The notes under the pieces were generated by a model. That model saw nothing but the letters and a program-made list of their open reading frames with translations. It did not search any database and was not told the origin of the DNA. This document shows positions 1 through 64,000 of a stretch of 64,000 nt of DNA, piece after piece. Position 1 is the stretch's first letter; each line of letters opens with the position of its first letter. Both the position numbers and the translations under genes were made by a program. The stretch comes from a bacterium (lineage in GTDB: Bacteria > Actinomycetota > Acidimicrobiia > Acidimicrobiales > Bin134). The stretch spans positions 164,134 to 228,133 of the forward strand of contig JAPOVT010000056.1 in NCBI GenBank assembly GCA_026708015.1, written 5' to 3'.

Positions 1-899
1 CCGATCCTGAGCCGGGCCCTCACGATGTGCTGATCCAGGTCAAGGCCACGTCGATGGATCGGGTGGACGTCTATTGGCGGGAGGGGTCGCATGGCATGAA
101 ATTGCGTTGGCCCCAGCACGTGGGCGGCCGGGACATTGCTGGCGTGGTGGAGTCGGTGGGATCGCAGGTGACGACGGTGGCGGCGGGCGCCCGGGTGGTG
201 GCATCGGGGGAGCGGACCCACGCCACACTGGCGCTGGCACCCGCGGAGTTGACGTTTCCCTTGCCCGACGGGATCAGCTTTGAGGCCGGAGGGGCCACGC
301 CCACTGCGGGCCGCTCAGCCCATCAGGCACTCATTGAGAAGGCTCAGGTCCAGGCAGGGGAGACCGTGCTGGTGATGGCCGCGGGGTCGGGGGTGGGCAG
401 TTTCGGAATCCAGATTGCCAGGGCCATGGGCTGTCGGGTCATCGCCACCGCTGGTTCCGCCGACAAACGAGCCCAGGCCGTGGCATTGGGCGCAGAGGTG
501 GCCATCGATCACTACACCGATGACATCGTTACCGCGGCGCGAGAGGCCACCGACGGCAGAGGCGTGGACGTGGTGCTCGACCATGTGGGTACCCCGGTGT
601 TTGCCGCCGCGGTGCGGTCGCTGGCGCCCGAGGGCCGATTCGTGACTTGTGGAGTCACTGCCGGGCACATGGGGGAGTTGCACTTGGGCCAACTGTTTGT
701 CAAGGGCATCACCCTCTTGGGGGTAGGGCGTCCCGACAACCAGCGGATTGCCGCCACCATGAAGGGCTTGCTGGCCATGATCGCCCACGACCAGGTCTCG
801 CCGGTGATCGCCGCCACGTTCGGATTGGATGAGATTGCTCAGGCTCACCGGCTCATGGAGAGTTCTGACTTCTTCGGCAAGATCGTTCTGGTTCCCTAG
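1..899 (+). CDS. Zn-dependent alcohol dehydrogenase / quinone oxidoreductase family (MDR), 5' end outside window
   Basis: Frame is open from the window edge (DPEPGPHDVLIQVKA..., typical MDR N-domain). Rossmann stretch 'VLVMAAGSGVGSFGIQIA'. C-terminal 'GKIVLVP'. Confidence 0.8.
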   Translation, partial: DPEPGPHDVLIQVKATSMDRVDVYWREGSHGMKLRWPQHVGGRDIAGVVESVGSQVTTVAAGARVVASGERTHATLALAPAELTFPLPDGISFEAGGATPTAGRSAHQALIEKAQVQAGETVLVMAAGSGVGSFGIQIARAMGCRVIATAGSADKRAQAVALGAEVAIDHYTDDIVTAAREATDGRGVDVVLDHVGTPVFAAAVRSLAPEGRFVTCGVTAGHMGELHLGQLFVKGITLLGVGRPDNQRIAATMKGLLAMIAHDQVSPVIAATFGLDEIAQAHRLMESSDFFGKIVLVP

Positions 900-913
900 T
901 CAGAGAGAGACTT

Positions 914-1336
914 ATGCGCTCATTTGAGTTCCCCATCGAGGCGGGACACATTCAAGAGTTCAAGCGGGCGGTGGGCGACCACGACGCGGCGTTCGAGCCC
1001 GACGCGGCAGCCCCGCCCACGTTCATGGTGGCGGCCGACCGCTACGACCCCGACTACGACCGCCGACTGCGCTCCGACCGTGAATGGCCGCCCGTGGCCC
1101 CCGAGACGGGCTCCGGATTCCACGCCGGGATGGTGTTCGAATACCACCGCCACCCCCGGGCCGGCGAGGTGCTCACCGCCATCGTGGCTGACGGCGAAGA
1201 GTGGACCAAGCAGGGTCGCCGGGGCGGCGATTTGCGGTTCCGGGAGATCGTCACCACCTTTATCGACACGGAGGGACAGTCCTGCGTGACCGCCCGGTGG
1301 ATCAACGTGCGGGCGGCCAATGAGGTGCGGGAATGA
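914..1336 (+). CDS. MaoC_dehydrat_N / FAS1-like hotdog subunit (HadA/ChsH-type partner)
   Basis: 140 aa. Purine-rich 'gagagaga' about 5 nt upstream as a possible RBS. Its stop overlaps the next start (ATGA at 1333-1336). Pairs with the MaoC hotdog protein downstream. Confidence 0.6.
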   Translation: MRSFEFPIEAGHIQEFKRAVGDHDAAFEPDAAAPPTFMVAADRYDPDYDRRLRSDREWPPVAPETGSGFHAGMVFEYHRHPRAGEVLTAIVADGEEWTKQGRRGGDLRFREIVTTFIDTEGQSCVTARWINVRAANEVRE

Positions 1337-1731
1337 AGCCCGAAGTCGGGGCTGTGTATCGGCAGGTAGTGGCCGAGGGGCTGACCCGCACGCAACTGGT
1401 GGCCTACGCCGGAGCCTCTGGCGACTTCCACCCCTTCCACCACGACGAGACCTACGCCACCGCCCATGGATTCGACCGGATCTTCGCTCACGGGATGTTG
1501 ACCATGGGCATTTCAGGACAGGCCCTGGTGGCGGTGTTCGGCCCGGAGGGTCTGGACCGCTACGCAGCCGATTTCCTGAAGCCGGTGTGGCCGGGAGACA
1601 CCTTGACCGCCGAACTGACGGTGACTGCGGCCAATGCCGACGGCACTGTGGAGGTGGACATCTCCACCACCGATCAGCACGGCACCCTGGTCTTGCGGGG
1701 TTCTGCTGCTGGGAGACTGGCCGGGGGGTAG
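1333..1731 (+). CDS. MaoC-family (R)-specific enoyl-CoA hydratase hotdog subunit
   Basis: Hydratase motif region 'YAGASGDFHPFHHDETYA...FAHGMLTMG'. Translationally coupled to 914-1336. Confidence 0.75.
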   Translation: MKPEVGAVYRQVVAEGLTRTQLVAYAGASGDFHPFHHDETYATAHGFDRIFAHGMLTMGISGQALVAVFGPEGLDRYAADFLKPVWPGDTLTAELTVTAANADGTVEVDISTTDQHGTLVLRGSAAGRLAGG

Positions 1732-1739
1732 GCCGGATT

Positions 1740-2450
1740 TCAGGCCAGCAGCTCTTGGAGCCGCTCCACCGGGTTGCCGGAGGTCACCAAAGCCTCGCCG
1801 ATGAGGGCGGCATCGTAACCGGCCTCTCGCACCGCGGCCATTGTCGTGCCGCCGGGAACGGCGATGCCCGACTCGGCGACTTTCACCACATGGGCGGGCA
1901 GCAGCGGCGCCAATCGCGCCGCCCTTTGGTAGTCCATGGTGAACGCCGCGCTCTTGGGCTTCTCCCGTTGGTTGACGCCGATGATGTCGGCCCCGGCTCC
2001 AAGAGCTATCTCTAGCTCGCTCTCCGACTTCACCTCGGTGAGCACATCCATGCCCAGTGACAAGGCCAGAGCGTGAAGCCCGGCCAGTTGAGCACCGGTG
2101 AGGTCGGCCACGATCAGCAGCAGCGCATCGGCCCCCATGTCGTGGGACTCGTACACATCGTCGGCAGTGGTGATGAAGTCCTTGCGCAACACAGGCAAGC
2201 CAGAGGCCTGAGCTGCGGCGGCGAGGTCGTCGCCGCAGCCGCCGAACATCGCTTCATTGGTGAGCACCGATAGGCAGGCCGCCCCACCGTCGCGATAGGC
2301 CGCCGCCATCTCGGCCGGATCGAGTTCGGCGTTGAGATCGCCCCGTGACGGAGAGCGCCGCTTGATCTCGGCGATGACGGCTACGTCGTCTCCCGCCAAG
2401 AGGGCCTGCTTGAAGCGTCCGGCCCGGCTGGCCCGCTCATCGGATCCCAT
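1740..2450 (-). CDS. trpC: indole-3-glycerol phosphate synthase
   Basis: 'VIAEIKRRSPSRG', 'LRKDFI', 'ALLLIVADL', 'GVNQR'. The long ORF 1740-2726 has a Pro/Ser/Arg-rich N-extension overlapping the next gene, so I chose the internal ATG at 2450 (MGSDERAS...). Confidence 0.8.
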   Translation of the reverse strand: MGSDERASRAGRFKQALLAGDDVAVIAEIKRRSPSRGDLNAELDPAEMAAAYRDGGAACLSVLTNEAMFGGCGDDLAAAAQASGLPVLRKDFITTADDVYESHDMGADALLLIVADLTGAQLAGLHALALSLGMDVLTEVKSESELEIALGAGADIIGVNQREKPKSAAFTMDYQRAARLAPLLPAHVVKVAESGIAVPGGTTMAAVREAGYDAALIGEALVTSGNPVERLQELLA

Positions 2451-2502
2451 GCGTCGGATGATACGGGGGAGTTCCGTCGCCGGAGAAAGCAGAAATGGGC
2501 GG

Positions 2503-3387
2503 CTAGGTGACCGCGGGAATGACTTCGGCAGCAAAAAGCTCGAGCGTCTCGGGGGCCGCGAAGTCGGAGAACTGGAGCACGAACTGCTCGGCACCCATCT
2601 CCCGGTCGGCTTGTAGGGCCTCTGCGACCTCATCTGGAGTTCCCGCCACGAGGGCCCAATCGCCAAATCGGCGCTGGGCGGTGGCCACCACTTCTTCGCG
2701 GGCTGCCGACGACGGGGCCAAGCCAATCGCCCGCTGCACCGACAGGCGGGCGTTGCCGGTCATGGGGATCAATTCGTCGAGCTCGTGCATTCCATACACC
2801 GGGCAGTTCCACCAGTCGGCGAAATCCCGCACCAACGGCATGGTGAGCTTGCGGCCCGCCCCGCCGATCAAGATCGGGATTTGGCCGTTCAGCGGGGTGG
2901 GCTGTTGCTGGGCGTTCTCCATCCTGAAGAACCGCCCTTCGTGGTTCACCGGCTCACCGGTGAGCAGGGCCTGCACTACTTCCAAGGTCTCCCGCAGACG
3001 AGCAGCCCTAACCGCGGGCGGCTCATCGCCGAGCCCAAAACGCTCCATCTCGTCAGGCACCGATCCCCAGCCAATGCCCAGATCGAAGCGTCCCCCGCTG
3101 AAATGGTCCAGGCTCACGATCATCTTGGCCAACAGCGCCGGATGGCGAAACTGACCGCACAGCACCATGTGGCCGATCCGCACCCGCTCGGTCCATGCCG
3201 CCACCGCGGTCGCCATCACGAAGGCGTCGTACATAGGGGCCGCGGGCAGCATGGGCGGATTCAAGTGGTCCATGAGGTCGATCTTGTGAAACCCACTGGC
3301 CTCCGCCGCCCGCACCCGCCCCTCGATGGTGCCCATGTCCATCCGCATTTGAGGCATAAACACGCTGAACTGCGGTGTGCTGGTCAT
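2503..3387 (-). CDS. LLM-class (luciferase-like) F420-dependent oxidoreductase
   Basis: 294 aa TIM-barrel-type sequence. 'GRFDLGIGWG' and 'IPILIGGAG' are typical of LLM flavin/F420 enzymes. Confidence 0.7.
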   Translation of the reverse strand: MTSTPQFSVFMPQMRMDMGTIEGRVRAAEASGFHKIDLMDHLNPPMLPAAPMYDAFVMATAVAAWTERVRIGHMVLCGQFRHPALLAKMIVSLDHFSGGRFDLGIGWGSVPDEMERFGLGDEPPAVRAARLRETLEVVQALLTGEPVNHEGRFFRMENAQQQPTPLNGQIPILIGGAGRKLTMPLVRDFADWWNCPVYGMHELDELIPMTGNARLSVQRAIGLAPSSAAREEVVATAQRRFGDWALVAGTPDEVAEALQADREMGAEQFVLQFSDFAAPETLELFAAEVIPAVT

Positions 3388-3388
3388 T

Positions 3389-4168
3389 TCAGGATCCTTT
3401 GCCCAGGCCGCGATGTTGCATATCGTCGGTGTCTACGGTCCAGTTGCGCATGGCCTTTTCTTCGAACTCTTTGGCTTCGGCGAAGCTCATACCATCGGTG
3501 TCGTCGTAGATCCGCATGGTGGCCGCGGTGGCGGGGGTGGCGGCGGCCACGATTTGGGTGGCCAGATCCCGAGCATGGGCTAGCAGCTCTTCGTGGGGGA
3601 CCACGTGGTTGACCAGTCCGATGCGCAGGGCTTCTTCGGCATAGACGAAGCGGGCGGTGGCGGTCATCTCCTTGGCCATGCGCTTGCCCACCGCTCGAGG
3701 CAATAGCGCGGTCATGCCCCAGGCGGCGATGACCCCGATTTTGGCGTGGGTGTCGGCGAATCGGGCTTGATCGGAGGCCAGGATGAAGTCGCAGCTCAGG
3801 GCGATCTCCAAGCCTCCGGTGACGCAGGTTCCGTTCACCGCGCAGATCAGGGGTTTGGCGGTGTCCCGACAGGCCTGGGCCGGGTCCTCGGCCTGGCGCT
3901 TGTTCCCGCCGGGGCCTTCCGAGACCCCATCGGCGGCCACCTCGCGCAGGTCCACGCCGCCGGTGAACACCGGGTCGGCCCCGGTCAAGATGATGGCGTC
4001 GACCCCGTCGTCGGCGTCGCAGGACCGCAGCGCAGCGCACAAGTTGTTGCGCATCCGCTTGGTCATGGCATTGCGGGCCTCGGGCCGGTTCAAAGTGATG
4101 GTGGCAATGCGGTGGCTGACTTCGATGAGCAGGCGCTGGTCTTCGGGGGTAATGGCTTTGTCGGCCAT
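3389..4168 (-). CDS. enoyl-CoA hydratase/isomerase (crotonase) family
   Basis: 'ITLNRPEARNAM', 'ILTGADPVFTGGVDL', 'ICAVNGTCVTGGLEIALSCD'. Start set at ATG 4168 (MADKAIT); the upstream extension would run into aroC. Confidence 0.8.
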   Translation of the reverse strand: MADKAITPEDQRLLIEVSHRIATITLNRPEARNAMTKRMRNNLCAALRSCDADDGVDAIILTGADPVFTGGVDLREVAADGVSEGPGGNKRQAEDPAQACRDTAKPLICAVNGTCVTGGLEIALSCDFILASDQARFADTHAKIGVIAAWGMTALLPRAVGKRMAKEMTATARFVYAEEALRIGLVNHVVPHEELLAHARDLATQIVAAATPATAATMRIYDDTDGMSFAEAKEFEEKAMRNWTVDTDDMQHRGLGKGS

Positions 4169-4176
4169 GTTTTCGC

Positions 4177-5277
4177 CTAGGAGCCGCCGCAATCCAACAC
4201 GTCCACGGCTTGCTGGCGCAACCAGTGGTCGGCCAGCACCAGCAGCACTTGGGCCTCCACCATCGGCACCGCTCGGGGCAGCACGCATGGATCGTGGCGG
4301 CCCCGGGCGGCCAAGGTGACCGGGTTGTTGTCGCGGTCCACAGTCTCCTGGGTCGACGCGATGGTGGCGGTGGGCTTGAATCCCACTCGGATCACTATGT
4401 CCTCGCCGTTGCTGATGCCGCCCTGCACGCCGCCGGATCGGTTGGTGGCGGTGCGGGGACGGCCGTCGGGACCAGGGGTGAACGGGTCGTTATGCTCCCG
4501 GCCGGTCATGGTCACCCCGGCGAAGCCCGAGCCGATCTCGAACCCCTTGGCCGCGGGCAGCGACAAGGCGGCCTTGGCCAAATCGGCATCCAACTTGTCG
4601 AACACCGGTTCGCCCAGGCCGGGGGGCACCCTTCGGGCCACGCATTCGACAATCCCGCCCAGGGAGTTTCCGTCGCGGCGAGCTGCCTCTATGGCCTCGG
4701 TCATGGCCTCTGCATGCTCAGGAGACGGGCAGCGAGTGGCGTCGGCCTCCACATCAGCCAAGGTCACCGCCGCGAGGTCGACATCAGCAGTGATGGTGCC
4801 CACCTGGCAGACCCAGGCCAGCACCTCGATGTCGGCCGCGGTGGCCAAGAGCTGGCGGGCGATGGCACCGGCCGCCACTCGGCCGATGGTCTCCCGGGCG
4901 CTGGCCCGCCCCCCGCCCTGCCAGTTGCGAATGCCGTATTTGGCCTCGGTGGTGTAGTCGGCGTGGGAGGGGCGGTACATGTCCTTGAAATCTTCGTACG
5001 CGTTCGGCTGGGCATCGGTGTTGCCCACCAGCATGGCGATGGGCGATCCCAGCGTGCGGCCCTCGAACAATCCTGAGAGGATCGTCACTTTGTCGGCCTC
5101 GTCCCGCAAGGTGGTAAGCCGGCTCTGTCCAGGGCGCCTCCGGTCAAGGTCGTGCTGGACCATCTCCTCGTCCAGCGGCAGCCGGGGCGGGCAGCCGTCC
5201 ACCACCGCGCCAATGCCGCCGCCATGGGATTCCCCAAACGTCGTGACCCGGAACAACTGCCCCGTCGAACTGCTCAT
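4177..5277 (-). CDS. aroC: chorismate synthase
   Basis: '[23 protein letters not shown]', '[16 protein letters not shown]'-type and 'GGISNGE' motifs. 366 aa. Confidence 0.9.
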
Positions 5278-5516
5278 TGCGACACAATGGCAGGGAGGTC
5301 GATCGACACAATCGGTGCTTCATCGGCATCCGGATCGCTCACCACGATCACCTCAGGTGAAGCGCCGCTCTCCGCGGCGGCCTCTGCGATCAACGTGGTT
5401 AGCTCTTCAAGGGTGTCAGCTCCCGCGTAGTAGGAGAAGTCGCCCATTTCGCCTTCCGCGCACCACGCGGGTCCCCTGTCTGGGTTCTCATAGGCCTTTA
5501 TCCTGGACATATTCAC
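5274..5516 (-). CDS. HicB-like antitoxin (N-terminal HicB fold only)
   Basis: 80 aa. '[30 protein letters not shown]' fits the HicB/UPF0150 pattern. Sits directly downstream of a HicA-like ORF. Its stop overlaps the aroC start (ATGA). Confidence 0.5.
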
Positions 5517-5530
5517 CCTTCTGCCGAAGC

Positions 5531-5731
5531 TCAGAGTAGCGCGTCGATTTCAGGGTCAGATAGACCCGCGTCCTCGACGAGCAACTGCCGTAGAAGCCTC
5601 GGTGACAATTCTCGCCCCTTGTGCATCGGCAAACAGATTGATTTTCTACCTTCTGCTCGCAGCCAAACGTGAGATCCCTTTCCCAGTCTTGGAACTTCCC
5701 GGTATCCGATCTTGTGCAACAGGCGCAGCAC
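5531..5731 (-). CDS. HicA-family mRNA interferase toxin
   Basis: 'LLHKIGYREVPRLGKGSHVWL...LPMHKGRELSPRLLRQLLVEDAGL' matches the HicA (YcfA) pattern around 'GSH'. The only start is GTG 5731; the in-frame upstream 'ALKVTK' has no start codon. Region is visibly AT-richer than its flanks. Confidence 0.65.
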   Translation of the reverse strand: MLRLLHKIGYREVPRLGKGSHVWLRAEGRKSICLPMHKGRELSPRLLRQLLVEDAGLSDPEIDALL

Positions 5732-5859
5732 TTTCGTGACCTTGAGGGCGGGAAATCTTGAAACAGGTCTGGGGATTAGACGAGAATATATGGATAATGA
5801 CTGAGAAGCTAACGATTTCCCTGATGGTCGCGAGCCACACGCCTCTGTGCCAGCATTGG

Positions 5860-6645
5860 ATGATGGACTTGGGTCTTTTGGGCAAGGTCGCTTTGGTCAC
5901 AGGGAGCTATCGGGGGACGGGGAGTGGGATTGCCCGGGTGTTGGCTGCTGAGGGTGCCGAGGTAGTGGTCCACGGGTTTGAGGAGGGGCAGGCCGACTGG
6001 CTGGCTGACGAGCTGGGTTCGCCGGTCCGGGCGGTGTGGGGAGACATCTGCACCGATGAAGGGGCAGAGGCGGTGGCCAGCCAGTGCGGACCTGTCGATG
6101 TCTTGGTCAACAACTACGGGGTGGCGGTAGGCGGCACTTGGGGGGACGACGGCACCGATGTATGGGTTGACGCCTACAACCGCAACGTATTGAGCGCGGT
6201 GCGGATGACCCGGCTCATGGTTCCCGCCATGATGGAGCGGGGCTGGGGCCGAATTGTGCTGGTGTCCACGGTGGGGGCGACCCGCCCTGGCGACCGCATT
6301 CCGGGCTACTACGCGGCCAAAGGGGCCCTGCCCGCCATGACGGTGAGCTTGGCCCGGGAGTTGGCCGGCACTGGAGTGACGGTGAACTGCGTGAGCCCAG
6401 GGGCCATCGCCACCTCGGAGTTGGTGGAGATGTGGACCCGCCAGGCGGAGCGGGAGGGCCGCTCCACGGATTGGGACGACATCGAGCGCCATGTCACCAC
6501 GGTGCAGATGCCCACGCTCACTGGGCGCATCGCCACCGTGTCCGATGTGGGCGAGCTGGTGGCGTTTGTGTGCAGCGATCGGGCTCGTCAGATCCACGGT
6601 GCTCATCTGCGGATCGACGGGGGCGCGGCCGACGTCGTCACATAA
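5860..6645 (+). CDS. SDR-family oxidoreductase
   Basis: 'GKVALVTGSYRGTGSGIA', 'NNYG', 'YYAAKGAL'. Start moved to ATG 5860/5863 inside ORF 5758-6645. Confidence 0.8.
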   Translation: MMDLGLLGKVALVTGSYRGTGSGIARVLAAEGAEVVVHGFEEGQADWLADELGSPVRAVWGDICTDEGAEAVASQCGPVDVLVNNYGVAVGGTWGDDGTDVWVDAYNRNVLSAVRMTRLMVPAMMERGWGRIVLVSTVGATRPGDRIPGYYAAKGALPAMTVSLARELAGTGVTVNCVSPGAIATSELVEMWTRQAEREGRSTDWDDIERHVTTVQMPTLTGRIATVSDVGELVAFVCSDRARQIHGAHLRIDGGAADVVT

Positions 6646-6685
6646 CCGGGCGATCAGTCCATTCCGGTAACTAGGCTGCCCGGCG

Positions 6686-8203
6686 ATGCCGACCCTGTAT
6701 GACGTCGTCCGGGAATTCAGCTACACGTGGCCCGACAAGCTGGCCGTGCTCACCGAGCAGGACGGCCATCGTTCCTACCAGGAACTGGCCGCTCACGGTG
6801 GGGCGCTGGCTCACCAGTTCCAAACCCGCTTCGGATTGGGTCTAGGCGATCGGGCCTGCATCTGGATGCAGAACCGCCCCGAGTACATCGAATGCCAACT
6901 GGGTATGCAGGCCATCGGTTTGGCCGGGGTGCCCATAAACCCTGAGTGGACCGACCCGGAACTGGAATTCGTGCTCAACCACTCCCGGTGTCGATTGGTG
7001 TTTGCCGAGGCCGAGCGGGCCGAGCGGGCGGTGGCCCTGGCCGCGGGAATCGACTCGGTGGAGGCGGTGGTGAGCGTGGACGAGCCGGTTGAAGGCACCC
7101 TGCTGCTGGCCGACCTGATTGGCGAGTCGCCGGAGGGCGCGGGGCTGGACCTGCCCCCGGTGGACGGGTTCGTGGAGGGCAACGTGCTCTACACCTCGGG
7201 CACCACCACCGGGCGGCCCAAGGCGGTGCCGATGAGTCCCGAGCTGTTCGCCGGGGGAGCGGTGCCCTATGAGGAGATGTTCGGCCTGAGCCACACCGAC
7301 CGCTCGCTGGTGGTGACCCCGCTGTTCCACGGCAACGCCATGGGCGGGGCCATGTCGGCGCTGAGCCGGGGGGCCAGCGTGGTCATGCCTCGCAAGTTCT
7401 CGGCGTCGCGCTTCTGGTCGCTGGTCGACCAGTATCGCCCCACCTACTTCCTCACCCTGGTGCCCATCATCAACATCTTGATGGCTCAGCCCCCCGGTCC
7501 CCACGAGAGGTCGCACTCGCTGCGGGTGATGATTCCGCTGGGCTGCGCGCCGATCATCGAGCAGATCGAGGAGCGCTATGGGGTGCCGTGCATGGACTGG
7601 TACGGCATGACCGAGGCCGGGTCGGGCACCTATACCCGCCTGGACGAGCCCCGCCGCCCCGGCTCGGTGGGCAAGCCGTTCGAGGGGTCGGTGCTGAGGA
7701 TCTTCCTACCCGATGGGTCAGAAGCTCCGACGGGAGAGACGGGGGAGATCTGCTTTCTTCGGTCCACGATTGGCTTCAACGGCTACATCGAAGACCAGGA
7801 GGCCACCGAGGCCGCTACATCAGGCGACTGGTTCCGCACCGGCGACCTGGGCTACGTGGACGACGACGGCTACCTCTACTTCGTGGACCGCCAGAAGGAC
7901 ATCGTGCGCCGGGGCGGTGAGAACTTGTCCACCATCGAGGTGGAAACCGCGCTGCGCACCCACCCCGCAATAGGCGATATCGCCGTGGTGGCCCGCCCCG
8001 ACCCGGTGCTGGGCGAGACGGTGGCTGCTTTCATCGTGGTGGCCGACGGCTGCGACCTCCCCGCCGAGGACGACCTGCGGACCCACACCGAGGGAACCCT
8101 TGCCCCCTACAAAGTGCCCACCACCATCGAGCCCATTGACGAGCTCCCCCGCACCGGCAACGGCAAAGTAGAGAAGTTCCGCCTCCGCCAACGCTTTGCT
8201 TGA
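6686..8203 (+). CDS. AMP-dependent acyl-CoA synthetase/ligase
   Basis: 'LYTSGTTTGRPKAV' (AMP-binding), 'WFRTGDLGYVDDDGYLYFVDRQKDIVRRGGENL', C-terminal 'GKVEKFRLR'. Confidence 0.85.
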   Translation: MPTLYDVVREFSYTWPDKLAVLTEQDGHRSYQELAAHGGALAHQFQTRFGLGLGDRACIWMQNRPEYIECQLGMQAIGLAGVPINPEWTDPELEFVLNHSRCRLVFAEAERAERAVALAAGIDSVEAVVSVDEPVEGTLLLADLIGESPEGAGLDLPPVDGFVEGNVLYTSGTTTGRPKAVPMSPELFAGGAVPYEEMFGLSHTDRSLVVTPLFHGNAMGGAMSALSRGASVVMPRKFSASRFWSLVDQYRPTYFLTLVPIINILMAQPPGPHERSHSLRVMIPLGCAPIIEQIEERYGVPCMDWYGMTEAGSGTYTRLDEPRRPGSVGKPFEGSVLRIFLPDGSEAPTGETGEICFLRSTIGFNGYIEDQEATEAATSGDWFRTGDLGYVDDDGYLYFVDRQKDIVRRGGENLSTIEVETALRTHPAIGDIAVVARPDPVLGETVAAFIVVADGCDLPAEDDLRTHTEGTLAPYKVPTTIEPIDELPRTGNGKVEKFRLRQRFA

Positions 8204-8651
8204 GCAATCCGGGTCTGTCTTCTGATCTCTTCCCAAGGCACGCCGCGCTTCTCGGGAGGAATTTCGACCACCCCAGCCGGCTTGCCGCACCCACGGCCAG
8301 ATTTTGGATGCAGACGTCGGCCCGCTCGACCATCTGCCCCAGCAGTGCCTGATCTTGGGCGTCTTTGAGGTCGAGGACGATCGACTCCTTGCCCCGGTTC
8401 AGCCAGGCGAAATAGCTGGCCAGCCCATCGGCGGCGGCGTCGTAGCCCCGGGAGAAGTCGCCCTCGGCCCGCTCGATTTTGATGACACGGGCCCCGGCGT
8501 CGGCCAGTCGACAAGATGCCAGTGGTCCCGCCACTGCTTGTTCGATAGAGACGACGAGCACACCGTCCAGCGGCTTTGCCGAGCTCACGCCAGCAACGTA
8601 CTCCACGCAGCGGACAGGACAACTAGGCGTAAGCTCTGGCGATGATCCCAC
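8204..8651 (-). pseudogene. Family III (CaiB/BaiF-type) CoA-transferase, N-terminal about 125-aa remnant
   Basis: 'KPLDGVLVVSIEQAVAGPLASCRLADAGARVIKIERAEGDFSRGYD...LNRGKESIVLDLK...ADVCIQNL...RLGW' is the start of an approximately 400-aa family. Similarity then ends, a second frame carries 'GVPWEEIRR', and the ORF only continues by overlapping the synthetase 3' end. Confidence 0.55.
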
Positions 8652-9043
8652 AGGAAATCCTGGACTTGGCCCGCGAGCATGCTGCGGCCGAAGCAGAAAA
8701 TGACGCCGAGCGGACCCTGGCCACTCTGGTGGATGAGCCCACCTACGAATTCTGGCCGATGGGTGTGGGGTTCACCGGTGGTGATCTGGCCCGGACGTTC
8801 TACTTGGAGCAGTATCCGCGGTTCGCCCAGCGTGTTACCAATTTCGGGGTGCTCGGGGAATGGACCAACGATCAATGCGCCATTCAGGAGTATTGGATCG
8901 AGCTCGACGGAGAGACCCGCCACATGGTCATGTCCATGATGCCCGCCGAGGGCGATCTGCTGACCGGAGAAAAGCTGTACTGCGACGATGCCTTTGTGGA
9001 GGCTTTGCTCGGTCCCCTAACCGTGCACTTGAAGCCGCTCTAA
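8642..9043 (+). CDS. NTF2/SnoaL-like fold hypothetical protein
   Basis: 133 aa with an acidic N-helix. Size and pattern are compatible with the SnoaL-like family. No catalytic assignment possible. Confidence 0.45.
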   Translation: MIPQEILDLAREHAAAEAENDAERTLATLVDEPTYEFWPMGVGFTGGDLARTFYLEQYPRFAQRVTNFGVLGEWTNDQCAIQEYWIELDGETRHMVMSMMPAEGDLLTGEKLYCDDAFVEALLGPLTVHLKPL

Positions 9044-10542
9044 CCCAACAGGTGCTTTTGGACCTTTCCCAAGGCGTTGCGGGGAAGCTCCTCGACTAGG
9101 TGGAGCAGTCGGGGGTGTTTGAAGTCGGCGCAAACTCCGTCTAGGTGTGTTCGCACGTCATCGAGCTTGGGAGCCTTTCTGGAGGCGGGCACTATCCAGG
9201 CGGTGACGAGTTCGCCCCATTCCTCGTGGGGGGTGCCGGTGATGGCCACGTCTTCGACGTCGGGGTGGGTGCGTATGGCGTCCTCTACCTCGCGGGGGTA
9301 GACGTTCAGGCCGCCGGAGATCACCAACTCCTTAGCCCGGCCCCGCAACCGTAGGTAACCCGCCTCATCGAATTCGCCCAGGTCGCCAGTTTGGAACCAG
9401 CCCTCGTCGTCAAATGCCGCCTCGGTGGCCTCAGGGCGGCGCCAGTAGCCGGCAAATACATTGGGACCCCGTACCAGCACCTCGCCGCTGTCGGGGTCGA
9501 GTTGCAATTCCACGCCGGGGAGAGGAAACCCCACGGTGCCCGCTCGGCGCTCGGTGTCGTAGGGGTTGGACACCAGCATGATGGTCTCGGTCATGCCGTA
9601 GCGCTCCAACACTCTCACCCTGGCAGCCTCTTCCAGGCGGCGGTGCAGATCAGCGGACAGAGGAGCAGAGCCGGCCACACACAGCCGCAGCTGGGACAGC
9701 TTTGCCACTCGTTCTGATTGGGCCAGCCGGGTGTACATGGTGGGCACCCCGAAGAACAAGGAGGCGTCGTGGGCAGCGGCTGCGTCTAGTACCGCGTCGG
9801 GGGAGAATCCGTCAAGCAATATCGCCGACGCACCGGTCAACAGCGTGCCGTGCAGCCCGACGCCCAGGCCGTGCATATGAAACAGGGGCAAGGCCAGCAC
9901 CAGGCGATCCTCGGGTTCCCAGCGCCAAGCGATGCGGACCGACTCGGCCCCGGCCAGCAAATTCCCGTGGGTTAGCACCGCCCCCTTGGGCGCCCCGGTG
10001 GTTCCCGAGGTGTAGCCCAACAGCGCGGGATCGCGACTGCCCATCTGGTCGAGGCTGGGAGCGGCTGCATCGTCGAGGTCCAGACGAGGGGAGACCACGG
10101 TCATCTCCGGGGCTAGTTCGGCCAGCCATCGCACCCACTCGGGCTTGTCCACAACCGCAGCCCGAGGCTCGGCGTCGCCCACAATGTGGGCCAGTTCGGC
10201 CTTCTGATAGGCCCCGTTCACCGGCACCACGATGAGCCCCAACCGCAGGGCAGCCACATGGGCTACGACCAGATCGACCGAAGCCGCCGCCGACAAGATG
10301 ATCCGGTCGCCCTTGCGCAGCCCTGCTCCGTAGAGCCGCCCAGCCGCAGCCTTCGTGCGCCGGGCCAGATCACCCCTCGAAACCCAACCGGCACTGGCAT
10401 CCCACAGAGTCGGCTTCGACGGCTCGGCAGCCCAGCGCTTGGCCCAAGCTGTCGGCAGACTGACTTCTTCCAGCAAGTCCACCTCATCGGGATCAACCCC
10501 AACAGGAAAGTGAACTGCATCGGCTCGTTCCGCCGCGTTCAT
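9040..10542 (-). CDS. AMP-dependent acyl-CoA synthetase/ligase
   Basis: 'LGYTSGTTGAPKGAV', 'WFQTGDLGEFDEAGYLRLRGRAKELVISGGLNVYP', 'GKVQKHLL'. Its stop overlaps the convergent 8642-9043 stop (CTAA). Confidence 0.85.
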   Translation of the reverse strand: MNAAERADAVHFPVGVDPDEVDLLEEVSLPTAWAKRWAAEPSKPTLWDASAGWVSRGDLARRTKAAAGRLYGAGLRKGDRIILSAAASVDLVVAHVAALRLGLIVVPVNGAYQKAELAHIVGDAEPRAAVVDKPEWVRWLAELAPEMTVVSPRLDLDDAAAPSLDQMGSRDPALLGYTSGTTGAPKGAVLTHGNLLAGAESVRIAWRWEPEDRLVLALPLFHMHGLGVGLHGTLLTGASAILLDGFSPDAVLDAAAAHDASLFFGVPTMYTRLAQSERVAKLSQLRLCVAGSAPLSADLHRRLEEAARVRVLERYGMTETIMLVSNPYDTERRAGTVGFPLPGVELQLDPDSGEVLVRGPNVFAGYWRRPEATEAAFDDEGWFQTGDLGEFDEAGYLRLRGRAKELVISGGLNVYPREVEDAIRTHPDVEDVAITGTPHEEWGELVTAWIVPASRKAPKLDDVRTHLDGVCADFKHPRLLHLVEELPRNALGKVQKHLLG

Positions 10543-10604
10543 CCAGCGATCATGTCACAGCATCTCGATATAGGCCGTTGTTTTTGTCACTTCCCGTGGA
10601 TACG

Positions 10605-10823
10605 ATGAACCCAATGCCTCTGCCTATCACTGACCCAGCCGAAGACGGCGTGGATTTTACGGAATATGTGGATGCATTTTTGGCAGTAGAGGCTGAATTA
10701 GCCGAAGGTGCCCTCCAAAATGAGCCTGAAGGCGATTTGCTGACCGTTGACGATCTTCGTGAATGGGCTGAGCGCCTCAGGTCCTCTATTGAGGAGGGCG
10801 ATGACCTGGAGCCTCCCCGATAG
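10605..10823 (+). CDS. small acidic protein, putative antitoxin
   Basis: 72 aa from ATG 10605, strongly acidic. 3' end overlaps the next ORF by 23 nt. AT-richer than surroundings. No family recognised. Confidence 0.3.
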   Translation: MNPMPLPITDPAEDGVDFTEYVDAFLAVEAELAEGALQNEPEGDLLTVDDLREWAERLRSSIEEGDDLEPPR

Positions 10824-11058
10824 GTTTTTGGGGCCAGTCTTCAACACATGGGCTGAATCAAAGGACGAAGCCGCTCGATACCAGCTTCTATTGGGACTGC
10901 TAGAGCTGGCTGATCGCCCGTGGGATGAACTGCCCGGATTCCCCGCTCCAGGACACTCACCCATGTGGCGTTGGGCCAAGATTGGGCCCACATTTGTGAC
11001 GTTTCTAGTCGCTGAGCCTCAAGGCAAGCTTGTGATCATTGATATCAGGGACGAGTAG
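10801..11058 (+). CDS. RelE/ParE-like toxin candidate
   Basis: 85 aa. C-terminal 'GPTFVTFLVAEPQGKLVIIDIRDE', preceded by 'LLELADRPWDELPGFP', resembles the RelE/ParE beta-sheet core. Operon geometry is typical of type II TA. Confidence 0.35.
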   Translation: MTWSLPDRFLGPVFNTWAESKDEAARYQLLLGLLELADRPWDELPGFPAPGHSPMWRWAKIGPTFVTFLVAEPQGKLVIIDIRDE

Positions 11059-11069
11059 TCTCACTCCCC

Positions 11070-12689
11070 GTGCCCTTGAATCTGGCTACGGCCTGGGAGG
11101 CGGCTGCGGAAGTGGTGCCGGATGCCGATGCGGTGGTGTGTCATCCGGTCAGCAGAACGTGGCGGAAGTTTGAGGATCGCGCTGCTCGGCTCGCTGGCGC
11201 GCTGGAGGGATTCGGCATAGGCGCGGGCGACAACGTTGGGCTCTACCTCTACAACGGCAACCCCTACAGCGAGGTCACCTTTGCCGCGTTCAAGGCCCGG
11301 GCCGCCCCATGCAATGTGAACTATCGCTATCTGGCCGGCGAGTTGCAGCACCTGCTGGAAGATGCCGACGCCAAGGCGATGTTCTTCTCCCCGGAGTTGG
11401 CCGATCGGGTGGACGAGGTCCGTGAGCACTTGCCGCTGCTTCGAGCAGCTATTCAAGTGGGCGATCCTGGCGACCCCGTGCCCGACTGGGCGGTGGATTA
11501 CGAGGTCCTCATCGCCGAGCATGATCCGGCACCTCCCATCGACCGCAGCCCTGACGACCTGTGGATCCTCTACACCGGCGGCACCACCGGCAAACCCAAA
11601 GGGGTCATTTGGCCCCACAGCTCGTTGATCGGTGCCATGGCCGGACCGTTTCGGGCGCTGACGCTGCCCCTCCCGGAGACAATCGAGTTGGTGAAGTCCA
11701 ACATCGCGGCCATCTACGACAGCAACCGAGTCACCCGACAGTTGGCGGCATCACCGCTCATGCACGGAACGGGCAGCATCGTTGCGCTGGCTACATTCAC
11801 TCAGGGCGGGGCGGTGATCACCATGCCGGAGCGCAGCTTCGACGCCGACGCCTTGTGGCGATGCGTTGAAAGGGACCGGGCGACCGTGCTGACCATCGTG
11901 GGTGACGCCTTTGGCCGACCCATGGCCGAAGCCTTGGATGCCGCGGCAGTTCGAGGCGAGCCCTACGACCTGTCGTCGGTGTTCATGATCATGTCCTCCG
12001 GGGTGATCTGGAGCCAGCCCGCCAAAGAGGCCTTACTGGTACACAAAGACATGAAGCTGGTGGACTCCCTGGGATCCAGTGAGGGCACCGGCACCGGCAT
12101 GAGGATCAGCGACCGCAAGGGCGGCTCGGCCACCGCCCGATTCACGTTGGGGGAGAACGCCGCGGTGTTTGACGAGGACGGTCAGCCAGTGGAGCCCGGC
12201 TCGGGGCAGCAGGGCATGGTGGCCGTGGGCGGCCCCATCCCCATCGGCTACTACAAGGACCCCAAGAAGACGGCGGCCACATTCCGCACCATCGGCGGGC
12301 GGCGCTGGTCGGTGCCCGGCGATTGGGCCACCGTGGAAGCCGACGGCACCATAACCCTGCTGGGCCGGGGTTCGGCGTGCATAAACAGCGCGGGAGAGAA
12401 GATCTACCCCGAAGAGGTGGAAGAAGCGGTCAAGGCCCATCCCGCGGTGGCCGACTGCCTGGTGGTAGGGGTGCCCGACCCCAAATGGGGCGAGGCGGTA
12501 ACCGCAGTGGTGCAGATGGCCAGCGAAGCCACCGACGAGGAGATCATTGCCGATGCCCGCAGCCGTCTGGCCGCCTACAAGCTCCCCAAGTCACTCATTC
12601 GCAGCGATGCCGTCAAGCGGGGGGCCAACGGCAAGCCCGACTACCAGTGGGCCAAAAAGTTCGCCCTCGAGTCCTTGGGCGTCGATTGA
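11070..12689 (+). CDS. AMP-dependent acyl-CoA synthetase/ligase
   Basis: 'ILYTGGTTGKPKGV', 'DWATVEADGTITLLGRGSACINSAGEKIYPEEVE', 'GKPDYQWAK'. Confidence 0.85.
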   Translation: MPLNLATAWEAAAEVVPDADAVVCHPVSRTWRKFEDRAARLAGALEGFGIGAGDNVGLYLYNGNPYSEVTFAAFKARAAPCNVNYRYLAGELQHLLEDADAKAMFFSPELADRVDEVREHLPLLRAAIQVGDPGDPVPDWAVDYEVLIAEHDPAPPIDRSPDDLWILYTGGTTGKPKGVIWPHSSLIGAMAGPFRALTLPLPETIELVKSNIAAIYDSNRVTRQLAASPLMHGTGSIVALATFTQGGAVITMPERSFDADALWRCVERDRATVLTIVGDAFGRPMAEALDAAAVRGEPYDLSSVFMIMSSGVIWSQPAKEALLVHKDMKLVDSLGSSEGTGTGMRISDRKGGSATARFTLGENAAVFDEDGQPVEPGSGQQGMVAVGGPIPIGYYKDPKKTAATFRTIGGRRWSVPGDWATVEADGTITLLGRGSACINSAGEKIYPEEVEEAVKAHPAVADCLVVGVPDPKWGEAVTAVVQMASEATDEEIIADARSRLAAYKLPKSLIRSDAVKRGANGKPDYQWAKKFALESLGVD

Positions 12690-12719
12690 TTTTTTCCGCA
12701 ACTCTGAAAACATAGAGCC

Positions 12720-12860
12720 ATGAGCATCAAAGTGACTGCGCTACCGGCGGCATTGGGAGCCACGGTGGAGGGGCTCGACGCCGATCACGGGCGCATTCAT
12801 CGGGTCACCATCTACGACCCCTCTGGCGCTGGCCCAGTAGTGACCGCGCCCGCAGCCTAG
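12720..12860 (+). pseudogene. TauD/TfdA-family Fe(II)/2OG dioxygenase remnant (N- and C-termini only)
   Basis: 46-aa ORF 'MSIKVTALPAALGATVEGLDADHGRIHRVTIYDPSGAGPVV...'. The first ~21 aa resemble the TauD N-terminus (...ITPLGPYIGAQISGADL). 'RIHRVTI' resembles the TauD C-terminal 'RIMHRATI'. About 250 central codons are missing. Confidence 0.5.
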
Positions 12861-14219
12861 CTAAAGCTCCAACAGGGCCTGTTCCACCACCTCGGTCAAC
12901 GCGGGGTGGATGTAGAGCTGGCCTCGAGCCATCTCGTCCACGGTGAGGCCGAACTGGAATCCCTGGATGAGCTGTTGGATGAGGGTGGGGGCTTGGGGGC
13001 CGATGATGTGGGCGCCCAGCAGTCGCCGGGTCTCGGGATCGGCCAGCACTTTGGCGAAGCTGGTGGTGTCCTCCATGGCCCAGCCATAGGCTGTGTCGCT
13101 GTAGGGCCGAACGGCCTTCAGATAAGGTCGCCTCTCGGCCCGCAGGGCCTGCTCGGTGGCCCCGACCGCGGCCACCTGGGGATAGGCGAACACCGCGTGG
13201 GGAATACCGGAGTGATCGGGCGCCCGCAGGTCGTCGGGATGGGAGATGTTGTGGGCCACCGCCCGGGTGTCCTCGTTGGCAGTGTGCTTGAGCTGGGCCG
13301 CATGGCAGATGTCGCCCAGCGCCCACACCCCCTCAACACCGGTGCGCAAGAACTCGTCGGTCACCACATAGCCGGCGTCGTCCAGTTCGATTCCAGAGCG
13401 GGTCACGCCGAGCTGCTTGCCGTTGGGTACTCGGCCAGTGGCCAGCAACAGCACATCGCCGATCACGTTCCGAGCCTCTGTGTGAACGGTGACCTGCGAC
13501 CCACTCTGGGACACCCTGGTGATGGGAGAGCCGAGGGTGCAGTCCATGCGCTGGGACACGATTTCGGTGAACGCGGCCGACACGTCCTCGTCTTCGGCCC
13601 GCAACAACCGGTCTGAGCGGTTCACGATGGACACCGACACCCCCATGGCGTCGAACACGTGACCCAGTTCAGCGGCGATGTAGCCCCCGCCCAGGATCAC
13701 CAGCCGCTCGGGCAGCGACTCCAGGCGCATAACTGTGTCGGAGGTGTGGCAGGGCACATCGTCGAGACCAGAGATCGGGGGGATGAACGGCCGGGCCCCG
13801 GCAGCCAGCACGATGTGGTCGCCGGTGAGCTGGTGCCCGCTCACCTCCAGCACTTTGTGGCCGACAAAGCGGGCGTCGCCGTTGAACACGGTCACGTTGT
13901 CGAGGCTGTGGCGGTAGTCCTCCCCGCCCTGGGCGATTGGGTCTATGCGCCCGAACACCCGGCCCACGATCTCCGGCCAGCGCACTCCGTCCAGCGAGCT
14001 GTCCACCCCCAAGTGCCCGGTATGGCCGGACTGGTGGGCCATGTCGGCGGCGTACACAAACATCTTGGAGGGTATGCAGCCCCGGTTGAGGCAGGTTCCG
14101 CCGAATGTGTCCCGTTCGATCAGCGCCACTCGCCAGTCGTCGAAATCCGGGGTCAGCACGCTATTACCCGATCCGGTGCCCACCACCACCAGGTCGAATT
14201 GCTCGGGTGATTGAGACAT
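12861..14219 (-). CDS. mtr: mycothione reductase (pyridine nucleotide-disulfide oxidoreductase)
   Basis: 'VVVGTGSGNSVL...FGGTCLNRGCIPSKMFVY', 'VFGRIDPIA', 'YGWAMEDT', 'IHPALTEVVEQALLEL' track the M. tuberculosis Mtr sequence as I remember it. Confidence 0.8.
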   Translation of the reverse strand: MSQSPEQFDLVVVGTGSGNSVLTPDFDDWRVALIERDTFGGTCLNRGCIPSKMFVYAADMAHQSGHTGHLGVDSSLDGVRWPEIVGRVFGRIDPIAQGGEDYRHSLDNVTVFNGDARFVGHKVLEVSGHQLTGDHIVLAAGARPFIPPISGLDDVPCHTSDTVMRLESLPERLVILGGGYIAAELGHVFDAMGVSVSIVNRSDRLLRAEDEDVSAAFTEIVSQRMDCTLGSPITRVSQSGSQVTVHTEARNVIGDVLLLATGRVPNGKQLGVTRSGIELDDAGYVVTDEFLRTGVEGVWALGDICHAAQLKHTANEDTRAVAHNISHPDDLRAPDHSGIPHAVFAYPQVAAVGATEQALRAERRPYLKAVRPYSDTAYGWAMEDTTSFAKVLADPETRRLLGAHIIGPQAPTLIQQLIQGFQFGLTVDEMARGQLYIHPALTEVVEQALLEL

Positions 14220-15109
14220 CAGCCGCCCTGAGGAGGCCCTTTGGCGGTTTGGTCTTCGTCGATGAGCTGGCCCCGGAAGCTGGGGTTGCGACCCAACTGA
14301 ATGTCCTCATGGCGGTTCATGATGGCCGGGGCGTACACGTAGTCGGTCCAGATGTAGAACTGGTTGTCGAGCACGGCCTGATACACCAACTCGGCTACCT
14401 CCGGCGGCTTCACAGCGTCTTCATAGATAGCCATCATCATCTGGATCCGCTCCTCGTCTTCGGGGGTGGGATCGGGCGGGATGATCGGTGAGCGCAGTGT
14501 TTCAGGGCGATTGCGCTCGGAATTGATGATGTTGGTGGTCACCAATCCTGGGCACAGCACTGACACGCCGACGGTCGAGCCGCTCTCCTGAAGTTCGTGG
14601 TAGAGCGTCTCGGAAATGGTCACCACCGCATGCTTGGATGCGTTGTAGGGGCCGATGTTGGGATACGACGTGTGGCCGGCGACTGAGCCGGTGTTCACGA
14701 TGTGGCCGTCTCCATGCTCCATGATGTGGGGCAGGAACACCCGGATTCCGTGGATAACCCCCCACAAGTTCACTCCGAGAATCCACTGCCAATCGGCAGT
14801 GGTCAGGGTGTGTATCAACCCGCCGGAGCCGACTCCGGCGTTATTGCACACCACGTTGACCTGTCCGAACCGGGAGAAGGCCGCTTCGGCAAGATCGTTC
14901 ATGTCCTGCTCCGAGCTCACGTCGGTGAGCACGCCCACCGCGTCCACTCCGGCGTCGTTCAACTCAGCGACCGCGGCGTCCATAGCCGGGCCTTCCACGT
15001 CGGCGATCATGATGCTGGCCCCGGCCGCGCCGAATCGGTCGGCCATGGCCCGGCCCATGCCGCTGGCCCCGCCGGTGATGACTGCTGCCTTGCCCTGAAG
15101 AGTGTCCAT
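14219..15109 (-). CDS. SDR-family oxidoreductase
   Basis: 'GKAAVITGGASGMGRA', 'NNAGV', 'YNASKHAV'. Confidence 0.8.
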   Translation of the reverse strand: MDTLQGKAAVITGGASGMGRAMADRFGAAGASIMIADVEGPAMDAAVAELNDAGVDAVGVLTDVSSEQDMNDLAEAAFSRFGQVNVVCNNAGVGSGGLIHTLTTADWQWILGVNLWGVIHGIRVFLPHIMEHGDGHIVNTGSVAGHTSYPNIGPYNASKHAVVTISETLYHELQESGSTVGVSVLCPGLVTTNIINSERNRPETLRSPIIPPDPTPEDEERIQMMMAIYEDAVKPPEVAELVYQAVLDNQFYIWTDYVYAPAIMNRHEDIQLGRNPSFRGQLIDEDQTAKGPPQGG

Positions 15110-15185
15110 GAGCCGACGCTACTGCTTGCCTGGTGGCCGAGCCGATGTCGGCGGCGATGAAACCAGGGCTACTAGGGTTCCCGCC

Positions 15186-16226
15186 GTGAGCAAGGTCAAC
15201 GCGGTTGTGATGTACCCGCTGGCGATGGAAGAGTCGGGGCTCGACGACCTTCACCGTCGGTTCCCAGGGGTTCAGTTCCACAACATCCCCTATTTCGAGC
15301 CCCACGGGCTGAGGGATGCCAAGGCCAAGGGCCGGGTCACCGAAGTGCTATTGGCCACGGCGCCGTCCCTGACTGAGGCCGAGAAGGAGACCATTGCGGC
15401 AGCCGATGTGCTGATGGCCCTCGACCTGCCCCCGGGGATCAGGGATTGGGCATCCCAACTGAGGTGGGTGCAGGCCATCGGGGCGGGGACCGGCCAACTG
15501 GAGCCGGCCAAATTGAAGGCCAAGGGCATTGTGTTGACCAACGCAGCCGGAGTGGCCTCAGCCCCAATCGCCGAGTTCGCCGTCGGACGCCTGCTAGAGG
15601 TGTGGAAGGACATCCGGGTGCTGGAGCGCCAGCAGAAGGACCATCACTGGCAAATGCACCAGGGCTTGTTGATGAAGGGGAAGACCATCGGCATCGTTGG
15701 CTTGGGGGCCATCGGCCGAGACGTGGCCCGTCGGGCCAAGGCCTTCGAGACCACCGTGCTGGGCAACCGCCGTTCGGCGCAAGCCGGCGACACCGACCCC
15801 GATGTGGATGAGCTGTACGGCCTCGACGGTCTTGATGAGATGCTGGTCCGCTGCGACGCGGTGGTGTTGTCTGCCCCGCAGACCCCTGAGACAGTTGACT
15901 TGTTCGACGCCGAACGCTTCGGGCGGCTCAAGCCAGGGGTAGTGCTGGTGAATGTGGGCCGGGGGTCGATCATCGACGAGGCCGCGCTGGTAGACGCGTT
16001 GAAGTCGGGACAGGTAGGCGCCGCAGTGCTGGACGTGACCCGAGAGGAGCCACTCCCCGCGGACAGCCCGCTGTGGGATGCGCCCAACATGTACCTGTCG
16101 CCCCATTGCTCCACCGCCCGAGAGGGCTACAACGAAGCCCTGATGGAATTGTTCTGCGACAACCTGGAGCGCTTTCTGGCCAACGAGCCGCTCCGCAACG
16201 TGGTAGACCCCGACCGGGGCTACTAG
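15186..16226 (+). CDS. D-isomer-specific 2-hydroxyacid dehydrogenase family
   Basis: 'GKTIGIVGLGAIGRDVARRA', 'LVNVGRGSIIDEAALVDAL...GAAVLDV'. Start uncertain (GTG 15186 or ATG 15210). The 15102 start would overlap the divergent SDR. Confidence 0.8.
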   Translation: MSKVNAVVMYPLAMEESGLDDLHRRFPGVQFHNIPYFEPHGLRDAKAKGRVTEVLLATAPSLTEAEKETIAAADVLMALDLPPGIRDWASQLRWVQAIGAGTGQLEPAKLKAKGIVLTNAAGVASAPIAEFAVGRLLEVWKDIRVLERQQKDHHWQMHQGLLMKGKTIGIVGLGAIGRDVARRAKAFETTVLGNRRSAQAGDTDPDVDELYGLDGLDEMLVRCDAVVLSAPQTPETVDLFDAERFGRLKPGVVLVNVGRGSIIDEAALVDALKSGQVGAAVLDVTREEPLPADSPLWDAPNMYLSPHCSTAREGYNEALMELFCDNLERFLANEPLRNVVDPDRGY

Positions 16227-16542
16227 ACAAGGAATGCCTACCCCACAGAGGATGACGAAACCATGCCGTCAGACGCCTGCAACGCCGCGGTCGCGGCCAT
16301 AAGGGAGCAGTAGCCCGCCTGCGCGGCTCCCATCTCGCCATGGACCGGTTTGGCGTTCTCGGGCGACTCAATGACCGAGCGGGCTGAGCGCGATCCCATG
16401 CTGTATCGGCTCCGTGGAGTTTCGCCCCTGGCAAGACATGATGCACGTTTGGCACTTGCTTGCCGGCCTCGCCCCCGAAGCAGAAGAGGCATCGCCGAGC
16501 TGGCTGCCTACATTTCCGAGCGGACGTAGCCGTCCCGCCCGA

Positions 16543-17652
16543 TCAGCTGGCGGCTAAGCGCGCCCCCAAGGTGCGCAGCTGCTGGGTGCCGGCGCCCAGG
16601 GAGCATTCAATGTGCTTGTTCCACAGGGTGTAGCGGTGGAGGGGGTAGTCGATGCTCACCCCCATGCCACCGTGGACGTGTTGGGTGGCGTGGGCCACGT
16701 CGTGGGCCCAATGGGATGCGTACCACTTGGCAATGGGCAGCCGCATCGACGCGTCGTTTCCCTCGGCCAGGTCGTACAGCGTGGCGTAAGTACACAGCCG
16801 AACCGCCTCGACGTGCATGAACTGGTCGGCCAGGCGCTGGGTGACCGCTTGAAAGGTGGCCACCGGGCGGCCGAATTGCTCACGCTCGGAGGTGTAGTCG
16901 GCGGCTAGGCGCAGCGCCTGATCAACCACACCCACCTGGGTGGCGCACAACAGGGCCACCGCATGATCGGCCAGCCACGCCACCGCTGCCTCGTCGGACG
17001 GACCCAAGGGCTCGCACTGGGCCCCGTAGAAGCTCACCTGGTGAACGGGCTGGAGCCGGGTGGACTTGCCCTCCACCATGGTCACCGCTGAGTCGGCCAA
17101 GTCCACGAGGAAAAGCCCCGTGCCGCTGATGATGCCGTTGTCGGAGCCATCGTCGAGTCCCGCCACTACCACGATCTTGGAGGATTCGGCGGCGAACTCG
17201 ACCACCTCCTTGCAGCCCACCAATCTTCCATCCACCACCCGGGCCGTCGGGCTGGTGATGTCGTCGTTCAGGTATTCCTGAATGCCGAGAGTCAACAGGT
17301 TCGACCCGTCGGTGCAGCCGGGCAATTCCTGCCGGCGCTGCTCGTCGGAGCCGAAGGCGTCCACTGCCAGGGCAGCCAGCATTCCGCTCCACAACGGCAG
17401 CGGGGCCACATGGCGCCCCTGGGCCTCGAGCACCTGGCCGACGGCGATCAGATCCAGACCGCCGCCGCCCACGTCCTCACCCAGGCCGATGCCCACCAGA
17501 CCCGCGGCGGCCAGCTCGGCGTAGAGGTCCCGATCGAACCACTCGTCGGCGGCCTCGGTCTCCATGAGCCGCTCCATGTCGAGGCGGTCGCCCATGATCC
17601 GGTTGGCCAGGTCGGCTACCGCCTGCTGTCCTTCATTGAGGGTGAAGTCCAT
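16543..17652 (-). CDS. acyl-CoA dehydrogenase family, downstream (beta-like) paralog
   Basis: ACAD fold over its whole length (start MDFTLNEGQQA at ATG 17652). The C-terminal signature is degenerate ('LGAGTQQLRTLG'). Confidence 0.8.
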   Translation of the reverse strand: MDFTLNEGQQAVADLANRIMGDRLDMERLMETEAADEWFDRDLYAELAAAGLVGIGLGEDVGGGGLDLIAVGQVLEAQGRHVAPLPLWSGMLAALAVDAFGSDEQRRQELPGCTDGSNLLTLGIQEYLNDDITSPTARVVDGRLVGCKEVVEFAAESSKIVVVAGLDDGSDNGIISGTGLFLVDLADSAVTMVEGKSTRLQPVHQVSFYGAQCEPLGPSDEAAVAWLADHAVALLCATQVGVVDQALRLAADYTSEREQFGRPVATFQAVTQRLADQFMHVEAVRLCTYATLYDLAEGNDASMRLPIAKWYASHWAHDVAHATQHVHGGMGVSIDYPLHRYTLWNKHIECSLGAGTQQLRTLGARLAAS

Positions 17653-17669
17653 TGCCTTGCCGCCTACTG

Positions 17670-18857
17670 CTACTTGCGGCGCTTCTCGCGGGGCAGGCCG
17701 AGGCCGGCCATGCCGATGATGTCTCGCTGGATCTCGTTGGTGCCGCCGCCGAAGGTCAGAACCCAACAGCCCCGATAGGACTCCTCCATTCGGTGGGAGA
17801 AATCGGCGTGGGGTGAGCCCTTCTTCAGGTGCCCGGTGGCCCCCACCACCTCAGTCAACCCGGAATAGATGAGATGCATCGACTCCGAGCCCCACACCTT
17901 GATGGTGGATGCCAGCGCCGGGTTCAGGTTGGTGCCCACGGTGGACTCGTAGGCCACTTTCCAGTTCAACAGGTCCAAGAACTCCACCCGGGCCCGGCAC
18001 TCGGCCAGCTTGACCTGTACCCACTCCTGGTCGATAACCCGGCGGCCGTCGGGCAGCTTGGCTTCTTTGGCCCATTTGACTCCCTGGTTCACCAGATTGG
18101 CGATGCCCCCGGAGGCGCACAGCGACACCCGCTCGTGGTTGAGCTGGTTGGTGATGAGGCCCCAGCCTCCGTTCACCTCGCCCACCCGCAGCCAGTCGGG
18201 CACCCGCACGTTGTCGTAGAAGGTGGCCGTGGTGTGGCTGTTGCCCATGGTGACGAACGGCTGGATATCGAAGCCGGGGTCGTCGGCGGGCACCAAGAAC
18301 ATGGTGATGCCCTTGTGGGCGGGAGCATCGGGGTCGGTGCGGGCGGCCAGCCAGATGTAGTCGGCGTCATAGGCCAGGCTGGTGAACATCTTCTGGCCGT
18401 TGACGACCCACTCGTCACCGTCGCGTACCGCCTTGGTCTTGAGGGCGGCCAGGTCGGTGCCCGCGGTGGGCTCGGAATATCCGATAGAGAAGTGCATCTC
18501 CCCGGCCAGGATCTTCTTCAAGAAGAAGTCCTTCTGGCGGTCGGTGCCGTAATCCCGAATGGTGGGGCCGACCGTATTGATGGTGAGGAACGGCACCGGC
18601 ACCTGAGCAGCCCACGACTCGTTGAAGAAGATGTACTGCTCGATGGGGGTGAATCCCTTGCCGCCGTACTCCAGCGGCCAGCCCACTCCCAGCCAACCGT
18701 CGCTGCCGATCTGGCGGATCAGGGCCTTGTAGTCCTCGTTGGCTTCGGTCTCGGTGTGGCGGATCTTCTCGCGCACCTCATCGGTCATGAGGTTGGCGAA
18801 ATACGTCCGCAGCTCCTGTTGAAGCTCTAGCTGGTCATCGGTCAACTCGACGCGCAT
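17670..18857 (-). CDS. acyl-CoA dehydrogenase
   Basis: 'WLGVGWPLEYGG', 'SEPTAGTDLAALKT', 'TFGGGTNEIQRDIIG'. 17 nt upstream of the second ACAD. Confidence 0.85.
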   Translation of the reverse strand: MRVELTDDQLELQQELRTYFANLMTDEVREKIRHTETEANEDYKALIRQIGSDGWLGVGWPLEYGGKGFTPIEQYIFFNESWAAQVPVPFLTINTVGPTIRDYGTDRQKDFFLKKILAGEMHFSIGYSEPTAGTDLAALKTKAVRDGDEWVVNGQKMFTSLAYDADYIWLAARTDPDAPAHKGITMFLVPADDPGFDIQPFVTMGNSHTTATFYDNVRVPDWLRVGEVNGGWGLITNQLNHERVSLCASGGIANLVNQGVKWAKEAKLPDGRRVIDQEWVQVKLAECRARVEFLDLLNWKVAYESTVGTNLNPALASTIKVWGSESMHLIYSGLTEVVGATGHLKKGSPHADFSHRMEESYRGCWVLTFGGGTNEIQRDIIGMAGLGLPREKRRK

Positions 18858-18929
18858 AGCCCAAGTCTGGCAGTCCCGGCAAGAGCTGGGCTATCCAGGG
18901 TTGCCCGCTAGGCCGATAGCCTCTCGGCA

Positions 18930-19583
18930 ATGTTGGTCGTGGGGCTCACCGGAGGGATCGGGGCAGGGAAGTCCACCGCGGCGGCCCGGTTTGCCGAGCT
19001 GGGGGCGGCGGTGATCGACGTGGATGCCATTGGGCGAGAGGTGCTGGCCCCCGGAGGGCGGGCCGAGCGGGGAGTGATCGACGCCTTCGGACCCGGAATC
19101 ACCGACGACAACGGCAATATCGACCGGTCGAGAGTAGCCGCCGAAGTATTCGGGCGTCCCGACCGGTTGACTGCTCTGGAGGCCATCAGCCATCCGGCCA
19201 TCAACGCCGAATTGGAAATCCAGCTTTGGGGTTTGGCCGATGGGGGAGACGTGCAGGTGGTGATTCTCGACATGGCGGTGCTGACCGAGAGTCGACTCGG
19301 TCAGTTGGAGTCGGGGAGGGGCTACACCAAGGTTGTGGTGGTGGAGGCCCCTGAAGCAGTGCGCTTGCCCCGGCTGGTCGAGCGGGGACTCACCGAAGAG
19401 CAGGCCCGAGCCCGCATGGCCAGCCAGACCACCGACGCCCAGCGTCGGGCGATAGCCGACCATGTGATCGTGAACGATGGCACTCCGGAAGAGTTCGCCG
19501 TGGCCGTCGATCAGATTTGGGCCGAGCTGACTGGCGAGCAGATCAAGCCGATCAAGAACGGGGGATTGCGGCCCAGAGACTAG
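18930..19583 (+). CDS. coaE: dephospho-CoA kinase
   Basis: 'VVGLTGGIGAGKST', 'VIDVDAIGREVL', 'HPAINAEL'. Confidence 0.85.
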   Translation: MLVVGLTGGIGAGKSTAAARFAELGAAVIDVDAIGREVLAPGGRAERGVIDAFGPGITDDNGNIDRSRVAAEVFGRPDRLTALEAISHPAINAELEIQLWGLADGGDVQVVILDMAVLTESRLGQLESGRGYTKVVVVEAPEAVRLPRLVERGLTEEQARARMASQTTDAQRRAIADHVIVNDGTPEEFAVAVDQIWAELTGEQIKPIKNGGLRPRD

Positions 19584-19620
19584 GACGCTCGACTTTCGGC
19601 CAAAGAACGGGTCAGGGAAT

Positions 19621-20832
19621 CTATGCCGCGGGACGGACGGCTTCGGCTGGGTCCATTCGAGATGCCCTCCATGAGGGGTACATGCCGGCCACTAGCCCCA
19701 CTCCGACGGTCACGGCCAGCCCGATGGTGATGAATGAGAACTCGATGGTGAAGGGCCAGTCCAGCACCTGGGTGGCCACGGCCACCACCGCCAAGCCGAG
19801 CACGATGCCCATCAGGCCGCCGAAGAGGGTCAACAACACCGACTCGATGAGGAATTGGGCCGCGATGTGGGTCTTCTTGGCTCCCAATGCCCGGCGCACT
19901 CCTATCTCGCCCCGGCGCTCCAGCACCGAGATCAGCATGATGTTGCCTACCCCGATGGCGCCCACCACGATTATCACCACCACCAGCAGGCTGAGTAGGG
20001 ATTCAAAGTTCTCGCTGATGATTTCTCGGGCTTCCAGGTTCAGCGATGACACAGCCACCTCGCCGGGGGCTTCGGGATTGGCCTGTCGGGGGAGCAGCTC
20101 CCGGACTTGTTCGATCACATCCAGGTCGGCCTGCACCCAAATGCGCTCGGGATTGGCGTCGGCATCGTAGAGCTTCTCGGCCACGGAGAAGCCAATAAGC
20201 GCGGCTCGGTTCAAGGTCAGACCCTGGCTGATGGTGAAGGGTTCGAGCACTCCGATCACCGCGAACTCGTGTCCGGAGATGTGGACGGTGGGGTTGGCGT
20301 AGAGCCCATCGAAGCCCAATACCCCAGCTGTATCGGAGCCCAGCACCACGGTGGGCACATGCACGGTGGCGGCATCGTGGAATCGGCCGGCGGCCACCCC
20401 GCCTCGCAATGGGATGAGCAGGTCCAAGTCGGCCTCTTCTACCGCGAACAACCGAATGCCCCCCGTTTCCACTTCGGGAATGAGATCGGTCTTGCGGAGG
20501 GTTGCCGGCACACGGCGGATGGAGGCCACCACTTCGACTAGATCTCGCATGTGGGTGTCGATAGCCGCGGCTGCATCAGGCAGTAGTTCAGGGTCTCCGG
20601 CAAAGGAGGTTCCCGGGGTCAGCTCCAGCACGTCGATGCCTTGTTCCAGAAGATCGCGTTGCGCGTCGGCCTCCCCCGAATTGATGATGCCCACCAAAGC
20701 GATCAGCGATGCCACTCCGATTGCGATGCCGATGGCAGCCATGGCAGTGCGGCCTTTGCGGGTTCGCAGTCCAAGGGTGCCCAACGAGACGGCGTCGCGG
20801 CACCTCAGCCGACTGCGGGATCTATCCGTCAT
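19621..20832 (-). CDS. ABC transporter permease, MacB/FtsX type
   Basis: N-terminal TM helix, large periplasmic domain and a C-terminal FtsX-like 3-TM bundle ('RRGEIGVRRALGAKK'). Confidence 0.8.
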   Translation of the reverse strand: MTDRSRSRLRCRDAVSLGTLGLRTRKGRTAMAAIGIAIGVASLIALVGIINSGEADAQRDLLEQGIDVLELTPGTSFAGDPELLPDAAAAIDTHMRDLVEVVASIRRVPATLRKTDLIPEVETGGIRLFAVEEADLDLLIPLRGGVAAGRFHDAATVHVPTVVLGSDTAGVLGFDGLYANPTVHISGHEFAVIGVLEPFTISQGLTLNRAALIGFSVAEKLYDADANPERIWVQADLDVIEQVRELLPRQANPEAPGEVAVSSLNLEAREIISENFESLLSLLVVVIIVVGAIGVGNIMLISVLERRGEIGVRRALGAKKTHIAAQFLIESVLLTLFGGLMGIVLGLAVVAVATQVLDWPFTIEFSFITIGLAVTVGVGLVAGMYPSWRASRMDPAEAVRPAA

Positions 20833-20865
20833 GATGCCGCGTTTTGCTGGTTGCCGGGGTCCATA

Positions 20866-21561
20866 TCAGCCGTCTGCCGAGTCGCGGCTGATGAGGCCGT
20901 CGAGGATGGCCACTGAGCGGGGCATGCGGTCCGCCAGCTCTCGGTCATGGGTGATGATCACGATGGTCGAGCCCGCCCGGTTGAGTTCCAAGAAGAGCTC
21001 CACGATCTCCTCCGTGGTCTGGGAGTCGAGGTTCCCAGTGGGCTCGTCGGCCAGCACGATTGCCGGGTCACCCAACAGCGCTCGGGCGATGGCCACTCGC
21101 TGGCGTTCGCCGCCCGAGAGCTTTCCTGGTCGTTGGTTTATTCGGTGGCCAAGCCCGACACGATTCAGTACTTCCCGGGCCATCTGCCGCCGCCATCGGA
21201 GGCTGAGACCTTGATACAGGTTCCCGGTGGCCACGTTGTCCAGTGCGGTGAGCCCTTCCAGCAAGTGAAATTGCTGGAACACGAACCCGATGCGGTGGCC
21301 CCGCACCCCGGCCACCGCCCGATCTGACAAGTTCGAGAGTGTTTGTCCGTCTACGATCACCTCGCCAGAGGTGGGATGGTCCAGGGCTCCCATGATGTTC
21401 AACATGGTGCTCTTGCCCGATCCAGATGGCCCTACCACGGCCACCAACTCGCCGGCCCCAATCGTGAGGTTTACGCCGTCGAGAGCCCGCACCGGGGGAG
21501 AACCGGGGTAGTGCTTCACCACTTGGTGCAGCTCCAGCACCTTTCTGGGCTGTGTCAACAT
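20866..21561 (-). CDS. ABC transporter ATP-binding protein (MacB/LolD type)
   Basis: Walker A 'GPSGSGKST', signature '[15 protein letters not shown]', Walker B '[12 protein letters not shown]'. Start at ATG 21561. Confidence 0.9.
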
Positions 21562-21589
21562 CCGAACGCCCCTCTTGGGCTTGAGGCGA

Positions 21590-23518
21590 CTAGGGAATTC
21601 GCACCCGGTCGCCCACCTGGAGGTCCCCGTCGGTGATCTCGACGAAAGCATCCACGAAAGTGCCCACCTGCACCGGGACCAAGGTGGTGGAATCGTCGTG
21701 TACCACCTCGACGGAGAACCCTCCGTCCACCGTGGCGATCAGCGCCGAGGCGGGGACCACGAGGGCGTTGGGGGTCACCTCTTTGGTGATGGTCCAATCC
21801 ACCGGAGCGGCGTCGAACCGGGATGATGCCTCACCGTCCAGCAGGACGATGATGACCTCGATGGTGGGATCTCCGGGGGCACCAGTCTGGGAGTTGACCA
21901 GTCGAGTAGCTACTCGGGCTACCTCTACTACCGCTCCGGGGGCAATGCGGCCGTCGGGCAGCTCCACCTCCACCCGGTCCAACCGATTGACGATCTCGGC
22001 ATCGGCGGGATCGAGATTGCTGACGATCTCCTGGTGCTGGCCGGTGATGCTGAAGGCAGCCGCTTGCGCAGAGATCGTCTGGCCTTCACTCACATTCACC
22101 GATGAGATGCGGATGGGTTCTTCGATGAACACCACAAAGCCCATTTCGATGGTGCCGGTCTCCTCGACTCCCAAGCGGTTTTGCCACTCTTCCACCACAT
22201 CTTCGGTGACTCGAGTGAATTCCTCGTCGATCGTCATGTCCTCATAGCCGGAAATTCTCATGTCGGCCATGGCTTGCTCTAGCTGCTCCACGTCGGGGCC
22301 GTCTTCCATGTCGCGCTCAAAACGCCGGTACATGGGGCGCTCGCCCCGCAACAGAATTACCGGGTAGCTGTTCACCTCGAAGAGCACGTCGCCAACGTCG
22401 AGCACCTCGCCCTCTTCGGGCAGACGACCGGTGACGATGCCCGCGGTGTTGGTGTGCAGTTGCTCAGGGTCGCCGTAGCCAAGCGTGCCGGAGAACTCTT
22501 CAATGTCCACTAGGTCGCGCCGCACGACTTCCGCGGTATTCAGCTCCTCGGTGTCTCGCAGAATGCTGGGACTTATCGTGGGGTTGGGGAGAGATGTCGT
22601 GCCTTCCGCCGCCGGCTGAGTAGCTGTGGCGCCCGAGGTGGGAGTTTGCGTACTGGTACCCGACGACTGGGCACCGGCGGTGCTCTGCGCGTTGCCGGAA
22701 GCCACTTGGGACGTGGGGGCCGGCTCATCGGTTGGAGGTGGTGCGGCTGCCTGATTGGGTTCTGCCCCCCCGAAGACCGGCAGGCACACCCTCAACCCGG
22801 CTTGGATCTCCGGGGTCACGCCGTCTCCGCCGCCGTCGCCCTGTCCGGGGAAGCCGGAATTGGGGTACTGGCCAAAGTCGGGGTCGGGGAAGTCATCAAT
22901 CCCCTGGTCTCGCATGCACTGGGAGAACGCCACCGCATTCTCTTCTCGCTCCACCTGCTGCACGTTGGTGTCCTGTTGGGGCGCGAGAGCAATCAGTTCG
23001 CTGAAGACGCTGGCGCATGTCTGGAGGGCCGGGGCCAAACCGGGTTGGGTGAAGCTAACTCCGGCCTCTTGCATGGCTCTGAGGAATGAAGCCTGATCGA
23101 CGATCTGCGAGCTGTCGATATCGGGGAAGTCGGGGAATCCCTCCTCACGGATGCAGCGGGAGAAGTCCACGAATGCCTCATCGCGCAAGCGCAGAAGCTC
23201 TTCTTCAGACAGCTCGCCTTCGGTGTCGGCCTGGGCGGGCACCAGTGTTTCAGACTCCTGATCTTGGTCCGGCTCCGCCGGGGGATTGGCGATCTGCTCA
23301 TTGTCCGGGTCTGGTACGGGATCTGGCTCGGCCGGGGGATTGGCGATGCGGTCCAGGGCTTCGAATAGGCCGTCGGGCAGCACCTCGCTGAGGTCGGTCG
23401 TCACTACATTGTCGGTTTCGCTGCCCGGGGCGGTCCCGCAGGCGGCTGCTGTCAAGGCGACGGCCAGCAGGGCGCCGGCTATCAACCTCTGGTGTCGAAT
23501 CCGTTTCGAGTGCTTCAT
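21590..23518 (-). CDS. lipoprotein; MacA/HlyD-like periplasmic adaptor with PG-binding-like domain and long acidic N-extension
   Basis: Signal and lipobox '[11 protein letters not shown]'. PG_binding-like '[19 protein letters not shown]...[14 protein letters not shown]'. Beta-barrel-type C-terminus. Sits upstream of the MacB-type ATPase and permease. Confidence 0.6.
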
Positions 23519-24354
23519 TTTGAGTCCAGTCCAAATAAGCGGCGGGCGTTGCCTCCTGCTATCGCAACCTTGTCCTCGTCGGACAGGTCAGATTCCAGAA
23601 GCTGGCCCAAGATATGGCTGATGCGTTGGCCCAAGGGCCAGGAGTAGAGATCGGTTCCGTACACATAGCGGTGAGCGCCATGCTGGCGCACATGGTTGGC
23701 AATGAAGTCGAAATTGTACGAAAGACTGCAATCAAACACCAGATTGGGGCAGGTGGCGGCCAGATGGCCGCAGTGCTTGGTGCCCTCGTGGGTGGAGTAT
23801 CCGTCCAGCACCAACATGGTGAGATTCGGGTGGCGGGAGGCCAGTTGCCCCACCTTCCACAGCGACTCCTCCGCGGTTTCGTCCAATGCGTGGACCACCG
23901 GGAGTAGGCCCAACTCGCCCATGGCCCCCACGTAGGTGGTCACCCAGTGGTTGTCGATGCTCACCCCTTGGAAACGGGTGTGAAAGCTCATGCCCACGAG
24001 GTTCAGCGGCCCGGCAGCTCGCTCCAATTCCCCGAGGCTGACCTCGCCGTCGCGGGGCTCCACGATGCCGATGGCCACCGGGAAGCGGTCGGGAGTGGCG
24101 TCTCGGTAGGCGGCTATGTTGTCGTTCACCGCCTGAGTGTCGGCATGGCCGTTGGGCCGCAGATAGCCGTGGCCGGGGATGACTGCGGCCTGGTCAATGC
24201 CGCCGGCATCCATGATTTCGATTCGCTTGGACAGTTCCAAGGCGGCATAGGCATCGGGATCGGGCGCCTGCTCAGGTGGTAGGCCCAGCGCCCCCGAGGC
24301 ATCGCCCACATGATGGTGGACGTCGAAGACCGATATTCCCGACGAGCTGCCCAC
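23515..24354 (-). CDS. amidohydrolase-2 family metal-dependent hydrolase/decarboxylase
   Basis: N-terminal 'VFDVHHHV' metal motif and a TIM-barrel-like length of 279 aa. Confidence 0.7.
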   Translation of the reverse strand: MGSSSGISVFDVHHHVGDASGALGLPPEQAPDPDAYAALELSKRIEIMDAGGIDQAAVIPGHGYLRPNGHADTQAVNDNIAAYRDATPDRFPVAIGIVEPRDGEVSLGELERAAGPLNLVGMSFHTRFQGVSIDNHWVTTYVGAMGELGLLPVVHALDETAEESLWKVGQLASRHPNLTMLVLDGYSTHEGTKHCGHLAATCPNLVFDCSLSYNFDFIANHVRQHGAHRYVYGTDLYSWPLGQRISHILGQLLESDLSDEDKVAIAGGNARRLFGLDSK

Positions 24355-24356
24355 CG

Positions 24357-25187
24357 TTATCTCCGCTTGAAATTCGGCTTTCGCTTCTGGCTGAAGGCCA
24401 GCGGACCTTCTTTGGCGTCGTCGCTCTGGAATACCTTCCAGCCGTATTCGAACTCGTGGGCTAGGGCCTCTTCCTCGGTCATGCCATCGGTCTCATGCAG
24501 GGTGCGCAAAATGGCCTCCACCGCCAGCGGCCCGTTCTCGCAGATGGTTGCGGCGATTTCCTTGGCCTTGTCCAAGGCCTGGCCATCGGGCACCACATGG
24601 CCGACCAAGCCGATGTCCTTGGCTTCGGCTGCGGTGATGTGCTTTCCGGTAAGCAAAATCTCAGCGGCGACGGTGTAGGGGATCTGGCGGCGCAAGCGCA
24701 CTGCGGAGCCGCCCATGGGGTAGAGCGACCAGCGGGCCTCGGACACTCCGAACCGGGCGCTCTCCCCGGCTACCCGGATGTCCATGGCCTGGAGGATTTC
24801 GGTGCCCCCGGCGATGGCCACCCCCTCTACCGCGGCGATGATCGGCTTGGTAGGCCGGTAGCTGCGCAGCAATGCCTTCCAGTGGAGCTCGGGATCAGCC
24901 GCCTGGCGGGCGGCCACGTCGATCTCGGGGTCGGCGTTGCCCGCATCGCCGCTCATGGCCTTGAGGTCGGCGCCCGAGCTGAAGTTCCCCCCGGCGCCGG
25001 TCACAATGATGCAGCGGATGTCGTCGTTGTTGTCCGCCTCGTAGTAGGCGTCCAACATCCGCACCATCATCGCCCCCGACAAGGCGTTGTAGCGCTCAGG
25101 ACGGTTCATGGTGATGATGATTGATTGACCGTCTCGTTCCACGATGGCGTCGGGCACCGGCTGGTCTCCTTTGTACGAGGCCGCCAA
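24357..25187 (-). CDS. enoyl-CoA hydratase/isomerase (crotonase) family
   Basis: '[12 protein letters not shown]', '[15 protein letters not shown]', '[16 protein letters not shown]'. Confidence 0.8.
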
Positions 25188-25243
25188 TCTGGCAGCCCCC
25201 GAAAACTAGTGGGCCGGTGGGTTCTGGGGCGAAACGGCTGGAG

Positions 25244-28147
25244 TTACTGGAAGTCCTCGATGGGCGGGCAGGCGCAGAAGACGTTCTTGTCACCGTGGGC
25301 ACCGTCGATGCGCCCGACAGGGCACCAGTACTTGCGCTCGCGGATCTCTGGAAGGGCGAAGGCGGCTTGCTCTCGGGAATAGGGGCGGTCCCACTCGTCG
25401 TCGGCGATCACCGCCGCGGTATGAGGGGCGCGGCGCAGGGGGCTGTCTTCCATGGCGATGATCCCGTCGGCCACATGGTCGATCTCGGCTCTGATGGCAG
25501 TCATGGCTGCCACGAATCGGTCGAGTTCAGCTTTAGACTCCGACTCGGTGGGCTCGACCATCAGCGTGCCGGCCACTGGGAACGACACCGTGGGGGCGTG
25601 GAAGCCAAAGTCGATGAGCCGTTTGGCCACATCCTCCACGGTGACGCCGGTCTGGGCGTGGAGGGGACGCAGGTCGATGATGCACTCATGGGCCACTAGG
25701 CCGTTCTCGCCGGTGTAGAGCACCGGAAACAGGCCGTCGAGGCGCTTGGCCAGGTAGTTGGCGCTGAGCAGGGCCACTCCAGTGGCCTCCGTTAACCCCT
25801 CGCCTCCCATGGCGACGATGTAGGCCCAGGAGATGGGCAAGATCCCGGCCGATCCCCAGGGGGCGGCGGAAACCGCCCCCACTCCGGTGGAAGGGCCTGC
25901 TTCGGCTACCACCGGGTGGTTGGGCAGGAAGGGGGCCAAATGCGGGCCTACCACCACCGGCCCGACGCCCGGCCCGCCGCCGCCGTGAGGAATGCAGAAC
26001 GTCTTGTGGAGGTTCAGGTGGGATACGTCGGCGCCGAATTGGCCGGGTTGGGCCACCCCCACCAAGGCGTTGAGATTGGCCCCGTCGAGATAAACCTGCC
26101 CGCCGTGAGCGTGAATCAGGTCGCACACCTCGGTCACGGTGGCCTCGTATACCCCGTGAGTAGACGGGTAGGTGATCATCAGAGCGCTGAGACGGTCGTC
26201 GTGCTCCTCGACATTGGTCTTGAGGTCTTCCATGTCCACGTTGCCGTCGTCGTCGCATTTGACCACCACGACCTTCATGCCGGCCATGACTGCGCTGGCC
26301 GCATTGGTGCCGTGGGCAGAAGCGGGAATCAAGCAGATATCCCGTTGGGATTCGCCTCGGGCCGCGTGATAGCCCCGGATGGCCAAGAGCCCGGCGAGTT
26401 CGCCCTGCGAGCCGGCGTTGGGCTGGAGCGACACCGCGGCATAGCCGGTGATGGTCACCAGCATCTGTTCCAGTCCGTGGATCAATGCCCGGTAGCCCTC
26501 GGTCTGATCCGACGGGGCGAAGGGGTGAATGGCGGCGAACTCGGGCCAGCTCACCGGCTCCATCTGGGTGGTGGCGTTGAGCTTCATGGTGCAAGACCCC
26601 AACGGGATCATGGTGCGGTCGAGGGCTAGGTCTTTGGACGCGAGGTGGCGCAGGTAGCGCAGCATCTCGGTCTCGCTGTGGTAGCTGTGGAAAGTGGGGT
26701 GGGTGAGGTAGTCGCTGGTTCGGACGCCGTCCGGGGGCAGGGCGTCTGGGGTTTCGGCATCGAGGGTGTCAATGTCGTCAACGCCAGCGGCAATCCCGAA
26801 TGCCCGCCACAGGGCGGTCACGGTGGCCCGAGTGGTGGTTTCGTCCAGCGAGAACGCCACGGTGTCGTCGTCCACTGGGCGCAAATTGAGTCCCTCGGCC
26901 AGTGCGACCGCCATGACATCGGAGGCACGATCGGGCACATGGACGGTGACAGTGTCGAAGAAGTGCTCGGTGGCCAACTCGAAACCAGCCTGACGTAGCC
27001 CGGCAGCGGCAATGGCGGTCAGGCGGTGGACCCTTCGAGCGATACGATCCAGCCCCTCAGGGCCGTGGTAAACGGCATACATGGAGGCCATCACGGCCAA
27101 CAGCACCTGGGCGGTGCAGATGTTGCTGGTGGCCTTCTCCCGGCGAATGTGCTGCTCTCGAGTTTGAAGGGTCAGCCGGTAGGCCACCGACCCGGCGTCG
27201 TCGATCGACACACCCGCCAGTCGCCCGGGCAGCGATCGCATGGCAGATTCGGGCACCGCGATGAAACCGGCGTGGGGACCGCCGAAGCCCAACGGAACCC
27301 CGAACCGCTGCGACGAGCCCACCACCGCGTCGGCCCCCAGCTCGCCGGGCGGCGTTAACAGGCAAAGGGCCAGAAGGTCGGTGGCCACTGCCACCAGGGC
27401 GTTGACATTGTGGGCGGCGGCGATGATTGCGCTCAGGTCGCCGATGCGCCCCGAACTTCCGGGATGCGACACCAGGACCCCGAACGCCCCGTCGGCGAGC
27501 TCTTCGATGTTGGCCTGCTCCAAGTCGGCGATCACGACCTCGATTCCCAGTGGTTCGGCCCGAGTGGCCACCACGTCGATGGTCTGGGGGTGGGTGTCGG
27601 CGTCGACGATGAACCGGTCGTCGGGCGCCTTGCGATTGATCCGCCGCAGCAGCGTCATGGCCTCGGCCGCCGCGGTGCCCTCGTCGAGAAGCGACGCGTT
27701 GGCCATGCCCATGGCGCAAAGGTCGGTGACCATGGTCTGGAAGTTGACCAGCGCCTCCAGGCGCCCCTGTGAAATCTCGGGCTGGTAGGGGGTGTAGGCG
27801 GTGTACCAGGCCGGATTCTCCAGCACGTTGCGGCGGATCACCGGCGGGGTGATGGTGTCGTAGTAGCCCATGCCGATCAGCGAGGCGACCACCGTGTTGC
27901 GGTCGGCGAGTTCCCGCAGCGCCTCGGTGGTAGCTGCCTCCGTCAGGCCTGGCGGTAGCTCCAATGGGGAATCGGAGCGGATGTTGGGCGGTACGGCGGC
28001 GTCCACCAGATCAGCGAGGCTGTCGTAGCCCAACTCTTCCAGCATCGCCTCTTGGTCGTCGGGGCTGGGGCCGATGTGGCGGGCTTGGAACTCATCAGGG
28101 TTCTCCAGTGCAGCCAGGATGTATGGAGTGTCTGGCGGGGATGACAT
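25244..28147 (-). CDS. gcvP: glycine dehydrogenase (decarboxylating), single-chain P-protein
   Basis: 967 aa. '[21 protein letters not shown]', '[16 protein letters not shown]', '[18 protein letters not shown]'. Confidence 0.95.
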
Positions 28148-28162
28148 GGCAGGTTCGAGGAA

Positions 28163-29260
28163 CTAGGGGGCTAGCGCGGCTCCATCAGCCAGTCCGTAGC
28201 GGTTGAACGGTCCGAAAAAGCCGTGTTCATACAGGCCGTAGCCCACGTTGCCCTCATAGCTGTAGCGGGCCACATGGTCCACCACCCCGTACTGTCCGAT
28301 CGGCTTGACTTCCTTCTCAACGCTCAACACCTTGCCCTGCACTACCAGTTCGGGCCCCTGGTACATGCCGTGGCGCCAATCGGCGTCCATGCCGTACCCG
28401 GTGCCCATCGAGACAAAGTTTACCAGCAGGGGCTGGCAGTCGATTTCAATGCCAGTCTCGGGAAACGAGATCGTGGAGTGGGTAAGCACCCGGGTGCCCG
28501 ATTCGAACGTGTGTTCGTGCTCGGGGCGGCCCAAGTCCTCGTCAGGGCGACCGTCGGCCCAGACCCTCTTGCCTTCGACCAATCGCCGACTTCCGTCGTC
28601 CTCCTCGTTGTTCATGTAGAGCACGGCGTGGTCGTCGAACATCATCGGAAAGTAGTTCCACATGCCAGCCATGACGTTGACGCCCTGGCGGATGCCGTCG
28701 GTCTCAGGCTCGCCCACCGGGCGGATACCCCACGAACGGTCGCGGGCGCCGCCCCAACGGTCAGGGGTGACCGCGAAGTCCTCGCCGCCCACTGAAAGGG
28801 TGCCCTCCCACCGGCCAAGCTGGGCGAAGCGCTGGGTGTTGAACACCACCCGCCCTTCGCTGCGGATGAACTGGTTGGGCTCTTCGATAGCCCGGATCGA
28901 CGCATCCCAGGTCACGTCCATGGCGATGGTGTGCTCGTTGGGCTCCACGATGAAGCGCACTTTCTGGAGGGGCTCGATGACCTCGATCCGCATGGGACCG
29001 ACCGACATGTCCATGCGGTCGGTGAGCGGTCGGGAGCCTCGAATCACATGGTGCTCGTCGTTCCGGCGCACACAGCAGAAGGCGTCGTGAACGCCCAGGT
29101 TGGGATATTGGCCCATGCCGAAGATGGCAAACAGCTCGTCGCTGGAGCCGTGCATGCAGAAGTAGTTGCGGTCGTAGAAATTGCGGTCGGAGGTGGCGAC
29201 ATTGCGGATCCAATCAGGGGACTGGTGAACCGGGAACTCGTCCCAGGATGAGATGGCCAT
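28163..29260 (-). CDS. conserved hypothetical protein (365 aa), family not recognised
   Basis: Clean non-low-complexity ORF from ATG 29260 (MAISSWDEFPVHQSPDW...) containing 'DRSWGIRP'. Ends 15 nt before the gcvP start. No motif I can name with confidence. Confidence 0.6.
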   Translation of the reverse strand: MAISSWDEFPVHQSPDWIRNVATSDRNFYDRNYFCMHGSSDELFAIFGMGQYPNLGVHDAFCCVRRNDEHHVIRGSRPLTDRMDMSVGPMRIEVIEPLQKVRFIVEPNEHTIAMDVTWDASIRAIEEPNQFIRSEGRVVFNTQRFAQLGRWEGTLSVGGEDFAVTPDRWGGARDRSWGIRPVGEPETDGIRQGVNVMAGMWNYFPMMFDDHAVLYMNNEEDDGSRRLVEGKRVWADGRPDEDLGRPEHEHTFESGTRVLTHSTISFPETGIEIDCQPLLVNFVSMGTGYGMDADWRHGMYQGPELVVQGKVLSVEKEVKPIGQYGVVDHVARYSYEGNVGYGLYEHGFFGPFNRYGLADGAALAP

Positions 29261-29336
29261 TGCTGTCCTTTCAGTAATCGTTGCGCGGCCGCCTACCTTA
29301 TGTCCTCGTAGCAACGGCCATAGAAAGCAGAGGTCC

Positions 29337-30098
29337 ATGAGCGACACGATGGAAGGCAAGGTGGCACTGGTGACCGGTGGTGCCAGCGGGATCGGCCAAG
29401 AAGCCGCGGTGCTGTTTGCCCGGAGAGGGGCCAAGGTCGCGGTGGCCGACCGCAATGCGAAGGGTGGGGCCGAGACGGTAGCCCGGATCGAGGCCGAGGG
29501 AGGCCAAGGCCAGTTCTTTGCCACGGATGTAACCGACGAGGACCAAGTGGCTGCTTTGGTGGCATCGGTGGTGTCGGCGTTCGGCCAACTCGACTACGCC
29601 TTCAACAACGCGGGCATCACCCATCCCTCCCGGCTGTTCCACGAGCTCACGCTGGAGCAGTGGGATGAGATGATTGCCGTGAATCTGACCTCGGTGTTTC
29701 TGTGCATGAAACACGAGATCATCCAGATGCTGGCCCAAGGCGGCGGAGCAATCGTCAATACAGCGTCGGGAGCGGCCATTATTCCTGCGCCCGGCCAGCC
29801 CCACTACACCGCGGCCAAACGAGGAGTGCTGGGTTTGACCACCTACGCAGCCGATGAGCTCAATAACAAGGGCATTCGAGTCAATGCCATTTGCCCGGGC
29901 ATGATCGACACCCCGATGGTGGCTTCGTGGCGGGAGTCGAGCCCTGAGATGGCCGAGGCAGTCATCCAGATGATGCCCGGCGGACGTTTGGGGTTGCCGG
30001 AAGAAGTGGCTGAAGCCGCGGTGTGGCTGTGCAGCGACGAGGCACGCTGGGTGTCGGGCGACACCATGCTGGTTGATGGCGGGATGCTCAACCGCTAG
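29337..30098 (+). CDS. SDR-family oxidoreductase
   Basis: 'GKVALVTGGASGIGQ', 'NNAGI', 'YTAAKRGVLGLT', 'PGMIDTPM'. Confidence 0.85.
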   Translation: MSDTMEGKVALVTGGASGIGQEAAVLFARRGAKVAVADRNAKGGAETVARIEAEGGQGQFFATDVTDEDQVAALVASVVSAFGQLDYAFNNAGITHPSRLFHELTLEQWDEMIAVNLTSVFLCMKHEIIQMLAQGGGAIVNTASGAAIIPAPGQPHYTAAKRGVLGLTTYAADELNNKGIRVNAICPGMIDTPMVASWRESSPEMAEAVIQMMPGGRLGLPEEVAEAAVWLCSDEARWVSGDTMLVDGGMLNR

Positions 30099-30121
30099 CA
30101 GGCAGTGCGTAAGCTGCGATC

Positions 30122-30574
30122 ATGACGAAGACGGCGGTGGCCGCGGTGGAGGGGTTGTTTACGCTCGATGCTGATGAGCCTCGGTTGATCGGTGGGAGAG
30201 CTCGTAGCCGGGGCTCCTACTTCTTTCCCAAGTCTCTAGCGGGTTCTGATCCGGCTTGTTTGGGAGACGAGATCGACGAAGTGCTGCTTAGTCGCACCGG
30301 CCAGCTGTGGTCCTTCACCACCGGTGAATACGCCCCGCCCGCGCCCTATGTGATCCCCGGTGACGAGTTCGAGCCCTATGTAGTAGCCGCGGTGCGACTG
30401 GCCGAAGAGAACCTGGTGGTGCTGGGGCAGGTGGTGTCCGGTGTCTCAGTGGACGAGCTGTCGGTGGGAATGGAGATGGAGTTGGTGATCGACGTGCTCT
30501 ATTCCGACGATGAGCATGACTACTTGGTGTGGAAGTGGGCTCCGGTGGGGATGAACGAGAACGGAGAAGAGTGA
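30122..30574 (+). CDS. DUF35-type OB-fold protein lacking the Cys4 zinc ribbon
   Basis: 150 aa, placed directly in front of a thiolase-like gene (TGA/ATG overlap at 30572-30576). The OB part is present ('VAAVRLAEENLVVLGQV') but there is no CxxC...CxxC. Confidence 0.6.
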   Translation: MTKTAVAAVEGLFTLDADEPRLIGGRARSRGSYFFPKSLAGSDPACLGDEIDEVLLSRTGQLWSFTTGEYAPPAPYVIPGDEFEPYVVAAVRLAEENLVVLGQVVSGVSVDELSVGMEMELVIDVLYSDDEHDYLVWKWAPVGMNENGEE

Positions 30575-31761
30575 TGGACGAGATCGCCATTCTCGGGGTG
30601 GGCATGCACCCGTGGGGCAAGTGGGGCCGGAACTTTGTGGAGTACGGGGAGCAGGCCGCCCGTGACGCCCTTGCCGACGCCGAGGTGGGTTGGGACGAGG
30701 TCCAGTTCGTATCGGGGGCCAACAGCGTGCGCTGCGGCTATCCGGGCTACGTGTCGGCGTCTACCTTTGCCAACGCCCTGGGGTTCACCGGCTGCCAGTT
30801 GGCCAGTTCATACGCAGCGTGCGCCTCGGGGGCTACCGCGCTGAGCATCGCCCGGGCCCAGATCCTGTCGGGAGTGTGCGACGTGGCCTTGGTGGTGGGA
30901 GCCGAGTCCACCCCCAAGGGATTCTTCGCTCCTAACGCCGGGGAGCGCCACGAAGACCCCGACTGGCTCCGGTTCCACTTGGTGGGAGCCACCAACCCCA
31001 CATATTTCGCCCTCTATGCCCGGCGGCGCATGGAGCTGTACGGCGATACCTCCGAGGACTTCGCCGCGGTCAAGGTCAAGAACTCCCGCCACGGTGTGTT
31101 CAACCCCAATGCCCGCTACACCAAGGAATACGACGCCGCCGACATCGCCAACTCCCCGATGGTGGCCGATCCGCTGCGGCTGCTGGAGATCTGCGCCACC
31201 TCCGACGGGGGCGCCGCGCTAGTGGTGTCCAGCTTGGAATGGGCCGCCAGCCGGGGAGTGGACAATCCGGTGCGGGTCTCGGGTATCTCCACGGTGAGCC
31301 CCACCTACCCCAACAGCGTGATCGAGCTGCCCTATTTGGCGTCGGACTCATGGGCTGCGGCGGGCGACGAGACCATGACCTTCAAGGACAACATCGCGGC
31401 CCGGGCCTACGAGGAGGCCTCGGTGTCGCCCGATGACCTGGATTTTGCCGAGGTGTACGACCTGTCATCGGCCTATGAGCTCGACTGGTACGAGCACATA
31501 GGGCTGTGCGAGCGGGGCGACGCCGCCAAGCTCCTGCGAGCTGGCGACACTGCGCTGGGCGGCCGCATCCCGGTGAACCCGTCGGGCGGGCTGGGCGCCT
31601 TTGGGGAGGCGGTGCCCGCCCAGGCCATCGCCCAGGTGTGCGAAATGGTGTGGCAGCTTCGAGGCGAGGCCGGCCACCGACAGGTGGATGGGGCCAAAGT
31701 GGGCTTGTCCATCAACCACGGCATGTTCGGCCACGGCTCCTCGGTGATCTGTACCCGCTGA
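30574..31761 (+). CDS. thiolase-like protein (SCP-x / lipid-transfer-protein type)
   Basis: 'ILGVGMHPWGK', 'SYAACASGATAL', 'VNPSGGLGAFGEAVPAQ' where canonical thiolases have GHP. Confidence 0.8.
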   Translation: MDEIAILGVGMHPWGKWGRNFVEYGEQAARDALADAEVGWDEVQFVSGANSVRCGYPGYVSASTFANALGFTGCQLASSYAACASGATALSIARAQILSGVCDVALVVGAESTPKGFFAPNAGERHEDPDWLRFHLVGATNPTYFALYARRRMELYGDTSEDFAAVKVKNSRHGVFNPNARYTKEYDAADIANSPMVADPLRLLEICATSDGGAALVVSSLEWAASRGVDNPVRVSGISTVSPTYPNSVIELPYLASDSWAAAGDETMTFKDNIAARAYEEASVSPDDLDFAEVYDLSSAYELDWYEHIGLCERGDAAKLLRAGDTALGGRIPVNPSGGLGAFGEAVPAQAIAQVCEMVWQLRGEAGHRQVDGAKVGLSINHGMFGHGSSVICTR

Positions 31762-31782
31762 CTGACTTGCCCCGTTCTCGGT

Positions 31783-33033
31783 ATGGGGGAGTTCCTTCTC
31801 GCTAGAGTGCCCGCCATGGCACCACCTGATCTGCTCAGCTCCGACGAAGACCGCTACGACGTGTACCGGGTATACCGGGACGAATACCCCTGCTTTCACG
31901 ACGAGGCGTCCGACACGTGGTTCGTGAGCCGCTACGCCGATGTGGAGCACGTGTTCAAGAACCCGGAATTCAGCACCGACATGTACGAGTGGATGATTGA
32001 GCCGGCCCACGGACCGACCCTTCTGTCCAAGCACGGCGCCGAGCACTCCCGCTATCGCAATCTGGTGGCCCCCTTCTTCCGGGGGGCATTGTTGGAGGTC
32101 GACTTCATGCCCATGATCGAGGCCCAGGCAAAGTCCATGATCGACCAATGGATCGAAGATGGGAGCTGTGATCTGGTCGAGGGCCTGTCGAGGTACCTGC
32201 CTATCAAGGTGATCGTGGCCATGCTGGGCCTGCCCGATGAGGACCATCCGAAGTTCCAGGACTGGTATGAGTCGATCAATCGGTTCGTGTCCAACATCAA
32301 TCAGGACCCGGACATCATTGCCGAAGGGGAGCAGACTCGGGTGGAGTTCCAGGAGTACCTGATGCCGGTTATCGCCGAGCGGCGCCGCAATCCCGGCAAC
32401 GATCTGTTGTCGAACCTGGTCACTGCCGAGATCGACGGCAGCGGACTGTCTGACATTGAGGTCAAGTCGTTCACCAGCCTGTTGTTGACCGCCGGGGGAG
32501 AGACCACCGACAAGGCCATCGCCAGCCTCTTCAAGAACCTCCTGGAGCACCCCGACCAACTCGATCAGGTGCGCAATGACCGGTCCAAGGTGACTATGGC
32601 GGTGGCCGAAACCCTTCGCTACAGCCCGCCGGCCCACTGGATCCAGCGTCTGCCCCACGAGGAGGCCGAGCTTCCCTCGGGTACCGGCACCATTCCCGCC
32701 GGGGCCACCGTGACCGGCATTATCGGGGCGGCTAACCGGGACGAGCGCAAGTACACCCACACCGATCCCGAGCTGTTCGACATCAACCGCCTGGACCTAC
32801 CCGCATCCAGCGCCTTTGCCGCCAACGCCGAGCACACCACCTTCTGCTTCGGGCGCCACCACTGCGTGGGCTCGTATCTGGCCAAGGCTGAGATAGAGAC
32901 GGCGCTGAACATAGTGCTGGATTGCACTGAGAACCTCCGGTTGGCCGACGGTTTCGAGGCCAAAGAGGTAGGGGTGTTCCTCCGGGCCCCAGCCGAACTC
33001 CAGGTGGAATTTGATCCGGTAGGGGGCAGCTAG
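31783..33033 (+). CDS. cytochrome P450
   Basis: I-helix 'LLLTAGGETTDKAI', ExxR 'AETLRY', heme loop 'FCFGRHHCVGSYLA'. Start codon uncertain (31783 or ATG 31816). Confidence 0.9.
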   Translation: MGEFLLARVPAMAPPDLLSSDEDRYDVYRVYRDEYPCFHDEASDTWFVSRYADVEHVFKNPEFSTDMYEWMIEPAHGPTLLSKHGAEHSRYRNLVAPFFRGALLEVDFMPMIEAQAKSMIDQWIEDGSCDLVEGLSRYLPIKVIVAMLGLPDEDHPKFQDWYESINRFVSNINQDPDIIAEGEQTRVEFQEYLMPVIAERRRNPGNDLLSNLVTAEIDGSGLSDIEVKSFTSLLLTAGGETTDKAIASLFKNLLEHPDQLDQVRNDRSKVTMAVAETLRYSPPAHWIQRLPHEEAELPSGTGTIPAGATVTGIIGAANRDERKYTHTDPELFDINRLDLPASSAFAANAEHTTFCFGRHHCVGSYLAKAEIETALNIVLDCTENLRLADGFEAKEVGVFLRAPAELQVEFDPVGGS

Positions 33034-33126
33034 GTTCTGAGGCGATTGGTCCCGAAAAGCCGGATTTCCTACAATTTGGGCCTCAAGCGTTGGACCGATA
33101 GTGAATCGTCCGGAGAGGGGACAACT

Positions 33127-34317
33127 ATGAAACGCTCCTTGTGGAAGCTGCTGGCAGCACTGCTGGCGTTGACGTTGGTTGCTGCGGCATGCGGCAACGA
33201 TGATGACGACGTCGCGGATGAGCCGGCTCCGGCAGCCACGGAGGCGCCAGCCCCGGCGGCCACTGAAGCTCCGGCTCCGGCGGCTACTGAGGCACCAGCG
33301 CCAGAGCCCACCGAAGAGATGGCCCCCGAGCTGCCGAATATCAAGATCGGCTACCTCCAGTGGATTTACGCCGATGAGGCCGGTAAGCGCATCGAAGATG
33401 CGGCCAAGGAGGCGGTTGACTTCCTCGGTTGGGAATACGAGACCTGCGACGCCGCTGGCGACCCAGCCCAGATGCCTGTCTGTGGCAACCAGCTGCTTGA
33501 TGCCGACATCGACGTGATGCTCACCGACGGAATTCCCGAGGCGTTCATCACCGACGTGCTCGAGCGGGCCGCAGCAGAGGGCGTTCCAATCCTCTCTGCC
33601 GGTGGCGAGGTGGAGCCCCGCGACTTCTACATCGCAAGCTTCGCCTCTGATGACACTGACCTTGGAGTTCAGCTCGCCAACTATCTGGTTGAGCAGCTTC
33701 CTGACGGGGGCAACATCATCGTGCAGACGGTGCCCACCGCATGGAGCGATAAGCGCATTACCGGGCTTAACTCAGTTATCGAAGGGACCGGCATCACCGT
33801 GGTCGACCAGTGGGAAGGCGACTTTGCCAACCTGGTTGCTGGTACAGAGGCGGATGTGACCACCAAGTTGCAGCAGTTTGACGATGTCGACGCTGTTTGG
33901 ATCAACTTCTCGGTGGCCTCCATCGGTGCTGCGTCAGCCATTGGCGCTCTCTATCCCGACGGCGACGATCCGGACCGTCCGCTGCTGGTCACCTTCTACG
34001 CCAATCCAACAACGGTTAATGACATCCGGGATGGCCGGGTAGACGCCGCGGTGGATGAGAAACTGGAGTGGCAGAGCTGGGCCCAGGTGGATGCCGTCGC
34101 TCAGATGCTGGTATTCGGCGAAGATCCGAGCCAAGAGCGGGCCCCAACCTATGACGGCAGGAACTTCTCGGTCCGCCAGGTGGTCACCATCGACACGGTG
34201 AATGCCATGCCCGCTGACAGCACCGAGGTTCCCGCACCGGATCCGCCCGGTGACTACGAGGAGTACTTCCGCAACAAGTGGTGCAGTCAGTTCAGTGGGG
34301 TCGCGAACTGCGGCTAA
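33127..34317 (+). CDS. ABC sugar-type substrate-binding lipoprotein (periplasmic binding protein type 1)
   Basis: Signal and lipobox 'LLALTLVAAAC', Ala/Pro/Thr/Glu linker, then a PBP-like domain. Followed by an RbsC-like permease and an RbsA-like double ATPase. Confidence 0.7.
   Translation: MKRSLWKLLAALLALTLVAAACGNDDDDVADEPAPAATEAPAPAATEAPAPAATEAPAPEPTEEMAPELPNIKIGYLQWIYADEAGKRIEDAAKEAVDFLGWEYETCDAAGDPAQMPVCGNQLLDADIDVMLTDGIPEAFITDVLERAAAEGVPILSAGGEVEPRDFYIASFASDDTDLGVQLANYLVEQLPDGGNIIVQTVPTAWSDKRITGLNSVIEGTGITVVDQWEGDFANLVAGTEADVTTKLQQFDDVDAVWINFSVASIGAASAIGALYPDGDDPDRPLLVTFYANPTTVNDIRDGRVDAAVDEKLEWQSWAQVDAVAQMLVFGEDPSQERAPTYDGRNFSVRQVVTIDTVNAMPADSTEVPAPDPPGDYEEYFRNKWCSQFSGVANCG
33223..33318 (+). 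repeat. 24-nt coding tandem repeat (3 full plus 1 degenerate unit; PAPAATEA linker)
   Basis: Units ccggctccggcagccacggaggcg / ccagccccggcggccactgaagct / ccggctccggcggctactgaggca / ccagcgccagagcccaccgaagag. Confidence 0.75.
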
Positions 34318-34357
34318 GAGTCTGAACTTGCACTTCTAGGTGTAGGAAAATGCGTCC

Positions 34358-34395
34358 AATGGGCCGGTGGCAACGACGCTTGCCACCGGCCCATT
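34358..34395 (+). other. perfect 16-bp stem / 6-nt loop between the SBP and permease genes
   Basis: aatgggccggtggcaa-cgacgc-ttgccaccggcccatt. No U-tract follows, so it is not a canonical intrinsic terminator. Confidence 0.7.
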
Positions 34396-34444
34396 CGCGT
34401 ACAAGCTGCTACTTTGCCCGCAGGAGGTTCTAGCTGTGTCTGAA

Positions 34445-35449
34445 ATGGCAACTGCTCAGGCCCCGTCACCAGAGTCCGGTGGCAGGCGTCAGGATTTTGA
34501 CTTGCTCAAGGTCATCTCACGCTTTGGGGTGATCATCACGCTGCTGGCCAGCATCTTGATTTTCTCCATTCTCAACGATCGGTTCATTGAGATCAACGGG
34601 ATCCGAACCAGTCTCAATCTGGCCTCTCCATTGCTGATGCTGGCTCTAGGACTCACCGTGGTCTTGGCCATGGGCGATTTTGACTTGTCGGTCACCGGAA
34701 TACAGTCGGCGGCCGGGGCCATTGTCGTCATTCTCATTGTCAACCATGACTGGTCTTGGCTGCTCGCCGTATTCGTGGGATTGCTGTTTTGCTTGGTCGC
34801 GGGTTCAGTAAATGGCTTGCTTGTCTCATATGCAGGAATGCCTTCGTTCATCACTACGCTGGCAACCGGCCTGATATTGATTGGAACCAGATATGAGGCA
34901 TCTGATGGCCGCAATATCACCGGCGCGAAAGACCTGCCTGCCATCTACCGGGACTTCGGTGTCGGTAGGCCGGACCCATGGTTGGAGTTGCATACACCGG
35001 TATGGATAGCGGCAGGGCTGGCCATCCTCATGTGGCTCCTTATGTCCAGAACCGAGGCTGGTCGCTACATGTATGCCATCGGCGGCAATCCTGAGGCCGC
35101 GCGGTTGTCGGGCATAAACGTCAAGGCTCTACGAGCCTTGGGGTTTACCGCCGTTGGCTTCATGGCGTTATTCGCCGCAGTCACTTCAACGGCAAGAACT
35201 GCTTCATCGGTGGCAGACAGCGGCTTCTCAACACTTCTTGGCGCTTATGCCGCAGCATTCTTGGGAGCGGCAGCCTCAAAACGGACACTTTTCAATGTGC
35301 CGGGGACTGTGCTTGGTGTGATCTTCTTGCAGGCCGTCGACAGGGGATTGATCTTGGAGGGATACAGCACCGGTGTCCGTGATATTGCAAAGGGCTGCAT
35401 CCTGTTGTTGGCTATGGCCTTCACACGCATTGGCGCTTCCCGGCAATGA
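34445..35449 (+). CDS. ABC sugar transporter permease (RbsC/branched-chain type)
   Basis: Multi-TM protein. Start placed at ATG 34445, downstream of the hairpin. Its stop overlaps the ATPase start (ATGA 35446-35449). Confidence 0.8.
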   Translation: MATAQAPSPESGGRRQDFDLLKVISRFGVIITLLASILIFSILNDRFIEINGIRTSLNLASPLLMLALGLTVVLAMGDFDLSVTGIQSAAGAIVVILIVNHDWSWLLAVFVGLLFCLVAGSVNGLLVSYAGMPSFITTLATGLILIGTRYEASDGRNITGAKDLPAIYRDFGVGRPDPWLELHTPVWIAAGLAILMWLLMSRTEAGRYMYAIGGNPEAARLSGINVKALRALGFTAVGFMALFAAVTSTARTASSVADSGFSTLLGAYAAAFLGAAASKRTLFNVPGTVLGVIFLQAVDRGLILEGYSTGVRDIAKGCILLLAMAFTRIGASRQ

Positions 35450-36990
35450 CCGCAACAGCGCCGGCGGCCCTGGGGCCGCTGCTCGAAGTCACCGGCGTGA
35501 CCAAGCGTTATCCGGGAGTCCTTGCGGTGGACGATGTGTCCCTCTCATTGGAGACCGGCCAGATCATCGGGTTGGTAGGCAAGAACGGAGCGGGCAAGAG
35601 CACGCTGATCAAGATCATTGCCGGGGCCGAGCACGCCGACGAAGGCCATTTGCAACTGAATGGAGAGCCTCTCGAATTGCACCGACCCCACGATGCCGCC
35701 GACGCCGGGTTGGCCTTCGTCCACCAAGACTTGCAGGATGTCGGCGATCTGTCGGTGGCCGAGAACGTGATGCTGGGCTTGGGCTATCCCCGCAAGATGG
35801 GATTGTTCGTGGACTGGACCGAGTTGTACCGCCAGGCCGCCGAGCCCATTGCCCGGTTGGAAGCCGATATCGATCCCCGCGAGCCGGTGGGGGAATTGAG
35901 CGTGGCCAAGCAGAGGCTGGTGATGATCGCTCGCGGATTGGCCCAGCAAGCCCAGTTGTTGGTGCTGGACGAGCCCAGCGCCTCGCTGACTGACGAAGAG
36001 ATTGAGCATCTGTTCGCCGTAGTGCGGCGGCTGCGGGACGACGGCATCACCGTGGTTTACGTGTCGCATCGCCTGGAGGAGATCTTCGAACTCACAGAGC
36101 GGGTGATTGTGATGCGCAACGGGCAACTGGTGGCCGACGAGCCCACCGAGTCGCTGGATCGCTCATCGCTTATTGCCCACATCACCGGTCATGAGCACGC
36201 TCAAACAGCCGTTGAGCGGCGGGCCAGTCGGGGGGTTGGAGGACGTCCGGACGCCGAAGTGGTGCTAGAGGTGGATGGGGTTAGCGCCGATACAGGTGTG
36301 CATGGGTGCTCTTTCGACGTCCGCAAGGGAGAAATCCTGGGAGTGGGCGGGCTAATGGGCAGTGGTCGGACCGAGATGGTCCGGGCGGTGTTTGGCGCCG
36401 ATCACCGTCGGGATGGCTCGGTTCGAGTTCACGGCATTGAGGTCAGCGACAAGCACCCGTCAGAGTCCATGGCGGCCGGGTTGGCGCTGTTGCCAGAGGA
36501 CCGCAAGACCCAGGGCAACATCATGGATTTCAGCGTGCGCAACAACATCACGCTGGCTTCGTTGGATCGGCATCGGGTGCGGCCGCGTGTGCCGGCACCA
36601 CTAGGGCGGTCGGAAAAGCAAGCAGCAGACCGGCGGATTGGCCGCCTGAGCATTGCAACCCCCCACGACCGCCAATTGGTTCGCCTGCTGTCGGGCGGGA
36701 ACCAGCAGAAGGTAGTCATTGCCAAATGGTTGGAGCAGGGCGCCGATGTGCTGATCTTCGACGAGCCCACCATCGGTGTTGACGTGGACGGCAAAGAAGA
36801 GATCTACGACATCATGGAGGAGCTGGCAGTCGAAGGGAAGGCGGTGGTGTTCATCTCATCTGAGTTCTCCGAGTTGGTCGGCGTGTGCCATCGGGTGCTG
36901 GTGCTGCATGAGGGCCGCATTGTGGGCGAGCTTGAGGGTGATGCCGTCACCGAGCCGGCCATTGTGGAGATCTGCTACAGCCAGCACTGA
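35446..36990 (+). CDS. sugar ABC transporter ATP-binding protein (two NBDs, RbsA-like)
   Basis: Walker A 'GKNGAGKST', Walker B 'LLVLDEPSASL', second signature 'LSGGNQQKVVIAKWL', 'LIFDEPTIGVD'. Confidence 0.9.
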   Translation: MTATAPAALGPLLEVTGVTKRYPGVLAVDDVSLSLETGQIIGLVGKNGAGKSTLIKIIAGAEHADEGHLQLNGEPLELHRPHDAADAGLAFVHQDLQDVGDLSVAENVMLGLGYPRKMGLFVDWTELYRQAAEPIARLEADIDPREPVGELSVAKQRLVMIARGLAQQAQLLVLDEPSASLTDEEIEHLFAVVRRLRDDGITVVYVSHRLEEIFELTERVIVMRNGQLVADEPTESLDRSSLIAHITGHEHAQTAVERRASRGVGGRPDAEVVLEVDGVSADTGVHGCSFDVRKGEILGVGGLMGSGRTEMVRAVFGADHRRDGSVRVHGIEVSDKHPSESMAAGLALLPEDRKTQGNIMDFSVRNNITLASLDRHRVRPRVPAPLGRSEKQAADRRIGRLSIATPHDRQLVRLLSGGNQQKVVIAKWLEQGADVLIFDEPTIGVDVDGKEEIYDIMEELAVEGKAVVFISSEFSELVGVCHRVLVLHEGRIVGELEGDAVTEPAIVEICYSQH

Positions 36991-37097
36991 CCGCTTGTTT
37001 GCATCGCGGCGGTGTGGGATGTGTCGCTGGCGATCAGTACTGTGTTCGGCCACGGGCTCGGTTGAGTCGAGATGGATACTGACTGCTAGAGGCGGGT

Positions 37098-40097
37098 ATG
37101 AGAAAGCTCCTGGTTTTGTTGTTCTGCGCGGCCCTGGCTGCGGCCGCCTGCTCAGATAGCGAGACCTATGTGCCGGTCACCGGCCAGGTCGATTCGGGCG
37201 GAGCCGCAGCGACCGAAGAAGCCGCTCCCACACCCCAGGCCACCACGACGCCCACGCCCGCACCGGAGACCGAACGGGAAGACGCCGAGGCCGACGAACC
37301 TGAGTCTCCGGCTGAAGATGAGATCAGTTGCCAGACTGCCGGCGGAGCTCCCGATGCCTTGGAGGGTGAGGGACTCCTGCCAGTTGACCCCGGCGTCAGG
37401 ATTGGCACGCTGGACAACGGACTCACGTACTATGCGCGGTCCAACGACAGCCCGGGCGGCGCCTTGTCGCTGCGTCTGGTTGTGAATGCGGGATCGCTCA
37501 ATGAACCCATTGTGGGGGCAGGCTATGCCCATTACTTGGAGCACATGCTGTTCAACGGCACCGAGAAGTATCCCGGCAACGAGATCACTGACGCGCTGCA
37601 AAGCATCGGGGTGGAGTTCGGCCCCGATATCAACGCCTACACCTCCTACGACGAGACCGTCTACATGCTCGATCTGGTCATCGACGAGGAGGAGGGCTCG
37701 GTGGACACCGCATTCGATGTGCTTGCCCAGTGGGCCCATGCCGCCACCATCACTCCTGAGGATGTCGAAGATGAGCAGGGGGTCATCCGGGACGAATACC
37801 GGATCAGAGAAGAGACCGGCTCAGGCCTCATCCACGAGGTGTTCGACCAGATGTATACCCGGGGAACTCCCTACCAGGGGCGTTCGCCGATCGGCACGGT
37901 GGAGAACATCGAGGCCACCACTGCGGAGGATCTTCGAGCCTTTTACGAGACGTGGTACGTCCCCTCCAACATGGCGGTGGTGGCGGTAGGCGATCTGCCC
38001 CTTGACACGCTGGAAGATCTGGTTGAGGAGCATTTCTGCGACATCGCAGCGGGCAGTGCTCCTGACACACCAGACAACTGGTCGGGGTTGAACCCGCAGC
38101 CGACGTTCGACATCGCCACATCCCCCGAGCAGCCCTACTCCTTTCTCTCCTTGGACATCCGCCTGCCCTCTTGGAACCCCAACACCATCGAGGGCGACCG
38201 GCAGCTCTGGATCGAGCAGATCGTCAGCATAATGGTGGAAAACCGCTTGCAGGACGGCTACGAGCAGGGGTTCCTATCGCAGATCGATCCGACGCACTGG
38301 TCGGAGTTCTCCCACACCAGGGGACTGCGCTACTACGGCACCAACCTGAGGGCTGAGGACTTCTCTGCCGCCCTCACCGACTACTGGTCGCTGCTGCTGA
38401 GCCTCGCCGAGCACGGCTTCGCCGAAGCCGACCTCCACAGGGCGGCCAGCATCATCAGGACCGATCTGCGAGCAGCGGTCGAGGCGGCCCCCACGGTCCA
38501 GGATAAACAGCACGCCAGCCGATACACCTCGCACTTTCTCGAGGGCCGCGACATCGGATCCGCCGAGGACACCGCGGCCCGCGTCGACGACCTGCTCGAT
38601 GAGCTTGGGGTGGACGACCTCACCGAGCGCTACCGGGAGATCCTTGATGAAAGCGGTTTGATTCTGATCCCGGTGGGCCCCGACCCCTCCGAGGTGCCCA
38701 GCGTTGGGGAGATGCAGGCCGCCCTCGATGCGGCTGAGCCGGGTGAGCTGCCAGAGCAGCCCGTCGAGGCCGCCGCGCTGCTGTCGGCCCCAGAACCGGT
38801 CGACCCGGTGAGCGAAGGCGTGGTCGAGGCCCTGGCCGATGAGCTGGACGATGTCTATGAATGGGTGTTCGCCAACGGTGCCCGGGTCACCTACGCCTAC
38901 TCTGACATTGCCGAGAACGAGGTGAGCCTGGACGCCACCTCCTGGGGCGGATGGTCGTCGCTCCAAGAGGGCGACCGGCCGCTGGCCCAATACTTGGCCA
39001 CCCGTGCAGTGGTCAACAGCGGGCTGGGTGATCTGAGCCCTTCGCAGATATCCCGCTACCTCGACGACCGCAATGCCGGAGTGGCACCGTACATCGCTGA
39101 GACCACCGAGGGCTTTTCGGGGGCGTCCGACACCGTAGGCGTCGAGACCATGTTCCAGCTCATGTACTTGTACATGACCCGGGCCCGAGTTGACGACCAG
39201 GCCTTCACCGAAGCCGCCGACATCGGGGGCATTCTTCTGTCGCTATCGCAATCCGACCCCGACTGGCAAGGGGCGCTGGCCTATATGGAGGCTCGGTTCG
39301 GCGAAGCGTTCGGCTGGTTCAATTTGGCCGCCCCCCAAGAGAGGCTCGACGCCTTGAGCGCCGATCAGCTTCTGGGAATATACCGCCAGCGCTTCAGCGG
39401 AGTGGACGACCTCGAGGTGATCGTGGTGGGCGATGTGGATCGCGGCACCGTAGAGCAGATGGCCCGAACCTATGTGGGGACGCTTCCCGCAAAGGATGCC
39501 GACAGCTATGTGAACCGGCGCCCGCCGGAACCCGGTGGAGTGTTGCGCCGCGAAGTGGTGCTCGGCCCTGACAACCAAGCCACGTCGGCAATCTACTCCT
39601 ACGAGGCGTCGCTGGAGGTGAACCCTGCGACCCAGGTGGCCAGCAGGGTGCTAGATGTGATCCTAGACACCCGGCTTGTGGAGGACGTGCGAGAGGATCT
39701 GGGCGATACCTATGTGGCCGGCGCATCGGTTGGCCAGAGCCTCACTCCCGAGCCCAGGGTTGCGGGAGAGGTTGTCGCCACTGGCGATCCTGACCAGATG
39801 GACAAGATCGAAGAGGAGATGGCCCGCATTCTGGTCGAGGTTCATGCGGGTGAGATCACCGAGGAGGAGTTCGAACAGGCCCGAGCGGTGGTTGGTGACG
39901 ACTTCGAGCTGATCGACAACGGCGACCTGGTAAGAGTGCTGATTCGCCGGGCCTACGCCGATGACAATGATCTGCCCACTCCTGAGCGGCTGATCGAAGA
40001 GCTGGAGGCCTTGGAGCTGGCCGATGTGCAGGAGTTGGCGGCGCTGCTATTCGACCCCGATCAGCACATCCAGATCGTCCGAGTGCTGCCCGGTTGA
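37098..40097 (+). CDS. M16 (pitrilysin/insulinase) family zinc peptidase, lipoprotein, tandem M16 modules
   Basis: Lipobox 'LAAAAC'. Inverted zincin motif 'HYLEHMLFNGT' (HxxEH). 999 aa. Confidence 0.85.
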   Translation: MRKLLVLLFCAALAAAACSDSETYVPVTGQVDSGGAAATEEAAPTPQATTTPTPAPETEREDAEADEPESPAEDEISCQTAGGAPDALEGEGLLPVDPGVRIGTLDNGLTYYARSNDSPGGALSLRLVVNAGSLNEPIVGAGYAHYLEHMLFNGTEKYPGNEITDALQSIGVEFGPDINAYTSYDETVYMLDLVIDEEEGSVDTAFDVLAQWAHAATITPEDVEDEQGVIRDEYRIREETGSGLIHEVFDQMYTRGTPYQGRSPIGTVENIEATTAEDLRAFYETWYVPSNMAVVAVGDLPLDTLEDLVEEHFCDIAAGSAPDTPDNWSGLNPQPTFDIATSPEQPYSFLSLDIRLPSWNPNTIEGDRQLWIEQIVSIMVENRLQDGYEQGFLSQIDPTHWSEFSHTRGLRYYGTNLRAEDFSAALTDYWSLLLSLAEHGFAEADLHRAASIIRTDLRAAVEAAPTVQDKQHASRYTSHFLEGRDIGSAEDTAARVDDLLDELGVDDLTERYREILDESGLILIPVGPDPSEVPSVGEMQAALDAAEPGELPEQPVEAAALLSAPEPVDPVSEGVVEALADELDDVYEWVFANGARVTYAYSDIAENEVSLDATSWGGWSSLQEGDRPLAQYLATRAVVNSGLGDLSPSQISRYLDDRNAGVAPYIAETTEGFSGASDTVGVETMFQLMYLYMTRARVDDQAFTEAADIGGILLSLSQSDPDWQGALAYMEARFGEAFGWFNLAAPQERLDALSADQLLGIYRQRFSGVDDLEVIVVGDVDRGTVEQMARTYVGTLPAKDADSYVNRRPPEPGGVLRREVVLGPDNQATSAIYSYEASLEVNPATQVASRVLDVILDTRLVEDVREDLGDTYVAGASVGQSLTPEPRVAGEVVATGDPDQMDKIEEEMARILVEVHAGEITEEEFEQARAVVGDDFELIDNGDLVRVLIRRAYADDNDLPTPERLIEELEALELADVQELAALLFDPDQHIQIVRVLPG

Positions 40098-40103
40098 TCC
40101 AGA

Positions 40104-41663
40104 TCAGACTTGGCGCTCTTGTTCGGCCCAGTGGGGGTCGCGCAGCACCCGCTTGAGGATCTTGCCGGTGGGGGCCTTGGGCAGCTCGTCCACAAAGGCC
40201 ACCGACCTCGGTTTCTGGTAGGAGGCCAGGTTCTGGCGGGCGGCATCGATGATCTCGTCCTCGGTGGCGGTCATACCCGGCTTGAGCACCACGTAGGCCA
40301 TGACCGATTCGCCCCAGGTGTCGTCGGGCACGCCGATCACCGCGGTCTCCAGCACAGCCTGGTGGGTGGCGATGGCCTCTTCCACCTGGACCGAGTAGAT
40401 GTTCTCCCCGCCGGAGATGATCATGTCTTTGGCCCGGTCCACGATGAACACGTAGCGCTCGTCGTCCCAGGTGGCGATGTCTCCAGTCCACATCCAGCCG
40501 TCCTTGATGGTGTCGGCGGTGAGGTCGGGGCGGCGGAAGTAGCCCAGCATGTTGGCCTCGGATCGCACGATGATCTGACCGGGCGTCTTGCCGTCACAGG
40601 GGACGTCTGTGCCGTCGGGATCCACCACCCGAACCGAGGTCACGAACCCTTCTCGGCCGCACGACCGCAGCCTCTCGGGACGGTGGTCGTCGCGGATGGC
40701 CCGGATGTGATCCTCCTGCGACAAGAAGCACATGGTGGTGCCCTCGGTCTGGCCGTAGCCCTGGATGAGGGTGCAGGGGAACTTGTTCATGGCCTCGGTG
40801 ATGACCCGGGAGGGCATGGGACCGCCGCCGTACTGGATGTTGCGCAGGCTGGAGATGTCGTAGTTGTCGAACCCCTCCACTGCCATCATCCAATTGAGCA
40901 TTGTGGTGACGCCCAGGAAGGCCGACACACCCTCTTCTTGGATCAACTCCAAGGCCAAAGTGGCGTCGAAGTTCATCAGCACTAGCGGGCAGCCGTGGGC
41001 CAGGTAGTTCATGGCCAGCACCACCGGGATGTGGAACATCTGCCCGGTGAGCATGTACACGTCGCTGGGGACGATACGCTCGGCCACTGTTTGGTTGAGC
41101 ATCCCGAAGTAGACGCTGCGGTGGCTGTGCAGGGCGCCCTTGGACTCCCCGGTGGTGCCCCCGGTGTAGAGGATGAACAGCGGGTCGGTGCCGCCCACTT
41201 CGGCCGATACCTCCGGCTCGGCATCCGATGACGATGCCACCAGCTCCTCGTAGGTGCCATCGCCGCCTTCGCCGTACTGGAGCCAGTTCTCCACCGAGCT
41301 CACCAGGCCGGACAGCTCGGCTGACTCGGAAGCGTAAGCCCCCTGGGTGATGTAGGCCCGGGGTTCTCCGTTGTTCACGATCTTGGCCAGCTCCGGGGCC
41401 GACAGCCGCCAGTTCATGGGCTGGGCCACCAGACCGGAACGTCCGCATGCGAAGTACAGGGCGGCGTACTCCACCGAGTTCTGGCTCAAGATGCCGACCC
41501 GGTCGCCTTTGTCCAGGCCCAAACCGACCAGCCCGTTGGCCAGGCGCCGGACGTGCTCGTCGAAGGCCGCGAACGTGACCCGCTGGCCGGTTGTGGAGTC
41601 GATGATCGCCTCGCGGTTCGGCGTCTGCCGGGCCCATTTGGCGGGAATCTGGCCGATGTTCAT
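40104..41663 (-). CDS. AMP-dependent acyl-CoA synthetase (FadD-like)
   Basis: 'ILYTGGTTGESKGAL', 'YGQTEG', 'WMWTGDIATWDDERYVFIVDRAKDMIISGGENIYS', 'GKILKRVLR'. Confidence 0.9.
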   Translation of the reverse strand: MNIGQIPAKWARQTPNREAIIDSTTGQRVTFAAFDEHVRRLANGLVGLGLDKGDRVGILSQNSVEYAALYFACGRSGLVAQPMNWRLSAPELAKIVNNGEPRAYITQGAYASESAELSGLVSSVENWLQYGEGGDGTYEELVASSSDAEPEVSAEVGGTDPLFILYTGGTTGESKGALHSHRSVYFGMLNQTVAERIVPSDVYMLTGQMFHIPVVLAMNYLAHGCPLVLMNFDATLALELIQEEGVSAFLGVTTMLNWMMAVEGFDNYDISSLRNIQYGGGPMPSRVITEAMNKFPCTLIQGYGQTEGTTMCFLSQEDHIRAIRDDHRPERLRSCGREGFVTSVRVVDPDGTDVPCDGKTPGQIIVRSEANMLGYFRRPDLTADTIKDGWMWTGDIATWDDERYVFIVDRAKDMIISGGENIYSVQVEEAIATHQAVLETAVIGVPDDTWGESVMAYVVLKPGMTATEDEIIDAARQNLASYQKPRSVAFVDELPKAPTGKILKRVLRDPHWAEQERQV

Positions 41664-41722
41664 CTGCGGCTCCTTCCTAGAGGGCGTATGCGATGTTCAT
41701 GGCCGTTCACGGCCCGTCCCGC

Positions 41723-42130
41723 CTAATACGGCAGGTCGAGAGCCAAGAACCGCTTTTGGATCTTCCAGTCGCTGCCTACGCGCACGCAGTCATCGGTGTA
41801 CACGCCGCTGGACAGAACGGAGAGCTGGCCGTTTTCCACGGTAATAAGCACCAGATAGCTGATGGCAGTGATTGAGTCCTCGGTCTCGTTCTCGAAGTAG
41901 AGGTTGGTCACCACGTGGCGGCGCTGGTCGGTCTGCTCTTCCATAGCCCCGCTGAACAGCCCGGCGATGGCCTCCGACCCCTCGAAGGTGATCGGGTCGC
42001 CGCCGGCGATGGTCATCGCGAATACCGGATCGTCGGGAGCGAACATCCCGATGAGGAAGTCGCTGTCGCCTACGTCGTAGGCCACCCCGGCATGGTTCAA
42101 CAGCTCGGTTACTGCTTGTTTGTCGGCCAT
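41723..42130 (-). CDS. SnoaL-like / NTF2-fold protein
   Basis: 135 aa. 'RRHVVTNLYFE' and 'DDCVRVGSDWKIQKR' are typical of the SnoaL_4-type cone fold. Confidence 0.6.
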   Translation of the reverse strand: MADKQAVTELLNHAGVAYDVGDSDFLIGMFAPDDPVFAMTIAGGDPITFEGSEAIAGLFSGAMEEQTDQRRHVVTNLYFENETEDSITAISYLVLITVENGQLSVLSSGVYTDDCVRVGSDWKIQKRFLALDLPY

Positions 42131-42133
42131 TGG

Positions 42134-42946
42134 TTACTCCATTCCCAGTTGTTCCACCGTGCCTCGCCACGCGAGCGAGCCACCGTCGATCAAAATGTAT
42201 GCGCCGTTGATGAAGCCCGCTTCTCGGCTGGCCAAGAAGCACACCAGCTCGCCCACCTCAGAGGGAAGTCCCAGCCGGGGGATTAGCGAGGTGTTGATGA
42301 GCGCCTTCTCGAACGCCGCCGGGTCGTCCGCCTGCTTCACGAAGTCGGTGACCATGTCGGTGGCGATAGCGGTAGGGCCATAGCAGTTCACCCTGATCCC
42401 CAGTGGGGCCAAGTCCACCGCCAGGTTCTGGGTTTGCAGCCGGATGCCGCCCTTGGACGTGCCGTAGGCAGAATTGTTGGGATAGGCAGACTGCGCGCCG
42501 GTGGATGCCGCGTTGACGATTGACGGCCAGTCGCTTTCCTTGAGGTAGGGGAGAGCGGCCTTCGAGCAGATCCAGGGTGCTACCGCGTTGACTTCCACCA
42601 CCTTTCTGAACACGTCGAGGGGCATCTGCTCCAGATTGCACTGATCGGCTGCGGCTAGCCCGCTCTCATGGATGCCGGCGTTGTTGTGCAATACGTCGAT
42701 GCCGCCGTAGGCCTCGGCAGCAGCGGCCATCAATACCTCAACCTGGTCGGTGTCGGTCACGTCGCAGTGCTGGTACGCAGCGGTCCCACCCGAAGCGTTG
42801 ATCTCGTCGGCGACCGCCTGGCCCTGCTCGTCGTTGAGGTCGGAAACCATTACTTTGGCGCCCTTTTCTGCCGCGACCCGGGCGGTGGCCGCGCCTATGC
42901 CAGTGGCCGACCCGGTGATCACAAAACGCAGTCCTTCGATGCCCAT
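42134..42946 (-). CDS. SDR-family oxidoreductase
   Basis: 'FVITGSATGIGAATA', 'HNNAGI', 'YGTSKGGI'. Start at ATG 42946. The 170-codon upstream extension is Arg/Pro/His-rich and overlaps the divergent gene. Confidence 0.85.
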   Translation of the reverse strand: MGIEGLRFVITGSATGIGAATARVAAEKGAKVMVSDLNDEQGQAVADEINASGGTAAYQHCDVTDTDQVEVLMAAAAEAYGGIDVLHNNAGIHESGLAAADQCNLEQMPLDVFRKVVEVNAVAPWICSKAALPYLKESDWPSIVNAASTGAQSAYPNNSAYGTSKGGIRLQTQNLAVDLAPLGIRVNCYGPTAIATDMVTDFVKQADDPAAFEKALINTSLIPRLGLPSEVGELVCFLASREAGFINGAYILIDGGSLAWRGTVEQLGME

Positions 42947-43090
42947 GCCTACCCCCTTGAGTGCGATACGGCCCGCAGCGTAGGCGGTTGGTGGTCGGTG
43001 TGTGAAATGGCGGGGAGGATTGCCGCAGATGCGGTGGGCGCGGGGAAGCTGAATCGTGGGGCAGCGAGCGGCGATTGGTAGGTTTAGCCG

Positions 43091-43489
43091 GTGCCCACGC
43101 TGTCCACGACACCGCCGGAGCGGACCGGAGCCGACCCCCGTCCCGAGTTGGCCGTGCGTGAGGGGCGGATACTTTTGAATGGCAGCCGATGCGGGAACTG
43201 CGGCTATCCGCTGGCGGTGAACCCGCCGCGCTGTCCGATATGCGGGAGCGATTCCATGGCTCCCGCGACGTTCGGCCCCAAGGGGACGGTATTCAGCTCC
43301 ACGGTGCTGCGGATTCCAGTGCCGGGGCGCACCCCTCCGTTCACTCTGGCCTATGTAGACGTGGACGATGGCCCTCGCATTCTTGCCCACGTCGACGGGT
43401 CCGACGAGGTCTTGGTTCCGGGTAGCAGGGTTGCACTGGCCGGATGGAGCGAGCACGGAGATCCAGTGGTGCAGAGGACAGGTCCATGA
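43091..43489 (+). CDS. DUF35 OB-fold protein with Cys4 zinc ribbon
   Basis: 'CGNCGYPLAVNPPRCPICGS', then OB fold 'LAYVDVDDGPRILAHV'. GTG start. ATGA overlap with the thiolase-like gene. Confidence 0.75.
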   Translation: MPTLSTTPPERTGADPRPELAVREGRILLNGSRCGNCGYPLAVNPPRCPICGSDSMAPATFGPKGTVFSSTVLRIPVPGRTPPFTLAYVDVDDGPRILAHVDGSDEVLVPGSRVALAGWSEHGDPVVQRTGP

Positions 43490-44637
43490 GCGGTGCTGGT
43501 GCGGCTATTTGGGGGGTGGGGACCTCGGCGTTCGGCAAACAGACTTCACTGGGCGGCCCCCGCTTGGCCTGGGGGGCCACGATCGAAGCATTGGACGATG
43601 CCGGGTTGAAGGCATCTGAGATCGACGCTGTGTACGCCGGTTCGGTGTTCGGCGACCCCGGCACCGTCACCCGCACTCTTCAGCAGATCGGGATTGTGGA
43701 AGTGCCGGTCATCACAATCGAGAACGCCTGTGCCAGTGGCACGTCGGCCTTCCATGAGGCACGGGTGGCGGTGGAAACCGGCCGGTACGAGCGGGTATTG
43801 GCGTTCGGCATCGAAACCATGACCGCCCATTTCGACGGCGCCATCAGCCCGATTGCCTCCGACCCTGACGGGGCCCAGGGCTATGCCATGCCCAGCATCT
43901 ATGGAATATCGGCCACCCGGTACAAGTACGAGTTCGGGGTTGGCGACGAGCAGATGGCCGCGGTGGCAGTGAAGAACCGCCGCCACGCGGTAGGAAATCC
44001 TCGGGCTCAGCATCGCAAGACTGTCACCGTGCAGCAGGTGCTGGGCAGCCGCATGGTGGCCGATCCGATCACCTTGTTCCAATGCTGTTCGATTGCCGAT
44101 GCGGCCGCGGCCGCGGTGATTGGGCCACTGGGCGGCTCTCATGATCCCACCCAGGAGGTGGCCATCCGATCCAGTGCGCTGCGCTCCGGCCGGCTGTGGG
44201 ACCACACCACCGACAAGGTGTGGGGCTGGGACATCGTGGCCGACACCGCAGCCCAGGCCTACGAATCCGCCGGGGTGGGGCCGGGCGATATCGACGTGTT
44301 CGAAGTACACGATGCCTTCACCATCGGTGAGATCATCACCACCGAGGCATTGGGGATGTGTGGTCTGGGCGAAGGCGGGCGGCTGGTGGAGTCGGGCCAC
44401 ACCGCATTGGGCGGGGGCCAGCCGGTGAACCCATCGGGCGGGCTCTTGTCACGAGGCCATCCGCTGGGGGCCACCGGTCTGGCACAGATCGCCGAGATCG
44501 TCTGGCAGCTTCGGGGTATGGCCGCCGATCGCCAGGTGCCCGATGCCCGGCTTGGCGCGGTGGAGACCATGGGCGGTGGCACCGCGGGTATCGACGGCAA
44601 CGCCTGTGTGGTGACCGTGCTGGAGCAAATGGGATGA
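43486..44637 (+). CDS. thiolase-like protein (SCP-x type)
   Basis: 'IENACASGTSAF', 'VNPSGGLLSRGHPLGATG'. 383 aa. Confidence 0.8.
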   Translation: MSGAGAAIWGVGTSAFGKQTSLGGPRLAWGATIEALDDAGLKASEIDAVYAGSVFGDPGTVTRTLQQIGIVEVPVITIENACASGTSAFHEARVAVETGRYERVLAFGIETMTAHFDGAISPIASDPDGAQGYAMPSIYGISATRYKYEFGVGDEQMAAVAVKNRRHAVGNPRAQHRKTVTVQQVLGSRMVADPITLFQCCSIADAAAAAVIGPLGGSHDPTQEVAIRSSALRSGRLWDHTTDKVWGWDIVADTAAQAYESAGVGPGDIDVFEVHDAFTIGEIITTEALGMCGLGEGGRLVESGHTALGGGQPVNPSGGLLSRGHPLGATGLAQIAEIVWQLRGMAADRQVPDARLGAVETMGGGTAGIDGNACVVTVLEQMG

Positions 44638-44641
44638 CCCC

Positions 44642-45868
44642 ATGACTGAGCAGCCAACAGCGGTGATTGACGATGAGGTCCTGTCGCCGGAGCGGATCGC
44701 CGATCCCCATTCCTATTTCTCGGTTCTCCGAGAGCACGATCCGGTGCATTGGAACGAGAAGTACCGGGCGTGGTTCATCCACCGCTACCACGACGTGCTC
44801 GACGCCTTGCGGGATCCCCGGTTCTCCTCGGAGCGCATCGGCGCGGCCTATGACCGCCTCACCGAGGAGCAGAGGGCCGAGCGCCAGCCCACCTACGACA
44901 TCTTGATGGACTGGCTGGTGTTCCGGGATCCCCCCGACCACACCCGGCTGCGGCGATTGGTGAGCCGGGCCTTCACCCCTCGAGCGGTGGAGGCGTGGCG
45001 GGATCGAATCACTGGCGTGGTCGACGAGCTGATCGACGGTCTGTCGGAGCGGGACCACTTCGACCTGATCGAGGACTTCGCCTATCCCATTCCCGCGGTG
45101 GTGATTGCCGAGATGATGGGGGTGCCTCCCGACGACCGCGACCGGTTCAAGGACTGGTCCGACGACGTGATGATCCTGGTGTTCGGGGCTCGGGGAGTGG
45201 GCGACCGCAGAGCTAGGGCTCAGCAGGGGCTGGTCGAACTGGCCGCCTATCTGGGCGACTTGGTGGCCCACTACCGCCAGCATCCGGCCGACAACATCAT
45301 CTCCAACCTGGTGGATGCATCCGAGGGCGACGACAGCCTTGAAGATCCCGAGATCGTGGCCAACTGCGTGCTGTTTCTGTTTGGTGGCCACGAGACCACC
45401 ACCAATCTGATCGGCAATGGCATTCGGGTGCTGCTCAATCATCCCGGCCAGCTCCAGAAGCTGCGGGAAGACCCCTCGCTGATCAAACCGGCGGTGGAGG
45501 AGATCCTGCGGTTTGACGGGCCGTCCAAGATGGAGGTTCGCACCCTGGCCGACGAGGTGGAGATGGGGGAAAAGACACTGCCGGCAGGCGACATGGTGTA
45601 TCTCGTGCAGCACGCCGCCAACCGAGACCCCGACGCGTTCGATCAGCCCGATCGATTCGACATTGCCCGCGATCCCAACAACCACATCGGCTTCGGCTTT
45701 GGGCTGCACTTCTGCCTGGGGGCATCGGTAGCCCGGTTGGAGGGAACGATCGCATTGGAGGCCCTTGTTCGCCGCCTACCCAATCTAGAACTGGGTTCCG
45801 AACCTGAGGTGTGGGTGCCCACCATGTTGAGCCGGGGCTTGGAGCATCTGCCTGTGAGCCTGTCGTGA
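44642..45868 (+). CDS. cytochrome P450
   Basis: 'FLFGGHETTTNLI', 'VEEILRF', 'IGFGFGLHFCLGASVA'. Confidence 0.9.
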   Translation: MTEQPTAVIDDEVLSPERIADPHSYFSVLREHDPVHWNEKYRAWFIHRYHDVLDALRDPRFSSERIGAAYDRLTEEQRAERQPTYDILMDWLVFRDPPDHTRLRRLVSRAFTPRAVEAWRDRITGVVDELIDGLSERDHFDLIEDFAYPIPAVVIAEMMGVPPDDRDRFKDWSDDVMILVFGARGVGDRRARAQQGLVELAAYLGDLVAHYRQHPADNIISNLVDASEGDDSLEDPEIVANCVLFLFGGHETTTNLIGNGIRVLLNHPGQLQKLREDPSLIKPAVEEILRFDGPSKMEVRTLADEVEMGEKTLPAGDMVYLVQHAANRDPDAFDQPDRFDIARDPNNHIGFGFGLHFCLGASVARLEGTIALEALVRRLPNLELGSEPEVWVPTMLSRGLEHLPVSLS

Positions 45869-46623
45869 GCCCCCAGAGGCCGTTGAAGGGTATGGGTGCG
45901 GTGGTCACCGGGGCCACTGGTGACATCGGCGGGGCCATCGCCCGGGTGTTGGTCGACCAGGGTGCCCGAGTCGGCCTCATCGCCCGGCGGGCCGAAGTGC
46001 TGGAGGAATTGGCCGGCGAGTTGGGAGATGGCGGTGCACAGATCTCCGTCGCCCCTTGCGATGTGACCGATCCTGAAGCCGTGGCCGCCGCCGCTGAGAC
46101 AATCACGTCTGACATAGGCCCGATTGAAGTGCTCGTGAACAACGCGGGAGGCGCCCGGTTCACCGCGCCGGTACTAGATATAGCTGAACCGGGTTGGTCC
46201 AAAACCGTGGCACTTAACCTGACTGCGCCCTTTCTGGTCTCGAAGGCGTTCGGCCGCTCCATGATCGAGCGAGGGCAGGGCAGCATCGTCAACGTCGGCT
46301 CCCTGTCGGGTCTGCGCCATCTGCCCGGAATGGCGGCCTACTCGGCGGCCAAGGGCGGCCTGTTCCAGCAGACCAAGGCTCTGGCGCGGGAGTGGGCCCC
46401 CCACGGAGTACGGGTGAACGCAGTTGCCCCTGGTTTTGTGGATACCAGTGGCTGGGATAGCTACGACAAAGACGCCGTGGTAGCCGAAGCCGGCATCGGC
46501 ATCCCGCTGGGCCGGTGGGCGACCGCTGACGAGGTGGCTCTGCCGGTGGCCTTCTTGGCTTCCCCGGCGGCGTCCTATATCACTGGCGCGGTCTTGGTTA
46601 TCGACGGCGGAATGCTGGCCTGA
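45865..46623 (+). CDS. SDR-family oxidoreductase
   Basis: 'GAVVTGATGDIGGAIA', 'NNAGG', 'YSAAKGGL'. GTG 45865 overlaps the P450 stop (GTGA); ATG 45892 is an alternative. Confidence 0.8.
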   Translation: MSPQRPLKGMGAVVTGATGDIGGAIARVLVDQGARVGLIARRAEVLEELAGELGDGGAQISVAPCDVTDPEAVAAAAETITSDIGPIEVLVNNAGGARFTAPVLDIAEPGWSKTVALNLTAPFLVSKAFGRSMIERGQGSIVNVGSLSGLRHLPGMAAYSAAKGGLFQQTKALAREWAPHGVRVNAVAPGFVDTSGWDSYDKDAVVAEAGIGIPLGRWATADEVALPVAFLASPAASYITGAVLVIDGGMLA

Positions 46624-46629
46624 TCGGGT

Positions 46630-47400
46630 CTAGTTACTGGTCAGGCGGAGCCCCGCATCAAGCCTGACCGCTTCGCCGTTGAGGAATGTGTTTTCCATGA
46701 AGTGAACCACCAGGTTGCCCACGTCAGCAGGAGTGCCCAGTCGATGAGGGAACACGTTGTCTTCCACCAGTTTGGCAATGAACTCCTCGTTGAGGGTGGC
46801 CAGCATGGGGGTGTCCATGGTGCCCGGCGCGATGGTCAGCACCCGGATGCCCCACACCGCCAGGTCGCGAGCCATGGGCAGAGTCAGACCGATCACCCCG
46901 GCCTTAGACGATCCATAGGCCGATTGGCCCACCTGGCCCTCGTAGCCGGCGATGGAGGCGATGTTCACGATGAGTCCCCGCTCGCCGTCGGCATTGGGCT
47001 CGTTGGCCGACATGGCCGACACGGCATGGCGGGCCACGTCGAACAGCCCGATCAGATTCACCTCGATGTGCTGTCGGAAGTGGTCCAGGGAGTTGGGGGT
47101 GCCGTCGCGGGACACCACCCGCTGCCCGGAGCTGATCCCCGCACAGCTCACCAGCACGTCAATGCGTCCGAATACCTGAGCCGCGGTGGCTACGGCCTGC
47201 GCTACGTCATCGGTGTCTGTGACATCGACGGGCACAAAGGCAACCGCGTCGCCCGTATCGGCTGCCATGGATTCTCCAGCCGACGAGGGCAAGTCCAATA
47301 TCAAGGCCCGGCCGCCCTTGTCCACCAGCGTTTTGACCACTCCAGCGCCCAAACCCGAGGCGCCGCCAGTGACCAGAGCAACAGATTTGGCTACATCCAT
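46630..47400 (-). CDS. SDR; 3-hydroxyacyl-CoA dehydrogenase type II (HSD10)-like
   Basis: 'VALVTGGASGLGAG', 'YGSSKAGVIGLTLPMARDLA', 'NGEAVRLDAGLRL'. Confidence 0.75.
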   Translation of the reverse strand: MDVAKSVALVTGGASGLGAGVVKTLVDKGGRALILDLPSSAGESMAADTGDAVAFVPVDVTDTDDVAQAVATAAQVFGRIDVLVSCAGISSGQRVVSRDGTPNSLDHFRQHIEVNLIGLFDVARHAVSAMSANEPNADGERGLIVNIASIAGYEGQVGQSAYGSSKAGVIGLTLPMARDLAVWGIRVLTIAPGTMDTPMLATLNEEFIAKLVEDNVFPHRLGTPADVGNLVVHFMENTFLNGEAVRLDAGLRLTSN

Positions 47401-47403
47401 TAC

Positions 47404-48201
47404 TCAGAACTCCCTTAGGCGGGCGCTGGTCGGGTCCACCTCGGTTCGCAGAATGTGCAGTTCCTCGGCCGTGGGCTGAGCCGTCGTGGGAACCTCGCCA
47501 TCGGGCATCAGCACTTCGAATCCGGTGGCCTCCTGAACCTGTTCCGCGGTGACTTCTGGGTGCAGCGAGGCCAACCTCATCCTTTTGCTAACCGGCTCGA
47601 AATCGAACACGCACAAGTTGGTGATGCACAGCTGGGGTCCGCCGGGCATGCCCAAGCGTTCCCGGTGGTCGCCCCCGTCGCCCCAGCCCATGCCAGAACG
47701 GAAGTGAAGGTGCTCCACGAAGGTGCGGGGGTCGTGGGTGGACGACCACAAGTAGATGCGGGGGATCATGGCCCCGAGATCGGCCATCCCACCGCCGCCG
47801 GGCAGTCGCACTTTGGGGGCGTCGTAGGGGCCGATCACCGTGTTGTTCACGTTGCCGCAGGCGTCCATCTGCGCGCCCCGAAAAGCAAACGTGTTGTAGC
47901 GGGCTCCTTGGGCAAAGGCCCAGAAGTCGAAAGTGGAGTTGCTCAGCATCGAGGCCCCGGCCCACAGCGAATCCGACAAGGTGGAGTCGCCGATCTCGTC
48001 GGGGTCGGCATCGATGGCGATGGAGCTGGCCGCCCACACCAATTCTGGGGCGTGGGTGCGCCGGGCCAGCAGATAGCCGCACACCGGGATGAACGACACC
48101 GCGCCGTTGAAGGCCCGAGTGTCGTTGGACATGGCCCGGGAGAAGGTCACCACCATGAGCTCGTCCATGGTGCAGTGGTATCCGGGAACCGGGGTGCTCA
48201 T
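47404..48201 (-). CDS. CoA-transferase beta subunit (family I, IpdB/GctB-like)
   Basis: 265 aa from ATG 48201 (MSTPVPGYHCTMDELMVV...). ATGA overlap with the alpha subunit stop. The long upstream extension is rejected. Confidence 0.7.
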   Translation of the reverse strand: MSTPVPGYHCTMDELMVVTFSRAMSNDTRAFNGAVSFIPVCGYLLARRTHAPELVWAASSIAIDADPDEIGDSTLSDSLWAGASMLSNSTFDFWAFAQGARYNTFAFRGAQMDACGNVNNTVIGPYDAPKVRLPGGGGMADLGAMIPRIYLWSSTHDPRTFVEHLHFRSGMGWGDGGDHRERLGMPGGPQLCITNLCVFDFEPVSKRMRLASLHPEVTAEQVQEATGFEVLMPDGEVPTTAQPTAEELHILRTEVDPTSARLREF

Positions 48202-49067
48202 GCAGTCGCTCCCGTCGCCACATTGTTGACGGCCAGAAAATCCTCCCAGGTCTCCGGTCCGGCCACTCGTTCTTGGAAGAACTGAGTGAATGTCTCCCGG
48301 TTGCGGGCGGCCTGGGAATACGCCAAGAAGAACTCCGAGTCGTGGCTGTAGTCGGGAAAGCACGAACACGGGAAAGCGCCCCGGGGGGCCGGAGCCACCG
48401 CATCGATCATGAATCCCGGATAGGTTGTCCGCTCCGGTTCCGCGGTGAATGCCTCGGTACCCAAGGTTCGCTCCACCGACACCACCGAACGGGCGGCGGC
48501 GTTCACCACTTCGTTGTCCAACCACATCAGCTTGGGATTGACCCTGGTGTTGCCCCGGTCGTCGGCCTCGTGGGCGTGCACCAAGGCCACGTCCACCGGC
48601 AGGCGAGTGCAGGCCACATAGTGCTCTCCGGTGGGGCCGTCCTTCTCCTCCCGCACCGTCCCTGAAGCGGCGTGCAGTCCCAGCACGTCGGTGCCCAGGC
48701 CGGCTTTGGTGGGTATAAATGGCAAGTCGTGGCTCTGAGCCTGGAGGCGGCATACCAACAGGTGCTCGCTGTACTCCTCGATGGCCACCTGGCCCGACTG
48801 CACCGCGGCCCGGAAGTTGGGGGCCAGCCCCAAGCCCTCGAAACTGACCAGCCCCGAGATCACCCGGCGTACGCATTCACCGGCCACCAACCAGTCCACC
48901 GCCATGCCTGACACGATGGCCACCAGTTCGAGGTCCTTCTTCTCCTGGCGAACCAGCTCGCGCACCAACGCCATGGGGGCGCTGTTCATCGACATGCCGC
49001 CGATGGCCACAGTGGAACCGTCGGAAATGGACGCTGCTGCTTGTTCCAGAGTCGTTATCTTGCTCAT
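48198..49067 (-). CDS. CoA-transferase alpha subunit (family I, IpdA/GctA-like)
   Basis: 'ISDGSTVAIGGMSMNSAPMALVRELV', 'FIPTKAGLGTDV', 'IDAVAPAPRGAF', 'PDYSHDSEFF'. Resembles the M. tuberculosis IpdA layout as I remember it. Confidence 0.75.
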   Translation of the reverse strand: MSKITTLEQAAASISDGSTVAIGGMSMNSAPMALVRELVRQEKKDLELVAIVSGMAVDWLVAGECVRRVISGLVSFEGLGLAPNFRAAVQSGQVAIEEYSEHLLVCRLQAQSHDLPFIPTKAGLGTDVLGLHAASGTVREEKDGPTGEHYVACTRLPVDVALVHAHEADDRGNTRVNPKLMWLDNEVVNAAARSVVSVERTLGTEAFTAEPERTTYPGFMIDAVAPAPRGAFPCSCFPDYSHDSEFFLAYSQAARNRETFTQFFQERVAGPETWEDFLAVNNVATGATA

Positions 49068-49117
49068 CGAATCTTCTGGCCCTCTTGGTGCCTCTGTTCT
49101 TGCCGTTCTTGCAGTCC

Positions 49118-49132
49118 GCCGTACTATACGGC
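49118..49132. promoter_or_regulatory. 15-bp palindrome GCCGTA-cta-TACGGC, 2 nt upstream of the P450 ATG
   Basis: Lies in the 67-bp divergent intergenic region between the CoA-transferase operon and the P450. Candidate operator only; no regulator gene is adjacent. Confidence 0.25.
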
Positions 49133-49134
49133 CC

Positions 49135-50358
49135 ATGACTGCTGCCCCAGACATCCTCTCACCCGAGTACGACGCCAACCCCTACCCGTTCTATGAGGTG
49201 CTGCGCAACGAGCATCCCGTGATGTGGCACGAGGGCACCCAGGCCTACGTGATCAGCCGCTATGAGGACGTGGCCGGGGCGTTTCGCAACCCCCAGATCT
49301 CCAGTCGGAACTACGAATGGCAGACCGAGCCGGTACACGGACGCACCATTTTGCAAATGGAGGGGAAAGAGCACTCGTCCTATCGGGGCATCGTCAACCC
49401 CATCTTCCGGGGCAGCTACCTAGAGCAGAGCATCGTGCCGGCCATCACCAAAGCAGCCCGCCAACAGATTGGCGAATTCCTGGCCGACGGCGAGGTGGAT
49501 CTGTGCAAGCGGTTCAGCACCTACTATCCGATCGGGGTGATCGTGCAACTCCTCGACCTGCCGATGGAGGACGTGCCCCAGTTCTACGAGTGGTACACGA
49601 TGATCATGGACTTCGTGTCCAACATCACCGGCGACGAGGAGAAGAATCGCCGGGGCATGGCCGCTCGGGAGGAGATGGGGGAGTACCTCATGCCCAAGAT
49701 CGCCGAACGGCGGGCCAGCCCAGGCGACGACCTGCTCACCGCCATGGTGACCAAGGAGTTCGACGGGGTGCAGATGACCGACGACGACATCCGCGGCTTT
49801 TGCAGCCTGTTGCTGACCGCGGGCGGGGAGACCACCGAGAAGGCCATCACGCTGACCATGCGGAACCTGCTGGACAACCCCGAGCAGATGGCCGAGGTGC
49901 GGGCCGACCGCCAGCTCATCGGCAGCGCTTTTGCCGAGACGCTGCGCTTCACCGGGCCGGTGCAGATGATCATGCGCCACACCGATGAGCCGGTTGAGTT
50001 TTCCGGGGGCAAGGTGGAGGCGGGCTACACCCTGGAGTTGCTGCTGGGGGCCGCCAACCGGGACCCGGAGGCGTTCGGCGAGCCTGACCGGTTCAACATC
50101 CACCGCACTGACATGGAGTTCGACAAGGCGTTCACCGCCGCGGCCGATCACACGGCGTTCGCCCTGGGCCGCCACTTCTGTGTGGGGTCGATGCTGGCCC
50201 GGGCCGAGCTGACCGTGGCCCTGGATGCTTTGCTGGACGCCATGGACGACATCGCCTATGCCGACGGTTACGAACAAGTGGAGACTGGCGTGTACACCCG
50301 GGGGCTGACCTCGCTGCCGCTGACGTTTACGCCGAATCCGAATTTCGTTGCCGGCTAG
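49135..50358 (+). CDS. cytochrome P450 (paralog of 31783-33033)
   Basis: 'LLLTAGGETTEKAI', 'AETLRF', 'FALGRHFCVGSMLA'. Shares 'FVSNI', 'EYLMP.IAERR..PG.DLL' with the first P450. Confidence 0.9.
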   Translation: MTAAPDILSPEYDANPYPFYEVLRNEHPVMWHEGTQAYVISRYEDVAGAFRNPQISSRNYEWQTEPVHGRTILQMEGKEHSSYRGIVNPIFRGSYLEQSIVPAITKAARQQIGEFLADGEVDLCKRFSTYYPIGVIVQLLDLPMEDVPQFYEWYTMIMDFVSNITGDEEKNRRGMAAREEMGEYLMPKIAERRASPGDDLLTAMVTKEFDGVQMTDDDIRGFCSLLLTAGGETTEKAITLTMRNLLDNPEQMAEVRADRQLIGSAFAETLRFTGPVQMIMRHTDEPVEFSGGKVEAGYTLELLLGAANRDPEAFGEPDRFNIHRTDMEFDKAFTAAADHTAFALGRHFCVGSMLARAELTVALDALLDAMDDIAYADGYEQVETGVYTRGLTSLPLTFTPNPNFVAG

Positions 50359-51968
50359 CGGGGGACCACGTAGCCCGCGTCGTCGCGATCCCAAGTATCG
50401 GCAGTGATGCCCTCTTCGCGGAGCTTGAACTTTTGGACCCGCTCTGAGGGGGTCTTGGGCAAGTCATCGCACCAGCGCACGTAGCGGGGCACGGCGAAGT
50501 GGGCCATGCGGGGCACGCAGAAGTCCAGCAGCTCGGTCTCGGAAAGCTCGTGATCGGGCTTGAGCACCACCACGGCCATCACCTCTTCTTCGCCCAGCTC
50601 GGAAGGCACGCCGATAACCGCTGACTCCAGTACCGCGTCGCAGGTGTTGATAACCGCCTCCACTTCGTAGGAGGAGATGTTCTCGCCCCGGCGGCGCACG
50701 CAATCCTTCATGCGGTCAATGAAAGTCAGGTAGCCGTCCTCGTCGAGGCGGCCCCGGTCGCCGGTGTGGAACCACAGATTGCGGAACGCCTTAACCGTGG
50801 CGTCGGGCATGTCGAAGTAGTTGTCGATCATTATGTGGGGCTTCTTGGGCCGCACCACGATCTCGCCCGCAGTTCCGGGGGGCACCGGTTGGTCTTCGGG
50901 ATCTACCACCTGCACGTGGTACAGGGCCGACTCTCGACCTGCGGTGCCGATCTTGCGCATACCCCGGCGGTTCTCGGTGGTGATGGCCACCTCGGTCATG
51001 CCGTACACCTCGCTGAGGTGGACCCCGAAACGCTCCTCGAACGGTTCCCAAATCTCAATCGGGCAGGGAGCGCCGAAGCCGTTGCGCACCGGATTGTCGG
51101 CGTCGTCGGGCCGCTCGGGCTGCTTCCACAGCATCATGATCAGGCCGCCCTGGTAATTGAAGGCGGTGATGCCCTCGGCCCGGCAGCGGTCCCAGAAACG
51201 GCTGGCCGAGAACCGCCGGTCCATGATGAGGCGGGCGTCGGCCTCCATGGCGCACATCACGCTGGTGTACTTGGCGTTGATGTGGAACAGCGGGAAGGCG
51301 GTGTAGAGCACGTCTTCCCTGTCGTAGCCCACCAAGTCCACCGTGTGTCGGGCCAAATTGAGGTTGGCCTCGTGGCACAGCATTACGCCTTTGGACGGCC
51401 CAGTGGTGCCCGACGTGTACAAGATGACCGCGGTATCCCGGTAGTCCACGTCGGGCTCGGGAGCAGGGGAGTCGAGGTAGAGGTCGGCCAGCTCGTGGAC
51501 GGTGACGTGGCCGGGGAAGTCCGGAATGCCGACGTCCTCTGTGCCCTCGGCTCGGTTGACCACCACGTGCTCGAGGCCGGGCAAACTTGGGGCCGCCTCG
51601 GCGATGCGGTCGAGGTAGTCGGCGTCGCACACCACCGCCGAGGAACGGGATTGGCTGATCAGGTACTCCAGCAGGTGGCCCCGGTAGGCCTGATTGATGG
51701 GCACCTCCACCACCCCGGCCTTGTTCATGGCGAACCAGGCGTCGATGCACTCCAGTGAGTTCTGCATCATTAGGCAAGCCCGGTCGCCCGGACCCAATTC
51801 CAGGGAGGTCAAACCAGCAGCCAAGCGGTCGGAATCCAGATGGACCCCGGCGTAGGTCTTATCCCTCCCCTCCACGGTCAGCGCCAAGCGGTCGCCGTTG
51901 GCCTGGGCTTTGTGGCCGATCCAGGCGCCGATGGTGCGCGGCTGGGCTGATTTGGAAGAAGAGCTCAT
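50355..51968 (-). CDS. AMP-dependent acyl-CoA synthetase/ligase
   Basis: 'ILYTSGTTGPSKGVM', 'WFHTGDRGRLDEDGYLTFIDRMKDCVRRRGENIS'. Start at ATG 51968. Its stop overlaps the P450 stop (CTAG). Confidence 0.85.
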   Translation of the reverse strand: MSSSSKSAQPRTIGAWIGHKAQANGDRLALTVEGRDKTYAGVHLDSDRLAAGLTSLELGPGDRACLMMQNSLECIDAWFAMNKAGVVEVPINQAYRGHLLEYLISQSRSSAVVCDADYLDRIAEAAPSLPGLEHVVVNRAEGTEDVGIPDFPGHVTVHELADLYLDSPAPEPDVDYRDTAVILYTSGTTGPSKGVMLCHEANLNLARHTVDLVGYDREDVLYTAFPLFHINAKYTSVMCAMEADARLIMDRRFSASRFWDRCRAEGITAFNYQGGLIMMLWKQPERPDDADNPVRNGFGAPCPIEIWEPFEERFGVHLSEVYGMTEVAITTENRRGMRKIGTAGRESALYHVQVVDPEDQPVPPGTAGEIVVRPKKPHIMIDNYFDMPDATVKAFRNLWFHTGDRGRLDEDGYLTFIDRMKDCVRRRGENISSYEVEAVINTCDAVLESAVIGVPSELGEEEVMAVVVLKPDHELSETELLDFCVPRMAHFAVPRYVRWCDDLPKTPSERVQKFKLREEGITADTWDRDDAGYVVPR

Positions 51969-51979
51969 GGTCGCCCCCG

Positions 51980-52762
51980 TCAGTTCAGCACTTCGGGGGC
52001 CTCGCGCAGCAGTCGCCGCACCGCCCCCTCCCAGTAGTACCGAACCGTCATGTGATGGCTGTTGACCGCGGCCTTCAGGGTGGGGCGTTGTTCGGGGGGT
52101 ATCGGCACCGGGGTTTGGCCAACCTGCATGGCGCCGTAATTGAGCCGGCACACCCGCTCGAAGTTCGAGGCCCGGTACACGGCCTGCTCGGTGGTCTCCC
52201 CGGCGATGAGCACCCCGTGGTTGGCCAAGATCACCGCGGTGGCGCTGCCCACCGCGTCGGCCATGTGCTGGCCGCCGGCGGCGTCGTCCACACCGCCGGT
52301 ATAGGTGCCGAACAGGGCGATGTCGCCGTCGAACATGCAGGCCTGCTGGTCGGTGATCTCGGGCAGCTTGTGCATGGTTGACAGGAGGCTGCCGTAGTAG
52401 GGGTGGTTGTGGATCACCACTCGGGCGTCGGGGCGAGCCCGGTGCATCTCAGTGTGGATGAACACCGCCGGGGTGACATCCCAGCGGCCTTCCAGCACTT
52501 CGCCATCGGCGTCAATCATCAAGATGTCGGAGGCGGTGATCTCGTTCCACCACAGCCCATAGGGGGTACACCACATGGAGCCGTCGTCGGCATCGTCTCG
52601 CACGACGGTGATGTGCCCGGCCACATCCAGCGCATACCCCTCGGTGTCGAGGATGCGGGCGGCGCAGGCGATCTTCTGGGGCACAGTGAGCGGCTGGTCT
52701 AGTCCGGGCATCACCCGGGGAAATCCGCTTTGTCCGGCGATGGCTTCGTCAAGCTTGCCCAT
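51980..52762 (-). CDS. class II aldolase / adducin-domain protein
   Basis: 'DVAGHITV', 'IHTEMHRARPD...VIHNHPYYG', 'ILANHGVLIAGET'. Confidence 0.75.
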   Translation of the reverse strand: MGKLDEAIAGQSGFPRVMPGLDQPLTVPQKIACAARILDTEGYALDVAGHITVVRDDADDGSMWCTPYGLWWNEITASDILMIDADGEVLEGRWDVTPAVFIHTEMHRARPDARVVIHNHPYYGSLLSTMHKLPEITDQQACMFDGDIALFGTYTGGVDDAAGGQHMADAVGSATAVILANHGVLIAGETTEQAVYRASNFERVCRLNYGAMQVGQTPVPIPPEQRPTLKAAVNSHHMTVRYYWEGAVRRLLREAPEVLN

Positions 52763-52826
52763 ACCCTGCTAGATAGCACACTTGGAAGCTGCTCAAAGAA
52801 TGTGAGAACACCGGGAGGGGCGGGCT

Positions 52827-53411
52827 ATGGGCTGGAGAACAATGGGCGATGCCGGATATCCGGCCCGTTTGGACTCGAATCCGGCGGTGTCGCCGCGCAT
52901 TCAACGGTGGGATCACATCGGGATCGCAGTGCGCTCCATCGAGGCTGCCGTGCCGCTGTTTCGGGATGTGTTCGGCGGGCAGTTCGTAATGGGGGGCGAC
53001 GACGTGCCGCTCGACATCCGCACCGCCATGTTCAAGCTGCCCGACACCGTGAAGGTGGAGCTGCTGGAGCCGCTAAACGAGCAGAGCTACCTGCGCCGCT
53101 TCATCGATAAACACGGGGAGGGGTTCCACCACGTGACCATCTTCGTGGACGACGTGGAAGCTGCCATCGTGGACCTAGAGGCCACCGGCTATGAGGTGGT
53201 GGATACCGACCTGAGCGAACCCCACTGGCGGGAGACCTATGTGCGGCCCAAGTCAGGGCACGGCTGCCTGTTCCAGATCGTCGACTCTGAGATCGACTGG
53301 CTCGAGCCCCATCCGCACTGCACAGTCGAGGATGTGATCGCGGGGAAGTGGCGTTGGTGGAGGAGCCAAATCTGGCACGTCGACCAATTGCCCGACGGCT
53401 ATAGCGAGTAG
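52827..53411 (+). CDS. VOC (glyoxalase/epimerase-like) family protein
   Basis: 'WDHIGIAVRSIEAAVPLFRDVFGG', 'VELLEP', 'GEGFHHVTIFVDDVEAA'. Start uncertain. Confidence 0.7.
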   Translation: MGWRTMGDAGYPARLDSNPAVSPRIQRWDHIGIAVRSIEAAVPLFRDVFGGQFVMGGDDVPLDIRTAMFKLPDTVKVELLEPLNEQSYLRRFIDKHGEGFHHVTIFVDDVEAAIVDLEATGYEVVDTDLSEPHWRETYVRPKSGHGCLFQIVDSEIDWLEPHPHCTVEDVIAGKWRWWRSQIWHVDQLPDGYSE

Positions 53412-53415
53412 GGGG

Positions 53416-55074
53416 TTACAGCCCCAGTTCGGCTTGGAGCTTTTCGGCTAGGCGGAATTTCTGGATCTTGGTGGCGGACATGGGCCATTCGTTGGGAGCC
53501 ACGAACTGGACGTGGCGGGGGATCTTGAAGCTGGCGATCTGGCCTCGGCAGAACTCGATCAGCTCCTCCTCAGTGGCCTCGGCGTCGGGCTTGAGCTCGA
53601 CGAATGCCGCTGGCACCTCGGCGTACTTCTCGTCGGGCAGGGGGACCACCTGGGCGATGGCCACCGCCGGGTGGGTTTGGAGGTAGCTCTCGATCTCCAC
53701 CGCGGCCACGTTCTCGCCGCCCACCTTGAGCATGTCCTTGGTGCGACCCAGATAGCTGATGCGCCCATCCGGGTCGAGCGAGCCGATGTCGCCGGTGAAG
53801 AACCAGCCCTCCTCGTCGAAGCACTCGGCGTTCTTCTCCGGGTCCTTGTAGTAGCCCTCGAACACGTTGTAGCCCCGCACCCAGATCTCTCCCGGTTGGT
53901 TGGGCTCAGAGAGCGTTTCTCGGGTTTCGAGGTTCTTGATCTTGACCTCGATGCCCCGGAACGGGCGGCCCGACGACACCGCCCAGGTCTCCGGCGGGTC
54001 GTCGGGGCCGGAGAAGGACACCACGCCGCCGCACTCGGTGAGTCCGTAGGCATTCACATGGCGGGCCCAGGGGAGCAGGGCGTGGATGGCCCGCAGGGCA
54101 TCGGGCGGTGCCACGTTGTTCATCAGCCGGATGCGCTGGAACTCGTCGGAGTCCCAGTCGGGGTGGTTGATCATGGCCTGGGTGACCGGAGGGAAGGTGG
54201 AGAAGCACACGGTGGCCTTCTCATCCCGCATCTGCGCGATGGCCTCGGCTGGGTCGAAGTGGGTGATGGTCACGTAGGACGACCCCGCGTCCAGGCAGCC
54301 GATGAGAGGGAGAATCGAGCTCATGTGGAACAGGGGGAGCGGGTCCCAGAACACGTCGGTGTCGGTCAGCTCGAACCGGGACCGGCATGCCGTGACCGCG
54401 GTGCGCACCAGCGACTCGTGGTTCAAGGGGCAGCCCTTGGGCTCTGCGGTGGTGCCCGAGGTGTAGATCATGAGGGCCTCGTTGCGGATGGCCACCCGGG
54501 TACGGAGCAACTCCACCTCGTCGTCTGTGGCATCGTCGGCGAGGGCTTCGAACGCAGACCGGTCCACCATTCCGGCCGGGGAAGAACTGCCCAGCAGCAC
54601 TACTGCCTTCAGCTCGGGAGCAACATCGAGATCGAGATTGGCCGGATCAGCAGCTTCTGCCAGACCGGGCAGGCAGTCGTGGAGGATCACCACATAGTCG
54701 GTGAACTGGTCGATGATGTCGCTGGTGACCAGTACCTTCAGGTCGGCGTTCTCGGTGACGTAGGCCAATTCCCGCCCCTTGAAGCGGGCATTGATGGGAA
54801 CCGGAACCGCGCCAATGAGCGCCACTCCAAACATCACCTCGATGAAGTCCATGCAGTTGGGCATGAGGATCCCCACCCGGTCTTGGGGTCGAACCCCTAG
54901 CCCCAAAAGCGACCGAGCCGACCGCCTGGCCGCGGCCTCCAACGAGTTGAAGCTGTGCCGGGTATCGGGAAACACCACCGCGTCCTGGTCCCCATACAAC
55001 GCAGCCCCCCGCACCACCAGATCGCCATACGTGGTCACGTCAACCCAAGTGCTCATCCCCGTAGCTTCGCGCAC
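53416..55074 (-). CDS. AMP-dependent acyl-CoA synthetase/ligase
   Basis: 'MIYTSGTTAEPKGC', 'WFFTGDIGSLDPDGRISYLGRTKDMLKVGGENVA', 'TKIQKFRL'. ATG 55056 is an alternative start. Confidence 0.85.
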   Translation of the reverse strand: MREATGMSTWVDVTTYGDLVVRGAALYGDQDAVVFPDTRHSFNSLEAAARRSARSLLGLGVRPQDRVGILMPNCMDFIEVMFGVALIGAVPVPINARFKGRELAYVTENADLKVLVTSDIIDQFTDYVVILHDCLPGLAEAADPANLDLDVAPELKAVVLLGSSSPAGMVDRSAFEALADDATDDEVELLRTRVAIRNEALMIYTSGTTAEPKGCPLNHESLVRTAVTACRSRFELTDTDVFWDPLPLFHMSSILPLIGCLDAGSSYVTITHFDPAEAIAQMRDEKATVCFSTFPPVTQAMINHPDWDSDEFQRIRLMNNVAPPDALRAIHALLPWARHVNAYGLTECGGVVSFSGPDDPPETWAVSSGRPFRGIEVKIKNLETRETLSEPNQPGEIWVRGYNVFEGYYKDPEKNAECFDEEGWFFTGDIGSLDPDGRISYLGRTKDMLKVGGENVAAVEIESYLQTHPAVAIAQVVPLPDEKYAEVPAAFVELKPDAEATEEELIEFCRGQIASFKIPRHVQFVAPNEWPMSATKIQKFRLAEKLQAELGL

Positions 55075-55156
55075 CCTGCCAGTTTGTTGCCTCCCCAGGA
55101 GATGGAGAGATCGAAAAATGTATAGGTGTTGTCACTTTTCGGCTATTTTTGTCGAC

Positions 55157-56305
55157 ATGGTGTACACAAGGCTCTTGGCGGTTCCCGACAGGAGCTTCTT
55201 TCTGTTCGGCGTGCGAGGCGTGGGCAAGAGCACATGGGTGCGCATGATGTTGCCTGAAGCCACCCGCTTCGACCTGCTGGACGAGGCGCTGTTCACTGAT
55301 CTGCTGGCCGATCCAGCGTTGTTCGGGAACCTCTTGTCAGGCGTTGAGCCAGGACACTGGGTGGTAGTGGACGAAGTGCAGCGCATACCCGCACTGCTCA
55401 ATGAGGTTCACCGCCAGATTGAAGAACGAGGTATTCGCTTTGCATTACTGGGCTCCAGCGCCCGGAAACTCAAGACTGCGGGCACGAATCTGCTGGCTGG
55501 GCGGGCAGCTCGCAAGGCCATGTATCCGCTCACTCCGGCCGAATTGGGTGGCGATTTCGATCTAGACGAGGCCCTTCGCTTTGGAACCATCCCTCTGGTT
55601 TGGGCCGCCGATGACCGCCGTGAAGTCTTGGAGAGCTACACCCAGCTCTATCTTCGCGAGGAGATCAGAGCTGAGGCCGCGGTGCGGAATCTGCCCGGTT
55701 TCATTCGATTCCTCCCGGTGGCCGCGCTGATGCATGCCCAGACGCTCAATGTGGTTGGCTTGGCACGAGACACAGGAGTTGCCCGTCCCACCGTGGCCGG
55801 CTATCTGGAGGTGCTAGAAGACACACTGCTCGTAACCCGCTTGGAGGCGTTCGAGGCCAAACTCCGGGTGCGAGAGCGACGACGTCCCAAGCTCTATTGG
55901 GTCGACCCCGGCTTGGTGAGAGCAGCGAAGCGACAACTCGATCCGGTGACCGCCGAAGAGCGAGGCGCGTTGTTGGAGGGCTGGGTCTATGGGCTTCTAA
56001 GGGCCCACAACGAAACCCAAGCGATCTTCGATGCCATTGCCTATTGGTCGCCCACCGAGTCGGATGCTGAGGTCGACTTCCTGCTCACTCGCGGCAATGA
56101 GCATCTCGCCCTCGAAGTCAAGGCCTCGACCGGCTACAACACCACCATGCTGAAGGGCCTGCGAGCCATCGACGGCCTGGCTGGCTTGACACGCCGCATC
56201 CTTATCTACAACGGCACCCGCGACTTCCGAACCGAAGACGGGATCCACGTCTGGCCCGTCGACCAATTTCACGAAGCTCTCACCACTGACCGGCTTTGGC
56301 CCTGA
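55157..56305 (+). CDS. AAA-type ATPase with DUF4143-like C-terminal PD-(D/E)xK module
   Basis: Walker A 'GVRGVGKST', Walker B 'WVVVDEVQ'. C-terminal 'AEVDFLLTRGNEHLALEVKAS' (D...ExK). Start at ATG 55157 after an AT-rich leader. Confidence 0.75.
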   Translation: MVYTRLLAVPDRSFFLFGVRGVGKSTWVRMMLPEATRFDLLDEALFTDLLADPALFGNLLSGVEPGHWVVVDEVQRIPALLNEVHRQIEERGIRFALLGSSARKLKTAGTNLLAGRAARKAMYPLTPAELGGDFDLDEALRFGTIPLVWAADDRREVLESYTQLYLREEIRAEAAVRNLPGFIRFLPVAALMHAQTLNVVGLARDTGVARPTVAGYLEVLEDTLLVTRLEAFEAKLRVRERRRPKLYWVDPGLVRAAKRQLDPVTAEERGALLEGWVYGLLRAHNETQAIFDAIAYWSPTESDAEVDFLLTRGNEHLALEVKASTGYNTTMLKGLRAIDGLAGLTRRILIYNGTRDFRTEDGIHVWPVDQFHEALTTDRLWP

Positions 56306-56348
56306 GCAGTTACTGCGCCGTGTTTCCATGTTCTGGTAGACACAGTTT

Positions 56349-56561
56349 GTGGACCTGGTTATCAAGAACCTCGACGAAGAAGTTGCCCGGCGACTGGAGG
56401 AGCAGGCAGTTGCCGCTGGGGTACCGCTGCATTGGCATGTGCAAAACGAGCTAGCTCGTATTGCTTCCCGACTCTCACCTGCTGAGCTGGTCAGTGGCCG
56501 TCAGCCGATGAACCGATCAGAGTTCGAGGCCATACGGCAGCGCTTGCGTAGTCAGGCCTGA
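56349..56561 (+). CDS. ribbon-helix-helix (Arc/FitA/VapB-like) small protein
   Basis: GTG start. 'VDLVIKNLDEEVARRLEEQAVAAGVPLHWHVQNELARIA' fits the RHH antitoxin/regulator pattern. No PIN or other toxin gene follows. Confidence 0.5.
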   Translation: MDLVIKNLDEEVARRLEEQAVAAGVPLHWHVQNELARIASRLSPAELVSGRQPMNRSEFEAIRQRLRSQA

Positions 56562-56661
56562 CAATTCATACTGCGCGAAAGTGTCTCTCGCTTTCAGATA
56601 ATGACATAAGTGTGAGTTGGAATCGCACTACCGTCTACACCAAGGAAGCGAGGGACCGAGG

Positions 56662-57744
56662 ATGTCCAGAACCATCCGCTCGATTGATCTGTTCGCGGGG
56701 GCAGGGGGCTTGTCGCTGGGATTCGATCTAGCCAACGACGAACTCGACAGCATCAGGTTTGAGTCCGCTTTCGCAGTTGAGCACGATCCCGCAGCAGCGC
56801 TGACCTACAAGACCAATTTCGGCGTCACCGTGTACGACGGTGATATCGAAGGGTTTGACCCGATCACTTACCCAGAAGCGGAGGTCATTGTCGGTGGCCC
56901 TCCCTGCCAGGGGTTTTCCCCGCTCGGCCGTGACCGGGATGACCAGTCTCGTGCTGAGTTGAACGCACTCTGGGAGCACTATCTCGCTGCGGTCGAGCAA
57001 GTTGAGCCGTTGGCATTCGTCATTGAGAACGTCCCGGAGTTTCAGAAGTCGGCTGAGTTCGAAGAGCTGCTGAGACGACTCGCATCTCATCCGCTGTTAC
57101 GCGAGTACTGCTATAGCTACGGAGTGCTGAACGCGGTGGACTATGGAGTTCCACAAAGCCGGCGGAGGGGAATCTTTATGGCGGTGAGAGGCAGGGAGGT
57201 TCCGTGGCCGCCACCCCCCACGCATGGGGGTGGTCCAATAGGCCAGGAACCGGCGCGGACGGTGCGGGATGCCATTGGGGATCTGCCACCGAAGCCAACG
57301 ACAGACCAGCCAGTCATGAGAGACGGGTTTCAGGACCTGCATATCCGCCGGAACCCACGGCCGACTTCTCTAGAGCGATACCAGGCAATCCCCGAGGGCG
57401 GCAACCGGTTCGACCTCCAGCGAGCTCGACCCGACCTAACCCCTGCCTGCTGGGCCAACAAGCCGACCGGAACGACGGACGTTATGGGCCGGTTGTGGTG
57501 GGACAGGCCCAGCTTTACCATCCGCACCGAGTTCTACAAGCCCGAGAAGGGTCGCTACCTGCACCCCAGCGAGGACCGCCCCATCACCCACCGCGAGGCT
57601 GCTCGACTCCAGACCTTCCCAGATGTCTTCATTTTCGAAGGCACCAAAATCGAGATCGCCCGCCAGATCGGCAACGCCGTCCCCTCGCTGCTGGGCAAGG
57701 CCATCGCCCTCCATCTCGCAAAGCTGCTGGGGCAGGGACGGTAG
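56662..57744 (+). CDS. DNA (cytosine-5)-methyltransferase
   Basis: Motif I 'DLFAGAGGLSLGF', IV 'GGPPCQGFS', VI 'FVIENVPEF', VIII 'QSRRR', X 'GNAVP'. Confidence 0.9.
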   Translation: MSRTIRSIDLFAGAGGLSLGFDLANDELDSIRFESAFAVEHDPAAALTYKTNFGVTVYDGDIEGFDPITYPEAEVIVGGPPCQGFSPLGRDRDDQSRAELNALWEHYLAAVEQVEPLAFVIENVPEFQKSAEFEELLRRLASHPLLREYCYSYGVLNAVDYGVPQSRRRGIFMAVRGREVPWPPPPTHGGGPIGQEPARTVRDAIGDLPPKPTTDQPVMRDGFQDLHIRRNPRPTSLERYQAIPEGGNRFDLQRARPDLTPACWANKPTGTTDVMGRLWWDRPSFTIRTEFYKPEKGRYLHPSEDRPITHREAARLQTFPDVFIFEGTKIEIARQIGNAVPSLLGKAIALHLAKLLGQGR

Positions 57745-57784
57745 GGATTGACCGTCAACAAGCTGTTTTGTAGAACTTCGGCCA

Positions 57785-58687
57785 GTGAACGCAAGACCAG
57801 ATCCTGAATTAGAAGCGGTTGCCGATGAATTGATGGGCATTCGAGACTTCGAGAGCCGAGTAGCGACCGTCCTTCGGGACACGCTTGACCAGCTCTACGA
57901 TGGCCAACGCACCGGACGGTACAAGTGGGATCAGCTTCACAAGACGGAAAAGACCCATTGCGGAACCTTGGTCGAGATCAACATGCAGCGCGAGTTCCAG
58001 TTCGCAGACGGCAAGAAGCTCGACTACAAGATCGCCAACATAGAAGTGGACTGTAAGTACTCGCAGAAGCTGGGCGGTTGGATGATCCCAGTAGAGGCTC
58101 GAGGCGAGTTGTGCATGGTGATCTGGGCTGATGACGGTAAGTCGGTTTGGACGCTGGGTTTGGTCAGAGCTCTCAAGGAGATGCTCACCAAGGGGGGAAA
58201 TAGGGACAGGAAAGCCAGCCTCAGCCAAGACGGGATGTCATCAGTACGCTGGCTCTTCCAGGAAAGCGAACTCCCACCAAACGTCCTGCTCCAGATTCCA
58301 GAAGCTGACGTCAACCACATCATGGGGCCCAAGTCTGGGGCCGAAAGGATCCGACGCCTGTTCCGCACCGTGCAGGGCCAGCGGATAGGACGTGGTGTCG
58401 TGGCCACCGTCGCCCAACAAGCCGACTACATGAAGCGAATCCGCGGCAACGGCGGTGCCCGCAGCCAGCTCCGGGAAGAAGGCATCATCATCCTCGGCCA
58501 GTACGAGGCCCACCGCGAGATCGCTCGCCAACTTGGAATCACAGTCCCTGGCAAAGGCGAGTCAGTCAGCGCCCGGGTAAGGGTTTCTGATTCTTCTACT
58601 CCAGACTCTGTGCTGATCGAAGGTTCTTGGTGGTGTTTAGCACGAGAAGTAGATTCAGCGGTGAAAGCTCCTGATGTGTCCACTTAG
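57785..58687 (+). CDS. type II restriction endonuclease, NaeI family
   Basis: 'LRDTLDQLYDGQRTGRYKWDQLHKTEKTHCGTLVEINMQREFQF', 'LDYKIANIEVDCKYS', 'VATVAQQADYMKRIRGNGGARSQLREEGIIILG' closely follow the NaeI sequence as I recall it. GTG start. Confidence 0.75.
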   Translation: MNARPDPELEAVADELMGIRDFESRVATVLRDTLDQLYDGQRTGRYKWDQLHKTEKTHCGTLVEINMQREFQFADGKKLDYKIANIEVDCKYSQKLGGWMIPVEARGELCMVIWADDGKSVWTLGLVRALKEMLTKGGNRDRKASLSQDGMSSVRWLFQESELPPNVLLQIPEADVNHIMGPKSGAERIRRLFRTVQGQRIGRGVVATVAQQADYMKRIRGNGGARSQLREEGIIILGQYEAHREIARQLGITVPGKGESVSARVRVSDSSTPDSVLIEGSWWCLAREVDSAVKAPDVST

Positions 58688-59583
58688 TGAGAGCGGAAGA
58701 CTTCAGCAGAGTTATGGCGGGATGGTTACGTACATGTCGAAGCACAATGGATGGCATTACAATGACAACAGATGCATTTGATGATCTAAAAAAACACTTC
58801 AAGGCAATGGCGATCGAGTTGAAGAGCAAAGGCGAACAAGCAAGCGTGTTTGCCCACACTTCGGACACCGGAACGGAACGGGAGGAAGCATATCGAACCT
58901 TTCTTGAGCGACATCTCCCAAAGACCTGCGATGTGTTCCTTGGCGGGTACTTGTTTGATATGAATGGAGCTAAATCCTCCCAGATGGATGTCATAGTTAC
59001 CGATGGGCATACTCCTAGATTCGTTATGCCGGATGGCAGCAAGCACATTGCGCCATTGGAGGGATCAGTCGGTGTCGCTGAGATAAAATCTAAGTTGGAC
59101 AAGGATTCACTGCTTAGGGCTCTAGAGGGATGCGCGTCGATCCCTGGTATGCCAGACAAAAGTGGGCTTGCCAACCCTATGTTGAAATTGCATGATGAAG
59201 GCTGGTTAGACACTCCCTATAAGGTGATCTTTGCTTATGATGGAGTGGCGGCAGATACACTTCTAGACCATCTCAATAGTTTCTATCTTGAACACAGCGA
59301 TATAACTTTAGACAGACGGCCTAATGTCATTCATGTATTGGGTAAGTATATGATCATTCGAGTGGTTTCTGGAATATCCTTTCAGACAATTGGTGATGCA
59401 CCAAGCGACGATTCTCTTTCGATCGGACAATTTGAGGCACTGACCGTTCAGCCTGATGTGTCTGCAATGCTTTGGATTATAAATGCCCTGCACAAAAAGG
59501 CCTCTACCGCTTCTCATCTCTTGTACAAATTTGATGCATGGCACGAAAACATTGTCATGCGTCTTGTGGCTGAGCCTGCCTGA
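58687..59583 (+). CDS. DUF6602-like predicted PD-(D/E)xK protein with unrecognised C-terminal half
   Basis: 'TGTEREEAYRTFLERHLPKTCDVFLGGYLFDMNGAKSSQMDVIVTD...PLEGSVGVAEIKSKL'. GC is 21/60 (58741-58800) and 22/60 (59281-59340). Start uncertain: GTG 58687 overlapping the NaeI-like stop, or ATG 58714/58747/58762. Confidence 0.5.
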   Translation: MRAEDFSRVMAGWLRTCRSTMDGITMTTDAFDDLKKHFKAMAIELKSKGEQASVFAHTSDTGTEREEAYRTFLERHLPKTCDVFLGGYLFDMNGAKSSQMDVIVTDGHTPRFVMPDGSKHIAPLEGSVGVAEIKSKLDKDSLLRALEGCASIPGMPDKSGLANPMLKLHDEGWLDTPYKVIFAYDGVAADTLLDHLNSFYLEHSDITLDRRPNVIHVLGKYMIIRVVSGISFQTIGDAPSDDSLSIGQFEALTVQPDVSAMLWIINALHKKASTASHLLYKFDAWHENIVMRLVAEPA

Positions 59584-59828
59584 CGTCTGGCAGCATGTCC
59601 GACTCATGGCGCGGCTTTTGACACGGGGCTGATAACCGTTAATGGGGGGCTCAAAGTTCATCTGGCGCAGAAACTTGAGACGAGTACCCGTGCTGACCCC
59701 GGCGTTGACCAGTACCTCGGCCAGCGCTCAGACCAAAGTTGGTGATTCCAGAGCAGGGTGAGCGTCCTGGGGATACCTACTTGACCTGGCACCAAGAGCA
59801 CGTCTTTCAGAGGGTCGTCGCGACCTGA
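59584..59828 (+). pseudogene. HNH (HNH_2-type) endonuclease, 3' remnant with frameshift
   Basis: Frame 1 reads 'RLAACPTHGAAFDTGLITVNGGLKVHLAQKLE...' to TGA 59743. Frame 0 continues 'ALRPKLVIPEQGERPGDTYLTWHQEHVFQRVVAT*' to the stop at 59826-59828. There is no N-terminal part and no start codon. Confidence 0.5.
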
Positions 59829-59846
59829 CGCTGAGCTCTTGATGGT

Positions 59847-60710
59847 TTATGACGTTTCGAGGAGCGCGTCGCAGTCGATGAGGGTGGGGTTGGTGGGTGC
59901 GAGGCGGCGGATCATCACTTGGATGGCTTCGGGGTTGTTGTCGATGAGGAGGTAGTCGCGGCCGTGTTTGGCGGCGGCTTCGCCGAGGGTGCCGCTGCCA
60001 GCGAAGAAGTCGAGCAGGAGGTCGCCTGGTCTTGAGTGGACCTTCACCAGGCGCTCGAGGACGCCGAGGGGCTTTTGGGTGGCGTAGCCGGTCTTCTCTT
60101 TGCCGTTGGGGCTCACGATGGTGTGCCACCAAACGTCGGTGGGGGTCTTGCCCCGGGCGGCCTTCTCCTTGCCGACCAGACCGGGGGCCATGTAGGGGAT
60201 TCGATCCATCTCGTCGAAGTTGAACGTGTAGTCAGCAGGGTCTTTGGCGTACCACAGGATGCTGTCGTGCTTGGCCGACCACTTCTTCTTGGAGCGGGCT
60301 CCGTAGTCGTAGGCCCAGATGATCTCGTTCATGAACGAGTCCCGGCCGAAGATCTGATCGAGCAGCACCTTGCAGTAGTGGACCTCCCGGTAGTCGATGT
60401 GGAGAAAGAAACTGCCGGTGTCGGCTAGGACCCGGTGGGCTTCCTCGAATCGGGGGGCGAGAAATTCCATGTAGTCGTCGAAGGCGTCGTCATAGCCCGA
60501 CTTGCCAAGGCGGATCGTCTGGTAGCGGCGACCGGCGAAGCCAGTTCGGTCGCCGTTGGTTTCGTCGTGAATGGTCTTGAACCGCTCGCGCTCTTGCCGC
60601 TTACCGGTGTTGAAAGGCGGGTCAACGTAAATGAGGTCGACGCTGGCGTCGGGCAAGCTCTGCAGCACCGGCAGGTTGTCGCCAAAGACGATCTTCCCCA
60701 TCCCGGCCAA
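59847..60710 (-). CDS. site-specific DNA methyltransferase, beta class (DPPF; N6-adenine or N4-cytosine)
   Basis: Motif IV 'LIYVDPPFNTG' precedes motif I 'LLLDFFAGSGTLGEAA'. 'TQKPLGVLERLV' is also present. Confidence 0.85.
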   Translation of the reverse strand: MAGMGKIVFGDNLPVLQSLPDASVDLIYVDPPFNTGKRQERERFKTIHDETNGDRTGFAGRRYQTIRLGKSGYDDAFDDYMEFLAPRFEEAHRVLADTGSFFLHIDYREVHYCKVLLDQIFGRDSFMNEIIWAYDYGARSKKKWSAKHDSILWYAKDPADYTFNFDEMDRIPYMAPGLVGKEKAARGKTPTDVWWHTIVSPNGKEKTGYATQKPLGVLERLVKVHSRPGDLLLDFFAGSGTLGEAAAKHGRDYLLIDNNPEAIQVMIRRLAPTNPTLIDCDALLETS

Positions 60711-60740
60711 TCCTAGTGGTCAGGCTCCGACCTACTGGGT

Positions 60741-60794
60741 ATATTGAAAGATATTGAAATGACTGGAATCCACAGTTATTTCCACATATCCACA
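60741..60794. repeat. AT-rich junction: 10-bp tandem direct repeat plus three head-to-tail DnaA-box-like 9-mers
   Basis: atattgaaag/atattgaaat (60741-60760). GAATCCACA (60766-74), ATTTCCACA (60778-86), ATATCCACA (60786-94) versus TTATCCACA. GC is 19/60 over 60741-60800. Confidence 0.5.
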
Positions 60795-60816
60795 GAACTT
60801 GAGACTTCGAACCTGC

Positions 60817-61641
60817 CTACCAGGGTGCTGGTCTGAAGCGGAGGCCTAGCAGGACGGGGATTTCGTCTTCGAGGCTTGGCGGGATGTAGAAGTCGGTGTG
60901 TTGAGTGGGCGGTTCTTCCAGGGCGCTTTTGGTGACCTCGGCGAAGCCGTCCACCACTAGGCTGGCATCGAAAGCGAGGTTCAGCTCGTGGGAGATGGGC
61001 CGATGGAAGTTGAGTTGCTCTTGGGGTTGACCGGGCATCCCGACGACTTCTTGGGCCATCGGTGTGAGGTAGTGGGAGATGATGATTCCCTCACGTTGGT
61101 CCTCGCTGGCCAGTTCTCCTTCGACTGTGAATTGCAGGTTGCTGGGGTTCTTGAACACCGGATGCATGGTCACCACCACCGCCACGCCGCCAGGCTTCAG
61201 GCAATGGGCGATGGCGGTGAAGAGGTCTTCGCTGGCCGGGATGTCCATGAGTGCCATCGTGCATGTCACAAAGTCGAACGAGCCCGGCTCGACATGGTCG
61301 GCTGTTTCAGCCAGCGGGAAGCAGAGCCACTCGATTTCTGTGCTGCGGTCATACGGCTCGGCAAGCTCTAGGAAAGTCTTTGACTGGTCGGCTCCGGTGA
61401 CTTGGGCCCCGAGTTCGACGAGCTGGCGAGCCAGGACGCCGCTGCCGCAGCAGAGGTCGATGCCTCGTTTGCCCTGGATATCGCCCAGCAGGTTAAGAGT
61501 GGTCGGTAGCACCAGGTTCCGGTGCCAGTCATTGCCGGCATCCCTGTGGCGGCTGTCGTAGTAGTGGGCCAGTACGTCCCAGTCGTCCTTCACCCGCTGG
61601 TCATGCTCGGCACTGGGTCGCTGACTCTTGGCATCAGACAT
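60817..61641 (-). CDS. class I SAM-dependent methyltransferase
   Basis: Motif I 'GIDLCCGSGVLARQL', post-I 'VTGADQS', 'LKPGGVAVVV'. Start at ATG 61641. Confidence 0.75.
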   Translation of the reverse strand: MSDAKSQRPSAEHDQRVKDDWDVLAHYYDSRHRDAGNDWHRNLVLPTTLNLLGDIQGKRGIDLCCGSGVLARQLVELGAQVTGADQSKTFLELAEPYDRSTEIEWLCFPLAETADHVEPGSFDFVTCTMALMDIPASEDLFTAIAHCLKPGGVAVVVTMHPVFKNPSNLQFTVEGELASEDQREGIIISHYLTPMAQEVVGMPGQPQEQLNFHRPISHELNLAFDASLVVDGFAEVTKSALEEPPTQHTDFYIPPSLEDEIPVLLGLRFRPAPW

Positions 61642-61690
61642 GGGAAGTCGTGGTCCTAACTCGGTGGCAGCCGATCTGCCGCTGGCCACG

Positions 61691-63247
61691 CTAGCTGGCT
61701 GCCGTGGTGCCGGCGGCGCGGGCCGCGACCAGCATTGGGCCGATGGTGCCGCCTGCGCCGGGGTAGGCCGCGCCGAGGGGGCTGGCGGCGGCGTTGCCCA
61801 CCGCGTAGAGCCCCTCGATGAGGCCGCCATCTTGGTGGCGGACCTGGCCATGGATGTCGGTTCGGGGGCCTCCCTTGGTGCCGAGGCAACCGGGATGGAG
61901 GCGAACGGCGTAGAACGGCGGCTCTTCAAGCGGGCCGAGCGTGGGGTGGGGGGCCGTCGGGTCGCCGACAAAGCGGTCGTAGATGGAGCGGCCCCAGCCG
62001 AAGTCGGGGTCGTCTCCGGTGACGGCCAGATGGTTGAATCGGGTTACCGAGGCAGCTAGCTCTTCGCTGTCTACGCCGATAGCGGTGGCTAGTTCGTCCA
62101 AGCTGTCGGCTCGATGCAGCCACTCCGGATCAGGGCCGTCTCTGCGGAGCGGCCCCAGGTGGTAGCGGCGGCGGTAGCCGGAGTCGAATACCAGCCAGGC
62201 GGTGGCCGCCGGGTATTGGAACCCGGTGGGGTCGAAGGCCTGCATGGCCCGGCCTACGTCGTTGTAGTTGCGGGCCTCGTTGGCGAACCGCCGTCCCCGT
62301 GAGTCCACCATCAGCGACCGGGGCCGAGCGCGCTCGGTGAGCACCAGCCGGTGGAATGGCTCGCCGTCGATGGCTTCTCCGAGCACGGTCATGGCCGGAC
62401 ACCACCACGCCTCGGCCATGTTGCCCAACTCAGCCCCGGCGGCTAGCGACAAGCGCAGCGCAGTCCCGTCCATGCCGGGGGCGCCTACCGGTCCGGTCAT
62501 CGGCCCTCGCAGAAACGCCCGAACCAAGGCGGGATCGCGCTCGAATCCACCGGAGGCCAGGATCACCCGCCCGGTGATCACGTCAGGGCCGATCCGCACG
62601 CCGTTCACCTTGCCGCCTGACTGCGCCAAACCGTCCACGCCGACGCCGGTGAGTATTGCTGCCCCCAAGGCTTCGGCAGCTTCTACCAAAGAGGCGATCA
62701 TCGATCGGCCCATGGTGATCACGCCGCTGCGGGTCCGGGCCGCTATGTTGTCACGGTCGAAGTCACCGGTGGCCAGTTCCCGGTACGTGATTGGGGCAGT
62801 CACATTGGGTGCCGTGCGGATGCGCTGGTCGAGCTCTGGCGACGCCCGGCGGGGCTGGGGCTCCAGGGGGCGATGGCCTGGTTTTCCGCCCGGTAGCTCG
62901 GGGTGGTAGTCGGGATAGGGGACCGTTTGCCACGAAAGCCCGGTGGTCGAATCCAGCCAATCGGCCACTGCGGGTGCCTGATCGGCGAAGTAGTCCAATA
63001 GCTCGTCGTCCACATCCCCTAGGCACAGCGCCTGCAAGTACTCGCGGGCCTCGGCAAGAGAGTCGTCCACTCCTTCAGCGGCCATCAGCCGGTTGGCCGG
63101 CATCCAGGCCAAACCTCCCGACAGCGCGGTAGTCCCGCCCAGCACCGGCGCTCGCTCCACCACAGTCACCTCGGCTCCCGACTGGGCCGCGGCCACCGCG
63201 GCGGTCAATCCGGCAGCCCCCGACCCGACAACCACTACCGAGGACAT
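61691..63247 (-). CDS. FAD-dependent oxidoreductase, 3-oxosteroid 1-dehydrogenase (KstD)/fumarate-reductase flavoprotein-like
   Basis: 'VVVVGSGAAGLTAAVAAAQSGAEVTVVERAPVLGGTTALSGGLAWMPAN' and C-terminal 'GLYAVGNAAASPLGAAYPGAGGTIGP'. Confidence 0.7.
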   Translation of the reverse strand: MSSVVVVGSGAAGLTAAVAAAQSGAEVTVVERAPVLGGTTALSGGLAWMPANRLMAAEGVDDSLAEAREYLQALCLGDVDDELLDYFADQAPAVADWLDSTTGLSWQTVPYPDYHPELPGGKPGHRPLEPQPRRASPELDQRIRTAPNVTAPITYRELATGDFDRDNIAARTRSGVITMGRSMIASLVEAAEALGAAILTGVGVDGLAQSGGKVNGVRIGPDVITGRVILASGGFERDPALVRAFLRGPMTGPVGAPGMDGTALRLSLAAGAELGNMAEAWWCPAMTVLGEAIDGEPFHRLVLTERARPRSLMVDSRGRRFANEARNYNDVGRAMQAFDPTGFQYPAATAWLVFDSGYRRRYHLGPLRRDGPDPEWLHRADSLDELATAIGVDSEELAASVTRFNHLAVTGDDPDFGWGRSIYDRFVGDPTAPHPTLGPLEEPPFYAVRLHPGCLGTKGGPRTDIHGQVRHQDGGLIEGLYAVGNAAASPLGAAYPGAGGTIGPMLVAARAAGTTAAS

Positions 63248-63267
63248 GTTGGGCTCAATTCTCAACC

Positions 63268-63344
63268 CGTCAGTCTCGGGGAGTCCAGCGGAACCATCGG
63301 GATCTCAGCGCGTCAGCTTCGGGGAGTCCAGCGGAACCACCGGG
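63268..63344. repeat. 34-bp direct duplication (31/34 identical, 43-bp period) of the 3' end of the ABC-2 permease gene
   Basis: cgtcagtctcggggagtccagcggaaccatcggg (63268-63301) versus cgtcagcttcggggagtccagcggaaccaccggg (63311-63344). Confidence 0.85.
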
Positions 63345-64000
63345 TGACGATGAGGACACCGGCCACACCCCACGCCACCATGACCAGCCAGTTGGTCACG
63401 GGCCAAATCGACTTGTCGCTGAGGGGGTCGAAACTCCCTTGCAGGGCCACCGCCAGATGCCTGATGGGGAATATGTCGCCGATCAGGGTGATTGCCTGGG
63501 GTGTTTCGTCAGTGGCTGGCACATAGACGTCAGAGACGAAGTAAAGCGGCAAGACGACCAGGTTGAGGAACGGTGGGCCGGCCGTCTCATTGGGAACCAG
63601 GTTGGTGAATGCCAACCCAAGGGCACAGAACACTGCGCCCCCAATGATCAAGGTCACGATCAGGCTGGGAACCGTCTTCCACAACAGATCCACGTCGTAG
63701 ACCGCCCAGCCGATCAACGCCATCAGCACCGCCATCAGGGCGATAACGGCGTAGGCGGTGGCAACCAGGCCCCCCATGAATACCCAGGGACGTATTGGGG
63801 TGCCCCGCACTCTCTTGAGAATGCTCGTCTCCCGGCGAAAGACCGTGACGATAGCCAGATTCACAAAGGAGGCTTGGACCACCGACAACGCGATGATGCC
63901 CGGCACAAAGCGACTGGCCAGCTTCGGGCCGACCGGGGTGACCAAGTCATTGCCGAAGAGAGCGGTGAGCACGAACAAGAAGATGAGGGGCAGGACGACG
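63313..64000 (-). CDS. ABC-2 type transporter permease, N-terminus outside window
   Basis: Multi-TM sequence. The frame stays open and hydrophobic (VVLPLIFLFVLTALF) to the window edge. Confidence 0.7.
   Translation of the reverse strand, partial: VVLPLIFLFVLTALFGNDLVTPVGPKLASRFVPGIIALSVVQASFVNLAIVTVFRRETSILKRVRGTPIRPWVFMGGLVATAYAVIALMAVLMALIGWAVYDVDLLWKTVPSLIVTLIIGGAVFCALGLAFTNLVPNETAGPPFLNLVVLPLYFVSDVYVPATDETPQAITLIGDIFPIRHLAVALQGSFDPLSDKSIWPVTNWLVMVAWGVAGVLIVTRWFRWTPRS

What the first reader, a model, noticed from the sequence alone, without database searches (positions are those of the whole stretch)
55075..60816. Composite nuclease/methylase islet wedged into a catabolic neighbourhood
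Between an acyl-CoA synthetase (ends 55074) and a SAM-methyltransferase plus KstD-like gene (from 60817) sit seven features. None has a metabolic reading:
- an AAA-ATPase with a PD-(D/E)xK tail
- an RHH protein
- an m5C methyltransferase
- a NaeI-family endonuclease
- a low-GC DUF6602-like gene
- an HNH remnant
- a convergent DPPF methyltransferase

Composition falls stepwise: flanking genes about 68% GC in a sampled line, 35-37% inside 58.7-59.6 kb, and 32% at the right junction. Both borders are short AT-rich spacers (55075-55156 and 60711-60816). I see no integrase, transposase or tRNA. It therefore looks like a layered defence islet built by cassette replacement rather than a classical mobile element. 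The combination, and especially the low-GC gene, is the best candidate here for an undescribed system.
Basis: partly seen in the sequence, partly recalled or inferred. Interest (0 to 1): 0.7.

Follow-up and report, generated by a model that had tools for sequence, protein, structure and literature searches.

The report
Defence-gene hotspot in a sponge symbiont
This 5.7-kb stretch is a variable anti-phage defence hotspot in a sponge-associated actinobacterium, made of independent modules of known kinds, and its only unusual part is a recently acquired AT-rich nuclease shaped like the immune nuclease NucC.

Summary
All seven features are present at or near the stated coordinates, and the low-GC gene is the most AT-rich 900 bp of the 64-kb window.

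The host is Candidatus Poriferisocius (Acidimicrobiia). In about 40 related genomes, the gap between the acyl-CoA synthetase and the KstD-like gene is a hypervariable slot filled with different defence genes. More distant relatives carry a single ordinary gene there.

The window holds four separable modules:
- An AAA_14-DUF4143 ATPase (PADLOC candidate PDC-S01) plus a lone ribbon-helix-helix gene.
- An intact NaeI-type restriction-modification pair.
- A 273-aa DUF6602 protein with a full-length NucC fold.
- A conserved N4/N6 methyltransferase left alone after its HNH partner was cut down to an 80-codon remnant.

The DUF6602 gene occurs only in this species. Its relatives sit inside type I restriction operons in 6 of 11 other contexts. 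The one described DUF6602 defence is the single-gene system Damona.

"Layered islet built by module replacement" is supported. "Undescribed system" is not, because the modules vary independently and each belongs to a known or candidate family.

Still unexplained: the nuclease's activation mechanism, its link to restriction operons, and its persistently low GC.

The parts
55075..55156 (.). Left AT-rich spacer between the divergent acyl-CoA synthetase and AAA genes. It is the left edge of the variable slot.
   Evidence: 46% GC against 63% for the window. In relatives that lack the AAA gene, homology breaks at 55072-55080.
55157..56305 (+). AAA_14-DUF4143 ATPase with a C-terminal D...ExK motif. 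It matches the PADLOC single-gene defence candidate PDC-S01.
   Evidence: Pfam AAA_14 at 1.8e-16 and DUF4143 at 2.6e-30. PDC-S01 at 5.3e-53. The motif is conserved in a 26%-identical homologue. Present at 86-95% identity next to the synthetase in about 13 relatives and absent in others.
56349..56561 (+). 70-aa ribbon-helix-helix protein, probably an antitoxin that has lost its partner.
   Evidence: FitA-like_RHH at E 5.8e-5, below the Pfam cut-off. In at least 9 relatives a 56-67% identical gene directly precedes a 124-aa ORF (cluster c9) that has no Pfam match. That ORF is missing in the window and in L016.
56617..57744 (+). C5-cytosine DNA methyltransferase of the NaeI-type R-M pair. The probable start is 56662, giving 360 aa.
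   Evidence: PF00145 at 1.8e-54, covering profile positions 2-322 of 324. TIGR00675 dcm. PADLOC MTase_II. Motifs FAGAGG, PPCQGFS and ENVP are readable in the translation. The 360-aa gene call comes from the sister strain L064.
57785..58687 (+). NaeI-family type IIE restriction endonuclease, full length.
   Evidence: PF09126 at 8e-112. PDB 1EV7 NaeI at E 1.2e-85 over residues 3-298 against 9-311. The VEIN, (T/L)DY and VDCK segments that hold NaeI's acidic and lysine catalytic residues are conserved. Present with the m5C methyltransferase in about 10 relatives.
58762..59583 (+). 273-aa DUF6602 protein, a NucC-fold PD-(D/E)xK nuclease. It is AT-rich and occurs only in this species at this locus.
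   Evidence: PF20247 at 7.7e-21. PADLOC Cas-associated PD_DExK at 5e-23 and NucC at 1e-12. AlphaFold2 model with pLDDT 88 and pTM 0.89. The top 14 Foldseek PDB hits are all NucC, TM 0.61-0.75 over about 270 columns. D76, E107 and K109 are conserved. No homologue in 42 related loci. The start is set by 273-aa homologues.
59587..59825 (+). 3' remnant of an HNH_2 restriction endonuclease gene, covering codons 263-342 of 342, with one frameshift.
   Evidence: tblastn against the intact 342-aa gene of L001 gives 87% and 73% identity in two frames. The intact gene matches PF13391 HNH_2 and PADLOC HNH / type II REase. It lies convergent to the same methyltransferase in L001, L002, L006, L008, L012 and L032.
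59847..60710 (-). Beta-class N4/N6 DNA methyltransferase (DPPF, then FFAGSGT). It is a long-resident gene and is now solitary.
   Evidence: PF01555 at 2.5e-48. PADLOC MTase_II PDLC03300 at 1.7e-140. 89-97% identical in about 20 relatives. GC3 of 0.85 equals the core genes. It is frameshifted in the sister strain L064.
60711..60816 (.). Right AT-rich spacer, a further insertion point in relatives.
   Evidence: 43% GC. Homology to several relatives breaks between about 60716-60796 and 60809-60831, where they carry extra small ORFs.
60817..61641 (-). Class-I SAM methyltransferase (274 aa). It is semi-conserved, lies inside the variable interval, and is probably not a DNA methyltransferase.
   Evidence: Methyltransf_11/25/23 domains. 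The best NCBIfam hits are small-molecule methyltransferases, all below cut-off. It is absent from some relatives, and a 633-aa gene (c7) lies between it and KstD in others.

Best explanation
The interval between the acyl-CoA synthetase and the KstD-like gene is a chromosomal defence hotspot of the genus Candidatus Poriferisocius. In this genome it holds four modules that act independently.

1. A NaeI-type IIE restriction-modification pair. The m5C methyltransferase protects the host's own sites, and the endonuclease cuts unmethylated incoming DNA. The target is presumably GCCGGC, inferred from 1EV7 similarity.

2. A NucC-fold, Mg-dependent PD-(D/E)xK DNA endonuclease (DUF6602).
- It was acquired only in this species. 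Its arrival is associated with the loss of the first 262 codons of the neighbouring HNH endonuclease gene.
- I think it most likely works as a self-contained second-line nuclease effector of the Damona type. It would be held inactive until infection and then degrade DNA.
- Its family's habit of sitting inside restriction operons suggests co-expression with, or backup for, restriction systems.

3. An AAA_14-DUF4143 ATPase-nuclease candidate (PDC-S01), with an orphan RHH antitoxin beside it.

4. A solitary beta-class N4/N6 methyltransferase, the survivor of a decayed HNH restriction system.

The islet was assembled by successive module gain, loss and replacement, probably through recombination in the conserved flanks. 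It is not an integrase-borne element.

Shown: gene identities, fold, catalytic motifs, synteny and breakpoints. Inferred: enzymatic activities, recognition sites, the trigger of the DUF6602 nuclease, and the recombination mechanism.
For: Identities.

Hotspot:
- 61 loci were fetched with the synthetase.
- The N4/N6 methyltransferase is in about 20 relatives, AAA-DUF4143 in about 13, m5C+NaeI in about 10, and DUF6602 in none.
- The same slot elsewhere holds IetAS plus a UvrD-like helicase, a second m5C system, HNH and small type II endonucleases, PIN/RHH pairs and a trypsin-like protease.
- More distant species (synthetase 86-89% identical) carry only a P450-like protein, a probable cation transporter or a 646-aa c7-type protein between KstD and the synthetase.

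Breakpoints: nucleotide homology with relatives ends at 58569-58587 and resumes at 59585-59590 or 59848-59857.

HNH remnant.

DUF6602:
- NucC fold and an intact D...ExK motif.
- Damona precedent.
- Restriction-operon embedding in 6 of 11 other contexts, with ATGA start/stop overlaps.
- The other five contexts are also defence-type.

No tRNA, integrase or flanking repeats.
Against: - No activity was measured for any gene.
- The trigger and ligand of the DUF6602 nuclease are unknown.
- A cyclic-oligonucleotide synthase elsewhere in the genome cannot be excluded from a 64-kb window.
- GCCGGC is not depleted in the window: 53 sites against 56 expected. This gives no independent sign of NaeI activity.
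- PDC-S01 is only a predicted defence candidate.
- The RHH match is below Pfam's threshold.
- All related sequences are metagenome-assembled genomes (MAGs), so some indels, including the L064 methyltransferase frameshift, could be assembly errors.
Confidence: 0.8

Rival explanations
1. The DUF6602 nuclease and the convergent N4/N6 methyltransferase form a new type II restriction-modification pair. On this view the NucC-fold enzyme replaced the HNH endonuclease as the cognate nuclease.
For: - The gene sits exactly where the HNH gene's 5' part was lost, convergent to the methyltransferase.
[quoted passage not shown] Weak BbvCI and SgrAI fold hits appear.
- The same methyltransferase is paired with two different endonuclease types in relatives: HNH_2, or a small PDLC03515-type enzyme. 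Endonuclease swapping therefore does occur here.
Against: - In 11 other contexts, homologues are never next to this methyltransferase family. Six sit between or after hsdM and hsdS; the other five show no DNA methyltransferase in adjacent genes, though L082 carries an MmeI-type R-M gene about 5 kb away.
- In the 97.7%-identical sister strain L064, the methyltransferase is frameshifted near codon 177 while DUF6602 is intact at 99%. That would be lethal for a cognate pair.
- The methyltransferase is old and native in composition, while the nuclease is new.
Confidence: 0.06
2. The DUF6602 protein is a true NucC-type effector. It would be activated by a cyclic oligonucleotide made by a CBASS CD-NTase, a type III CRISPR Cas10 or a TIR enzyme encoded elsewhere in the genome.
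For: - Full-length NucC fold.
- The best PADLOC hit is a Cas-associated PD_DExK model.
- One homologue lies directly after two CRISPR arrays next to cas1, cas6 and Cas02710. Another lies directly after a ThsB_TIR gene.
- Invariant basic and aromatic residues (R50, H51, R86, F87) lie within 3 residues of the positions that align with NucC's cA3 contacts.
Against: - NucC's cA3-contacting R53 and Y81 both align with threonine in this family.
- No CD-NTase or Cas10 signature was noticed in a translation-only read of the window's ORF list; only 50.8-64 kb has domain annotation, via the sister strain.
- Most homologues sit in type I restriction operons that have no synthase.
- Sequence identity to NucC is only 14-17%.
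Confidence: 0.15
3. The seven features are parts of one integrated, undescribed multi-gene defence system.
For: Tight clustering. The first five genes share a strand with short gaps. An AAA_14-DUF4143 gene also lies beside the hsdM-hsdS-DUF6602 cluster in L062.
Against: - The modules are present or absent independently across about 40 relatives.
- The two AAA proteins are only 26% identical.
- Composition differs stepwise between modules.
- One component is a pseudogene remnant.
Confidence: 0.04
4. The interval is the remnant of an integrative mobile element whose integrase and attachment sites have been lost.
For: Foreign composition of several genes and AT-rich borders.
Against: - No integrase, transposase, tRNA or flanking repeats here.
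- No gene in the catalogued slots of relatives clustered with or was scanned as a mobility gene, though many clusters were left unannotated.
- The borders coincide with ordinary intergenic regions of conserved genes.
Confidence: 0.05

Closest known systems
NaeI type IIE restriction-modification system (R.NaeI, PDB 1EV7/1IAW, with an m5C methyltransferase)
   Same: The endonuclease is full length, with E 1.2e-85 to 1EV7 and the segments holding the catalytic residues conserved. A complete C5-methyltransferase lies directly upstream on the same strand.
   Different: The last ~40 C-terminal residues differ from NaeI and are hypervariable among relatives. The recognition site and the two-site requirement were not tested.
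NucC (cA3-activated DNA endonuclease of CBASS and type III CRISPR; PDB 6P7O, 6Q1H, 7ZGV)
   Same: Same overall fold across the full length (TM 0.61-0.75). Same ID...E-x-K catalytic motif.
   Different: Only 14-17% identical. The cA3 contacts R53 and Y81 are not conserved. There is no adjacent cyclase. Relatives sit mostly inside type I restriction operons rather than CBASS or type III CRISPR operons.
Damona (single-gene anti-phage system with a DUF6602 domain, from the Vibrio cholerae chromosomal integron; bioRxiv 10.1101/2024.07.02.601686)
   Same: A single gene of similar type carrying Pfam DUF6602. The authors also noted Cas PD_DExK and CBASS small-endonuclease matches.
   Different: The context differs: integron cassette or Acinetobacter prophage there, restriction operon or chromosomal hotspot here. 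Sequence relatedness could not be measured because the Damona sequence was not retrievable. DUF6602 proteins from cultured bacteria on plasmids are only 24-35% identical to the window protein.
Genes embedded in type I R-M operons (PrrC in EcoprrI; TgvAB in V. cholerae VPI-2; the 'guilt-by-embedding' candidates of Payne et al.)
   Same: Homologues of the window's nuclease lie between hsdM and hsdS, on the same strand, with overlapping stop and start codons. This is the architecture described in PMC11411939 and bioRxiv 10.1101/2024.01.29.577857.
   Different: The fold and chemistry differ from PrrC (an anticodon nuclease) and from TgvAB (GmrSD-like). In the window, the gene is next to a type II system, not a type I system. 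The window protein matches no PADLOC PDC model.
Defence islands and hotspots between conserved core genes; orphan methyltransferases left by R-M decay
   Same: Conserved flanks, variable defence cargo, no mobility genes, and a methyltransferase retained while its endonuclease is repeatedly truncated or replaced.
   Different: Nothing of principle. The host clade, an uncultured sponge symbiont, is new for such a description, as far as the searchable papers show.

Membership tests
NaeI-type type II R-M | Full-length NaeI-family endonuclease with its catalytic residues | tested here: met
   PF09126 covers profile positions 15-287 of 288. The 1EV7 alignment conserves the VEIN, xDY and VDCK segments.
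NaeI-type type II R-M | Adjacent cognate C5-cytosine methyltransferase with complete motifs | tested here: met
   PF00145 covers 2-322 of 324. FAGAGG, PPCQGFS and ENVP are present. The gene lies 40 bp upstream on the same strand.
NaeI-type type II R-M | Recognition of GCCGGC and activation by a second site | not testable with these tools
   The only indirect check was GCCGGC frequency, 53 observed against 56 expected, which is uninformative.
NucC family | Restriction-endonuclease core with the NucC-specific embellishments (overall fold) | tested here: met
   The AlphaFold2 model has pLDDT 88. The 14 best PDB hits are all NucC, with E 7e-14 to 8e-12 and TM up to 0.75.
NucC family | ID-x30-E-A-K catalytic motif (D73, E104, K106) | tested here: met
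   D76, E107 and K109 are invariant or at least 90% conserved in 43 sequences, and they align with D73, E104 and K106.
NucC family | cA3-binding residues R53, Y81 and T226, and gate-loop residues H136 and Y141 | tested here: not met
   R53 and Y81 both align with threonine (in PKTC and NTPRF). T226 and the gate loop lie outside the sequence alignment and were not assessed.
NucC family | Genetic linkage to a CD-NTase or Cas10 cyclase | tested here: not met
   No cyclase among the islet genes or the domain-annotated flanks at 50.8-64 kb; the ORFs at 1-50 kb were listed but not scanned against domain libraries. One of 11 homologue contexts is CRISPR-adjacent. The rest of the genome was not seen.
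Damona | Single gene carrying the DUF6602 domain | tested here: met
   PF20247 at 74 bits against a cut-off of 27. There is no obligate partner gene across contexts.
Damona | Sequence relatedness to the validated V. cholerae protein, and anti-phage activity | not testable with these tools
   The Damona sequence or locus tag was not found in the text or the held supplement.
Type I R-M-embedded accessory defence (PrrC-like arrangement) | Gene nested in an hsdM/hsdS/hsdR operon, on the same strand | tested here: not met
   Not met in the window, where there are no hsd genes. Met for homologues in L062, L063, L066, L067, L068 and L080.
Type I R-M-embedded accessory defence (PrrC-like arrangement) | Held inactive by the restriction complex and released by phage anti-restriction | not testable with these tools
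   This needs biochemistry or genetics.
PADLOC PDC-S01 | AAA_14 ATPase fused to DUF4143 | tested here: met
   Both Pfam domains are above cut-off. Seven PDC-S01 models are hit, the best at 5.3e-53. PDC systems are predictions, not validated defences.
Type II R-M (beta-class N4/N6 methyltransferase + HNH_2 endonuclease) | Intact methyltransferase and intact endonuclease | tested here: not met
   The methyltransferase is intact. The endonuclease is reduced to codons 263-342 with a frameshift. The pair is intact in L001, L002, L006, L008, L012 and L032.
Chromosomal defence hotspot | Conserved flanking core genes with variable, defence-enriched cargo across relatives | tested here: met
Integrative genomic island | Integrase or recombinase, tRNA or att target, and flanking direct repeats | tested here: not met

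The most novel reading that the evidence does not exclude
The 273-aa DUF6602 subfamily would be a distinct branch of NucC-fold nucleases that has lost the cA3 pocket. It would work as a restriction-linked second-line effector. It would be translationally coupled to hsdM and hsdS in type I operons, and here parked behind a type II pair. It would be kept at low dose by a persistently AT-rich, rare-codon gene, and unleashed when the restriction system is bypassed or inhibited, a DNA-cutting analogue of PrrC. It has spread horizontally among MAGs of several phyla, apparently sponge-associated.
Probability: 0.2. Interest if true: 0.6.

Novelty: new member of a known kind. Interest (0 to 1): 0.35.

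Why it matters
The result documents a defence hotspot in an uncultured sponge-symbiont genus, with a clear record of module turnover. That record includes repeated truncation and swapping of the endonuclease beside one conserved methyltransferase.

It also flags a compact NucC-fold nuclease family that rides inside restriction operons and stays AT-rich in GC-rich hosts. The family comprises about 185 clusters at 50% identity with E <= 1e-30.

If that family proves to be an R-M-coupled effector independent of cyclic nucleotides, it would extend how NucC-type nucleases can be controlled. It would also add a tested case to the "guilt-by-embedding" idea.

Otherwise the islet is an ordinary, well-explained defence island.

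Tried and rejected
- tRNA and Rfam scans of the whole window found nothing.
- The repeat search for att sites or terminal repeats around 54.8-61.1 kb found only short chance-level matches.
- The promoter and terminator scan was not above shuffled expectation.
- GCCGGC avoidance, as a sign of NaeI pressure, was absent.
- The metagenome-contig scan with the DUF6602 profile returned only 9 short loci, which added almost no context.
- The phage collection (tblastn) and the viral fold library (BFVD) gave no significant match.
- Plasmid hits were only distant, at 24-35% identity.
- The PDB sequence search for the AAA-DUF4143 protein found no match.
- The literature search on DUF4143 was uninformative.
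- Attempts to retrieve the Damona sequence or locus tag failed.
- I considered that NaeI's 3' end was imported together with DUF6602. I rejected this because the NaeI C-terminal tail is hypervariable in all relatives.
- I considered that the RHH controls the NaeI system. I judged this unlikely because in relatives without that system the RHH pairs with a 124-aa ORF.
- I considered that the window's and L004's HNH truncations are a shared event. I rejected this because L004 keeps codons 228-342 and the window keeps 263-342.

Full report
**Observation**

- AAA_14+DUF4143 ATPase, 55157-56305 (+). It has a Walker A motif and a C-terminal D...ExK motif that is also present in a 26%-identical homologue.
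- A 70-aa ribbon-helix-helix (RHH) protein, 56349-56561. Its FitA-like match is sub-threshold.
- C5-cytosine methyltransferase, 56617/56662-57744.
- NaeI-family endonuclease, 57785-58687.
- DUF6602 protein. The ORF begins at 58687, but homologues of 273 aa place the start at 58762. It ends at 59583.
- HNH remnant, 59587-59825.
- Convergent N6_N4 methyltransferase with DPPF, 59847-60710 (-).

The composition claims hold.
- The window is 63.4% GC.
- GC3 (GC at third codon positions) falls from 0.86 in the synthetase to 0.71, 0.71 and 0.66 in the AAA, m5C methyltransferase and NaeI genes, and to 0.46 in DUF6602. It returns to 0.85 in the N4/N6 methyltransferase.
- The DUF6602 gene is the lowest-GC 900 bp of the window.
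- The two border spacers are 46% and 43% GC.

No tRNA, Rfam family, integrase or meaningful flanking repeat is present.

**Organism and synteny**

A scan with the acyl-CoA synthetase found 61 loci. About 40 come from Candidatus Poriferisocius and related Acidimicrobiia MAGs (metagenome-assembled genomes); MAG labels such as IRC, CAR and SB are, from my own recollection of the source projects, sponge metagenome bins.

Mapping the window's proteins and DNA onto these loci, and cataloguing their ORFs, shows that the interval between the synthetase and the KstD-like gene is a hypervariable slot.
- The N4/N6 methyltransferase is present at 89-97% identity in about 20 relatives and has native codon composition.
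- AAA-DUF4143 is present in about 13 relatives.
- The m5C+NaeI pair is present in about 10.
- The RHH is usually followed by a 124-aa ORF that the window lacks.
- Elsewhere the slot holds IetAS with a UvrD-like helicase, a second m5C system, PIN/RHH pairs, a trypsin-like protease, and HNH and small type II endonucleases.
- More distant species (synthetase 86-89% identical) carry only a P450-like protein, a probable cation transporter or a 646-aa c7-type protein at this position.

The flanks are near-adjacent in some relatives, and the cargo is variable and defence-rich in the others.

**Breakpoints**

Nucleotide homology to relatives ends at 58569-58587, inside NaeI's hypervariable C-terminal tail. 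It resumes at 59585-59590, or at 59848-59857.

The 59587-59825 segment encodes codons 263-342 of a 342-aa HNH_2 endonuclease, with one frameshift. That endonuclease is intact and convergent to the same methyltransferase in six or more relatives.

So the roughly 1-kb DUF6602 segment is unique to this species. It is otherwise seen only in a 97.7%-identical sister-strain contig, L064, which is the same DNA as L065. It lies where the 5' part of the HNH gene was lost.

L004 carries an independent, longer HNH remnant. The endonuclease has therefore been truncated more than once.

**The DUF6602 protein**

- A 43-sequence alignment shows an invariant D76 and 90%-or-better conserved E107 and K109, the PD-(D/E)xK triad.
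- A profile search of PDB sequences finds only NucC, with E down to 5.6e-11.
- An AlphaFold2 model (pLDDT 88, pTM 0.89) matches NucC structures over its whole length. The 14 best Foldseek hits have TM 0.61-0.75, and the next hits are insignificant.
- NucC is a cA3-activated trimer-to-hexamer DNase. Its ligand contacts are R53, Y81 and T226, and its active site is D73, E104 and K106.
- In the HMM alignment the active site is conserved, but R53 and Y81 both align with threonine. Neighbouring invariant residues R50, H51, R86 and F87 leave a different nucleotide pocket possible.
- In the searchable literature, DUF6602 appears once, as the domain of Damona. Damona is a single-gene anti-phage system from the Vibrio cholerae integron.

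**Contexts of homologues**

Eleven contexts outside this species were examined.
- Six place the gene in a type I restriction operon. Five lie between hsdM and hsdS with ATGA overlaps, and one lies after hsdS. Two HsdM lineages are involved.
- One lies directly after two CRISPR arrays.
- One lies directly after a ThsB_TIR gene.
- Three are solitary, among toxin-antitoxin genes, transposases or other defence genes.

Embedding of defence genes inside type I operons is a described phenomenon. The PADLOC PDC models, including the PDC-S01 model hit by the window's AAA protein, come from that approach.

The family is modest in size: 185 clusters at 50% identity with E <= 1e-30, out of 1.84 billion representatives. 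Named members are MAGs of Chloroflexota, Bacteroidota and Caldilineaceae. No phage record or viral fold matched significantly.

**An unexplained trait**

The gene is AT-rich in every host examined. Its GC is 41-51% against 58-70% for the surrounding locus. Its GC3 is 0.47-0.61, against 0.79-0.91 for the hsdM gene whose stop codon it overlaps.

This holds even though it has co-diverged with HsdM and HsdR (62-82% identity for the nuclease against 69-87% and 66-87%). Low GC is therefore a standing property of the gene and not only a mark of recent transfer.

**Interpretation**

The islet is a mosaic of four independent modules, as set out in the best explanation.

- The alternative that DUF6602 and the convergent methyltransferase form a new R-M pair is weak. 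Homologues never accompany that methyltransferase family elsewhere, and five of the eleven show no DNA methyltransferase in adjacent genes. In the sister strain the methyltransferase is frameshifted while the nuclease is intact.
- The idea of one integrated seven-gene system is contradicted by the independent distribution of the modules.
- A classical mobile element is not supported.

What triggers the NucC-fold nuclease remains open: nothing, a cyclic nucleotide made elsewhere, or failure of a restriction system. That question is the only part of the finding with real novelty potential.

**Verdict**

This is a defence hotspot made of known kinds, with one recently acquired, poorly characterised nuclease. 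Interest is moderate to low.

Noticed in passing
L005:4076-5535, L014:3972-5464, L022:3351-4819; compare L001:6962-8872: The same conserved N4/N6 methyltransferase (87-97% identical) is paired with two unrelated endonucleases in different relatives. One is a convergent 342-aa HNH_2 enzyme. The other is a co-directional 178-aa type II REase (PADLOC PDLC03515, E 2.4e-45). This looks like endonuclease swapping beside a fixed methyltransferase.
   Followed up: partly
L063, L066, L067, L068, L080 (gene at 6001-68xx), and window 58762-59583: The DUF6602 gene keeps GC3 at 0.47-0.61 while the hsdM gene overlapping its start has 0.79-0.91, despite co-divergence of the two genes. The cause is unknown. 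It could be dose limitation, cassette turnover or site avoidance.
   Followed up: partly
L018:1848-7579 and L031:2339-8071: In two relatives the same hotspot carries IetA/IetS (E 1e-131 and 1e-255 to PADLOC models) next to a UvrD/GajB-like helicase.
   Followed up: partly
L011:1486-6560, L015:608-5689, L021:4452-7323: A three-gene block lies in the hotspot of other relatives. It comprises a 573-aa m5C methyltransferase, a 733-aa protein with a weak match to a PADLOC type II REase model (E 1.3e-8) and an unassigned 378-aa protein. It was not classified further.
   Followed up: no
L068:8617-10117 and L080:8179-8749: The type I operons that embed the DUF6602 gene also embed other cargo between hsdS and hsdR. 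L068 carries DarT plus a Macro protein (DarTG-like). L080 carries a DUF433 protein plus a 112-aa ORF.
   Followed up: no
L069:4253-5745: Two different CRISPR repeat types lie between cas1 and the DUF6602 homologue. One is a 16-copy array of a 37-nt repeat. The other is two copies of a 31-nt GGTTCCCCGC-type repeat.
   Followed up: partly
L083:5347-6819: A ThsB-like TIR gene (186 aa) sits 94 bp upstream of a DUF6602 homologue on the same strand. This may be a two-gene signalling pair.
   Followed up: no
L064:9086-9962 (= L065): In the sister strain, 97.7% identical to the window, the N4/N6 methyltransferase is split by a frameshift near codon 177. This is either real decay of the orphan methyltransferase or an assembly error.
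   Followed up: partly
window 61612-61692: Relative to L001, L002 and others, a 1.9-kb gene for a ~633-aa protein (cluster c7; not annotated here, possibly secreted) is missing between KstD and the SAM methyltransferase.
   Followed up: partly
window 60817-61971: The 384-aa ORF of the SAM methyltransferase has an N-terminal extension that overlaps the KstD-like gene in another frame. Relatives and the sister-strain annotation support a 274-aa product starting at 61641.
   Followed up: yes
L008:9308-9890, L012:8008-8590, L009:8074-8656 and others: In relatives the RHH gene is followed, after 4-17 bp, by a conserved 124-aa ORF with no Pfam match. This may be an uncharacterised toxin. The window has the RHH alone.
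   Followed up: partly
window 5761-5820: The only other markedly AT-rich 60-nt line in the window (40% GC) lies at the start of an ORF at 5758-6645. It was not examined.
   Followed up: no

What the first reader, a model, noticed from the sequence alone, without database searches (positions are those of the whole stretch)
58687..59583. Low-GC gene: DUF6602-like PD-(D/E)xK N-domain fused to an unrecognised C-terminal half, abutting the NaeI-like stop
The N-terminal ~130 aa carry the pattern I associate with DUF6602: 'GTEREEAYRTFLERHLPKTCDVFLGGYLFDMNGAKSSQMDVIVTD ... GSVGVAEIKSKL'. That gives a D...ExK restriction-endonuclease-like core. The remaining ~150 aa ('PYKVIFAYDG...NSFYLEHSD...VIHVLGKYMII...') match nothing I recognise.

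The gene is the most AT-rich stretch in the window, at 21/60 and 22/60 GC in two sampled lines. Its first possible start (GTG 58687) shares a base with the TAG stop of the NaeI-like gene. Its TGA stop is in frame with the HNH remnant that follows. To my knowledge DUF6602 has no experimentally defined role. Sitting between two R-M units, it is a plausible stand-alone or R-M-assisting defence effector.
Basis: partly seen in the sequence, partly recalled or inferred. Interest (0 to 1): 0.75.

Follow-up and report, generated by a model that had tools for sequence, protein, structure and literature searches.

The report
NucC-like nuclease riding on restriction-modification operons
The AT-rich gene is a single-domain DNA-cutting enzyme with the fold of the phage-defence nuclease NucC. 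It lacks NucC's signal-binding residues, and its closest relatives sit inside restriction-modification operons, so it is probably a second-line defence nuclease whose trigger is unknown.

Summary
The ORF is real and by far the most AT-rich gene in the window (GC 0.46, GC3 0.46; window 0.63). Its start is almost certainly ATG 58762, giving 273 aa, not GTG 58687.

It is not a DUF6602 domain fused to an unknown half. The whole protein models as one NucC fold: pLDDT 88.9, and the top 14 PDB hits are all NucC, aligned full length, TM 0.70-0.77. Pfam DUF6602 is simply the nuclease core of NucC, a characterised CBASS and type III CRISPR effector.

The catalytic D-x30-ExK is intact. NucC's cA3-binding residues R53, Y81 and T226 have no conserved equivalents in 220 relatives. 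No cyclase gene was found in the 64 kb window.

The closest relatives (48-68% identity) are mostly wired into type I R-M operons as hsdM-X-hsdS-hsdR with ATGA overlaps. There they co-diverge with HsdM, not with HsdS, under purifying selection. In this window the gene follows an intact M.NaeI/R.NaeI pair.

Best reading: an R-M-linked second-line or back-up DNase with a non-cA3 trigger. That function is inferred, not shown. Verdict: a new variant of a known kind, of moderate interest. The "HNH remnant" could not be confirmed.

The parts
58762..59583 (+). Gene X: a 273-aa NucC-fold (DUF6602) PD-(D/E)xK endonuclease, stop codon included
   Evidence: Homologues start at this Met. AF2 model pLDDT 88.9. 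Foldseek top 14 PDB hits are all NucC, about 270 aligned columns, target-normalised TM 0.70-0.77.
58687..58761 (+). In-frame upstream extension from GTG 58687. Most likely an untranslated 75-nt spacer after the NaeI stop.
   Evidence: No homologue covers these 25 residues (query coverage 90-92%). GC 0.486. A weak GGATGG lies 9 nt before ATG 58762.
58834..59145 (+). Pfam DUF6602 match, which is the nuclease core shared with NucC
   Evidence: E 7.7e-21. PADLOC PD_DExK 5e-23 and NucC 6.7e-14. hhalign against NucC, probability 96.5.
58987..59088 (+). Catalytic motif: D76 (58987-58989), E100 (59059-59061), E107-I-K109 (59080-59088). The spacing is D-x30-ExK, as in NucC's IDx30EAK.
   Evidence: Among 220 family members D76 is 100% conserved, K109 98%, and E100 is E or D in 96%. 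These align to NucC D73, E104 and K106. Their role in NucC is from Lau et al., 10.1101/694703.
59146..59580 (+). C-terminal half: the NucC-type additions to the nuclease core. It holds a gate-loop-length insert that starts at the invariant P128, a beta-hairpin (PNxIHVLGKY) and C-terminal helices.
   Evidence: Conserved across the family. Structurally aligned to the full length of NucC. Sequence alignment here is only low-confidence.
57785..58687 (+). NaeI-family type II restriction endonuclease, directly upstream on the same strand
   Evidence: Pfam NaeI E 8.3e-112. PADLOC REase_II 1.2e-88.
56617..57744 (+). C5 cytosine DNA methyltransferase, the presumed partner of the NaeI-like enzyme
   Evidence: Pfam DNA_methylase 1.8e-54. 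TIGR00675 dcm.
59847..60710 (-). N4/N6 DNA methyltransferase, convergent with gene X. No recognisable restriction partner nearby.
   Evidence: Pfam N6_N4_Mtase 2.5e-48. PADLOC MTase_II 1.7e-140.
59584..59745 (+). A 53-codon open frame that continues from the X stop codon.
   Evidence: Translation. No Pfam hit. Only an E=0.5 tblastn hit to an annotated HNH endonuclease.
55157..56305 (+). AAA_14/DUF4143 ATPase (PADLOC candidate PDC-S01) at the left edge of the island
56349..56561 (+). Small ribbon-helix-helix protein upstream of the methyltransferase. Possibly a controller protein.
   Evidence: Weak FitA-like RHH match, E 5.8e-5, below the Pfam cut-off.

Best explanation
Shown by computation: bases 58762-59583 encode a 273-aa, single-domain, metal-dependent DNA endonuclease with the NucC fold. 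NucC is a restriction-endonuclease-like PD-(D/E)xK enzyme, and Pfam DUF6602 is its core. The catalytic D-x30-ExK is intact.

Inferred: the gene is co-transcribed with the upstream M.NaeI/R.NaeI pair. It belongs to a clade that has left cyclic-oligonucleotide operons and lives inside restriction-modification operons, typically translationally coupled as hsdM-X-hsdS-hsdR. By analogy with NucC, it probably forms trimers that must pair into hexamers to make double-strand cuts, and is held inactive until triggered.

All three side chains that bind cA3 in every characterised NucC are missing, and no cyclase gene is nearby. The trigger is therefore probably not cA3. It is more likely an infection cue tied to failure or evasion of the R-M barrier. 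That makes the protein a second-line or abortive-infection DNase, comparable in logic, not in fold, to PrrC inside EcoprrI.
For: Fold:
- AF2 model pLDDT 88.9, pTM 0.89.
- Foldseek top 14 PDB hits are all NucC (E 1e-14 to 8e-12, about 270 aligned columns, target-normalised TM 0.70-0.77). The next hit, BbvCI, has E 0.018.

Sequence:
- Pfam DUF6602, PADLOC NucC and PD_DExK, and PDB NucC chains all match.
- NucC itself is DUF6602.

Active site: D76, E100, E107 and K109 are present and conserved.

No cA3 triad:
- The NucC R53 position is variable in the family (T/R/M/S/N/K).
- The Y81 position is T/A/S and never aromatic.
- The T226 position is F in 40% of members.
- These residues are essential and conserved in E. 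coli, P. aeruginosa, V. metoecus and Serratia NucC.

No cyclase: PADLOC found no CD-NTase, Cas10 or TIR among 47 other ORFs of the window.

Genomic context:
- Of 11 distinct members of the window's clade, 9 sit directly beside R-M genes.
- hsdM/X and X/hsdS junctions overlap as ATGA.
- X identity tracks HsdM identity (Spearman 0.80), while HsdS is only 26-59% identical.
- dN/dS is 0.05-0.21.

Precedents: PrrC and TgvAB are embedded in type I R-M operons, and the "guilt by embedding" approach has been validated. Damona is a single-gene DUF6602 defence system.
Against: - No experiment or expression data exist for any member of this clade.
- The hsdM-X-hsdS-hsdR loci are one co-diverging operon lineage. 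They count as roughly one ancient association plus three others: L003 (M-S-X), the window (Dcm-NaeI-X) and L018 (R-S-M-X).
- More distant family members (<45% identity) are mostly not next to R-M genes.
- In the window the partner is a type II system, not type I. That argues against a specific contact with HsdM/HsdS.
- One homologue lies 540 nt from a type III-B CRISPR array and another follows a ThsB-like TIR gene. A nucleotide signal is therefore not excluded.
- The T226 mapping rests on a low-confidence part of the alignment.
- Oligomeric state and pocket geometry could not be modelled.
Confidence: 0.5

Rival explanations
1. Orphan signal-activated effector. X is still an allosteric, NucC-type nuclease switched on by a diffusible nucleotide: cA3 bound in a different way, another cyclic oligoadenylate, or a TIR-derived product. 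The signal would be made by a CBASS, type III CRISPR or TIR system encoded elsewhere in the genome. The R-M neighbourhood would be no more than defence-island clustering.
For: - The NucC fold is kept over the full length, including a gate-loop-length insert with an invariant proline.
- The best PADLOC hit is a CRISPR-associated PD_DExK profile (5e-23).
- Homologue P0074 sits at the end of a type III-B array.
- Homologue P0058 follows a ThsB-like TIR gene.
Against: - The R53, Y81 and T226 equivalents are absent in 220 members.
- Only about 1 of 40 loci is next to type III CRISPR, and that locus already has a Csm6 effector.
- No cyclase gene is found in the window.
- Tight ATGA coupling to hsdM and hsdS, and co-divergence with HsdM, are more than loose clustering.
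Confidence: 0.2
2. Directly acting complementary nuclease. X attacks DNA that escapes the neighbouring R-M system, for example modified phage DNA, without an abortive step. This would resemble the type IV systems TgvAB and BrxU, which are embedded in type I R-M and BREX loci.
For: Embedding of modification-dependent nucleases in R-M or BREX operons is documented. X is a restriction-endonuclease-like fold.
Against: - No recognisable modified-base reader or NTPase domain. The whole 273 aa is accounted for by the NucC fold.
- Characterised NucC enzymes are largely sequence-nonspecific and insensitive to methylation.
Confidence: 0.1
3. Conventional sequence-specific type II restriction endonuclease. 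Its modification partner would be the convergent N4/N6 methyltransferase at 59847-60710. In the relatives, the partner would be the HsdM/HsdS methyltransferase, as in AhdI-type systems.
For: - The convergent X / methyltransferase arrangement in the window.
- NucC is structurally related to NgoMIV and SgrAI.
- AhdI-like systems, which pair a type II nuclease with an M+S methyltransferase, exist (from my own knowledge, not checked here).
Against: - X stays 48-84% identical across loci whose neighbouring methyltransferases belong to different classes: m5C Dcm here, and HsdM with highly divergent HsdS (26-59%) elsewhere. The N4/N6 enzyme occurs only in the window lineage.
- Complete HsdR genes with nuclease domains are present in the type I loci.
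Confidence: 0.05
4. Not a defence function. X could be a selfish, toxin-like or addiction gene that stabilises the island, or a housekeeping repair nuclease.
For: - The gene is persistently AT-rich and cassette-like, with DNA similarity confined to the ORF.
- Many distant homologues sit among transposases and integrases.
Against: - The family is patchy across phyla and located in islands, unlike a housekeeping gene.
- The neighbourhoods are dominated by defence genes: R-M, DarTG, Fic, MazEF, TIR and CRISPR.
Confidence: 0.05

Closest known systems
NucC (CBASS type III and type III CRISPR-Cas effector; PDB 6P7O, 6P7P, 6Q1H, 6UXF, 7ZGV)
   Same: Same fold over the whole length (target-normalised TM 0.70-0.77). 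Same Pfam domain, DUF6602. Same catalytic D-x30-ExK spacing. Similar size, 273 against 241 aa.
   Different: Only 14-18% identity. By sequence, only the N-terminal half aligns with confidence. The cA3-binding R53, Y81 and T226 and the latch residues H136 and Y141 have no conserved equivalents. The gene is not in a CD-NTase or Cas10 operon and is embedded in R-M operons instead.
Damona (single-gene DUF6602 anti-phage system from the Vibrio cholerae chromosomal integron)
   Same: A DUF6602 protein that defends without an adjacent cyclase. Its authors also report matches to Cas PD_DExK and CBASS endonuclease profiles, the same pattern seen here.
   Different: Damona is an integron cassette or prophage gene, not R-M-embedded.
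PrrC in the EcoprrI type Ic R-M locus (an R-M guardian)
   Same: A latent nuclease gene embedded in a type I R-M operon. The idea of a back-up that fires when restriction is inhibited comes from this system.
   Different: PrrC is an ABC-ATPase fused to a tRNA anticodon nuclease, so fold and substrate are unrelated. Any interaction of X with an R-M complex is untested. In the window the R-M system is type II.
TgvAB, BrxU and RloF (GmrSD-like type IV nucleases embedded in type I R-M or BREX loci)
   Same: Defence nucleases genetically embedded within another defence operon.
   Different: They have a DUF262 NTPase plus a DUF1524 HNH architecture and depend on DNA modification. X has neither domain.
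NgoMIV, SgrAI and Kpn2I type II restriction endonucleases
   Same: They share the PD-(D/E)xK core with NucC. Weak Foldseek hits to SgrAI and NgoMIV were seen.
   Different: Those hits have E 0.4-0.5 and TM about 0.2. X carries the NucC-specific additions to the core and does not co-vary with any methyltransferase specificity.

Membership tests
Pfam PF20247 (DUF6602) | HMM match above the gathering score | tested here: met
   74.4 bits against a cut-off of 27, E 7.7e-21, profile positions 2-102 of 104.
NucC structural family | NucC fold over the full length: the nuclease core plus the C-terminal additions | tested here: met
   The top 14 Foldseek PDB hits are all NucC, with about 270 aligned columns, target-normalised TM 0.70-0.77 and probability 1.00, using a model with pLDDT 88.9.
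NucC structural family | Catalytic IDx30EAK-type motif (D73, E104 and K106 in E. coli NucC) | tested here: met
   (M/I)D76-x30-E107-I-K109. D is 100% and K 98% conserved among 220 members. Position 107 is E in 49% and S in 44% of the wider family, and E in the window protein.
NucC as a cA3-activated effector (CBASS / type III CRISPR) | cA3-contacting residues R53, Y81 and T226 | tested here: not met
   The aligned positions 55, 84 and 248 are T, T and S in the window protein. Across the family they are variable, T/A/S (never aromatic) and mostly F, respectively. The first two lie in the high-confidence part of the alignment. The third is low-confidence.
NucC as a cA3-activated effector (CBASS / type III CRISPR) | Gate-loop hairpin with aromatic latch residues (H136, Y141) | tested here: inconclusive
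   An insert of similar length (aa 126-152) is present with an invariant P128. The model shows no hairpin and no conserved aromatic pair. This region does not align reliably.
NucC as a cA3-activated effector (CBASS / type III CRISPR) | Encoded in a CD-NTase operon or a type III CRISPR-Cas locus | tested here: not met
   No cyclase or Cas10 within +/-10 kb or among 47 other ORFs of the window. Among about 40 loci, one lies next to a type III-B array.
NucC as a cA3-activated effector (CBASS / type III CRISPR) | Homotrimer that forms a hexamer on ligand binding | not testable with these tools
   Only monomer prediction was available.
Type II restriction endonuclease of an R-M pair | A cognate methyltransferase of matching specificity is always linked | tested here: not met
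   Neighbouring methyltransferases differ in class between loci. HsdS is 26-59% identical while X is 48-84% identical.
R-M-embedded back-up effectors (PrrC-like logic) | Gene embedded in, and co-inherited with, an R-M operon | tested here: met
   hsdM-X-hsdS-hsdR with ATGA overlaps in L004, L005, L007 and L074-L078. M-S-X in L003. Dcm-NaeI-X in the window. X-to-HsdM distance correlation 0.80.
R-M-embedded back-up effectors (PrrC-like logic) | Kept latent by the R-M complex and activated when that complex is inhibited | not testable with these tools
   This needs biochemistry or genetics.
Damona | Sequence relatedness to the V. cholerae Damona protein beyond the shared domain | not tested
   The sequence is not in the held text or supplements.

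The most novel reading that the evidence does not exclude
A lineage of the NucC fold has been uncoupled from cyclic-oligonucleotide signalling and hard-wired into restriction-modification operons. It is translationally coupled between hsdM and hsdS, and here sits behind a type II pair. It would act as a DNase guardian that is released, or allosterically switched by a ligand other than cA3, when the R-M barrier is inhibited or bypassed.
Probability: 0.3. Interest if true: 0.75.

Novelty: new variant of a known kind. Interest (0 to 1): 0.55.

Why it matters
NucC is the textbook example of a restriction-like nuclease brought under second-messenger control. Here is a clade that keeps the fold and the active site, has lost the cA3-binding residues, and is stably embedded in R-M operons across Chloroflexota, Gemmatimonadota, Acidobacteriota and other phyla.

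If its trigger is R-M failure or a new ligand, it would show how allosteric defence nucleases are rewired between immune systems. It would also add a DNase counterpart to the PrrC type of R-M guardian.

The practical point is that "DUF6602" in annotations should be read as "NucC-type nuclease core". It is not an unknown domain.

Tried and rejected
1. Methyltransferase "frameshift". I first read a frameshift in the N4/N6 methyltransferase of the sister assemblies (L001, L002) as evidence that X does not need that enzyme. Direct inspection showed a 10-N scaffold gap, so the argument is withdrawn.
2. Seven "mismatches". A run of seven apparent mismatches at 58788-58794 was a BLAST soft-masking artefact over an A7 tract. 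The real differences from L001 inside X are 4 nt, giving 3 amino-acid changes.
3. HNH remnant. No Pfam hit at E<=1. The best tblastn match has E 0.5. It remains unverified.
4. A conserved AAA_14/DUF4143 "frame" shared by the window and L003. The two ATPases are only 26% identical, so I rejected it.
5. Phage origin. One viral contig in IMG/VR, no BFVD structural hit at E<=1e-3, no tblastn hit in 50,697 phage records and no PHROG.
6. Promoter and terminator scan. Nothing above shuffled expectation.
7. Mobile-cassette boundaries. DNA similarity to other loci stops at the ORF ends.
8. NCBIfam as a NucC membership test. It has no model even for genuine NucC, so it is uninformative.
9. Default hhalign aligned only the N-terminal half. 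The forced full-length alignment is low-confidence in the middle.
10. Supplements of the "guilt by embedding" paper (Payne et al.) and of the Damona paper. No mention of DUF6602 or NucC in the first and no Damona sequence in the second.
11. Type I R-M seeds against 32 metagenome loci. No hits, but most of those loci are short and below 48% identity.
Full report
**The observation**

An ORF runs from GTG 58687 to TGA 59583 on the + strand (298 aa).

It is the compositional outlier of the window:
- GC is 0.464, against 0.634 for the window and 0.57-0.62 for the flanking island genes.
- GC3 is 0.46, against 0.60-0.89 for the other genes.

Pfam DUF6602 matches aa 50-153 well above its cut-off (74.4 bits against 27, E 7.7e-21), so the gene is real.

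The start is probably wrong. A search of 5.8 billion proteins returned 114 relatives. Nearly all are about 273 aa, cover 90-92% of the query, and begin at the Met encoded by ATG 58762. The 99%-identical protein P0001 from a MAG (GCA_026707505.1) is annotated at 273 aa. The one-base overlap with the NaeI stop is therefore most likely a by-product of mechanical ORF calling. A 75-nt spacer separates the two genes.

**What the protein is**

The C-terminal half is not a separate, unrecognised module.
- It is conserved throughout the family, for example D150-x-PYK, PNxIHVLGKY and D232.
- An AlphaFold2 model built on a 58-sequence alignment is confident (pLDDT 88.9, pTM 0.89).
- Foldseek against the PDB gave NucC chains as the top 14 hits (6Q1H, 6P7P, 7ZGW, 6UXF, 7ZGV, 6P7O, 6UXG). 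E-values are 1e-14 to 8e-12, about 270 columns align, and TM normalised to the target is 0.70-0.77.
- The next hit, BbvCI, has E 0.018.

By sequence, only the N-terminal half aligns to NucC with confidence.

DUF6602 is the NucC nuclease core:
- E. coli-type NucC scores 103.9 bits on PF20247.
- RefSeq labels NucC homologues inside CBASS operons "DUF6602 domain-containing protein".

The domain therefore has an experimentally defined role. NucC is a homotrimeric DNase that binds cA3 at its three-fold axis, forms hexamers and shreds DNA (Lau et al., 10.1101/694703). A single-gene DUF6602 anti-phage system, Damona, has also been reported (10.1101/2024.07.02.601686).

**Active site and allosteric site**

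The catalytic residues are present with NucC's spacing: D76-x30-E107-I-K109, plus E100. They are conserved across 220 full-length relatives: D 100%, K 98%, E100 as E or D 96%.

The residues that bind cA3 are essential in E. coli NucC and conserved in the Pseudomonas, Vibrio and Serratia enzymes. They are not conserved here:

| NucC residue | Family position | Residues found in the family |
|---|---|---|
| R53 | 55 | variable: T/R/M/S/N/K |
| Y81 | 84 | T 50%, A 20%, S 14%; never aromatic |
| T226 | 248 | F 40% |

The first two mappings lie in the hhalign segment with 96.5% probability. The third comes from a forced full-length alignment, and a weak HMMER segment gives the same register.

An insert of gate-loop length (aa 126-152) is retained and begins with an invariant proline. 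No aromatic latch is evident. The fold and the chemistry are NucC's. The cA3 sensor, as currently known, is not.

**Genomic context in the window**

The gene lies in a 5.6-kb island of lower GC, flanked by metabolic genes. In order, the island holds:
1. an AAA_14/DUF4143 ATPase;
2. a small RHH protein;
3. a C5 methyltransferase;
4. a NaeI-family endonuclease (E 8e-112);
5. gene X;
6. a 264-nt gap;
7. a convergent N4/N6 methyltransferase.

No CD-NTase, Cas10 or TIR protein was detected among 47 other ORFs of the window. No promoter or terminator signal above background separates NaeI from X.

**Genomic context of relatives**

I examined about 40 loci. An NJ tree places the window protein with its 68%-identical sister (L003) next to a clade of 48-57%-identical proteins.

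- In that group, 9 of 11 distinct loci have X directly beside R-M genes.
- L003 is hsdM-hsdS-X.
- L004/L006, L005, L007, L074, L075, L076 and L077/L078 are hsdM-X-hsdS-(small genes)-hsdR. L008 keeps the same order in degenerate form.
- At both junctions, the stop and start codons overlap as ATGA.
- Pairwise identity of X follows that of HsdM (Spearman 0.80) and HsdR (0.71). HsdS is only 26-59% identical.
- dN/dS for X is 0.05-0.21.

X is therefore a long-standing, selected passenger of one type I R-M lineage, and it does not track specificity changes. Because these operons are related, they count as one old association, not eight independent ones. Separate associations are L003 (different gene order, HsdM 46% identical), the window (a type II pair) and the distant L018 (hsdR-hsdS-hsdM-X).

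More distant members (<45% identity) mostly sit among transposases, integrases, toxin-antitoxin genes or unrelated genes. Single cases follow a ThsB-like TIR gene (L029) or lie 540 nt beyond a 16-repeat type III-B CRISPR array (L031).

The full-length family is moderate in size: 187 clusters at 50% identity with E<=1e-30, and 4,301 at E<=1e-3 for the wider superfamily. It is essentially absent from phage and plasmid collections.

**Mechanism**

- **Shown by computation:** a NucC-fold nuclease with an intact active site, under purifying selection, embedded in R-M operons, lacking the cA3 triad, with no cyclase nearby.
- **Inferred:** it acts on DNA. Like NucC, it is probably gated by oligomerisation. 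The gate is opened by something other than canonical cA3 binding. The persistent coupling to R-M genes suggests a second-line role, either a back-up when restriction is inhibited or evaded (the PrrC/EcoprrI logic) or complementary coverage (the TgvAB logic).

I give this combined statement about 0.5. The fold assignment alone is above 0.95.

Rivals:
- An orphan effector listening to a nucleotide signal made elsewhere: 0.2. It is supported by the retained fold and the CRISPR and TIR neighbours. It is weakened by the missing binding residues and the tight R-M coupling.
- A directly acting complementary nuclease: 0.1.
- A classical type II enzyme paired with the convergent methyltransferase or with HsdM/S: 0.05. 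This is disfavoured because X stays conserved while the neighbouring methyltransferases change class and specificity.
- A non-defence or selfish gene: 0.05.

**Corrections to my own work**

An apparent frameshift in the N4/N6 methyltransferase of the sister assemblies is a scaffold gap of 10 Ns. An apparent block of seven mismatches was a masking artefact. Neither is used as evidence.

The "HNH remnant" after the stop codon (59584-59745) has a CPTH...AFDxGL-like string. It gave no Pfam hit and only an E=0.5 tblastn match to an annotated HNH endonuclease, so it stays unverified.

**Unexplained**

In all 19 loci checked, X is 10-27 GC points below its surroundings. Its GC3 is 0.39-0.61, next to hsdM and hsdR genes at 0.79-0.92. 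This holds despite co-divergence with those genes. Possible causes are selection for poor expression of a toxic DNase, or recurrent replacement from an AT-rich gene pool. I could not distinguish between them.

**Novelty and verdict**

The literature held here contains no description of NucC/DUF6602 proteins embedded in R-M operons. Embedding of defence genes in type I R-M loci is an established theme, with thousands of candidate families. The fold and chemistry are known.

This is a new variant of a known kind. It is a good experimental lead on how an allosteric defence nuclease is rewired, but not a categorically new system. Interest: 0.55.

Noticed in passing
window 58762-59583; L003-L005, L007, L014-L032, L074-L077: Gene X is always much more AT-rich than its host locus, by 10-27 GC points. 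Its GC3 is 0.39-0.61, against 0.79-0.92 for the hsdM and hsdR genes it is translationally coupled to, even though it co-diverges with them.
   Followed up: partly
window 58585-58687: The low-GC tract begins about 100 nt before the end of the NaeI gene (0.47, against 0.62-0.65 just upstream). The NaeI Pfam match still runs to the C-terminus. This may mark a recombination junction.
   Followed up: no
window 59584-59745: A 53-codon open frame continues from the X stop codon and contains a CPTH..AFDxGL-like string. It could be the relic of an HNH nuclease that once partnered the convergent N4/N6 methyltransferase, but no significant match was found.
   Followed up: partly
window 55157-56305 and 56349-56561: An AAA_14/DUF4143 ATPase (PADLOC candidate PDC-S01) and a small RHH protein open the island. 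L003 also has an AAA_14/DUF4143 gene upstream of its hsdM, but the two ATPases are only 26% identical.
   Followed up: partly
L031 6275-7745 and 8001-8819: A homologue (44% identity) lies 540 nt past a 16-repeat type III-B CRISPR array. A second two-repeat array of a different repeat type sits in between. That locus also encodes a Csm6-type HEPN effector.
   Followed up: partly
L029 6982-8819: A homologue (48% identity) follows a ThsB-like TIR gene and a 122-aa ORF that overlaps it by 4 nt. This could be a TIR-plus-NucC-like two- or three-gene system.
   Followed up: no
L005 10617-12117; L074 12354-13601; L075 12566-13152; L076/L077 9179-9755: The same type I R-M operon lineage collects other embedded or adjacent defence and toxin genes: DarT with a macro-domain protein, Fic, MazE/PemK, and DUF433 with a small ORF between hsdS and hsdR.
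   Followed up: no
L004 5818-8004, L075 4872-7004, L003 4642-6660: The HsdM proteins that precede X are long (650-730 aa). About 200 residues lie beyond the N6_Mtase domain and match no Pfam family.
   Followed up: no
L001 about 11422-11431 (and the same place in L002): The two sister assemblies carry a 10-N scaffold gap inside the N4/N6 methyltransferase gene. It mimics a frameshift in gene calls, which split the gene into 111-aa and 174-aa products.
   Followed up: yes
L028 3456-4176 and 4419-6977: A distant homologue is split across two frames and is followed by an 852-aa AAA_13/SMC-like ABC ATPase.
   Followed up: no
L035 2214-4327 (Acinetobacter plasmid pA2485); L036 3956-5165 (Xanthomonas plasmid): Other DUF6602 proteins without cyclases: one lies between an Abi-family gene and a SEC-C motif gene, and one is followed by an HD-domain gene. 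The superfamily has several cyclase-free contexts.
   Followed up: no

What the first reader, a model, noticed from the sequence alone, without database searches (positions are those of the whole stretch)
59584..59828. Frameshifted HNH endonuclease stump facing a DPPF methyltransferase: an R-M system that lost its R gene
Immediately after the low-GC gene, composition returns to high GC. The sequence encodes only the C-terminal end of an HNH_2-type nuclease. 'CPTHGAAFDTGLITVNGGL' runs to a stop at 59743. After a -1 shift the tail reads '...LTWHQEHVF'.

There is no N-terminal part and no start codon. The fragment is convergent with an intact beta-class methyltransferase 18 nt away, which is the classic tail-to-tail R-M layout. 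Reading this as deletion or replacement of the 5' part of R by the low-GC cassette explains the abrupt GC boundary near 59560-59585. It leaves the methyltransferase orphaned.
Basis: partly seen in the sequence, partly recalled or inferred. Interest (0 to 1): 0.6.

Follow-up and report, generated by a model that had tools for sequence, protein, structure and literature searches.

The report
Dead HNH nuclease stump beside conserved methylase
The fragment is a real, dead remnant of a 342-residue HNH nuclease gene, cut down when other defence genes entered a variable hotspot in a sponge-symbiont genome, but the methyltransferase next to it looks like a conserved stand-alone enzyme rather than the nuclease's abandoned partner, so the case is instructive but fairly ordinary.

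Summary
Window 59590-59828 holds the last ~80 codons of an HNH_2 nuclease gene, broken by a 1-nt deletion near 59723. It has no 5' part and no start codon, and it lies 18 nt from a convergent intact beta-class methyltransferase (bMT). Sister species of the genus (Candidatus Poriferisocius, sponge-associated Acidimicrobiales) carry an intact 342-aa gene at this position. An independent assembly that is 97.8% identical has the same junction and the same deletion, so this is not a sequencing error.

The 5' three quarters were replaced within a defence-gene hotspot between an acyl-CoA ligase and bMT. In this genome the hotspot holds a NaeI-type m5C R-M pair plus a low-GC DUF6602/NucC-like nuclease gene. 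The breakpoint abuts that low-GC gene.

The R-M reading is only partly supported.
- bMT sits at this locus in about 32 of 36 genus genomes, with dN/dS ~0.10 whether or not HNH is present.
- bMT relatives outside the genus are solitary in 13 of 13 contexts.
- 21 of 24 genomes outside the genus that carry an HNH homologue have no bMT.
- The closest solved HNH domains belong to the modification-dependent enzymes VcaM4I and TagI.

The most likely story is a solitary nuclease lost from a hotspot beside a resident orphan methylase. Interest is low to moderate.

The parts
59590..59745 (+). HNH stump, first piece. It corresponds to residues ~263-308 of the intact 342-aa protein, then runs out of frame into a premature TGA at 59743-59745. 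It keeps only the last His of the H-N-H motif, and the invariant Asp after that His is Gly (THD to THG).
59722..59724 (+). Site of the 1-nt deletion (one A missing from GGCCAAGC) that shifts the frame.
   Evidence: alignment A1; the same deletion is in an independent assembly
59727..59828 (+). HNH stump, second piece in the shifted frame (residues ~310-342, ...LTWHQEHVFQRVVAT, stop at 59826-59828).
59584..59589 (.). Breakpoint between the stop codon of the low-GC gene (59581-59583) and the start of HNH homology.
59847..60710 (-). Intact beta-class N6_N4 DNA methyltransferase (bMT). DPPF and FAGSG motifs are present. It is convergent with the stump and 18 nt from it.
58687..59583 (+). Low-GC (41-50%) DUF6602 gene with a NucC-like PD-(D/E)XK nuclease domain. 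At this locus it is unique to this species within the genus.
57785..58687 (+). NaeI-family restriction endonuclease.
   Evidence: PF09126, E=8e-112
56617..57744 (+). C5-cytosine methyltransferase, the partner of the NaeI-like enzyme.
56349..56561 (+). Small ribbon-helix-helix protein. It also occurs at this locus in HNH-intact species.
55100..56305 (+). AAA_14/DUF4143 ATPase (PADLOC candidate system PDC-S01). It also occurs at this locus in HNH-intact species. The exact start codon is not settled.
55073..59589 (.). The 4.5-kb segment that is not syntenic with G028/G007, where 1.9 kb (an unknown 329-aa gene plus the HNH 5' part) sits instead. G003 has only 49 bp here.

Best explanation
Window 59590-59828 is the non-functional 3' remnant of a ~342-aa nuclease gene. 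The intact protein has an all-alpha N-terminal domain of unknown type and a C-terminal HNH_2 domain. It lies in a variable defence-gene hotspot between a conserved acyl-CoA ligase gene and a conserved beta-class adenine methyltransferase gene (bMT) in Candidatus Poriferisocius.

Shown: in this lineage the 5' ~785 bp of the gene, with two of its three catalytic HNH residues, are gone. Their place is taken by a NaeI-type m5C R-M pair followed by a horizontally acquired low-GC DUF6602/NucC-like nuclease gene, whose end abuts the breakpoint. The remnant then lost one base and changed residues that are invariant in intact copies, so it cannot make a nuclease.

Inferred: the HNH enzyme was a solitary restriction-type nuclease, most like the Type IV class, rather than the cognate Type II partner of bMT. 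bMT is a resident stand-alone methyltransferase kept for a function of its own. The tail-to-tail layout would then be inherited neighbourhood, not a functional unit.

The remnant and replacement part is about 0.95 certain. The 'not a cognate pair' part is about 0.6 certain, and the overall confidence given is for the whole statement.
For: Remnant status:
- Intact orthologues sit at the same position in at least 10 surveyed sister species.
- PF13391 hits the intact orthologue.
- The breakpoint and the 1-nt deletion are visible in the DNA alignment.
- The own genome has no N-terminal part anywhere.
- An independent assembly has the same junction and the same deletion.
- Unique changes at invariant positions: D270G, F306L, G338R.

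Hotspot:
- Between ligase and bMT, species carry intact HNH, or NaeI R-M, or other cassettes, or nothing (49 bp in G003).
- HNH remnants in 5 species have different breakpoints.

bMT independent of HNH:
- bMT is present in about 32 of 36 genus genomes at 83-97% aa identity.
- Median dN/dS is 0.094 among HNH-intact genomes and 0.102 among HNH-less genomes.
- Seven of 7 homologues at 72-78% identity in other phyla, and 6 of 6 at 54-62%, are solitary among housekeeping genes.

HNH independent of bMT:
- None of 35 full-length homologues outside the genus has bMT adjacent.
- 21 of 24 of their genomes lack a bMT orthologue, and the 3 that have one carry it at an unlinked place.
- MTase domains turned up in only about 9 of the 182 ORFs scanned beside those 35 homologues (7 C5, 2 N6_N4); the rest are largely metabolic genes.
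- The nearest solved structures of the HNH domain are the modification-dependent enzymes VcaM4I (6YEX) and TagI (6GHS).
- There is a partial NCBIfam match to a phosphorothioate-DNA restriction endonuclease.
Against: - In the genus the two genes are tightly convergent (18-44 nt apart) in most species that have both, which is a classic R-M layout.
- A PADLOC model labelled 'Type II restriction enzyme' also hits the HNH domain (E=6e-14).
- bMT's best PADLOC hit is a Type II MTase model.
- About 7 of 35 HNH homologues outside the genus sit directly beside C5 methyltransferases in R-M-like arrangements, so some family members may be Type II enzymes.
- In G022 a 65-codon fragment of a second bMT-like gene lies next to the HNH gene, which could mean the pair once moved as a unit.
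- The N-terminal domain matches no known modification-reader fold.
- No biochemical or methylome data exist.
Confidence: 0.6

Rival explanations
1. HNH and bMT were a cognate Type II R-M system in the genus ancestor. The R gene has decayed repeatedly, here by cassette replacement plus a frameshift, and the M gene has been kept as an orphan.
For: - The genes are convergent and 18-44 nt apart in at least 10 species.
- R is lost repeatedly while M is always retained, which is the expected asymmetry for R-M decay.
- PADLOC Type II labels hit both proteins.
- A bMT-like fragment lies next to the HNH gene in G022.
Against: - There is no linkage, or even co-occurrence, of the two families outside the genus.
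- bMT homologues are solitary in 13 of 13 contexts.
- bMT shows the same strong purifying selection without HNH, which implies a function independent of R.
- The adjacency within one genus counts as one ancestral event, not repeated evidence.
Confidence: 0.25
2. Epigenetic-conflict variant of the best explanation. The HNH enzyme was an m5C-dependent Type IV nuclease. Arrival of the NaeI-type m5C methyltransferase made it self-toxic, so its destruction was selected for and not merely incidental.
For: - No genus genome has both. None of the 15 genomes with intact HNH carries the NaeI R-M, against 14 of the 25 without intact HNH (Fisher p=3e-4).
- The only two genomes with both NaeI and HNH DNA have truncated HNH.
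- The HNH domain is closest to the m5C/5hmC-dependent enzymes VcaM4I and TagI.
- A comparable conflict between a Dcm-type R-M system and a methylation-dependent HNH enzyme is documented in Pectobacterium (PMC8989522).
Against: - Both elements occupy the same hotspot, so mutual exclusion follows from simple physical replacement.
- The genomes are not phylogenetically independent, and the bMT tree is unresolved.
- Intact HNH genes lie close to other C5 methyltransferases in G031 and G022, and some homologues outside the genus do too, including a partly M.NaeI-like one.
- No reader domain is recognisable.
Confidence: 0.2
3. Artefact. The truncation or frameshift comes from a mis-assembly or sequencing error in a metagenome-assembled genome.
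For: The source is a MAG. The low-GC gene could in principle be a chimeric join.
Against: - An independent assembly with 2.2% divergence over 10 kb has the identical gene order, junction and 1-nt deletion.
- Both flanks are syntenic with many relatives.
- Four other species carry comparable HNH remnants.
Confidence: 0.02

Closest known systems
VcaM4I (EVE-HNH; PDB 6YEX) and TagI (SRA-HNH; PDB 6GHS), Type IV modification-dependent restriction endonucleases
   Same: The C-terminal HNH_2-type catalytic domain and the helices before it match (profile E=1.3e-10 to VcaM4I; Foldseek E=1e-5 to VcaM4I and 6e-2 to TagI). Both have a two-domain sensor-plus-nuclease layout. Most members lack a neighbouring methyltransferase.
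   Different: The N-terminal ~200 residues are all-alpha and have no detectable similarity to EVE/PUA, SRA, winged-helix or sulfur-binding domains. Dependence on modification is untested. The window copy is only a dead 80-codon remnant.
Decayed Type II R-M systems that leave orphan methyltransferases (general knowledge of R-M evolution)
   Same: A nuclease gene is destroyed and an intact convergent methyltransferase is retained. The nuclease has been lost repeatedly across related species.
   Different: The methyltransferase family is solitary wherever it was sampled outside the genus, and the nuclease family occurs without it. A cognate relationship is therefore not demonstrated.
Beta-class N6-adenine methyltransferases: M.RsrI, CcrM, M.MboIIA, YhdJ-like (PRK11524)
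   Same: Beta-class motif order with a DPPF catalytic motif. The best PDB sequence matches are M.RsrI (E=5e-28), CcrM and M.MboIIA. It is genus-wide, solitary and under purifying selection, like the orphan regulator CcrM.
   Different: All NCBIfam equivalog cut-offs are missed. The target motif and any regulatory role are unknown.
PcaRCI / PcaRCII conflict in Pectobacterium carotovorum (PMC8989522)
   Same: An incoming Dcm-type R-M system and a resident solitary HNH nuclease in a variable region. The two are antagonistic or mutually exclusive.
   Different: In that case the HNH gene is silenced by promoter methylation and stays intact. Here the gene is physically truncated, and a conflict is only a hypothesis.

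Membership tests
HNH_2 nuclease (Pfam PF13391) | Significant match to the family model | tested here: not met
   The stump alone gives no Pfam hit, whether as two pieces or joined. The intact orthologue G028 scores 36.3 bits against a cut-off of 21. The stump is homologous to that orthologue (E=1e-39), so it is a remnant of a member, not a member.
HNH_2 nuclease (Pfam PF13391) | Complete His-Asn-His beta-beta-alpha-metal catalytic core | tested here: not met
   The stump starts at residue ~263. H244 and N261 are deleted and only H269 remains. The invariant D270 is Gly.
Type II restriction-modification system (HNH + bMT as cognate pair) | Nuclease and methyltransferase genes adjacent | tested here: met
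   They are convergent and 18-44 nt apart in at least 10 genus species and in the window.
Type II restriction-modification system (HNH + bMT as cognate pair) | The two families are linked or co-occur across independent lineages | tested here: not met
   None of 35 HNH homologues outside the genus has bMT adjacent. 21 of 24 of their genomes lack bMT. None of 13 bMT homologue contexts has a nuclease neighbour.
Type II restriction-modification system (HNH + bMT as cognate pair) | Methylation by M protects the site that R cleaves | not testable with these tools
   This needs biochemistry or methylome data.
Type IV modification-dependent restriction endonuclease | Catalytic domain of the kind used by characterised members | tested here: met
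   VcaM4I and TagI are the only meaningful PDB matches. There is a partial match to NCBIfam PT-DNA_restrict.
Type IV modification-dependent restriction endonuclease | Recognisable modified-DNA reader domain | tested here: not met
   The N-terminal domain model (pLDDT 84) is all-alpha and has no Pfam, PDB sequence or Foldseek match.
Type IV modification-dependent restriction endonuclease | Usually no cognate methyltransferase next to the gene | tested here: met
   Among the 182 ORFs scanned beside the 35 loci outside the genus, only 9 carry a DNA methyltransferase domain (7 C5, 2 N6_N4). The rest are largely metabolic genes.
Type IV modification-dependent restriction endonuclease | Cleavage depends on DNA modification | not testable with these tools
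   This needs expression in methylation-plus and methylation-minus hosts, or in vitro assays.
Solitary (orphan) DNA methyltransferase | Intact catalytic and SAM-binding motifs | tested here: met
   Full-length PF01555 match (E=2.5e-48). DPPF and FAGSG are present.
Solitary (orphan) DNA methyltransferase | Conserved under purifying selection without a partner nuclease | tested here: met
   dN/dS is 0.10 among HNH-less genomes and 0.09 among HNH-intact genomes. Homologues outside the genus are solitary in 13 of 13 contexts.
Solitary (orphan) DNA methyltransferase | Active methylation of the genome | not testable with these tools
   This needs SMRT or nanopore methylome data.
NaeI-type R-M system (the replacing cassette) | NaeI-family endonuclease next to a C5 methyltransferase | tested here: met
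   PF09126 E=8e-112 and PF00145 E=1.8e-54, 40 nt apart on the same strand.

The most novel reading that the evidence does not exclude
The intact protein would be a new kind of modification-dependent (Type IV) nuclease, with an uncharacterised all-alpha sensor domain fused to a VcaM4I/TagI-like HNH domain. The stump would then record an epigenetic conflict. When the NaeI-type m5C R-M system entered the hotspot, the resident nuclease became self-toxic and was eliminated. That would explain why no Poriferisocius genome has both an intact HNH gene and the NaeI system (0 of 15 against 14 of 25).
Probability: 0.2. Interest if true: 0.55.

Novelty: new member of a known kind. Interest (0 to 1): 0.3.

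Why it matters
The stump itself is an ordinary pseudogene scar. Three things give it some value.

- It marks a well-defined, genus-wide hotspot where defence cassettes are swapped in uncultured sponge symbionts: HNH nuclease, NaeI R-M, a PDC-S01-type ATPase, a NucC-like nuclease and small variable cassettes.
- It shows that a tail-to-tail nuclease/methylase pair should not be read as a cognate R-M system without checking linkage outside the clade.
- It points to two uncharacterised families worth testing. One is a solitary beta-class adenine methyltransferase that is 71-78% identical across several phyla. The other is a ~330-aa HNH nuclease family with an unknown N-terminal domain.

Tried and rejected
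- Pfam on the stump pieces and on the joined read-through gave nothing useful. Identity had to come from orthologues.
- An exact search for the junction in JGI metagenome contigs found nothing. Independent confirmation came instead from the look-up of encoding contigs on the DUF6602 protein.
- A bMT nucleotide tree meant to count independent HNH losses came out star-like and unresolved. I rely on the different breakpoints instead.
- The N-terminal domain of the intact HNH gave no significant hit by PDB profile search, Pfam or Foldseek on a separate model. In particular it showed no EVE, SRA, winged-helix or sulfur-binding-domain match.
- I tested whether the C5 methyltransferases beside HNH homologues outside the genus are one orthologous partner family. 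They are not: most pairs share 25-33% identity.
- The Mycetocola bMT homologue looked close to the HNH gene but lies on another contig.
- The apparently split bMT in the second assembly is a 10-N scaffold gap, not decay.
- The unknown 329-aa gene upstream of HNH is confined to the genus, so it is not a conserved partner.

Full report
**1. What is in the sequence**

Between the stop of a low-GC gene (TGA at 59581-59583) and a convergent methyltransferase gene lie 245 bases. In one frame they read RLAACPTHGAAFDTGLITVNGGLKVHLAQKLETSTRADPGVDQYLGQRSDQSW, with a stop at 59743-59745. In the shifted frame they read PKLVIPEQGERPGDTYLTWHQEHVFQRVVAT, with a stop at 59826-59828. No ORF of 30 aa or more opens in the stump's frame. 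The gap to the stop of the 287-aa methyltransferase (59847-60710, minus strand; PF01555, E=2.5e-48) is 18 nt. GC climbs from 0.41 to about 0.59 across 59400-59700.

**2. Is it an HNH remnant?**

Pfam does not recognise the fragment, either in pieces or joined. Six-frame searches of the genus found open frames of 330-416 aa that match the stump at up to 83% identity (E down to 1e-39), and in most of these genomes the frame lies directly beside the methyltransferase orthologue.

The G028 orthologue (342 aa, L042:14333-15361) hits PF13391 HNH_2 at residues 224-281 with 36.3 bits against a cut-off of 21. The stump corresponds to residues ~263-342. The deleted part includes CGFCGF...SHIKPW...NG, which holds the first His and the Asn of the H-N-H core.

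A DNA alignment with six intact genes shows homology starting at about 59590 and a single missing base near 59723, in GGCC-AGC against GGCCAAGC. The stump also carries changes at positions that are invariant in 9 to 49 intact homologues: THD to THG, YF to YL, and FQG to FQR.

Pairwise dN/dS of the stump against intact genes is 0.04-0.15, within or near the range seen between intact genes (0.03-0.13). Most of its divergence therefore predates inactivation, which makes the inactivation recent relative to the divergence of the species.

The own genome holds no other piece of the gene. It has only a 28%-identical paralogue on another contig.

**3. Not an artefact**

The DUF6602 protein of the window has a 99%-identical counterpart on an independent record (GCA_026707505.1, also held as ERZ23496890). 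That 10-kb region is 97.8% identical to the window, with 203 mismatches. It has the same gene order, and within 59584-59850 it differs at one base only. The junction and the 1-nt deletion are identical.

**4. What replaced the 5' part**

Synteny with five relatives holds for window 44002-55072 and from 59590 onward. The 4.5 kb between these stretches is not shared with G028 or G007. G028 and G007 have there an unknown 329-aa gene and the full HNH gene. G003 has just 49 bp between the acyl-CoA ligase gene and the methyltransferase gene.

The window's 4.5 kb encodes five genes:
- an AAA_14/DUF4143 ATPase (PADLOC PDC-S01)
- a ribbon-helix-helix protein
- a C5 methyltransferase
- a NaeI-family endonuclease (E=8e-112)
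- the low-GC DUF6602 gene, whose N-terminal domain matches NucC-like PD-(D/E)XK nuclease models

I surveyed 25 further genus genomes.
- The ATPase and the RHH gene also occur together with intact HNH (G010, G031, G022). They are therefore older residents of the locus.
- The NaeI pair occurs at this locus in at least 9 species, and never with an intact HNH gene.
- The DUF6602 gene is found at this locus only in this species. Its nearest relatives at 48-57% identity include MAG proteins labelled Chloroflexi, Caldilineaceae and Bacteroidota.

The most economical sequence of events is a NaeI cassette that displaced the HNH 5' region, followed by a swap of the third gene that brought in DUF6602 and trimmed the remnant to codon 263. 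This order is an inference.

HNH remnants with other breakpoints exist in four more species:
- G034: residues 228-342, plus a duplicated tail (312-342)
- G001: residues 276-340
- G024: residues 251-299
- G021: residues 235-302

The gene is entirely absent in at least 10 species. Loss has therefore been recurrent.

**5. Was it an R-M system?**

Within the genus the layout looks like one. But the genus is a single ancestral arrangement, so I tested linkage elsewhere.

(a) The methyltransferase
- It is present at 83-97% identity in about 32 of 36 genus genomes.
- Median dN/dS is 0.094 among HNH-intact genomes and 0.102 among genomes without intact HNH.
- More than 8000 database proteins match it at E<1e-40, and the 120 best listed are at least 71% identical, many of them from other phyla.
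- All seven contexts inspected at 72-78% identity (among them Planctomycetota, Deltaproteobacteria and Eisenbacteria MAGs) show a solitary gene among housekeeping genes.
- Six further homologues at 54-62% identity also lack nuclease neighbours.
- Its nearest solved relatives are the adenine methyltransferases M.RsrI, CcrM and M.MboIIA.

(b) The nuclease
- A genome-collection scan confirmed 562 relatives, of which 80 loci were kept.
- Among 35 full-length homologues outside the genus (36-60% identity), none has bMT within 4 kb.
- Among the 182 ORFs scanned beside them, Vsr matched 9, C5 methyltransferases 7 and N6_N4 methyltransferases 2. The rest are largely metabolic genes.
- 21 of 24 of their genomes lack a bMT orthologue, and the three that have one keep it unlinked.
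- The adjacent C5 methyltransferases are not one orthologous family.

(c) The HNH domain
- Its only meaningful PDB relatives are VcaM4I (6YEX) and TagI (6GHS), both modification-dependent enzymes.
- NCBIfam gives a partial match to a phosphorothioate-DNA restriction endonuclease.
- PADLOC also gives a hit to an HNH model labelled Type II, so the domain type is not diagnostic on its own.
- The N-terminal ~200 residues fold confidently (pLDDT 84-85) into an all-alpha domain with no match in Pfam or the PDB.

On balance, the cognate-pair reading is not supported by the one test that could give independent evidence. I put it at about 0.25. The reading that a solitary nuclease was lost from a hotspot beside a resident orphan methyltransferase is about 0.6.

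**6. A more interesting possibility**

An intact HNH gene and the NaeI m5C system never co-occur in 40 genus genomes (0 of 15 against 14 of 25; Fisher p=3e-4). If the HNH enzyme were m5C-dependent, this would be an epigenetic conflict resolved by gene destruction. A related conflict, resolved there by silencing, is documented in Pectobacterium (PMC8989522).

Two things weaken the argument. The two elements compete for the same physical site, and the genomes are not independent samples. Intact HNH genes also lie close to other C5 methyltransferases. I give this about 0.2.

**7. Verdict**

This is a real, well-documented pseudogene remnant. The proposed mechanism, replacement by incoming DNA, is right. 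The R-M framing is doubtful. The phenomenon belongs to known kinds: defence-island turnover and orphan methyltransferases. Interest is low to moderate (0.3).

Noticed in passing
window 59847-60710 (-); P0027, P0037, P0058, P0070, P0074, P0077, P0097: The beta-class methyltransferase belongs to a very large family. More than 8000 proteins match at E<1e-40, and the best-listed ones stay 71-78% identical across phyla, including MAGs labelled Planctomycetota, Deltaproteobacteria, Eisenbacteria, Anaerolineales and Parcubacteria. It is a solitary gene among housekeeping genes in every context inspected. This may be an uncharacterised conserved orphan adenine methyltransferase.
   Followed up: partly
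L042:14333-15361 and alignment A5: The intact HNH protein family (~330 aa; 562 relatives confirmed in the genome collection, mostly Actinomycetota) has a confidently predicted all-alpha N-terminal domain of ~200 residues with no Pfam, PDB sequence or Foldseek match. Conserved motifs include RPPGS..KM.NLDGS.
   Followed up: partly
window 59581-59745: The TGA stop of the DUF6602 gene is in frame with the first piece of the HNH stump, so stop read-through would add 53 residues. This is probably a coincidence (a 1-in-3 chance).
   Followed up: no
L058 (G034) 14614-15973: In G034 the HNH 3' end occurs twice: residues 228-342, and a second copy of residues 312-342 next to the methyltransferase. Two small ORFs lie between the copies and look like an antitoxin / PIN-toxin pair by eye (not scanned). 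This suggests cassette insertion with target duplication at the convergent gene ends.
   Followed up: no
L060 (G022) 7574-7765: A 65-codon fragment of a second, diverged beta-methyltransferase (60% identical, residues 221-285, with a TAG) lies 44 nt from the intact HNH gene. The full resident methyltransferase is 5.7 kb away.
   Followed up: partly
window 58687-59583; P0158, P0170, P0183, P0195: DUF6602 homologues at 48-57% identity include MAG proteins labelled Chloroflexi, Caldilineaceae and Bacteroidota, which points to exchange between distant phyla. The C-terminal half of the protein has no family assignment.
   Followed up: partly
L071 (G035) 2059-2826: G035 keeps only a 5'-truncated NaeI-like gene (residues 55-300) and no C5 methyltransferase. 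The NaeI system itself therefore also decays at this hotspot.
   Followed up: no
L128 (Mycetocola zhadangensis) 2425-4954: In this distant actinobacterium an HNH homologue (36% identical) sits head-to-head with a NaeI homologue (50% identical) and a fragment of an M.NaeI-like gene. The same two nuclease families are neighbours in another order.
   Followed up: partly
window 60711-60816: The low-GC spacer upstream of the methyltransferase start has repeated TCCACA-cored words (also flagged in an earlier first-reader note). It aligns in some relatives (G028, G007, G033) but not fully in G026 and G003.
   Followed up: no
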